Both the position numbers and the translations under genes were made by a program. A stretch of DNA of 57,893 nucleotides, filler included, from Dugesia japonica (taxonomy: Eukaryota), in NCBI GenBank assembly GCA_001938525.1. It is 4 parts of 4 records of this genome, joined end to end, with 100 filler letters (N's around TTAATTAATTAA, not from the genome) between each part and the next. Parts side by side here need not be neighbours in the genome. Positions count along the whole stretch, not along the records: positions 11,599 to 28,855 come from MQRL01634369.1; 3 more parts are not named here. The stretch is one strand, 5' to 3'. Below, in pieces: positions 1 to 57,893 of the stretch. The notes beneath the pieces are model-generated. The model was not told the DNA's origin and did not search any database. It saw only the letters and a program-made list of their open reading frames with translations. Each line of letters begins with the position of its first letter. Position 1 is the first letter of the stretch.

Positions 1-13320: not shown

Positions 13321-16300
13321 TATAACAAAAATATTAATCAGGAAAGTTTGAAATTGTTCAACTGTGACCCTTTCATCATTGTTATAGCAGTCAACATATG
13401 TTTGATGGTTGATGGTGCTATTTTTTAATTTGACGCCTTTTGCTTTCATTGTTTCTTTCTCAGAAAGCAAGCTGTAACATTTTGGACGTAAGAATATCCA
13501 TTCAAAATACTTCTTCCATTTATTCTCGTCTTTAAACTTATCAATGACAGAATTCAACTTATTACTATAGAGAGGATGCTCTTTACTATAGTTTGAAGTA
13601 TATAATAATTCAACTTTCTTTATAAATCCGGTAAGTCTTTCTAAACTTATATCCACCAAATCTAGAAAAAAGCTGTCAATATCGCCAGCTACAATATTAA
13701 TACTACATTTTTCTTCTTTTCTGTACTTTACAAGCTCGATGTACTGCAGCTGGTACATTCGTAATTTGCTCAAGTCAAGTACAGATTGACCAATGTAGCT
13801 TGGACGATCTAAACATACTAACTCTTTATTCATTAAAACTGCTATCAGGTTTTCTGCAATCTTGATTGATTTCTGGAAGCTGAGTTTAGAGGCATATGTT
13901 ACCAGCTTTTTACTAGTATTGGATAAGCATCCATACAGAATGTTAATATCAATGTATAACAAATCTATGTTTTCACTAGTGGTGACATGATGTTTGTTAA
14001 TAAATGGCAATCCAGCCCTTATTCCACCTTCAAAAAAGGTGTACATATCGTTGTCCATCAACAATTTTATCGGTTTATTCAATGACATCAAGGCTGATGA
14101 CCAGATTATACCCGGTATGCCAAAGAAATTCAATGGCTCCAATTTGTTGTGTGAAATTTATTTGATTCTGAACTGTTGGAAGAAATCNNNNNNNNNNNNN
14201 NNNNNNNNNNNNNNNNAGACCATCATATAATCCAGAAGCGTCCTGCAATTTGTTAATCTCCAAATTTCTAATGCTTTTCATACTTAACATCTAATATTTC
14301 ATCCCATTTCAGTGGCATTTCTGTTGTTTCAACCAGAACTTGCAAACTGGTTGCATAATTATTTGGGAATATTCCCTTTGAAGTAGTTATTTGCCTATCT
14401 TTAAACTCATTTAAAGTTAACGGTGTGTTTTTTAAGGATTTTATGGCTGAATCCAGTGATGAGTTTATAAACTGATATGAATTTATAAACTTTATTGTTA
14501 AAAATTTAGTTTCATGCACTGTTAAGCATAGAAACTTTTCTTTTGTTGTTGGTTTGCATCTCAAGTCCCATTGTGAGAATTTACTTATTCCATATTTCAA
14601 GATATGATGCAAATCATACCCTCTTAAATTATGANNNNNNNNNNNNNNNNNNNNNNNNNNNNNNNNNNNNNNNNNNNNNNNNNNAATTTACTTATTCCAT
14701 ATTTCAAGATATGATGCAAATCATACCCTCTTAAATTATGAAATACAACAGGTAGTTGGCTTTTCACATGTCTGCTCAAATAACATTTAGAGCATGCTGC
14801 ACCCAAATACTGACCGGTAAAATGATCATGATCATGAACTGGTGTTAAATGTTTTCTTGCACAAATAACAAATTGTGGCTACAGAAAATGATTTTTCCTC
14901 TTCTTCATTTATCTTCATGGGCTTATTTCCATTTTTTGTGTAATATGGAGTCACTAAACTATGATTGATTTCTTTGATTTCCTTTAAAAAATCATATATG
15001 CAGTCATCTCCAAAGAACTGCTTATATATTGTTTCATTAGTAAAGTTATTTACTAATAGCATTCCTACTGAAATCGGCATATGTATTTGAAAATGTACAT
15101 TATCTGTGGGAAGAACTAATTCAAAATCAGCATATACTACGAATGGTGATGTCAGACATTTATAAAAATCCTTAAACTCTAAATCTTTCTCTGACGGCAT
15201 GGTATATAGAGTTGTACCGGTTTGGATTTTCTCGCAAATTATCGCATGCTTTTCAAAGGCTAATTTATGCCTAAATTCATTAAAAAAATTTGAACCCCAA
15301 TTTGATCTTATTCTTACACTTTCTCCTTTAGTATTCCAACTTAACAGTCTGTTCAGATCCATTACAGCCGGGTAATGGTACTTGTTGTCATTTTTGTAGC
15401 ATTAANNNNNNNNNNNNNNNNNCCGTTATCTACTCTAGACTTGTGAATGATATCTAAATTGGGATGTTTGTAAACCTCTTCATCATCATCTTCAACATCA
15501 CTTGAATTCCACAAAAGTACATTGATTGAAAGTCCTGGATTTTTTCTTTCGAATTTCCAAATAGCATTTATTATCTAACTTCATTGGCATGTCTGTTTCT
15601 TCAAACTTCAACTCTGACATATATTTTTCATATACAGATGTTCTATTTCTACATTTCCTATCAACTCGATATTTTTTGAGAATAGCTAAAATGCTGTAAA
15701 TAAAGCACTTATTATCTTCATTCTTAATATTAACTAGATTGACTGGCGGTGGTATGTAACTATGGCCAACAGTCTGTTGATATTTTCTATCTTTGTAATT
15801 TTCAGCTTTATTTCTGAAATCCTGCTCAGTATCCAGCTGGAACGGAGCTCACTCTTTATAGCAATTTTTTCATTCAATTGATTTATTTCATAATCAAAAA
15901 TGTTTTCGTTTAAAGGAATAGCTCGATTTGATTTGAAGCAAGCTTTTATCTCGTCATCCCTTATAAATTCAACGTCAATGCCAAATTGAATTTTTACTTC
16001 TTTCAACTCTTCTATTATCTTAAATAGTTGGACGATCAAATTTTCTGGTAGCAAAATTTGATTTGTGTTCAAACTTGATGTATTTATTTTAATTATTTGG
16101 TTGCAACGATATAAATCCTTTTCGATAACTACATCTTCATCAGAAACAACGAGATTTAATACACCACCAACTTGATTATTTTCTTCTGCATAAATGAATT
16201 CTTGTAGTAAAATATTATCATCTTCAACAACAGTATTTTTCGCACTATCAATAAGTTTCTGTTCTTCAGCATCCATACATGCTTGTAAAACTGTATCTTC

Positions 16301-16501
16301 CTCGTCTAACTCGTTTATGATCTCGAAATAATTACAATCAAATTCCAATAGCTGTGGTGGTTGAATGTCGTTATCTGATTCGTTCGAAAATTCCGGTTCA
16401 AACATAACGTCTCTTTCTTCATGAACTTTCATAGCATCCATTGCTGCCGGATCTTCATTATCTGAAACTATATATTCATCAACTGCTTTTTCTTTTTTCA
16501 C
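13285..16501 (-). pseudogene. polB: Protein-primed family B DNA polymerase of Polinton/adintovirus type (frameshifted, internally deleted)
   Basis: Motifs in the expected order: acidic N-terminus with QVGG; VNIKNEDNKCFIYSILA; PFVVYADFE (ExoI); CYLC...DHDHFTGQYLGAACSKC (endonuclease VII-like); FHNLRGYD (ExoII); SKGIFP; FFEGGIRAG; YIDINILYG (motif A); YIGQSVLDLSK; GDIDS (motif C); KFKDE; LRPKCYS; KAKGV. Confidence 0.92.
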
Positions 16502-16680
16502 TTAGCTTGAGGCTCATTTAATATGGTTTTTAGAAATTTTTTCTTATTCTGGGTACATGGTCCTATATGCTCTGCATGCAATATGTAAAAATTTGTAAAT
16601 ATGTTTGTACTTATTGTTCTGCATGTTAGACATATATAATACATTTCCCTAAAAAAACACTGACGATAGTATTTTTCCAT
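16498..16680 (-). pseudogene. Cys/His-containing ORF directly upstream of polB (probably its 5' part or a companion gene)
   Basis: MEKYYRQCFFREMYYICLTCRT...LHAE aligns with MEKYYSKKFSGTKYYTWPTCKT...EHAD at 23608(+), which lies in front of the second polB copy. Confidence 0.6.
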
Positions 16681-18920
16681 AATACTATGTCAGTCTCCAT
16701 TGTGAGCCTCATTTACACAATAATTGGTGTATAATGAGCCTTGTTCTAAAATATACAATAAGTAAATATTTTCCTATCTTATATTATCATAAAATATTAA
16801 GAAAATTTATTTTACATTACTTAAGTAAGATAAAATCTGACTCACTAATTAATTGAATATCCAGAACAAAAAGAGCATCATTAAAGTCGTGATTCTGAAA
16901 TTAAAAAAATTAATTAATTAATTATTATTAATAGTATTTACCATATTTTTTCTTTTCATGTTAAGACTCTCACGTTTCTTGAAATTCTAAATAAAAAATT
17001 AAATAGTTATAAAAAAAATAAACTTACTTTATTCATTGTTATCGAATCTTTAATCTTCTTTAATTTTAAATAGAAATATAAATTTTTTCAGCAAAATGAT
17101 AAAAGGATAGATCTTTTACCATAAAAATCACGTTAACTACTGACCAATAATTTGGTACAGACACAGGCGGAGATTGCAAAGTAAATTGTTTTAAAACTCC
17201 CACATAAGTTGATTATGAAAATGGATCTTGCATGAGCTCTTTTAATCCAACAAAAATCATCGAATAGGAACCTGTTTTCTCTTATAAATTGATCATATAA
17301 ATTATTAATTTAAAAGTTGTTAAATTTCCGTATAAACCACGAATTATATGATATAATGAAATTTTAATTTAAAAATCTTAAAACAATCAACTTTAGATTA
17401 AAAAGGTTAGATATAATTAAAATTCACACCTATAATACTAGAAATATTTATTTTAACTGAATAAATCATTTTATAGTAAGAATATAAATCATTTTGTCTT
17501 AAAATTATTCCAATGAATATTTCGTAAGTTAGCTGCTATGTAAAATGTAAACCTTTTCTGCAGCCAACACTGAAGAGGCGAAGCATTTCGTGATTAGCTA
17601 AGTGGCCTGAGCGGACCATTGCTGCCCACGTATTTTTGATCATATAATAGAAAAAGAAAAGGATTTTAGCCCACATAACTATGTTAAATTTTAACAATTA
17701 AAAATTCTTTATAGATCAACCCACTTCCGCTTTTATAGTTATTTTAGTACTTTGAAGTCTAAAGCACTAAGAGTATTATTGACTTTTTTTATTGATCCAC
17801 CCCAAAAAGTTGAAATCATGAAATTTTATTGTAACCAATTAAAAATTTTATCCCGATCTTTTTTGATTTCTTTTTTTAATTTTAAGAAAACTTTAATGTA
17901 ATATATCATTACACACAAAATTTTACATAGAGTAAGAAAATCTTGGTAAAAAATAAATAAGCCATAAATACAACGAACTAAACCCATATTAATATTTCAA
18001 TTTTCCTTATTTACAATTTTAAATGACTCCAGAACATTAGAATTCTCCCCTTAGCAACGTTATCATTATAATCCACATCATGAACTAGTCATTTTAATGA
18101 TAAATGTCCGTTTCATTCATACGCATTTATACGATCAAATAAATTCAAGTTATTTTGTTCATGAAGTTCTCTCATAGATGGTCAAGTAATCCAAGAAGCT
18201 TATGAATAAATGAAAGGTATTCGCAGACAACCAAATTGTTTAAGTATATGAATATAAGTATACAAAAGATATATTTCATTCTGACTGCGAGAAATAGAAT
18301 ATGATAACTAGAATATACACACGACTAGAATGATGTATTAATGAGCACATAAAATGGAATCATAGAAAACTAAGTGCTCATGAGGGTTAACGACTACAAG
18401 CTGATAAATGATCTTGTACACACGTGCGTTACACAGGGGTAATTTTTCAATTGATAAACAGAAATCTTCTCTGTGGAACATTAATAACTAAATTTTTCCA
18501 ACAGAAATATCAATATTGGAAAATCCCTGTAAGTTATATTAATATCTTAAATTCTCCCAGAAGAACATCAATATCTGAATATTTATAATTTTAAAATTTA
18601 TTAATTGAAAACTTATTATTTTCCTTGTTGAAATTTTATTTATTAATAATTTTTTTAACAATCATTTAATTTATTAATAATAAATTTTATTTATTGATTT
18701 TTTGATTTCAGATTGAAAACCTTTCAATATATTGTACAATTTAAGTAACTAGTATTAATTTTAAATAATAAATTTTCTTTCGTTTTTTATTGTCTTTGTT
18801 TTAAATAATCATTATTATTAACTTTTGATAATAAAATTAACTAAAAATTTCGAATTCAACTAAAATAAAATCTCATACTTATCATTATTATTTTCGATGG
18901 AATAAGCGTTTCGCAGTAAA

Positions 18921-21900
18921 ATGAATGAAATTATAAATGCTGTAGTAACTATTACTACTGACATTAAACAAAGGTCGAATCAATTGCTATTAGCCGAAGC
19001 TGAACGCTTATTTCAGAAGTGGAATAAATCTAAAGAAAAAAATGATTTACATTCATACTTTGAAAAGGATTTATTCAGGTAAGATAAANATTTATAGTTA
19101 TATAGTTAGTAATATTTTTTGGCAAAAACATCGAAAGTTGGTAAATTTTGAGATATCGCAAAAAAAATTTAAATTTTTGTATAATTCATGATTTAAATAA
19201 AAAATGAAAAAAAGATTTACAATAATAATTTATATAAAATGATGAATTAAGTTAGTGTTTGCAAAACAATAGGAAATATGTTTTTTTTTATTTTAAGTTC
19301 AAACTTGTTATATGACAATAAAAATAAATAATTCCGAAAGTTAAAGTTATTTTATAACTTTTGATTGTATTTTCAGTTAAATATCTCCACAAATACTTTT
19401 ATCTTATAAACTGAAGAAAAACATTGATTGTTAATGTAAGCAATTTTGTCCTTCAAACTTGTATTAATTATTATTGGTTATTTATTACAATACACACCTA
19501 TTGTGTTTTGGTTTTGTGGTTTTTATGCTTTTGCGTATCTATATGTAGTAATTTGTTTTTGCTTGGAGATTAAAATAAAATAATAATATAATATGCTATT
19601 ATTTAAAATAAAATGAATAAATATATATTGTTCCTATTTTATGGAAGTTTTATAAAATAATTCAAATAATTCCATATTTATTAATTATATTGCTTTATTG
19701 TTAATTTAACGTATAGAAAATACATAAAATAAAAAATTATTTATTATTCTAGAGCTTGTTATGTCACTGAATTATATGAAAGAAGAGTAAATTGTTTCTT
19801 CAACCTTTTACAATCATTCAATTCTGATGAGAATGTAAAAACTTGTTTTAAATCAGTAAATCAATTATAAATTGAAAATGAGATTTTAATGGTTCAATGA
19901 ATGTAGATTGGAGCAATAACTTGTATTGGTTGCGGTCCTGGTCCAGAAATAGTAGCTTACTTTTGGTATCTACGAAATATATTGGAGTGTCCGAATTTGG
20001 ATATTAAATTTATTGGAATAGATTGCATAAATGCGTGGGAAATTTATATTGATGCATTAAGAGAAAAATTGGATGACAAAACTGAAGTCGAATTTCGAGT
20101 TAGAATTATATATTTTCAGTTAAATATTTATCAGAATACAAAAAATTCTTTAGTAGATTATTGTTAATATTATTACTTTCAAGTTTAAAATCATGAATAA
20201 AAACTAAAACCCTTTGGAATATGAACTTAAACACAGTAGTTGGAAAATTCAAAGAAATTAAAGGGTAAGATATAAGGTATGGCTATTTCTGAGCTATTGG
20301 AATGAAATAGTACAGGATGTAATAAATAATAAATTAATACTTTTACTCTCTCTTAAAACAAATGCAATGGATGAATTCAAAGATTCAATAGCTTCTCCAA
20401 AAGTAACAAAAATAATGCCAAAAGACAACATTACAAATGAATCAAAACTCAAAGGTTCTGGTAGAAAAAGTAAGCATACAAGTATAAACAAACAAATGAA
20501 TGGCTATGTAACTATATTTGAAAAATTATTATCGGAAAAGCTGAACTATGTATTTTTGATCATCCAACTCCTCGACATGCTATTGAATATAGATAATCTG
20601 AAGATGCGTTTCCAATGAATTCAATTTCCAAAAGTAGAAATGATGTAGAGTTTTTTATAAATGAATCACAAACTGATTATCTATATTTGAATGATACACT
20701 ATTGTATGTAAAAGTAATAAATGAATATTTATTTTTTTTATAGAAAATAGGTAATGAAACTTATGTTTAAAAGGCTTTGAGTGAAACTGTTTTGAATTAT
20801 AATGGAGATAGTAAAAAATTTATCTTGCAGTAGTTGGTTTTGTAAATAAAGATGATTAACAAAAGTCAATTAAATTATCAAAGTTATTGTCTCTATGGGG
20901 TTCTTTGCAACAAGATTTCATGTATCAACCAAAATATCTTATTCCTGATGTTAATGTACCCATTTGATTGAAGAGAGCAGCCAATAGAATCGGTTTAGAA
21001 TCTGTAAATGAAGAACCAAAATTTTTATTGCTTGATGCAAAATTAATGGTTAAAAGAGTTCAAGTTGAATCATCAGTACTAACGGATCATCAAATAGAAC
21101 TTGCTAAGCAAAATGCAGTTTATCCAATAAGAACTAAGGAAATTGTAGTTTATGCAATCAATACAGATAATACAACGTTTTATTAGGAGCAAATCTTTGG
21201 AGATCGTCGATTACCAAACTTTTTGTTGGTAATATTTCAAAGCAGAGATTTATTTAATGGACACTTAAAAACATCAAGCTCGAATTTTGATCATTTCAAT
21301 GTCAAATCTATAACTTTATCTAAAAACTAACTGAAAATGGTAATTACAGCACATCATACATGCAATCAGTAGTTAGAAATGTGGGATTTCTAAAAAAAAA
21401 TAAGAATTGTGGAATAACACTTGAGGTGTTTAAAAAAAATATCCATTCTTTGTCTTTGTACTTGCTCCAGATATTGATATTAATCAAAGTCAATTACCAC
21501 AACATAGGAATATGAGCTTGGAAATCAATTTTGGCAATGTTTTTACTACACCAGCATATTTATTAATCTACGGAGTTTTTGAAAATTATATCCAAATTAC
21601 ATCAGACAGAGCAATACTAATGTAAACAATCTCCATATCATAAAAATAGTTGACCAAAATGAAGAAAGTTTTAATTATTACTTTGATATTAGTTTAATAG
21701 TTCAATTTAAATAAATCAAATTGCTACAAAATGGCTTGGATAAGATTTTCTCAGTGTTTATCCATTGGACAAGCTTCCATTTAAAATACGCAATCATCGA
21801 ATATCGGTGAACATTGGTTAGCATTTTACAATAAGCCTGAAAATATACTGGTATTCAATCCATTTTATTATCCACCAATTTTGGTTTTGCAGCTATCAAG

Positions 21901-24900
21901 ATTATTAAAGCCTATTGTATTCAATTTAGTTTGATTTCAAGATCCATTTACAACAAATTGTGGACAGCAATGCTTATTGTGGTTGAAATACCAGTATTTT
22001 TATATGAAATAAATGTTTTTAATCAACAAATTATGTTTTAAATTAATCTGTTGTTATTTACTGGTAATGTAACACCAATGCAGTTCATATGCAACTAACT
22101 TATTACGTTGCGGTATTTTAAATATTAAAATAATTAAAAATATTACGTTACAATATTTTTGAATTCATACACATAGTGATTCATAAAGTATTTATTATGT
22201 GTCAGCATACAACACACATTTGAATAAAAAGTAGTTACTTGTAAAATTATTAAACTTTTTCAATTTACAAATAAACGTGAGTTTTTATCAATAACTTTTA
22301 TTGCTTTTTAATTTTTTATTACATGATAATAATTAACAAAGACAATTACAACATTAATTCAACAATGAAAGCAGTCAGCAATGAAACGATATGAGGAATA
22401 ACAACGTAATGTACTAATATTTTATTTATAAATTTTATAATTATTTATAGAAGATGACTAAAAATGATGAAGTTATATAATTGAATTTTAATGAGAATAT
22501 GAGGATTATGACTAGAAATGACACTACTTTGATGCCTTTGAATTTTGCTAATATGGAGATAATGACTAGAAATAATGCTCAAATATCTTCCTTAGATATT
22601 TTGTGAGATAAACAAACCACGTTATTTTTTATTAATTTTAAATGCTTTGAATTTAATTTTTATGATTTATTTTCTTTTTATTAGTTTTTATGTATCATAT
22701 TTAGTTTTATAGATTTTTTATAAGTTTTTTTATAACTATATTTTTGATAATTGATAATGATATGTAAGTTGAATAATTTTAATAACTTTTGATAATAAAT
22801 GAGTAACTTCTAATAATAATGATATGAATACGTTTGATAATAATAATAATAACAATATTTTAAGATAATATTATAAATAATTTAATAATAACATAAATAA
22901 TAATAATAACTTTAATAATTTTTATGATAATTATAGTAATTATTATTTTTGATAAAAATGATAATAATTTTGATAAGAATCTTATATTCATAAAAAATAT
23001 AATAATAATGATATTTTTCAATATTAACACTTTTGATAAAAATATTTATAGCAACAATTTAAATTCGAAACTTTATTTTCAAACAATTATTTTCTCATAG
23101 CTCTTTTATTTCGATTAGTTGACTATCTGCTACTTAGATTGCTCTATTTTAAATATTACAGTCTTTCATGCTTATACATTATTTTCACCATCATTTGACT
23201 AGAGATTTCATCTATTTGTTACATGTGAAGTTTTGTAACATTTGCCAATTCTTCAACAACATGATCCCTTATTTGTTTTTGAATATTCTAAATAATAAAT
23301 TAGAATAAAAAGATTAATTAAATAAATAACTTACAATTTTAAAACTCTCGTAGAGATAATAAATTGTATTCAAATATGTGATGAAATTATGTAATGATGT
23401 CAGTAAAATTTCGTTGATTCATTTAAAGTTTTCTAAAGATTTATTTTTCTAAACTTACATAATAATTTGATTAAAATTATTAATTTCACAATAATATTTT
23501 GATAATAATGTTAATATTTTTGATAGTACAGTGATTAGACTTATTTTTATTTATATATTATATTTTATTTAACAATATGCTTCCATAAAAGAGAATGCCA
23601 TATGGTTATGGAGAAATATTATTCCAAAAAATTCTCTGGGACAAAGTACTACACATGGCCTACATGTAAAACACTAGATATAGGTACTTATGCATGTTTT
23701 TTTAAGGAGCATGCAGACCTCATTAAGCAATTTGAAACGACTAAAAAATGAGGGATATACTTTCAAAAACTGATATAGGTGCTACACTAACTAAGAGAGT
23801 AAGAAAAGAACCAATATTAATTGATGAACTGCAGGCTATGATAATAAAACCAAAGAAAATTAAACCAAGTCGGTGGATCATTAGATGAGCCCACAATTGA
23901 AATGGATTTGAATAGGTGTTATGAGATACTTAAGTTAAATGTATCTCATCATAATAGAAGGGAAATAGCATTACCATAAGTACTGATAGGGAAATTCATT
24001 TACTCGTACCAGTTCATTTATTCATCATTAGTTGCTGCCGTCAAGTCAATTAAAATCACTCCTGTGACATCAAAAATGTTTAATGATAATAGTATTATAA
24101 AGTCAAAAGGGGTTTTTACATATGATTTCGCCACAAGCTTATATTTCTTAATAGAAACAACATCAATGCCACCGAGATGGAACGAATTGAGTAAACAAGA
24201 ATATGTTAAAGCAGTTGAAATGTGTGAGATTACTAATTTTAAAACCTACTAGATTATATAATGGCTTATCTTAAGATCGGTGACTTTTTGTTGGCTGAGT
24301 TATTTCAACAACTTTTAGCAACGTCTATAGCGCACAATAAGCTGGAACCATTGAATGTTTACGGTATACCAGGCATGTCATGGGCATCTGCATTAATAAC
24401 TTTTAAAGAACTTATAGAATTATTAACGAATAACGACATGTATACATTATTTGAAGGAGGAATCAGAAGAGGGCTCACCTTTGGTAACAAACATTATGTC
24501 GCTAATGATGAAAACCAGGAGCTTCTATACATTGATATCAATAACTTGTATGGGTGAGCTTTAAGTCTAAAGTTGACATATAAAAAATTTGAGTGGATGC
24601 ATCCGGGATTGGATTTGAATTCACTATCTTATGGCTATACTATGGATATTTTTGTTTCGATTCATTTTTTGGGTTTGAATAAATAATTAACAAAAATGTT
24701 TATTTTCTACCAACAATTATTTAAGTAAATTAAGTTCTTTTAATACAGAAAAATTTTATTTTTTTCAAACATAAAAATTAAAATGTATTTTCCATGCGGT
24801 TAACAAGCATTTCCAGTATGTTACTCTTAATATTTTTATTGCCTCATAATATACTTCAAAATATGGAATATGTCGTGTAAATATTGTTTAACATCATAAA

Positions 24901-26460
24901 TTTTCGATATCAATAATTTAGAACAGCGGTCTCCAAACTGTTGCCCACGGAGACCTTTTTATCTATGGAAAATGTGTGTAGTTGGCCCCCAAACTGTTGA
25001 TTGATGCAGCCCTCGGACTGAAAGGTTTAGAGACCCCTGGTTTAGAACAATTATTATTTGGATTTCAACTCTAACTATTTGCACAACGTATCTGTAATAT
25101 TACTTTCATCGATTTATACAATGTCACTGTCGGTATATTTTTGAGAATTTATTGTTAATGAGTTCTTTAAAAATTAATAAATTATTTAAATAATTTCTTT
25201 TCTTCTTTTATTTTAATTTTCATTGTTTTTATTAATACTCATTTCTGTAACTTAAAAAATAACATTTTTTAAAATTAATTTAAGTAATTTTATTACAAAT
25301 TAATTTTATTTTCTACTACTTGAGTAATTTATTTATTATTTTATAATNNNNNNNNNNNNNNNNNNNNNNNNNNNNNNNNNNNNNNNNNTTATTTAATTAC
25401 AATTTTGCTGTGTATTACTTTTACTATATTGCTACTTTTGGTATTACAATTTGTGATTTCCATGTGATCTTAGGTTGGATTCCCTCAAAAATAATTAAAA
25501 TAAACATTCGCAACTACATATGACATATAAAACAGGCTAACTTTCTACACTTCAAAGGAATAAACATGAAGAAATATTAATCAAAGAGAAACCTAAAATC
25601 AATAAACTCAAATAAATATAATTCAAATTCAAATTGTAAAATTAAAATGCTGGAAAATATTATAATATTGGTTAAATCAATCAATCTGTTAAATTAATGA
25701 AGAATACAAAAATCGAAAATTCGAATAACTATCAAAAAAGAAATAGAAATAAAAAAAACTACATCTTAATCGAAGCCTTTAATTTAATGAAATCTCAAAT
25801 ACGACCAATAGTTAAATCCAATAATTATTCTAGCAATAAAATATTCGTCACTACATCACATAAGTAAATTAACAAGAAAATTTAATTAACCTCTAATAAA
25901 ATAAAGAAAATCATACAATAAAACAATAACAATAATCTTATTCAAATTATATATTTTAAGTTATTAATTTTTAAATTTTTTCTGAAGATTATTTCAAATT
26001 TTCTAATATTACGGTTAAATTTTGTTTTAAAAGTTGGATTTTGAATTTTAAAACGTTTTTGTAATTTCATAATAATTACTTTTAGTTAAATTTTTTATTT
26101 TTGAGGATTTACTCGATTAATAGTATTTGGTTTTATTTTAAAATTTTAATTAAAAACTTGAATTTTGAATAATTAATTTTGCTTGTAGTAAATTTTATAT
26201 TTCAGAACGAAACTGTTAGTGAGAATTTGATAGAAAATATGAAGGAAGGAAAATTATGTTTGATGTCATATCCTCATTGGAGTAATCTTCCAAATATTTG
26301 GACAAGTTTGAAAAGTAAATTTGAAATGATAATTGTACTTGATGTGAAAACGAGGACATTTACAAGTAACATGTTGAGATATGATTATACAGAAAAATCT
26401 TTTAGTGATGATCGCAGTCAAAAAACTTGTTATTATTATATGAAGAATAATACTTCCTAA
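18921..26460 (+). CDS. Class I SAM-dependent methyltransferase-like protein, 4 exons, 235 aa, apparently intact
   Basis: Exons 18921-19078, 19753-19855, 19907-20098 and 26206-26460. All introns are GT..AG with compatible phases (2,0,0), and the 708-nt joined frame has no internal stop. Motif I ITCIGCGPGPE, motif II KFIGID, then LCLMSY and MIIVLD strands. AATAAA at ~26618. Confidence 0.75.
20280..20490 (+). pseudogene. Remnant of the small basic Polinton protein preceding the capsid gene
   Basis: EIVQDVINNK...LKGSGRKSKH lies directly upstream of the capsid gene and resembles the GSG+basic-tail small proteins found at this position in Polintons. Confidence 0.45.
20526..21625 (+). pseudogene. 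Polinton/Maverick major capsid protein (F54H12.2-like, double jelly-roll)
   Basis: Family blocks in order, broken by stops, frameshifts and deletions: KAELCIFDHPTPRHAIE; VEFFINESQTDYLYLNDTLLYVKV; ETVLNYNGDSK; GSLQQDFMYQPKYLIPDV; DAKLMVKRVQV..HQIELAKQNAVYPI; FDHFNV; FVLAPD; LEINF; IYGVFENYIQITSDR. Confidence 0.85.
21735..22000 (+). pseudogene. Adenain-like (C5) cysteine maturation protease
   Basis: FLSVYPLDKLP...GEHWLAFY...FNPFYYPP...FQDPFTTNCGQQC. His, Gln and Cys are retained, the catalytic Asp position reads N, and the segment follows the capsid gene directly. Confidence 0.8.
22740..23045. repeat. Low-complexity degenerate tandem repeat (ttttgataataat-like)
   Basis: Many imperfect tttgataa(t)aat units inside the Polinton remnant. 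Confidence 0.5.
23602..24645 (+). pseudogene. polB: Second protein-primed PolB remnant (diverged relative of the minus-strand copy)
   Basis: SYQFIYSSL; KSKGVFTYDFATSL; YLKIGDFLLAELFQQ; LEPLNVYGIPGMSWASAL; LFEGGIRRG; LLYIDINNLYG*ALSLKLTYKKFEW. Collinear with 13930-14500(-). Confidence 0.88.
24924..25039. mobile_element. 116-bp hAT-type MITE
   Basis: TIRs CAGCGGTCTCCAAAC / GTTTAGAGACCCCTG. The 8-bp flanks ATTTAGAA and GTTTAGAA match 7/8, consistent with a hAT target duplication. Confidence 0.8.
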
Positions 26461-27438
26461 TGAGTTTGACGGTACATTTTAGATTTATTCTGATCTTATT
26501 TATATATTTTATTTGACGAATGATGATGTTTATTTTATATTTTAAACTTTTCTTGACACCATATATTATTTACATATTTTGCATCTATATGTGCATCTAT
26601 ATTTTGCACTTGATTTTAATAAAATTATTTTCATTTTAACTTTTATTTTTATTCAATTAAAACAATGAATAAAAACTACAAAATTTTGCTTATTATGCGT
26701 AAATAATTTCTTATTATTGGGTTTAAAAATCAATATATTTAATACTAAATTTGATTCGATCAGACAAACAGAAATATGTTTTTAAAAAGATTGGAAAAGT
26801 TTTTTAAAAAATACAAACTTTTTTAAACATTTATTTACCATTAAAACAAAAAACATTTTAACTATCTAAATCTGAATACCATATTTCTAGATTTCTTTAT
26901 CAGCGGGAAGGTGGATTGGTGGTATGTAAAGAAAGCATTTTTTGTAGTAGTCCTTTAGATAATGCATGGTATTTAATTCTAAGCTGTATAATGATGTATG
27001 CCTGAGAAAATTCTATACCAATTTTTACAAAAGTTTATGCTTTGGTATAGAAATTGCGCAGGAACGAAGAACTTACTAAGGTAGTTCTTTAAGTAAAGTA
27101 TATTCAATTCTTTATTGAATAGTTTCAAAATTGAAGCTGTATGACCACCTCCAGAAGGTCAAACTCTATTATAATTTTGGACTAATCAAAGTCGATACCA
27201 CCCGAGGTCAAAGTCCACACCAGCTAAAATTTATATACCACTGAAATTTCTATACTAGTTATCATAAGAACTAATCACATAAGACGCAATGACTTAAGAA
27301 ACAACTTGTAAATAATAAAATGCAATCGAATATGTTTAAAAAACTAGCATAAAGAGTGGAAAGAAACTGAGAATGATGAATGAAAAATGGATATTATTAT
27401 AAAAAATTCACTAGTATGCATGTGGTATTGAAATAAAA

Positions 27439-27740
27439 ATGAAATTAGAAAGAAGTATTTCGTTTATTACCGATTTGATTAAATCATCAAAATCTTCAAA
27501 AATGAAAATTTTGCAATTATTTCCACCGTATGTTATCGTTGATTTACTTGAGATTATCATAAATATTGATTTTGATAATGTAGATTTGAGCGCAGCCAAA
27601 GGAAAGCATTGAAAAAACATAAAAGAACATTATTAATGCTTATGTTAGGAAATTGATAAGGAATAATCCAGGAGATGACTTTTGAGCATCCTTACTACCA
27701 ATTGCATTAGCTGCATTAGGCTTGACTCATTTCAAATAAA
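27439..27740 (+). pseudogene. Polinton small basic/amphipathic protein remnant
   Basis: MKLERSISFITDLIKSSKSSKMKILQLFPPYVIVDLLEIIINIDFDNVDLSAA/KALKKHKRTLLML...PGDDF*ASLLPIALAALG fits the recurrent Polinton pattern E..lN...gNv.l....k..L.k.K..L..l...GG.Fl..Ll. Confidence 0.55.
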
Positions 27741-28955
27741 CAATAGGTGGCTTTTTAGCAAATAGTTAAATAGTGACGCACTGGATCAGCTCCCCCATGA
27801 TTAGATAATGTAGATCCTAATGTATTTAGTTGGGAATTTAAAAATGACATCATATTAGGTAATATTACGCAAGTGATCTATGATTTTCATGTGTAAAATA
27901 TTTTTCATGGGATTTTTTTTATGAAAATTCGAGTGAACCACCCAATTTGTTTAAATAATATGAAAATTAATAAATTTTTTAAATCAATTTTTTATTGAAA
28001 TCTGGAACATCCCAAATTTCGAAAATTTTTTTTATTTTTTTAAATATCACTTGAATGAGAAAGAATCATTTCTAGCTAGAAAAAGTTTTAATCTCAAATT
28101 TAATTATAAACTAATCTATTCAATAGAGAACTTTCCACTGATCATTACTGATTTAATCAAAATTCGCCAAAATTTGAAACTTTTATTCTCAAATCGTAAC
28201 GTAACATACATTATTCGATAGAAAATTATTCANNNNNNNNNNNNNNNNNNNNNNNNNNNNNNNNNNNNNNNNNNNNNNNNNNNNNNNNNNNNNNNNNNNN
28301 NNNNNNNNNNNAAGATGCTTAATAAACACAAATAAAACATTATTTCTTACAATGTTCATCCAAATTTAATGATTCAAGTACTACTTTGCAGAAGTTTACG
28401 CTGATCAAGAATATATACAGTTAAACTTGTCAAATAAAATTATTTTTAAAAAAGTTTAAATTTTGTAATTCTTAATAATTAATGTTAAAAAAATTATCTC
28501 AAATTTTATAATTAAAGTATATATTCGATATGGAATTTGACGATGATTAACAATATCATCAACTAAAATCGTCAAATCATATACATAAAAAGTTATATTG
28601 AAAAACAAATACATATGTTTTGTAGTTTACTCTGAAGAATATTAACATTAATTTTCATAAAATAATAAAAGTTAAAAACAAAAATACTTTCAAACTAATA
28701 TTTATTTCAATAAATCTGATTGCTTATCTGTTTCGTTTGGTTGTATCTTCTTTACAAGCATGGTTTTAAGAACATCATAACAGCAATAGTAACAATCACA
28801 TCTGTTATCTATAGATATTCTTCCATATCTAAATTGGCAAGATTACTCACATTCTNNNNNNNNNNNNNNNNNNNNNNNNNNNNNNNNNNNNNNNNNNNNT
28901 TAATTAATTAANNNNNNNNNNNNNNNNNNNNNNNNNNNNNNNNNNNNNNNNNNNN

Positions 28956-29228
28956 AACGGTTATGTACGACCAATTTTATTCTTATAATCATTGGATGAG
29001 AGAAGTACTGAGCAAGTAGAGAAGGATCGTTAACGAACATTAATCAATAGCAAGACGCGATATTGCAAAGTCGCGCTGGACCTAGGAAAGTGAGTACAGA
29101 GGTACCATAAATGCTTGTAATTTTTAGGTATGCCCTTAGATTATTAATTTATTTATTAAATGTAAACGCGAGTAAATGAAAGAGAGTTAAAATAAATTGT
29201 CAACATCAAAAATCCTAAAAACCCAACA
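28956..29228 (+). mobile_element. 3' end of a copy of the TGTTGGG...CCCAACA element
   Basis: Inverted homology to 29631-29910. Ends aaaatcctaaaaacccaaca and runs into (AAT)n. Confidence 0.7.
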
Positions 29229-29439
29229 ATAATAATAATAATAANNNNNNNNNNNNNNNNNNNNNNNNNNNNNNNNNNNNNNNNNNNNNNNNNNNNNNNN
29301 NNNNNNNNNNNNNNNNNNNNNNNNNNNNNNNNNNNNNNNNNNNNNNNNNNNNNNNNNNNNNNNNNNNNNNNNNNNNNNNNNNNNNNNNNNNNNNNNNNNN
29401 NNNNNNNNNNNNNNNNNNNNNNNNNNNNNNNNNNNNNNN

Positions 29440-29489
<50 letters not shown>

Positions 29490-29630
29490 TAATAATAATA
29501 ATAATATTATTATATTATATTATTTATGTTAATATAATTTGTATTATTAATATTAATAGTAGGTAGATAGTAGCCATGACCTAACCCCTTCTTTCTCCGC
29601 GGAGAGAAGTAACAATTGAGGGTATATATG

Positions 29631-32555
29631 TGTTGGGTTTTTAGGATTTTGAATAATCTAATATCTGCACTTTCCATAATCGAGTATGGTGATAAATAAA
29701 TCTGCTTTATCTCGTCTATGGGCATACCTAAAAACCACAAGAGTTTGAGTCGCCTCTGTGACATGCCCCACCTTTTTTCAGGTTCAGCGCAACTTTGTGG
29801 TATCGCGTCTTAGCATTTGTCTCCTTGAATTCAAACTAACGTCTCCATCGTCTGCTCAGTATTTGTTTCCCATAACTCATACCACATAAAAATGGTCATA
29901 CATAACCACTAATCAATACAACAAAAAATCATGTGACACTAAAACTATATATTCATCACATTATACTAATTATCCAAACCTTTGCTTCCTCTAAAGGCTC
30001 CCGATACAGCAACCACAATGATCGTAAATTGTTGAACGTCGTTGCTTCACGATCCGCATAAACCTTTATTATGTCGGCCATTAACCAGTTGGCGTGTTAT
30101 AGAGCCAGTTCTTTCTCTTTGAGTTCCAGATATTTATTTTGATGTTTAGTAGCCTGACTCTTTAGCTGCAGTAGCTCATTCTGGAGTACTCGGCCAGATA
30201 GTACAAATAATAATTAATCCAAGATTGCCTCTGCAACCTGCATGACATACATATCCCTTTAATTTCCGCTACTAAAACTCAAACAAACAAATCAACAAAA
30301 CAGCTCTCATTTGACAACTCTACACATTTTATTTATCGTTTATAACAGGGNNNTTCATGACAGAACCGCTCAGGCCCATCACATCCCGAATAATCGATAT
30401 CTCTTCTTCTTCAGCTTGCGATTCCATGATATCCTTCTCGTTTTTATCACTCTCTATAGCCGCTTCAGGCAACTGACTATCTTCATTGATGCCTTCCGAA
30501 TCGGTCTATTCGAGAACCGCCATCAATCGATCTCGTTGCGAAGTGAGCAAAGTATTATTGGCTTCGAGAATGGCGACACGCAAATTGGTCACCTCGAGAT
30601 CTGCCCTCAACTCATTTGTTTTTTCTTTACGGCCTATTTTCTCATCTTGTATCATTTTCTGGACCTCCGCTCATTTGATATAGTAATATCCGTTGGTATC
30701 GATATACGGCCATATATATCGTGGTCGTTTCAAATTCAATCTGCTTTTCATCATCTAGTAAATTACGATCATGTTTATCAATTCTCATTATATACGATAA
30801 TTTCAACATAACGAATAAAATAAAATCAAATCAAATTTTTTAAATACCCAATGATTTTTTCACGATTTCTTTGGCCGGCGGCCTATCATTATTTCCACCG
30901 TTTCATAACGCGAACCAGAGAAGATTCCCGCTGGAAACAGGTATCTTTCCTCGTTCCCGTTATCGTCAAACTCAGTTAGGCGTTCCCTAATCATTACGAA
31001 ATAGTTGCACTTAATTTCTTTTCAAACCAAATTTTATTTCATTTCGAATATTGATTTAATGTCTTAATAGAATGTTTAAACGAATTTATAACTCCATTAC
31101 TCAACATATTGGTTCAAAACTTTGGTAATTTCCTAAATGGGTTTGAAGTTTCATTTTTATAAGAAAAATTAGCATNNNNNNNNNNNNNNNNNNNNNNNNN
31201 NNNNNNNNNNNNNNNNNNNNNNNNNGTATGATCGTACAAAATAAATAATAATAAATAAATCAATGAGAATAATGAACAACTATTTTAATTATTTATTGTA
31301 TGTTCGCACGACTTTTGACCAAAAAATTTTAAATCACTCAAAACATAACAAATCAAACAGTGATCCTATCGGAGAATCAGAAAAAAGTTTTCTAAAAAAT
31401 TGGTACTCGTTGAAATTTGACAAAANNNNNNNNNNNNACAACTACAATTCTCGACTTCACTTTCACCTTTCTATTCACGAACGCTACTCGGCGAATTCCT
31501 CTGAATTCCCGTAATTTCTCGGTTCATAATTTTTAAGCCCCGTTTTGAAATTTTCCTCGTCATTAAATTCTTATTTCATGTTCACTCAGAAGAACTCTAG
31601 AGATGGAACTCGGACATGATGATTTTAATTTCCAAATTAAAAAAATGATGATTTTAATTTAAAATAATAAAATAAAATCAATAAATTTTTACTCTGTTGA
31701 AGCTGTCTGAATAATATGCAGGATCAAATAAAATTTTCTGTAAGCTTCTGTTAAAATAGACTTTTTTGTAAGTTAAAAATTTCAAAAATTGGCATAAACT
31801 TTTTTAAGTAAAAATCTTTTCTGTTCTCTTTTTTGTTTTTTTCCTCCATGTAGCCTTGTTTCATTGACTCCATAGACATCATGATTGGAGATCCTTCATT
31901 GCCCGCGCAATCGTCGATTTGTATTTCAGAATCTCGTCCTCTCATTGGTTCGTGGGGTCAGATTTTCTCGAATCTCGGAAATGATCGCACCAGAACTTTG
32001 CTTGCCTGCATGCGCGATTGATTGACAACGACTTTGGAAAAACCAAATTCGTGTCGTCAGGCGGATGCACAAGTTTATACTGTCTGATTTTCCAACTTAT
32101 TCATCGTTTGGAAAATCAGAATTATCATTTCAAAATTGGTGACTGGACACCTTAATTAACAATATTAAACGCTTGATTAGCGTTATTTTAACAATAATGG
32201 GTTGTAGAGGCCCTTTTAATATATTATTATAGTAGTATATTTTATTTTTATTATCCAGCCTATTATTTCCTACTCGTACATCCAAATTTCATTGTCGTAT
32301 CTCCAAATTTGGGTNNNNNNNNNNNNNNNNNNNNNNNNNNNNNNNNNNNNNNNNNNNNNNNNNNNNNNNNNNNNNNNNNNNNNNNNNNNNNTAATAATAA
32401 TAATAATAATTATGTAAAAATAATAATTTAGTGTAAAATATCTGGCCCCGCATCCCTTTTTACTCGTTTTTCTGCTTGTTCTCTGATAATTTTCGTATTA
32501 TTTGGGGATGCTTTGTTATCTATTTTGCACTAAAATTATGTGTTCTAGCCCAACA
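29631..32555 (-). mobile_element. 2.9-kb element with TGTTGGG/CCCAACA termini and TATG target duplication, carrying a decayed coiled-coil gene (solo LTR or non-autonomous DNA transposon)
   Basis: 7-bp terminal inverted repeat, with TATG at 29627-29630 and 32556-32559. Homologous at both ends to 39049-40544(+). Coding-like minus-strand blocks at ~30350-30700 and 29980-30195. Confidence 0.8.
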
Positions 32556-32649
32556 TATGTATATATATTTTCGTGATGGAAAATAATTTCTTCTTTTAAT
32601 GGTTAAATAAAATTTAAAANNNNNNNNAATAAATCTTTAAAAAACAGGT

Positions 32650-33300
32650 AGCATTTTTTCTGAAAGATAAAGTTTTGATAACAAAAACTAAGGAAGAAAC
32701 GAAAATAACACAGCCACCTGACATAGTTGAGTTATTATTTATAGATGTGTATGGAGCATTGCAGGAGACACGAGGTTGAAAAGATATGTTTTCGGTAAAA
32801 TAGATCTATGCAGTAAGTATATAGCTTTGATAGCAAATGCAAGACAATATGAAGACACCATAAAAAAGCAATAATAGAGAAGTGAATATTAAAATTCAGG
32901 TGTCCGAGAGAAACTAGTGTTGATTGTAGAATAACATTTGATTCTAAACTAATGAAAGACTTTGCAGCTTAACATGGAATTATCCTCAGATTTTTGAGTC
33001 CATATTATCATAACACAAATAAACAAATTGAGAGACAGTTTTAAACAATGCGATCTATGAGAAATGCGACATTTAAAGACAGGACTTCCTCAGACTGGGC
33101 GGATGTATTGGCAAAGAGATAATTTACTTTGAATAGTGATGAGGTTTTTTAGAAAGTTCAAACAAGAAACAAGAACCAAGTTCGATATGAAGGACTCTAT
33201 AAGATCAAAGGAAAGGTTCACAACAGACATTACATCCTAGAAGATACAAACGGAAAACGTCTTGAGAGAAACATAAAAAAGAAGAAGTCGTTCAATGTTA
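32650..33300 (+). pseudogene. Gypsy-type integrase core remnant
   Basis: ELLFIDVYGAL..RYVFGKIDLCSKY..ILKFRCPRETSVDC..F.SKLMKDFA..HGI...LSPYYHNTNKQIERQF (D-D-E core) plus a C-terminal RYEGLYKI (GPY-like). Confidence 0.85.
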
Positions 33301-33350
33301 CATCATCTCCGGAAACTAGACGTCTTATATATATATATATATATATATAC

Positions 33351-36300
33351 CTGAGTTCAGGTATCTTTTTATATCTTCATACATCCATCCCGAAACATTC
33401 CACGAGTTAAAATCTTCTTCAGAGGGTTCATATGAAATCATAGCATTGATCATCGAAGTTCCTCCCAATAGTTTTCCTCCAATCAAAATCATTTGCTAAA
33501 ACAAATTTAACTAAATACAATTATTACTTAGAGTTGTTTGAAGGTTTAAATATTGAAAGTCATATTTTTCGTTTATAAGTTGAAAAATAATAAAATTTTG
33601 ATAATTATTTCGTTTTTTGCTATTTGAAATTAAAAATGCAACTTCTACCTCAATATAGTGTATAATTGAACGTTGAGACAGAAGTTATCGGATCTCTAGA
33701 GTTTATTAACTGTTTAGAAAACTTCCCTGAATTAAAAGTTTAATACAGTTAGTATGTTAGCGACAAAACGAATCCATTGTATCAATCATTCGTGTATGGA
33801 AGAAAATCAAAAGGGGATCTTTGCATAAATTGTGGAAATATATTTCGTAAATAATTTGACTTTTATTATTTTAAGATAATATTAATTGTATAACCAAACG
33901 TTTTGAGATTTTAGCTTTAACTTTCTCGAGAATTAAAAAATAAGTGTATTTAAAATAGTTTGAATATTTGATTTTATATATGCATTGATATATGCATTAA
34001 GGTGTAAACAACATCTGAAAGTGAACACACACACACACACACAAAATTTCTGTTATATTTTTTTTGAATCACTTTCTATCTTTTTTTTAATATTTTCGAT
34101 TTTTTAAATTACTTCTTTAGATTTATCCAAACTATTGACATCATGTAATTTCAGTTCTTTCTTTGTATCATTATTTTCCAACGCATCATTCATAATAGAA
34201 ATTATCAATACTAATGAGCAGGTAACATAGAATGCTATCAGTTAAAATCTCAAAGAAATTAATTTTTCTCTTTTTTAAATGAATTCAAATTTCAAATCCT
34301 TAGCTATATTTTTCTTCAAGTTTTCTTCAAAATTGTTTCTAATCATGTTTCAGTAAATCTGAATTGTTTCTGAATCAAAAAGCGTTTTGATAAAAAAATT
34401 CTCATTTCTTCTGATATTTGCGATAATTCAAATAATCTTCGTTTCTTTCAAAAATGCATCAACATATCCTACTACTTGAAACTTGTTCAGAAGCTTAATA
34501 ATTTTTTAACAGTTTGGCGTGTTCTCCATATTAAGTACAAGTAAGAATAATTAAGAGCTTATATTTAAAAATGTGTATTATTTAAGAATAATATCTTTTT
34601 TTCAGTTAGATCAGGTATAGCAATTACTTAATTGACCCTATTTGACATCATATAATCAAACATATAGGTTTTTTCAGACATACATGCCAACATACAATTA
34701 CGTAATATTAAATATTTAATTACAATTAAATTAATTAATCTCATCTCACACAAACTACGCTGAATTATTTTTGTACGCTACTTAATTTGATTTAACGTTA
34801 TAAGAAATAGCTCAAGACATACGAAATTTTAAAATTTTTTATAGTATATTTAAATTAATAATTGACAACCATTTTTTTAAATATTTATTTGCGATCAATT
34901 TTGACGGAATAACCGTCATCGTCAGGCAATTAAAGAATATTAAAACAAACTATTTACAAAGTTTAAATGATTTGATAATTTCAATTGTGCAATCCCAATA
35001 AAAAAANNNNNNNNNNNNNNNNNNNNNNNNNNNNNNNNNNNNNNNNNNNNNNNNNNNNNNNNNNNNNNNNNNNNNNNNNNNNNNNNNNNNNNNNNNNNNN
35101 NNNNNNNNNNNNNNNNNAAATCAGAACACCCTATTGATTTTCTACATTTTCTCCGATGCTCAACAATATTACTATTACCACTATTTCGACTTTGCTCTTG
35201 AACTCTGATGCAGAGATGACTAGAAGTCTCTCTAATGTATGTGGCGTTACACCCATTGCATTTAATTTGATAGACCAGATCAGAGCACAAGCCTAAAGGT
35301 GTTACAGATTTATTATTGAACATATTTATAACCTTATGAGATTGAGATACAACTTTTATATTTAAAATATTCTTAAGCACATTTTCAATCGAAAGTTTGA
35401 ATTTTTAAAGACTTCAGAATAAGGTAAAGATAACACAATTTTATGATCTGTTTCTACAACCTCAGATACATCAAAACGACAAGTCACTATTAAATTTATT
35501 CAAAGTTTCATAAACTAATTTGTCCGTAAACAATTTAGAAGACGCATTATTATGAAGTAAGTCAATTAATTTTTTTGATAAAAGTAGAAGAGAGAGACCA
35601 AGAACTATGAATTAGTTCTTTAATCATATAGTTTTATATTTTATGTCACAAAAACTGGCAGGATTTGTAAACAAACCGGTATCAGTTTTCTTTNNNNNNN
35701 NNNNNNTTTCAAATGAAGTATTCTTTCTTTCAATAAGCAAATCAAGAAATGAAACAGTTGAATTGATCTCTTCTTCAACTGTAAAGCCTATATTTGGATG
35801 GAAGTTATTCATATACTCAAAAAACAAATTTCCTCAAATGTCGATTTTAAAAGTATTAATTAAAATGATAATTGAAAATTATAATTAAAACTACTTAGTA
35901 TTTTATTTTTGACATTTCTTCAAATGTCCAATTTTGAAATTATGGATTAAACTTATAATTGAAAATTAAAATTTGAATTATTGAGTATATATTAAAATAT
36001 ATTATAAAAGATTTTAAATATTAAATATTAAATTAGATATTTTTTAAATATATATGAAAATATATTTTATGTATTTACAAATATTTCAATATCTTGAAGC
36101 CTTGATTATATTTTTTAACATTCTTTCATTAAAATATTAATGAGAGTTAATTTGTTTGAATATTCTGACTATTAATCTTTTTAACTTCCAACGAAAACCG
36201 TAACAATTTATGATTAAATATTTGTGGAGACTTGCGATATTGTAGACCCAACTAATAACCATATTGATTTTTTTCAATTTCGTTAAATCAAACTCGGATG

Positions 36301-37088
36301 AAAACAGAAAACAGATAAAAAAATTTTTACGATAATTATTAAAGAAATTTTTTTTAACTTCAAGTTTATTTAATATTAATCTTATCTTAAACAAAAATTT
36401 CTAAATTGCAACCCAAATTGAAATTTGATTTTATTTAATAATGATGTTTCTATAATTCTCACAATTCTCTTCATAATTCTATTTCTACTTGAATTATTTT
36501 TAATCGTCACGCAAGAATGAATTTCCCATCTAACTTCAAGGTTGACTTCATTTATGGCTAGTTGATTATTGGTCAATGATTTTTTTTAATGGTACATTTA
36601 TATTCAATAAATCTTAATCACTTGTGCTTGTCAAATCAACTTGAAATTCAAGTATAAATAAATTTAACTAACAAAACTACTGACAAATAAACATATTTAC
36701 TTGATTTTTCATAAATTTACTGCTATTATTTTGAACAGTTGTTTTATATTTCCATAGAATTGATGAATCATGATTAATTAATATTGGAACCAATATTGGA
36801 ATATTGCTCAAAATTTCAGTAACAAAATCAGGTTTTGAACCTGCTTCTAACAGAAGCACTTTGTTTTTCGTTTCAACAAGTCGTGAAGCTAAAATATTTC
36901 CGGCTGTTCCAGCTCCAACTAATTCCAATTAATTTGTTTTAATTCACAACGAAAATAATTAACAAACTAATTATATAATCGAATTCCATATTTGATAATT
37001 CAATTAAATTTTTTTTGATTGATTGTAATTTTTTATAAATGAAAATTGCAAATAGTAAATTGATAAAACTTAAAATATAATAACGCAT
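33351..37088 (-). CDS. GMC (glucose-methanol-choline) oxidoreductase, first three exons; 3' part not found
   Basis: Exons 37088-36968, 36918-36701 and 33495-33351 splice GT..AG in frame. They give a hydrophobic N-terminus, FDYIIIGAGTAGNILASRL..KVLLLEAG (FAD binding), WKYKTTVQ and GKLLGGTSMINAM..DFNSW..GW.YED. Confidence 0.88.
34890..35830 (-). mobile_element. Penelope-like retroelement 3' remnant in GMC intron 2
   Basis: MNNFHPNIGFTVEEE..VSFLDL..KKTDTG (RT C-terminus) and VYQIKCNGCNATYIRET..RVQE (GIY-YIG). The 3' end has ctgacga-t-gacgg-ttatt-ccgtc-aaaa, a hammerhead-like motif. Confidence 0.88.
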
Positions 37089-37549
37089 GACTTTCAAAAT
37101 AAAAATTGTTATTGTGATGAAAATAAACAAAAAAAATATTTTTATGTGAAATATAATCTTCTAAAGTCTGTGAATCTATTATTCGTGAAAAAAAATATTT
37201 TCGCCCATATCAATGGTTATTATATATTTATACTCATTCAGATTTTTCATCATAAAAAACCAATCAAATAAAACCCTAATTATTTTTTTTTAGAAATAAT
37301 TAAATCAATATTTATTAAATATTGCCAAGTATTTATTTAAATAAATATTGCAATATATATATATATAAATAATCTAAGCAAACAAAAGTGATTTATTTAT
37401 TTTTAAATAAAATTAAAATTTAAAAAAAATTTAAAATTTCAGATTCTTTTATAATACATTTAAATTTCATGATTAAATATTTTAAAACTTCTTTTTTCAA
37501 AGATTTAATTTGTTTGAATCATATGATGGATGATGTTAAAGTTCAAATT

Positions 37550-37780
37550 AAAATTCAGAGAGCAAAAAAGAGTTTTGATAGGTTTCCTAAACCATTTTTG
37601 AACAAATGTCTGAGTCTCTAAGTCCATAAAGTGCTTTCCCGGCTTCTTTTAATTTTGGTTCTTACATTTACTATGATACTGGTACGAGAGGTAAAATTTA
37701 CTCATTCGAGCTTGTATAAGATCGTACTATACATTTAGTGTACTCTACGATTGCATCCGTTCTCATAGGAGTTTAAAATA
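37550..37780 (+). mobile_element. Possible RTE-like non-LTR retrotransposon relic
   Basis: IQRAKKSFDRFPKPFLNKCLSL*VHKVL..LLILVL resembles the post-RT segment of RTE elements; heavily decayed. Confidence 0.35.
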
Positions 37781-38883
37781 AGAGGCAAAATGTTTATTAT
37801 TACCTCATTTAAAAAACCATTGATAATATTCTCATACGTCCTTATGGTAATTAAACACTTTGAAACCCTAAAATCTTTATTATAAATCCGTATGATTACA
37901 TTATTCAAAATTATGTAATTTTTATATAAGAATTTCTATTTATGAATAAGTTTATTAAATTTGTTGTTGATTCAGTTTTGTGTTTCAGCCAATTTTAAAA
38001 TATAAGTCTGAAATGACTAAATCATAATATTACTTAATAATAACTTAAGTAGATACAAAAGCATAAACGATGGAATCCATGTGACACCTGTCGAATTGTA
38101 ACATGTAAATATTTAAAAACAATATATATTATACCAGAAAACACAAGTTATTAACTCATGATACAAAATTATTACAGTTAAGAAATATTTATTGAGATTG
38201 AAACATATGTTTAATAGTGGTAAGTGAGCCAGGCATTGATATATAACACATCAATAGTTTTCACTGGATCGGGATAGACCGACAGAAGAGCGTGGATTAT
38301 TATAGAATTTTTTTCGACTAGGATGAACTATTAGCCTATCTTTTGACTCGCAATTTTTTTTCACAATTCCTGTGGTGCTTTCGATATATTGATCCTTTTT
38401 AATGTATCCATATTAAATTGACGCTCGTTTACACTCGTCAATTTTTTTTTGTTGGAGAGATTACACTTCAACCACCCACTTCAATTACGGCTTCTGTCTT
38501 CACAATATATTTTTGGTTCTTCATATTAGTAATATTTTCTAAAAATTGATAATTCCGAAATATTAAATCTTAAATAGGAACAATTGTAAGTTTATTGTCC
38601 TACTATNNNNNNNNNNNNNNNNNNNNNNNNNNNNNNNNNNNNNNNNNNNNTTAATTAATTAANNNNNNNNNNNNNNNNNNNNNNNNNNNNNNNNNNNNNN
38701 NNNNNNAAAAACATTTCAACGATTAAGTTATATTTGTTATTCATTTATTTGTATTTTCTAATAAATGTTTTTATTATTCTAGTATCGTTTTTTGTTTGAA
38801 CATTGTATTTTGCTTATTTTCTATTTATTACTACTATTATTTTCACGAACGAATTGGCTGGGTTTTGTCCCAACAACAACAAC

Positions 38884-38932
<49 letters not shown>

Positions 38933-38982
38933 NNNNNNNNNNNNNNNNNNNNNNNNNNNNNNNNNNNNNNNNNNNNNNNNNN

Positions 38983-39048
<66 letters not shown>

Positions 39049-39050
<2 letters not shown>

Positions 39051-40544
39051 GTGGGTTAGAACGCCTAATTTAAGTTAAAAAGGCAATATAGAGTCTCTCG
39101 AAATAATATAAAAATCAGCATGAAAACGATCAGGAAAATAATAAAAATTAGTACTGGGCCAGAAATTGGACTATCTATTATCATTACTATTACATAATTA
39201 TTATTATTATAATTATTATGCAATATTTATAGAAATCGAGGAAAATGAAAATTGGGCGTAGAGAACACAAATTTGGAGGTATAGAATTGAATCTGGAATG
39301 TACAAGCAGGAAAAATAAGTTAAATAATAAAAATTATGTAAGATACTATAATAATATATTAGAAGGGTCTCTACAACCCATTATCTTTATTATACTAACG
39401 CTAATTAGCGTTTGGTATTAATATTTCATCAATTAATCTGGCGCAGTCTCCAAAATCGAACTATATTTCTGGTTTACCAAATGATGATTCAGTTGAAAAA
39501 CCAGACAATAAAATAAAGGACATTCACATAACGACATGAATTTGGAAAATCCAAATTCGCTGTCAATCAAGTTGTACAGAACACTCGAGATATAGCAGAT
39601 GAATAGTAAGACAAGACTTGCGGGGTATGTACAGAGTTTGTTTACGTAATACATCGACAAAAAACTTGAACAACCTATCAGATTGGGAAATTTTTAAATA
39701 TCGAATTAAGATTGGTCCACCAATAACAGATGAAAATTTAAAGTTAAATATGGTCTTATTATTTTGTGTTTGATATACTAAGGCAACCTTAAATAAAATA
39801 CTAATAAAGATTGTATTTCATAGTCATGAAGAACCTTGATGCNTTTTTATTAATTTTGTTTTTGTGAATTTTATAATATCTATTGATTGAAATTATTAAA
39901 TTTACTAATGGACCATAGTTGTAATATAAATGAATTCTATTAGTAGTTGCGATTGTCATTATCATCTTATAATGTTAATTATCCATTGTATCAATTAGGA
40001 AAGATGAGAAATGAGGTGCTCCGTTTGAAGGCGCAATTACTCAAGCAAACAGCTGCTTACCAGCAACTTAAGAAGAAGGAGCTGGTGCTACAACAGGCCA
40101 ACCTTCATATGGCCGAAGTAGTAAAGACATAAGCTTATCGGGAGCTTACCCTGTTTGCAATGCTTTGAACAGTGTGACTCCATTATCGCACAAGAGAAGA
40201 AAATGCTCCGATCAGAATAATACAGTGGATTTAAACGAATAGTTTCATAACAATAAATAAATTTTAGGCTTCTGTATGTAACTAAATTTGAAAACGTTTT
40301 GGTAGTTGTCTGAGTTTTTTTAATCAGGAGTAAAATTAAATAAATACTGTGCAATTGAAAATGAGTATTATTTGGGTTCGTAAAACTTGTGGAATGAGGG
40401 GCATGTCACAGAGATGACACAAATGCTTATGGTTTTTAGGTATGACCCTAGTTGATAAATGTGTTTGTTTTGTGTGATATTGAGAGACTTGAGAGAGGAA
40501 AGAAAAATAAATTTCTTAAATATCAAAAAAACTAAAACCCAATA
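39049..40544 (+). mobile_element. Shorter (1.5-kb) diverged copy of the TGTTGGG...CCCAACA element inside (AAT)n
   Basis: Starts TGGTGGGTTAGAAC and ends AAAACCCAATA. Matches the reverse complement of 31960-32555 and 29631-30200. Confidence 0.78.
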
Positions 40545-40599
40545 ATAATAATAATAATAACAATTATTATATGCAAAAAAAACGATGGCAAATGTTTAA

Positions 40600-41360
40600 T
40601 AAAAAATAAGTAACGCCATTTAAAATAGCACTTTATTGTTGTATATTTCGACGGATCAACCGTCATCATCAGACAAAAATGAAAAAAATGAGTTTATTCA
40701 GTCTGTATTATTCAAATGGATATAAGACGGCTATAATTCTTAATTTTTTTAAAAATAATTGCAAAATTTTTAAATTTTTTACCAATTTTTCAATAAGAAA
40801 TTAATTTATTCAATAATATTTTATTACTGTTACCTGTAAAATCAAAGATGTTTTTCCAAAATATTTAAATTTTTTAATTTTAGATNNNNNNNNNNNNNNN
40901 NNNNNNNNNNNNNNNNNNNNNNNNNNNNNNNNNNNTTAATTTTAGATTATATTAAAATTTTTTCAAAACCTATGAAAATTGAAATTTATTTCAAAAAATA
41001 AGATACAAACCTATCAAAAATTTGAAAATAAATTAAGATTTCAAAAGAATATGGAAAAATTATTTTATATTCAAAATATTTAAAATTTTTTTAGTTAATT
41101 TAGTCGAATGAGCTGCCTGTAAAATCTGATGTCTCTACTTCGTATAAGATAATGAGCAATTTAAGAATTACTAGGAGAGAGTGGTGTATGAAGCGTTAAT
41201 GATTAAATTTCATAATCCAAGCATTAATCTACAGGCTGGGCACTTAAAAATTAAGAATTATAGCCGTCTTATATCCATTATAATCGTATTAATCTTTGAA
41301 TAATACAGACTGAATAAACTCATTTTTTTCATTTTTGTCTGATGATGACGGTTGATCCGT
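40600..41360. mobile_element. Penelope-like 3' end with inverted pseudo-LTR
   Basis: 40651-40745 and 41246-41360 are near-perfect inverted repeats carrying ctgatga-t-gacgg-ttgat-ccgtc-gaaa. EALMIKFHNPSINLQ at ~41190-41235(+) is a PLE C-terminus. Confidence 0.8.
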
Positions 41361-41896
41361 NNNNNNNNNNNNNNNNNNNNNNNNNNNNNNAATTCGTCAT
41401 CCGAACATAGATCGACAAATGTTCGGTGGGCATTCTTAGGAGATGGAAGAGCCGATGAAGTTCAGGGAGCCTTCAATTGCAGATTCCAAAGGCTTTCATT
41501 TTTCTAGATCTTCATACACTGAGATTCGTCTCTCTTGGTAAATTCTATGTTTTCATTTTTTAAGGATAAGACTTTTAGCAATACCAAATGTTTCGGAATT
41601 TTCTGTTTTTGTTATTGATTTTCGAAAAATAAATTTTGTTTTAATTTTTGTCTTTTTATTTAATTTATCTGTTCTTTAATTTGATATTTNNNNNNNNNNN
41701 NNNNNNNNNNNNNNNNNNNNNNNNNNNNNNNNNNNNNNNNNNNNNNNNNNNNNNNNNNNNNNNNNNNNNNNNNNNNNNNNNNNNNNNNNNNNNNNNNNNN
41801 NNNNNNNNNNNNNNNNNNNNNNNNNNNNNNNNNNNNNNNNNNNNNNNNNNNNNNNNNNNNNNNNNNNNNNNNNNNNNNNNNNNNNNNNNNNNNNNN

Positions 41897-49936
<8,040 letters not shown>

Positions 49937-50479
49937 TTATTTGAGATTATAATGAATTAATTGGTGAATAAAATGCTGATGGGGTTAAGAATCATTTTGT
50001 AAATTAAAATAATTATTATAATTTTTTAGTGACACATTTATTCCTCCTTTTAACTAAACTACGCAAACGCAATACACGTAAAGTGTCTCAAAAAATGTAA
50101 TATAAATTTCTAAAATACGCTATTGAAACGCTCTATGATTAAATTTAATACTTATTTGTAAACAGTTTCTTTTCAAATTTATCAATAAATTATATAAATA
50201 TACTTTTTTATTTAACTTCAGCGCATGTTTTCAGACTTATGTGACTTTTGGTCGAGACATTTTTTGGCAACGTAAAATAACAGAAAAACAATTATTTAGA
50301 ATACTTTTCTTTGATATTTGGGCATGCACAGAGTAATGTACATTAGTGATTTCCATACTGGGAGGCATGAGATTTGTAATAGAAATATAATTTTCATAAC
50401 ACTTGTAAATAAAAACACTTGTAAATAAATATCTATATCCAAATATAATCCAACAAATCACATTAATTGTTATATAAAT

Positions 50480-51760
50480 TTTTGTTTTTATGAAAATGGA
50501 TTATAGCATGTTTTTAAGTGATGAGTTAAGTGAAAAACCAGTTTGTTTGCCAAATAGGATCAAGTATCCAGACTTTGTAATACTCTTGATAGATGTAAGA
50601 TGAGTAACAGAGATGCTTGCATTATTGCAAATGCAGTACTGAAAGATCCCAAACTCTTAATATTCAAAACTATAATTAACCAAAATAAAATAAAGAGACA
50701 AAGAAAGTTCTGGAGCACAGTAATGAAACTAAGAAACTAACGTATATTGCGTTTGATGAAAACATGATTTGACTTGAGTAGATGAGTAATTGTCGTGGAA
50801 GTATGAAAGAAGAAAATTAAATTTATGTTATATGTTATTTATGTTGATTCAGCAACCATTAGAACTCGTGAGATTGCCAATGAGATCATATCAGTCTGTA
50901 GAGATAATGATTATGCAGACAGTCTTCAAGCAATAGTNNNNNNNNNAACAAACCGTAACACTGGTAAGAACAATGATATATTTATAAAAATAGAGGAACA
51001 ATCTGGAAGACCATTACAATGACTTATTTGTGAACTATACACCAATAGATTGTTACAAAGAAAATATTTTTCAGATATTGATGGTGGACAACTGATAGAA
51101 TCTGCTACATCATCTGTTGTAATTACCAAAGTAATTATGTTTGATACAAAAGATATATCGATTTTGGACTTAACCAGGATATTAAAAAGCTAACCAAGTA
51201 TTACGTTTATACATACCAAAGGCAGTTGCATGAAAATCATTGCAGAGACTGGTTGGGTTCATAGTTAATATTTATGGACTTATCCGGTTTTAAGTCAAAT
51301 GTCAAAGTGAATATCAAGATGGGGCAAATATTTGTTTTATCCTTTTTTATTATAAAACAGTGCCAGTAACTTAGTAAGCAAAGTTAAGACACTGTGTTTT
51401 CAGTTCTACAAAATATCAGTTAATTTGCTCATTCTGAAAATGTGTTGATAGTTGCTGTGTCTGACGATGATTTGAATATAACTAAGCAAGTATCTGAAAT
51501 TATAATTTGATCAAGAGAAAACAGCCAAATGCTGTTCGCATCTTTGAAAAGAATAGCATCAAACTGAACTTTGCTGCTGAAAAATACTTCGACATGATTG
51601 ATGGGTACAAACCTCAGTTAACACCACTTCCTTTACAATGACATACATCCAACGATGACCTCATATCATGTCGGCAATTTATTGTACCAACATTTTTAGG
51701 CCATTCCCAAACTATCGAAAGGAGCTCTAAAGATGTTTCATAATCTAAATTCAAAGTCTG
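50480..51760 (+). pseudogene. Degenerate DDE transposase, hAT superfamily (hATm-like)
   Basis: NTGKNNDIFIKIEEQSGRPLQ*LICELYTNRLL..F..IDG; LQRLVGFIVNIYG; HSENVLI; HSQTIERSSKDVS. Confidence 0.6.
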
Positions 51761-51869
51761 TTGATATAAAGCTAGTATATAGATAGTAGTGCGATGAACC
51801 TAATTTCCCTCCCCTGACTGATGCAATTATTTAATCCACGTGTATTTAGTAGTAACTTTATAATGACAT

Positions 51870-54800
51870 TGTTAGGCGAGTTTGGAAAACTCCTCAAATC
51901 TTTAACATCGGAAATCAACTCCATAAATTTATTAAAATAAAACATATAACATCATTATTTGGTAAATCAAAGAAATGGTATCTTTATCTTGTTTTGTCAT
52001 TGTTATCAAAGCTACATACTTACTGCATTGGTCTATTATACCAAGAACATATTTTTTCAATCTCTTGTCTCCGGTAGGGCTCCACATAAATTTATAAATA
52101 ACAGTTCAAACATTTTGTCTGGCTGCGTCGTATTTGTTTCTTCCTTCGTTTTTGTTGTTTAGCTTTCTGGCATGTTATACAGCTTTGGACACCCTCTTGC
52201 TCCACAAATGTTTCGCGTTATAATTATGCTTCATATACGTTGATACTTTTTCTGCTTCAGCATGACACAAAAGATGGCGTATTTTCACTATAACCTCTTC
52301 TACTTTATCATCAGGTATCCATGTTCCTTCATCATTCATCAATGTTTCCTTGTTTTTCTTGAATATCTACTGTATTTAACATCTTTGTTTTACTTTTCAA
52401 CTTTTGAGATATTCAGGTGACATTAGACATTTTTCACATGTACCGCGTTTAGTCCTTGACAACATATCTACATTTGTATGAAGCGATCCTTTTCTATATT
52501 CTAATTTTATATTTAAACTGCTCAAATAATTAATTCAGGTTTGAAACTGTGATGTGGTCAGCTTCTTGGTATTTAGCAAAAAGGTGATGGCTTTATTGTC
52601 TGTTCTGAGGATAAATCTCTTCCCCTCTAAATAATGTTAGAAATGAAAACAAAAGTAATAAATTGCGACCAATTCTTTCCGCGTAGTAAAATATCTTTTC
52701 TCATGAATCGTCATTGCGTGTGGCCCATTTGCAATTACTCATTTTTGCCCATTGTTGTCCTTTTGAGATAGTACTGTCCCAATCGTATAGAAATTCATAT
52801 CTGTGTCCAAAGAAAATCCTCTATTTATATATGGAAAACATAATATTGGAGACATCATTAGTGCTTGTTTCATTCCACTAAAAACTTCTTCTAATTCCCT
52901 CGTCCATTCAATTTTCTTGTTACTTGGCCCAGTACACAGTTATTCCAGCAATCTAGCTTTTTTTGAATAATCATTAATAAACTTGTGATAGTAATTGCAA
53001 ATTCCTAAAAAGCTTCTCATTTTCTTAACGAATTTTGGTTTTACCAAAGTTCTTAATTACTTCTATTTTAGTTAGATCTGTTTTGACACCTTCTTTACTG
53101 ATAACGTGTCCCAAAAATCTTTTTTCGCATGACTTGACATTTCTCCGGTTTAACTCTTAGACCAGCTTTAATTTCTGTTATTACTTCATTGATTATTTCA
53201 TAGTTTTGTTCTTTTTTTCGGTAGATATGAGAATATCATCTAAATAAACCATCGCTCCTTTTATTTTTTTGATTACTTTATTCATCATTTCCTGGAACAT
53301 CTGTGGTACTGCTGCAATTCCAAAAGACATTTTATTTAAACAAAATTGCACTTGTTTGGTCGAAAAAGCTGTCTTTTCTTGAGAATCNTCACTNAGTTCC
53401 ACTTNGTAGTATGCATTTCATAAGTCTATTGAGNTAAAATACTNTGTATCTTACAAAGCCTCCAGCATTTTGTCCACATTTGGCATAGGAAAAACTTGTC
53501 TTTCTGTTATTGCATTGAGCTGTCTAAAGTCTAAGCATAATTGTATATCCTTTTTTTTCTTTTTCCAAACGCAGATTAATGCGTATTCTATTGAGAATTA
53601 CACTTCTGGGTGATGCCATTATCATATAGATTCTTGATGGCCTCTTCAATCTTCTCTTCTAGATTCATTGGTTGGTGATGCGCTTTTATGTTGATTGGAC
53701 CTCATTTAGTGATTATTCGATGCTTTATTAAGTGTGTACATTCAATGTCCCATTTTTCGCTATAAATACATCCTGATTTTCTGAATGATTGCAGTTAATC
53801 TACAATCTTTGTTAATTTCTAGAATCTCTATTGAATGTCTCAGTCGTTTATCCGTCTGTATCTGCCTTCTAAATTTTGACTCGATATTGCAAACAAATTT
53901 TTCTCGATGATTATTGATGTCTAACCTGCACGTTTTTTGAAGATGATACCTAAAGGTATTCTGAAATTCCACTACACCAATTAGATCTGGTATTAATTTC
54001 TCTACTATTATAAATGTTATTTCCTTGCATACCTCTTAAACTACAACTTCGATAGTTATCGTTCCAATTGTCTTTAATGAGATGTTATTGGCAAAATTCA
54101 ATCGTTCATCGCTTTTCTCTAACATTGTTTCTCCGAGTCTATTAAATTCTTTCATGCTCATCACATTTATTCTNGCTCCTGTATCTAACAAACAAGCAAA
54201 CTGTTCACCCTTGATCATCATTGAAATGCTAGGTCTCCCTTGCCTTTTATCATATGTAATTTCAACATTCTGTTTCTCTTCAATTATTCCTTTCACTTCT
54301 GCTTTGTTAACTTCCGCATCATTGAAACTTTCTCTTTTTAGTAATTTGTAAACTTTTTCTCTCATTTTACTTGTCTCATCCTATTTCTTGGCTTCTTGAA
54401 TATATTCAAACGTTAACTCGTTTAATGGATGGCTCCAAACAACTCTTTTACTGATGGATCCCTGCTTTTTGGCTATTCTCTTCTCGGATCTTCATTTTCT
54501 ATTATGCTGTCAGAAAATCTCTCTTCATTCTCATCATCAAATTCTTCTCAAATGGCATGAATTGGTTTGATCCGACTCCAATCTTTTGTTTGTTGTCCGC
54601 TTTTAGAATTGTATCTTCACCTAATTTAGGTTTACTAATGTTGAATTAACATTCTTCTGCTCTGTGACCTGGTCTTTTATATCTACCGCATACAATTTCT
54701 GTACACATTCTTCTGATATGACCAATCTTACTACACTCAAAACATTTTAGTGGTTTTTTATCTAGACAATTTCTACTTAAATGCCCTTATTTGTGACAAG

Positions 54801-55565
54801 TCTAACATTCCACATGAGAACTTTTCGGACACTCTCTTTTTGTATTCCCATAACTCTGGCATGTCACACACTGTGGTTCTGTTCTTTTTGTAACTCTCTC
54901 AATATTTTGTCTCCTTTCTTNNNNNNNNNNNNNNNNNNTTACACCCACATAACTCTTTACTACGTTAATAGGTTCTCTTCTTTCTATTTTTCTACTAATG
55001 ATAACGTTTTTTTTATATTGTTTACTTTCTCCAATTTTTGCATGATAATCTTTTCTTCGGCATTTTTACTATTTGCACAAATTATTAGCATTTTTAATAA
55101 AAGTTTTTCTTTCGTCAGGTCTCCATTTGCTAAACATTTATCGACCAAATCTTCAACTTTTTTAAAAAACTTTTCAAGTTTTTCATCACCACGTTGATAG
55201 CTTACAAGATTCTGCAAATCTTTTATTATGTCTCTCTTGCTCTCAAAAGCTAATCGCAATATCTCTCGATATCCATCCGCTTTATTCCTTCACATTTGCT
55301 ACCATTAAATCTTCATGAAGCATACATGTTACCCAACGTTCCTGATCTTTTTTAACAACGATGTTCTTTTCCTCACAGTATATTTCACACCGTTTAATAA
55401 ACTTTTCCAGATATTTGCCTCTGCAAAATATTTTTGGCAATAATCTTTTTGTGATTGCATCGGTGTTTATCGCTGCCACCATGTTAGGAGAGTTTGGAAA
55501 ACTCCTCGAAAAATTAACATCAGAATTCAACTCCATAAATTTATTAAAATAAAAACTATAACAAC
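51870..55565 (-). mobile_element. Ty3/Gypsy LTR retrotransposon, decayed
   Basis: Direct repeat tgttagg.gagtttggaaaactcctc at 51870 and 55482. PBS TGGTGGCAGCG (55481-55471) and PPT GGAGCAAGAGGG (52203-52192), giving a 3' LTR of ~51870-52191. Gag with two CCHC-type knuckles (~54650-54750), protease LLDTG (54036-54365), RT YLDD (~53240) and RNase H LDTD (~52800). Integrase core absent. Confidence 0.92.
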
Positions 55566-57893
55566 ATTAATTGTATTTTTAAACAAAGTAAATCCCTGTT
55601 TTAAATTGGTGATCGTTTATTAAGATTTTTTAAAGTCTATTTAAAGTCATTTGATTTTTTAAATTAGATTTTAAAATAAATTTTCAATTTATTTATTAAA
55701 ATTAAATTTCAGAATTTAAAACAATTAATCATTCGTCATTTAATTTTCATTTCAATTTAAATATTTTTCAAAGATTTCAAGAAAAACAATCACCAACCAC
55801 ACAAAAATTTCAACTCGCTTAAAACACACTCACAGACANNNNNNNNNNNNNNNNNNNNNNNNNNNNNNNNNNNNNNNNNNNNNNNNNNNNCAGACAAATT
55901 TCCTTAGAGAGATCAAAACTTTGCACAAACTATATTTAATTTCAAAATTAAATTGTAAAGAAATCGAAAAATAATTGTAAGAATTATATGAACTTTTATA
56001 AAACTGGTCAAAATTTACATAAACCTTTTAACCCAATCACATACTTTATTCACTTAACACACAAATTCGCCTATTGAAACCATCTAAATTTATCCATTTA
56101 ATATACACTTATCACAAATAGTCAGCTTTACTTCTCAAATAATTCATCATCTAATCACTCATATTCCATTTATTAATTGTTAATATTCTAGCGAAGAGTA
56201 TCGAAATATTTAAGTTTTTATTGGTTTATCATAATTATCAATAACTCTATTACTCATATAATCCACCAATTGTTAAATTAACAAAGCCAAATAATTCAGT
56301 ATTCAAGTAGATCGATAGGTACACATTGGCTTAATTGTGAAATTGTTTTTTACATATAAGTATCACAAAATTTATAGAAATTGTATAGACAATACTAAAT
56401 ATTTTCAAAATAAAATACTCTGTTTATCAATACAAATTCAAGATAGGTAATATGAATACCTCTCACGTGGCATTCTAACATCAACTAGGAAAGGAAAACA
56501 TGTAAAATAATACTCTAATACTGACAAGTAATATCAAGATTGATGACCTGCTATTAATTCATTCATATAATTAATACAATATTGCTTTCAAATGTTAATT
56601 TTCCGGGGAGTAACTAGATTTATTAAATTAATTTGATTTTATATGTTGATCAACGCATTTGATTGTTAATTCCAAATAATCCATTTAATCTATCAATCAT
56701 TTACTTAATCAGCTTAAACCTGTTCAATTAATATTTCAAATCAATTAATTTACGCACGAATTAATGGTTTAATCTACTATTTCGATCAATTATTCCTTAT
56801 AATAAAACCTTTAATTCATACAATTTGCATAATACACCTTTAATCTTTACTCTACAGTCAATAAACTCAAATAACCCAGTTAATTGTTTACGTATTTTCA
56901 TCTTAATTTGGTTAAAGTATTTTGAAAATAGATCTTTTCACGTGCATTATAAACCAATTAATCTGTTACTTGGAACATATAAATTTATTTAATCAATAAT
57001 ATTCTTACCAAATATTCATTAACTTATCATATTTACCATTTCAAATAATTTATAATCATTCAAATATTTTAAAATTAATTACTACAATAGGCCGTTAAAC
57101 AGTAAGATGATAGATCAGTAAGTTATCAGACATATCGGTTGATGATCTATGAATAAACGTATTTTAAATTACTTTTATTTGATTTTTATAAATTACCACC
57201 AATAATAGGCGTCTATTTATGTAAAAGCTTAAATTTTCACTTCTTATTAAAAACATCTAGAGTTATGCTATTTTACTGTTAGAATTAAAGTACTTATTTG
57301 AAAATTATTTGAAATTTATTAAATCCATCATACTTAATTTATTCAATCAAATATATGGGTTATTTTCAATAAATAGTGACAAATTATTCTAAAATACATG
57401 GAAATCAAATTTACACTTTGAAAATTAATCATAACATAAAAATATNNNNNNNNNNNNNNNNNNNNNNNNNNNNNNNNNNNNNNNNNNNNNNNNNNNNNNN
57501 NNNNNNNNNNNNNNNNNNNNNNNNNNNNNNNNNNNNNNNNNNNNNNNNNNNNNNNNNNNNNNNNNNNNNNNNNNNNNNNNNNNNNNNNNNNNNNNNNNNN
57601 NNNNNNNNNNNNNNNNNNNNNNNNNNNNNNNNNNNNNNNNNNNNNNNNNNNNNNNNNNNNNNNNNNNNNNNNNNNNATCAAATCATTTTGAATTAAAGTT
57701 TAAATTTATAAATCAAAATTTTGATTCGACCTCTCCTAGGAAATTTGACAGATTACGTAATTCCTATTAACAAGATCATAAGTCTGATCGACCATGACTT
57801 TGACACCTGTGTAAGTGAAAACATATTAATTAATGTCATTATCGAAATTTAATTTTAAACTTTTTAACTAATGAAACTATTTACTAAAACTAT

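What the first reader, a model, noticed from the sequence alone, without database searches (positions are those of the whole stretch)
18921..26460. Hidden intact spliced methyltransferase of unrecognised family, surrounded by endogenous-virus remnants
Seen: four exons join through canonical GT-AG introns (674, 51 and ~6100 nt) into an uninterrupted 235-aa ORF, MNEIINAV...DLFRACYVTELYERRVNCFFNLL...GAITCIGCGPGPEIVAY...KFIGIDCINAW...VEFR|NETVSENLIENMKEGKLCLMSYPHW...MIIVLD...YYYMKNNTS. The 51-nt intron removes exactly three in-frame stops. Known: xGCGxG followed by an acidic residue at the end of strand 2 is the class I SAM-binding signature. Inference: the ORF is intact while all neighbouring TE and viral genes are decayed, so it is probably under selection. 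I cannot assign it to a standard animal methyltransferase family. It could be a lineage-restricted or horizontally acquired enzyme, or former Polinton cargo, since Polinton pieces lie upstream, inside and downstream of it.
Basis: partly seen in the sequence, partly recalled or inferred. Interest (0 to 1): 0.75.

Follow-up and report, generated by a model that had tools for sequence, protein, structure and literature searches.

The report
Spliced animal methyltransferase, bacterial defence-island kin
This is a real, spliced and transcribed animal gene, present in several related copies, for a predicted SAM-dependent methyltransferase of an unnamed family whose nearest bacterial relatives sit in likely anti-phage defence islands; the virus remnants in and around it are likely later insertions, and its target, likely a nucleotide base, is untested.

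Summary
The four-exon model is exact: GT-AG introns of 674, 51 and 6107 nt give 235 aa without a stop. All three junctions occur in raw RNA reads of two studies, mostly from paralogues or strains 90-95% alike; this exact copy is shown only for exon 1 and junction 1, and intron 3 spans an assembly gap. Exon 3 carries class I SAM motif I. No Pfam family reaches cut-off. Nearest relatives: an exon-3 fragment from another eukaryote; a conserved intronless 253-aa gene in a second animal's DNA that matches all four exons; and uncharacterised bacterial methyltransferases paired with DUF1848 beside restriction, BREX and NADAR genes, whose model is nearest Rsm22/METTL17-type chains. No viral relative was found. 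So Polinton cargo is unlikely and the gene is not confined to one lineage; transfer from bacteria stays open (weak trees). Best reading: a host methyltransferase family under purifying selection, likely acting on a nucleotide base; substrate untested. New variant of a known kind.

The parts
18836..19078 (+). exon 1 (5' UTR from about 18836; coding from 18921): N-terminal helical cap
   Evidence: X1 record 1 identical over 18836-19078; in-frame stop upstream of the ATG
19079..19752 (+). intron 1, 674 nt, GT-AG
19753..19855 (+). exon 2: cap helix with the R-x-x-Y motif across junction 1
19856..19906 (+). intron 2, 51 nt, three in-frame stops
19907..20098 (+). exon 3: strand 1 to strand 3 of the predicted Rossmann core
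19928..19942 (+). SAM-binding motif I, GCGPG (aa 95-99); Asp126 at 20021-20023, Trp131 at 20036-20038
   Evidence: sequence; G-C-G, D and W invariant in alignments A4, A5, A8
20099..26205 (+). intron 3, 6107 nt, with Polinton-like remnants and a 41-N scaffold gap at 25348-25388
26206..26460 (+). exon 4 coding part: predicted helix-strand4-helix-strand5-strand6-strand7; 3' UTR follows, AATAAA at 26618
   Evidence: (pLDDT 45, low)
20370..21931 (+). broken capsid-like and protease-like remnants in intron 3 (labels recalled, no tool hit)
23539..24556 (+). broken protein-primed polB-like remnant in intron 3
   Evidence: 35-66% aa identity to the upstream polB pieces
13285..16704 (-). upstream broken polB-like region
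   Evidence: (DNA_pol_B_2 E 0.0024)
17295..17512 (-). decayed inverted copy of the 3' end of exon 1 and start of intron 1
   Evidence: 69% over 224 nt, 105 bits; best of 50 shuffles 49.7 bits
27415..27609 (+). downstream fragment resembling a small Polinton ORF (recalled, no tool hit)

Best explanation
This is a transcribed, spliced host gene of a small multi-copy family, encoding a predicted class I SAM-dependent methyltransferase that likely transfers a methyl group to a nucleotide base (free nucleotide or RNA), likely in defence, with the Polinton pieces being likely later insertions. Shown: the splice, transcription of the family, motif I, similarity to a second animal family over all four exons and to bacterial DUF1848-paired methyltransferases over exons 1-3. 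Inferred: SAM binds at GCGPG/Asp126/Trp131; the helical cap (exons 1-2) and the loop after strand 4 (exon 4) form the acceptor pocket; the cell is the cytosol (no hydrophobic or basic N-terminal leader). Step odds: real gene family 0.97; class I fold 0.92; catalytically active 0.75; nucleotide or RNA base rather than another small molecule about 0.55 if active; host gene rather than Polinton cargo 0.9.
For: Junction reads. ESM neighbours of exon 3 are all SAM methyltransferases, scores up to 0.85, a lead only. HMMER over 1.84 billion proteins: 3 hits, one eukaryote-like exon-3 fragment (P0001, 51%, E 8e-12, ORF ending at the same phase-0 donor position), one bacterial methyltransferase (P0003, E 4.5e-4), one repeat-like noise hit. 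A profile of 5 bacterial outliers scores the spliced protein 47 bits over aa 11-159, hhalign 96.6%; shuffling only exons 1-2 never reached that (0 of 300). A profile of 19 sequences of the second animal family ranks it first of 86 held proteins (28.5 bits; next 27.5), with exons 1-2 (0 of 500) and exon 4 (3 of 500) both contributing. The model of bacterial relative P0007 (pLDDT 72) is a seven-stranded class I fold; best matches are rRNA-binding mitoribosome assembly chains, Z 17.1 (rmsd 3.5, 246 aligned), 16.4 (3.7, 242), 14.3 (3.8, 244), taken to be SAF1/METTL17/Rsm22. Weak Methyltransf_34 hit (E 0.063; that this family holds yeast Bmt6 is recalled). DUF1848 follows the gene in 4 of 5 bacterial loci whose neighbours were read (L001-L003, L012; not seen in L013), beside type III restriction, PRTase-CE/NADAR or BREX PglX genes; PADLOC C3a159, a type III CRISPR accessory methyltransferase (PMC6546367), hits 4 of 6 bacterial relatives tested. 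Purifying selection: pN/pS 0.30 here, 0.10-0.28 in the second animal family.
Against: No activity or substrate was tested, and no close relative has a known substrate. The whole protein could not be folded; exon 4 alone gave pLDDT 45. Exons 1-2 and exon 4 alone do not beat shuffles against the 74-member bacterial core profile, and exon 4 adds nothing significant against any bacterial profile. One alignment places exon 4 one strand later, which would mean a missing strand 4. The protein is acidic (pI 5.6), lacks basic runs and lacks the cysteine cap of the bacterial core, which fits a small acceptor better than long RNA; Foldseek's top matches to the bacterial model are small-molecule and peptide enzymes, and histamine methyltransferase ties at Z 14.3. 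The window exons and P0083 themselves hit no PADLOC model. All 12 listed exon-4 differences change a residue, so this copy's exon 4 may be drifting. Trees are weak (87/92, then 73/81).
Confidence: 0.4

Rival explanations
1. Same host gene and fold, but it methylates a non-nucleotide small molecule (amine, phenol, xenobiotic or secreted metabolite), with paralogues diversified for substrate range.
For: Compact, acidic protein; at least three exon-4 sequence types expressed and residue-changing differences clustered in exon 4; Foldseek top hits for the bacterial relative are plantazolicin, phosphoethanolamine and histamine methyltransferases.
Against: The best whole-chain structural matches are rRNA-binding Rsm22-type chains; bacterial relatives sit among nucleic-acid defence genes.
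Confidence: 0.3
2. A non-catalytic SAM sensor or scaffold with a methyltransferase fold.
For: Yeast Rsm22 keeps the fold but has lost SAM binding, and METTL17/Rsm22 act by steric hindrance (PMC9892005 passages); the C-terminal half is much shortened here.
Against: Motif I, the strand-2 Asp and the Trp are intact in the window, in P0001 and in the second animal family.
Confidence: 0.12
3. This genomic copy is a decaying paralogue or a scaffolding join of exons 1-3 and exon 4 from different copies; the working genes lie elsewhere.
For: 41-N gap in intron 3; most reads 90-95% alike and none shown to match the start of exon 4 exactly (29 of 29 and 34 of 34 reads differ at 26221); 12 of 12 listed exon-4 differences non-synonymous; a decayed partial copy next door shows copies do die.
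Against: No stop or frameshift in 235 codons; exon 1 and junction 1 are matched exactly in two runs; X1 contigs share the window's letters at six exon-4 sites where the raw reads differ.
Confidence: 0.12
4. Cargo gene of a Polinton-like element.
For: Element remnants lie upstream, inside and downstream on the gene's strand; the inverted copy of exon 1 is collinear with an inverted copy of the polB region at a similar 57-69% identity.
Against: No relative in IMG/VR or phage records (one search gave only generic motif matches); three spliceosomal introns, one position apparently shared with another species; intronless relative in other animal DNA with no such neighbours; an old inverted duplication of gene plus insert explains the collinearity.
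Confidence: 0.07
5. A fast-evolving orthologue of METTL17/Rsm22 or Bmt6.
For: The family's fold is nearest Rsm22-type chains; weak Methyltransf_34 hit.
Against: 235 aa against 398-833 residues in those chains; no Rsm22 Pfam hit for any exon or for P0083, while a bacterial Rsm22-like protein scores E 1e-12; no targeting leader; multi-copy.
Confidence: 0.04

Closest known systems
Uncharacterised bacterial class I methyltransferases paired with DUF1848 (PF08902), including PADLOC C3a159 (type III CRISPR accessory)
   Same: Helical cap with an aromatic-x5-R-x-x-Y motif, GCGPG-x-E/D motif I, strand-2 Asp, conserved Trp; 32-59 bits by profile (the 59-bit profile includes the animal relative).
   Different: About 20% identity; shorter C-terminal half; no cysteine cap; spliced; no DUF1848 neighbour; exon 4 not significantly matched.
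Unnamed intronless 253-aa animal gene (P0083, locus L014; cluster of 30 members)
   Same: Same compact layout, 25% identity in a global alignment, all four exons contribute; groups with the window protein in two trees.
   Different: No coding introns, longer N-terminus, one match in its bin; itself undescribed; animal origin inferred from the bin (41 GPCR and 113 reverse-transcriptase matches) and the gene-poor contig.
METTL17 / Rsm22 / SAF1 mitoribosome assembly factors
   Same: Best structural match of the bacterial relative's model: helical cap plus class I core.
   Different: Much longer, mitochondrial, single copy; Pfam Rsm22 not hit; iron-sulfur cysteine motif (recalled) absent.
Yeast Bmt6 (25S rRNA m3U2843 methyltransferase; PMC3950682)
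   Same: Rossmann methyltransferase acting on a uridine base; weak Methyltransf_34 hits in exon 3 and several bacterial relatives.
   Different: Far below cut-off (12.9 against 26 bits); orthologues reported for lower eukaryotes; link of PF11312 to Bmt6 is recalled.
Methylase domain fused to UG25 reverse transcriptases (10.1101/2021.12.02.470933)
   Same: Methyltransferase associated with DUF1848 in a defence setting.
   Different: Sequence kinship with this family was not tested; no reverse transcriptase here.

Membership tests
Class I (Rossmann) SAM-dependent methyltransferases | Glycine-rich motif I after strand 1 | tested here: met
   GCGPG aa 95-99, aligned to the invariant motif of relatives
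Class I (Rossmann) SAM-dependent methyltransferases | Acidic residue ending strand 2 | tested here: met
   Asp126, invariant in A4 and A8
Class I (Rossmann) SAM-dependent methyltransferases | Seven-stranded sheet with the strand 6-7 hairpin | tested here: inconclusive
   Shown for the bacterial relative's model; exon 4 alone gives the expected element order at pLDDT 45 and no useful fold match; full protein not folded
Class I (Rossmann) SAM-dependent methyltransferases | SAM binding and methyl transfer | not testable with these tools
   needs biochemistry
METTL17/Rsm22 | Pfam Rsm22 (PF09243) match | tested here: not met
   no hit for any exon at E 0.1 or for P0083 at E 0.5; exons were scanned singly, which lowers sensitivity
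METTL17/Rsm22 | Mitochondrial leader, about 400 aa or more, cysteine cluster motif (recalled) | tested here: not met
   235 aa, first 30 residues hold 3 basic and 4 acidic residues, no PCxH motif
Bmt6 / Methyltransf_34 (PF11312) | Score above the curated cut-off | tested here: not met
   12.9 bits against 26 (exon 3 only)
Bacterial DUF1848-paired methyltransferases | Profile match over cap and core | tested here: met
   47 bits, aa 11-159, against the 5-member outlier profile; 0 of 300 anchored shuffles; against the 74-member core only exon 3 matches
Bacterial DUF1848-paired methyltransferases | DUF1848 gene next door | tested here: not met
   no DUF1848 hit among the window ORFs scanned (22, 18); the rest of the genome was not available
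Bacterial DUF1848-paired methyltransferases | Nested within the family in a tree (transfer from bacteria) | tested here: inconclusive
   animal rows form one side of a branch at 87/92 and 73/81; AU test does not reject grouping with the P0004 clade (p 0.078); long branches, no root, no Bmt6/METTL17 rows
Nucleic-acid amino-methyltransferases (N6A/N4C) | (D/N/S)PP(Y/F/W) after strand 4 | tested here: not met
   pattern absent
Polinton cargo gene | Relatives inside viral or element genomes | tested here: not met
   no relative; these collections hold few animal Polintons (polB and capsid pieces also found nothing), so the test is weak
Polinton cargo gene | Paralogues flanked by polB/capsid and terminal inverted repeats | not testable with these tools
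   no genome held; one decayed local copy is collinear with polB

The most novel reading that the evidence does not exclude
Animals of at least two lineages carry an undescribed methyltransferase family taken from, or shared with, bacterial anti-phage islands (DUF1848, BREX, type III CRISPR neighbours); here it has gained introns, expanded and is diversifying in its acceptor-binding half, and it methylates viral or transposon nucleic acid or a signalling nucleotide as an innate defence enzyme.
Probability: 0.17. Interest if true: 0.85.

Novelty: new variant of a known kind. Interest (0 to 1): 0.52.

Why it matters
It is an expressed animal enzyme family that standard libraries do not name, and it links to an unstudied bacterial methyltransferase-DUF1848 pair found among defence genes. 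If the activity is on a nucleotide base, it would add a new RNA or nucleotide mark to invertebrates and another case of animal immunity sharing parts with bacterial defence; the bacterial pair is directly testable against phages in a laboratory strain. If it is a small-molecule enzyme it is a modest annotation gain.

Tried and rejected
No genome was held, so copy number and flanks of paralogues are unknown. Word-index search with exon 3 among 113-2000 aa proteins: 0 of 4 candidates. NCBIfam, PHROGs and PDB sequence searches of the exons or of family alignments gave nothing useful. Exon 3 in IMG/VR (0 of 15 stretches), phages (14 records, all E 6 or worse); exon 3 + P0001 in JGI metagenomes (0 of 132); P0004 in plasmids (none); P0083 in IMG/VR (0 of 9). 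The three IMG/VR loci are generic methyltransferases in sugar-modification clusters (15-19 bits), as are the BFVD fold matches (7-15% identity). P0002 dropped as a repeat-like chance hit. Fold search with the exon-4 model: best Z 2.8, meaningless at pLDDT 45. No listed holder was on record as RNA; that is no evidence, and the raw RNA runs came in by species label. An extra exon between exons 3 and 4 was considered and rejected because reads join them directly. Rfam: no match in the window. Earlier scan notes: none in four look-ups. Literature searches that found no description of this family; the library lacks most subscription papers, and bioRxiv supplements (such as the UG/Abi cluster tables) were not seen.
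Full report
Observation. The four exons give 708 nt, 235 codons and a stop; the introns are 674, 51 and 6107 nt, all GT-AG, and the 51-nt intron holds three in-frame stops. An in-frame stop precedes the ATG, AATAAA follows at 26618, and 0 of 20000 random joins of the same lengths were open. Only 5 of 258 AG sites in intron 3 and at its end open an 84-codon frame, the others lying in element remnants. The window is 17-33% GC with many AAT runs and holds a cholinesterase gene, so it is an animal; I think a planarian flatworm, from recalled likeness of that gene, which no call tested.

Transcription. I laid 4 of the 24 listed runs. All three junctions appear in raw reads of two studies and in contigs of two more runs; counts are in the observation check. 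Depth is on the exons and, in the stranded run, fits the + strand. But 450 of 511 and 190 of 247 laid reads are only 90-95% alike, and at least three sequence types of the start of exon 4 recur across runs, so this is a small expressed family. The exact copy is matched only over exon 1 and junction 1. A 41-N gap lies in intron 3. Of the 40 differences shown (199 were not shown), 30 fall in coding exons: 13 synonymous, 17 not, pN/pS 0.30, p 0.0016; exons 1 and 3 give 13 to 5, exon 4 gives 0 to 12. That is purifying selection on the SAM-binding half and either relaxed or positive selection on the other; the truncated table could bias it.

What it encodes. No library names it: Pfam gives only Methyltransf_34 at E 0.063 for exon 3, NCBIfam, PHROGs and PADLOC nothing. 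ESM neighbours of exon 3 are SAM methyltransferases at 0.85 or less. HMMER over 1.84 billion proteins gave three hits: P0001, a 99-aa ORF on a 713-nt contig, 51% identical and ending three residues after the position of the window's donor, which I read as the same intron in another eukaryote; P0003, a bacterial methyltransferase; and one chance hit. Following P0003 gave 79 proteins among 5619 candidates (the query alignment held exon 3 and P0001): a bacterial core with a cysteine-rich cap, five more distant bacterial proteins, and P0001; every named row is bacterial. The spliced protein scores 32 bits on the 74-member core profile (best of 500 shuffles 8.2), over exon 3 only, and 47 bits over aa 11-159 on the five outliers, where the exon 1-2 part matters (0 of 300 anchored shuffles).

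A second animal lineage. A scan with the outlier alignment returned locus L014, a lone 253-aa ORF in an 8.7-kb gene-poor contig of a bin labelled bacterium that holds 41 GPCR and 113 reverse-transcriptase matches, so animal DNA; its GC matches the GPCR contigs, which look coral-like to me (recalled, untested). The protein has 30 cluster members and four metagenome relatives at 86-91% with pN/pS 0.10-0.28. It aligns with aa 49-228 of the window protein (31.5 bits; 55 of 221 identical globally) and shares its short C-terminal half. A 19-sequence profile ranks the window protein first of 86, narrowly (28.5 against 27.5 bits), with exons 1-2 (0 of 500) and exon 4 (3 of 500) contributing. Trees put the animal rows on one side of a branch at 87/92 (34 rows) and 73/81 (20 rows); only subsets of the bacterial core went in, branches are long, and grouping the window protein with the bacterial P0004 clade is not rejected (p 0.078). 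I recall larger uncharacterised invertebrate families with a similar cap and motif; no call reached them, so ancient inheritance with losses is as open as transfer.

Fold and context of the relatives. The model of bacterial P0007 (pLDDT 72) is a class I methyltransferase with a helical cap. Its best matches among 48161 chains are mitoribosome small-subunit assembly chains (Z 17.1, 16.4, 14.3), which I take to be SAF1, METTL17 and Rsm22 from the entries and chain lengths (PMC9892005, passages read); histamine methyltransferase ties the third, and Foldseek ranks small-molecule enzymes first. DUF1848 follows the gene in 4 of 5 bacterial loci whose neighbours I read, beside type III restriction, PRTase-CE/NADAR and BREX PglX genes. 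PADLOC's C3a159 hits 4 of 6 bacterial relatives tested; it is a type III CRISPR accessory 'methyl transferase' cluster of three members (PMC6546367, table row and passages). A methylase fused to UG25 reverse transcriptases is also tied to DUF1848 (10.1101/2021.12.02.470933, passages). Only three papers in the library mention DUF1848. Exon 4 folded alone gives helix, strand, helix, strand, strand, strand, the expected order, at pLDDT 45.

Polinton link. Broken polB-like pieces lie upstream on the - strand and in intron 3 on the + strand, 35-66% alike; capsid, protease and downstream labels are recalled. A decayed inverted copy of the end of exon 1 and start of intron 1 at 17512-17295 is collinear with the duplicated polB region. 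That fits an old inverted duplication of gene plus insert, and is the one point for cargo. Against cargo: three introns, no viral relative in the collections searched (weak for animal Polintons), and the element-free relative in the second animal. Polintons are among the elements silenced by piRNAs in planarians (PMC8532177, passages).

Mechanism and verdict. Most likely a cytosolic host enzyme that binds SAM at motif I and methylates a nucleotide base in a pocket made by the cap and exon 4, by analogy with Bmt6 (PMC3950682, passages) and with its defence-island relatives (0.40 for the whole chain). A small-molecule enzyme (0.30), a non-catalytic SAM binder (0.12), a dead or chimeric copy (0.12), cargo (0.07) and a drifted METTL17/Bmt6 (0.04) are the rivals. 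It works like a class I methyltransferase of the Rsm22/Bmt6-like kind, but fails the tests for membership in METTL17, Bmt6 and the N6A/N4C enzymes. My searches (listings only, apart from the five papers named) found no description of the family. New variant of a known kind; interest 0.52.

Noticed in passing
G403 (locus L014, contig CBDDTI010000303.1): A 12-Mb bin labelled bacterium in the genome collection is heavily animal DNA: 41 rhodopsin-type GPCR and 113 reverse-transcriptase matches.
   Followed up: partly
L001 5001-6845, L002 330-2231, L003 426-2569, L012 4007-6648: Methyltransferase plus DUF1848 as a recurrent two-gene module among defence genes; L012 has two tandem methyltransferases between BREX PglX and DUF1848. 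A candidate defence or accessory system; no description found.
   Followed up: partly
window 17295-17512 (-) and 13928-17021 (-): Decayed inverted duplicate of the exon 1/intron 1 boundary, collinear with a second copy of the polB region.
   Followed up: yes
window 44991-49936 (-): Exons of an acetylcholinesterase-like gene (COesterase E 1.6e-41; best PDB hits acetylcholinesterases); 41660-42127 may be a further exon.
   Followed up: partly
window 11555-13330: 885-nt near-identical tandem duplication holding a 31-nt minisatellite, bounded by N gaps, just past the upstream polB end; subterminal repeats of the element or an assembly artefact.
   Followed up: no
window 51870-55573: Decayed LTR retroelement: 92-nt direct repeats starting TG 3612 nt apart, gag-like and aspartic protease pieces on the - strand.
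   Followed up: no
window 34940-35404 (-) and 48739-48960 (+): Two related fragments (60% aa) resembling a GIY-YIG endonuclease of Penelope-type elements (recalled; no Pfam hit).
   Followed up: no
window 20443-21750: The capsid-like remnant in intron 3 is covered by reads of both strands in the oligo-dT run and by contigs in X1 and X2, probably from other copies.
   Followed up: no
window 18897-18905: A two-codon upstream ORF in frame with the gene, ending 15 nt before the start codon.
   Followed up: no
window 26458: Reads and one contig show this stop codon as a sense codon, with the next codon a stop, so other copies are one residue longer.
   Followed up: partly

Follow-up and report, generated by a model that had tools for sequence, protein, structure and literature searches.

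A selected coiled-coil accessory gene inside TG..CA mobile repeats of Dugesia japonica, likely solo LTRs of a Gypsy-type family

We analysed a window of 57,893 nucleotides (filler included) from Dugesia japonica, joined from four parts of four records of assembly GCA_001938525.1. It has about 25% G+C, is gap-rich and contains many (AAT)n runs; the Schmidtea genome is more than 70% A/T according to the available text of PMC11410931. Near its centre lies a repeat element, here copy A, with the termini TGTTGGG and CCCAACA, which form an inverted repeat of 7 bp, in a TA-rich insertion site where TATG stands on either side. The initial annotation had described these ends together with the TATG duplication, and both were found again; the relatives that it placed at 39049-40544 and 28956-29228 align with A and are treated as copies B and C. 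The sense of copy A is taken as the strand of the coiled-coil gene that it carries. The features are as follows.

29631-32555, minus strand: copy A, whole element, 2925 bp including assembly gaps, placed by its ends and flanks
29627-29630, no strand: left TATG target duplication of A
32556-32559, no strand: right TATG target duplication of A
32018-32555, minus strand: 5' conserved block of A, 69-75% identical to B
32083-32120, minus strand: hairpin or palindrome h1, conserved in B at 39468-39505
32024-32055, minus strand: hairpin or palindrome h2, conserved in B at 39533-39564
30903-30965, minus strand: long hairpin h3, high-copy across the family, absent from B
30356-30664, minus strand: second open stretch, found in A alone, 103 codons with one stop, coiled-coil-like and then acidic
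29966-30186, minus strand: decayed coiled-coil gene of A, one in-frame stop, terminal tail frame-shifted
29714-29812, minus strand: 3' conserved non-coding core, common to A, B and C
39049-40544, plus strand: copy B, complete element of 1496 bp within an (AAT)n array
39992-40242, plus strand: decayed coiled-coil gene of B, three in-frame stops, terminal tail frame-shifted
28956-29228, plus strand: copy C, 3' end alone, truncated at an assembly gap, then (AAT)n
38707-38875, minus strand: copy D, a possible 5' end from a more diverged relative, uncertain
51870-55563, minus strand: decayed Gypsy element used as in-window control, with protease, RT and RNase H by Pfam

Copy A is interrupted by three assembly gaps (31176-31225, 31426-31437 and 32315-32391). 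Copy B, in the opposite orientation, is a full relative with one mismatch per end (TGGTGGG/CCCAATA), and its ATAA duplication is uninformative because it sits within (AAT)n. The order of 5' block, gene, 3' core and end is the same in A and B. The 5' block of A is about 540 bp long, includes a brief (ATT)n stretch and, around 32190-32254, an AT-rich core, and aligns with B 39049-39570; the coding stretch is 63% identical over 133 nt and the 3' block 83% over 59 nt. The middles of the two copies are not alignable, and their lengths differ by 1.4 kb. Copy C, placed tail to tail with A, is 65% identical to it across 292 nt. Copy D and copy B lie head to head across (AAC)n(AAT)n. D holds the further CCCAACA end that had been reported at about 38875, and the likeness of this end (38869-38875) to the reversed 5' end of A is only marginal, its score being reached by 12 of 300 shuffles; for the 5' end of B, 124 of 300 shuffles reached the score. 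Arrays of (AAT)n or (AAC)n adjoin four of the six element ends and a TA-rich run adjoins two, which, in a scan of element ends that was designed around such repeat flanks, no more than suggests a target preference. Three spacers of 100 bases (11499-11598, 28856-28955 and 38607-38706), runs of N with a fixed 12-base insert that we read as an assembly artefact, lie in the window and truncate copies C and D.

The coding stretches of A and B align on one ungapped diagonal, as had been described, over about 62 codons rather than the 70 first given, with a DNA identity of 55% and 28 identical residues. The differences are distributed 27/19/38 over the three codon positions (p=0.039), and pS is 0.75 and pN 0.37, giving a pN/pS of 0.50 that only 1 of 1000 column shuffles reached or undercut; neither the BLOSUM score nor the identity count was reached by any shuffle (0/1000 each). 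The Fisher test of the codon signal, on rounded counts, gave p 5e-5. The other five frames showed pN/pS values of 0.61-2.36, and one of six frames in a 108-bp non-coding control block gave 0.495, so that pN/pS alone is weaker proof than the homologues described below. Synonymous sites are saturated between the two copies while the protein is kept. Each of the four in-frame stops in A and B is one base from the sense codon in the other copy, and the stop of A is private to that copy, since 221 of 231 of the summed depth (9 contigs, one DNA run) differs there.

Does the protein exist in an intact form? A profile of both copies, searched against 1.84 billion proteins, returned six matches, of which four (P0004-P0007; 83-112 residues, E 6.5e-20 to 5.2e-5) are true stop-free homologues; the other two, P0008 and P0009, were dropped as repetitive unrelated proteins. 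All four homologues are nameless singletons on contigs of 508-1894 bp, and they need not come from an element or from a flatworm. Within the window, tblastn with P0004 found the gene of A at 53% over 75 aa (E 2.5e-18) and that of B at 47% over 75 aa (E 5.7e-17); the homologues match both copies and nothing else significant there. Members of the family are 27-49% identical, and the homologues have in common the core motif NRx(M/L)AD(I/V/M)(I/V)K(S/T)YADRE. Together with the pN/pS and the shuffles, these intact homologues bear out the earlier proposal of a protein-conserved gene under purifying selection.

The homologues also define the end of the gene. In the intact proteins a C-terminal (V/I)(D/E)LD tail stands 0-3 residues before the stop. 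In B it is found in a shifted frame as TVDLNE-stop (40222-40242), and in A, degraded and likewise frame-shifted, as GLDN-stop (29980-29966), where it overlaps the donor of a GT..AG intron proposed earlier at 29979-29909. This places the likely end of the gene at about 29966 and leaves the proposed intron unsupported, and no splice joint was seen in three RNA runs. Of what had been called an apparently spliced accessory gene, the mobile TG..CA unit and the once-selected gene are thus supported, and the splicing at the named intron is not.

The model of P0004 is a single helix spanning residues 16-105 (pLDDT 82). The homodimer prediction for residues 14-106 scored 0.51, against 0.00 for the best of three controls, and the dimer runs agreed in at least 97% of contacts at a pLDDT of 83-84. 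The predicted dimer is parallel and in register, with the invariant L61 and N65 at the interface. In microbes, 21 of 30 solved pairs and none of 23 single chains attain the mark for a dimer; in eukaryotes the corresponding figures are 17 of 29 pairs (7 of 16 among animals) and 0 of 30 single chains. A coiled coil that passes this mark may do so through its likeness to solved ones. The prediction supports binding, in that P0004 would form a coiled-coil dimer, and the protein as modelled is one helix of 80-90 residues that pairs in parallel and in register, the dimer bearing two short (V/I)(D/E)LD tails. We take this tail to resemble a SUMO-interacting motif. No transmembrane segment (maximum 19-residue hydropathy 0.2-0.9, highest 0.89) and no arginine-rich stretch (at most 3 R per 15 residues) was found in any of the six sequences.

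Searches for named relatives returned little beyond generic coils. Pfam gave 0 families for three window proteins at E<=1 and only sub-threshold generic coil matches for the four intact homologues (best E 0.0096); among PDB sequences the best E was 0.21, again to generic coils, an Atlas search with P0004 found generic coiled-coil clusters only, and Foldseek against viral models yielded 0 matches. A named host homologue did not emerge from word-index searches, in which none of 113 and none of 8 candidates scored and which by their method are weak evidence. In metagenome and viral contigs, none of the 275 and none of the 196 pattern matches to related loci was confirmed, and the DNA pattern of the element had 0 matches in these collections. 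No relatives were found for the second open stretch of A, which was rejected as a paralogue of the main protein (profile comparison probability 0.1%). A further A-specific open stretch at 30863-31021 (minus strand), upstream of the main gene and overlapping hairpin h3, was likewise without relatives found.

Outside the gene, the family is marked by conserved non-coding blocks. The 3' core, 85-180 bp from the 3' end, is its highest-copy DNA block and holds the letters WFLGM, which the initial annotation had listed as a shared block about 90 bp from the terminus. That this block is shared holds; its differences are distributed 4/4/4 over the codon positions, without a codon pattern, and it is likely a non-coding cis block. 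The 3' core is likely the promoter/R-U5 region, and its folding is insignificant (z -0.9; 41 of 200 shuffles fold as well). An invariant motif in it, TTTTTAG-GTATG, at 29721-29734 (minus strand), 29121-29132 (plus) and 40433-40444 (plus), reads both as a splice acceptor and as a donor and might be the major splice site of the element. Hairpin h3 folds at -28.7 kcal/mol on the sense strand compared with -18.6 kcal/mol on the opposite strand, a level reached by 0 of 200 shuffles. The two hairpins of the 5' block fold equally on either strand and could be DNA binding sites; of their 23 pairs, one, in h1, changed on both sides between A and B in a compensatory manner and two on one side. The hairpin coordinates were picked after inspection, against a background of 0 of 222 windows at z<=-3 and <=-15 kcal/mol, and a separate coarse scan did not flag h3. 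Rfam gave 0 matches at gathering score over the window, with two chance matches (E 1.4 and 1.7) in 28900-40600, and a tRNA search found none.

How large is the family? In one run of DNA reads, 2407 contigs were placed on A with an identity of at least 80%; 224 of them reached 99% and 771 stayed below 90%. Summed contig depth, which is not equal to copy number, was 26,635-41,189 over the 3' core of A, 1,747-9,584 across the greater part of the 5' block and 283-541 across the coiled-coil gene; over hairpin h3 it was 12,084, compared with 428-575 in both adjoining bins. The terminal and cis blocks of A are hence one to two orders deeper than the gene, and individual listed contigs have depths of 5-91. 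These placements show a large, heterogeneous family in which the cis blocks are far more widely common than the gene sequence. No contig of this run spans copy A. A short form of about 210 bp, derived from a loose-end consensus, agreed at only 0.48 and was not relied on. RNA reads on the element numbered 28, 272 and 22 out of 10.5, 13.6 and 11.6 million records in the three runs. None of them was at 99% or more identity to A; they concentrated on the 3' core, with a depth over the gene of 0 in two runs and 0.3-1.7 in one. Neither a splice joint nor a pile-up of read starts or ends, as for a transcription start or poly(A), was seen in the three runs, and AATAAA is too frequent in the element to place a poly(A) site. 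The RNA counts show neither expression nor silence of intact copies.

To which class does the element belong? Its inverted repeat ends after 7 bp, and a longer one is no better than shuffles (200 of 300 for A, 134 of 300 for B). The initial annotation had left the choice between a solo LTR and a Ginger-type DNA transposon. In the available text of PMC2836005, Ginger1 has terminal inverted repeats (TIRs) of 40-270 bp and metazoan Ginger2 of 50-180 bp, the tabulated families span 44-297 bp, and Ginger2 combines TGTNR ends and a 4-bp duplication with the target preference RTATAY; GingerRoot, in the accessible part of PMC6839031, has 100-150-bp TIRs and a 6-bp duplication. Ginger1 thus differs from our element in TIR length and in its duplication (CCGG/CCGT versus TATG), while for Ginger2/Tdd TGTTG fits TGTNR and ATATGT matches RTATAY in 5 of 6 positions. 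Ginger1 and Ginger2/Tdd resemble it in TGTNR ends and 4-bp duplication and, as far as that text goes, depart from it in their 40-300-bp TIRs; they also encode an integrase-like transposase, which did not turn up in A or B among open frames of 52 codons or more. Membership in Ginger was rejected on the TIR length, and because Ginger fails here the solo LTR is now favoured of the two. A TRIM or LARD was also rejected, as there is no direct similarity between both ends of A or of B.

The TG..CA ends with a short inverted repeat, and the TATG around A, agree with a solo LTR; neither a PBS nor a purine tract was seen beside either end of the element, as expected for a solo LTR with a duplication. 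The decayed Gypsy element in the same window has 82-bp LTRs (TGTTAGG..ATAACA), a PBS-like TGG and a 4-bp ACAT duplication; with such similar ends and a duplication of the same length, a solo LTR is the simplest fit for the TG..CA element. Gypsy solo LTRs, including those of the planarian Burro/GYPSM1, show the same TG..CA ends, short inverted repeat, 4-bp duplication and thousands of copies. Within the window no pair of the repeats was found around gag-pol. An integrase-like fragment at 32680-33320 (plus strand), 125 bp from the end of A, was rejected as an internal region of A, lying outside its duplication and being 77% identical over 182 nt to the short-LTR Gypsy.

We regard the accessory gene in the TG..CA mobile unit as real, selected and unnamed, and the unit as likely a solo Gypsy LTR. 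On balance, the TG..CA repeats are probably solo LTRs of an old, diverse Gypsy-type family that carries an accessory gene inside its LTR, and the product of this gene is likely a small regulator of the element that acts as a dimer. In such a history an integrase would have inserted complete elements into AT-rich DNA, frequently runs of (AAT)n or (TA)n; recombination between the LTRs would then have removed gag-pol and left a single LTR. Purifying selection would have acted in the lineages that were active, and the solo copies, unable to replicate, would each have added stops and frameshifts of their own. U3 would comprise the variable 5' and middle portion that holds the gene, and the very high-copy block near the 3' end would be the promoter and R-U5.

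A rather unlikely, still substantial, alternative is a DNA transposon that is non-autonomous and has short TIRs, either Ginger2-like or of an undescribed integrase type. It would carry a promoter, the gene as cargo and subterminal binding sites and be moved in trans by the transposase of a partner, the dimer then being a second transposition protein. The TGTNR ends, the 4-bp duplication and the AT-rich target resembling RTATAY in 5 of 6 positions would suit it, as would conserved ends around a variable, unalignable middle, the strand symmetry of the h1 and h2 palindromes and a 3' core so much deeper than the rest, as though short derivatives exist. However, the TIR of only 7 bp compares with 40-300 bp in Ginger as given in the available text of PMC2836005, a scan of 113 stop-free frames of 52 codons or more, from 26000 to the window end, placed no transposase or integrase family inside the elements, h3 is strand-biased, and Gypsy LTRs in the same window have similar ends. 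We give little credence to a composite in which assembly gaps join nested fragments, or to a captured host gene fragment that is carried passively. The three N gaps in A, the middle that differs between A and B and the lack of a contig spanning A would be explained by it; against it stand the common block order in A and B, the single duplication around the whole of A and a protein kept in the face of saturated synonymous sites. A captured fragment is also opposed by the four true homologues, which are nameless, and, as weaker evidence, by the word-index searches that returned no named host homologue.

Within the LTR reading, and sharing its probability, lies a sub-case that we consider a long shot: the protein could act in the manner of Rev, Rex, Rem or CERV, binding the hairpins of the element and exporting its unspliced genomic RNA. 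Factors of the Rev/Rex/Rec/Rem type are defined by an arginine-rich RNA-binding motif, but here there are no more than 3 R per 15 residues. A small, helical and by prediction oligomeric protein next to conserved sense-strand hairpins would fit such a role; moreover, the MMTV RmRE overlaps the 3' LTR in the accessible text of PMC12789967, and Cer1 CERV has such an export role for a Gypsy element in that of PMC10309623. CERV, however, has 517 aa, and copy B carries the gene but lacks h3.

For the solo LTR that we favour, known systems offer partial parallels. In MMTV sag and HIV-1 nef, as proposed here, a coding frame lies inside U3 of the 3' LTR (available part of PMC12789967); these belong to vertebrate retroviruses, and Sag is a membrane protein, whereas the protein here is hydrophilic and without a Pfam family. 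Planarian Gypsy elements have accessory ORFs and unusual domains, SUMO-like and Smc-like among them, which in the accessible text of PMC6431247 are internal, whereas the present gene lies between the TG..CA ends. The Drosophila MDG1-group sORF1 and sORF2 are Gypsy accessory ORFs of about 70-110 aa under purifying selection, and sORF1 localises to the nucleus and is expressed from a short transcript; in the available portion of that source (10.1101/2025.03.14.642691) both lie upstream of gag, with sORF1 predicted as a helix-turn-helix and sORF2 as transmembrane, in contrast to the one predicted coiled coil without a transmembrane segment found here. Gypsy accessory proteins with leucine-zipper or SMC-like coils and nuclear roles are known as the aORFs of the plant elements Grande, Retand and PvRetro13 (PMC7264820), with which Cer1 CERV is grouped (PMC10309623), each as covered by the text at hand. 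In the parts of the cited literature that were accessible, Gypsy accessory genes elsewhere are internal, and genes wholly inside an LTR are described for vertebrate retroviruses. Our literature search found no description of this coiled-coil gene or of an ORF inside an invertebrate Gypsy LTR, with Repbase, subscription papers and supplements outside its scope; the repeat may have a catalogue entry already, as an LTR lacking the ORF, and supplementary repeat libraries could name the family.

What could such a protein do? Given the LTR reading, we tentatively speculate, at a confidence well short of even, that it is a nuclear adaptor or decoy whose tails would bind SUMO-marked host proteins and so ease silencing of the element. 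More doubtful still is the wider picture of an invertebrate Gypsy lineage, an old family, with an anti-silencing gene in its LTR, whose two-armed dimer would use SUMO-binding tails as a decoy against piRNA- and SUMO-guided repression. Were this true, any intact LTR, solo ones included, could supply the decoy. If the repeats are LTRs, thousands of copies scattered in the genome of a regenerating flatworm would be potential expression units for a regulator, beyond their role as promoters; if they are DNA elements, they would represent a short-TIR type with cargo, outside all the families tested here. Planarian stem cells rely on PIWI silencing of LTR elements, according to the accessible text of PMC8532177, and because of this dependence a regulator encoded by the element could be tested directly with RNAi.

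The rest of the window holds host genes and remnants of other elements. A host carboxylesterase gene with four exons seen lies at 44994-49936 (minus strand); the best named relatives of its exon 47243-47677 are from trematodes (40-54% identity), and one nameless protein is 61% identical. Exons of a host GMC oxidoreductase-like gene stand at 33328-33495 and 36680-36928 (minus strand), between the window positions of A and B. GIY-YIG-like fragments at 35157-35302 and 48739-48960 are 76% identical and probably Penelope-type remnants. Broken DNA polymerase B-like frames occupy 13285-16501 (minus strand), with a second piece at 23992-24556; they appear Polinton- or adintovirus-like by eye, with a sub-threshold Pfam match to DNA_pol_B_2 (E 0.0047). 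Adjoining this polymerase remnant, a tandem duplicate at 11599-13320 (about 885 bp, 95%, with repeats of about 31 bp) may have been duplicated in assembly or represent a terminal repeat.
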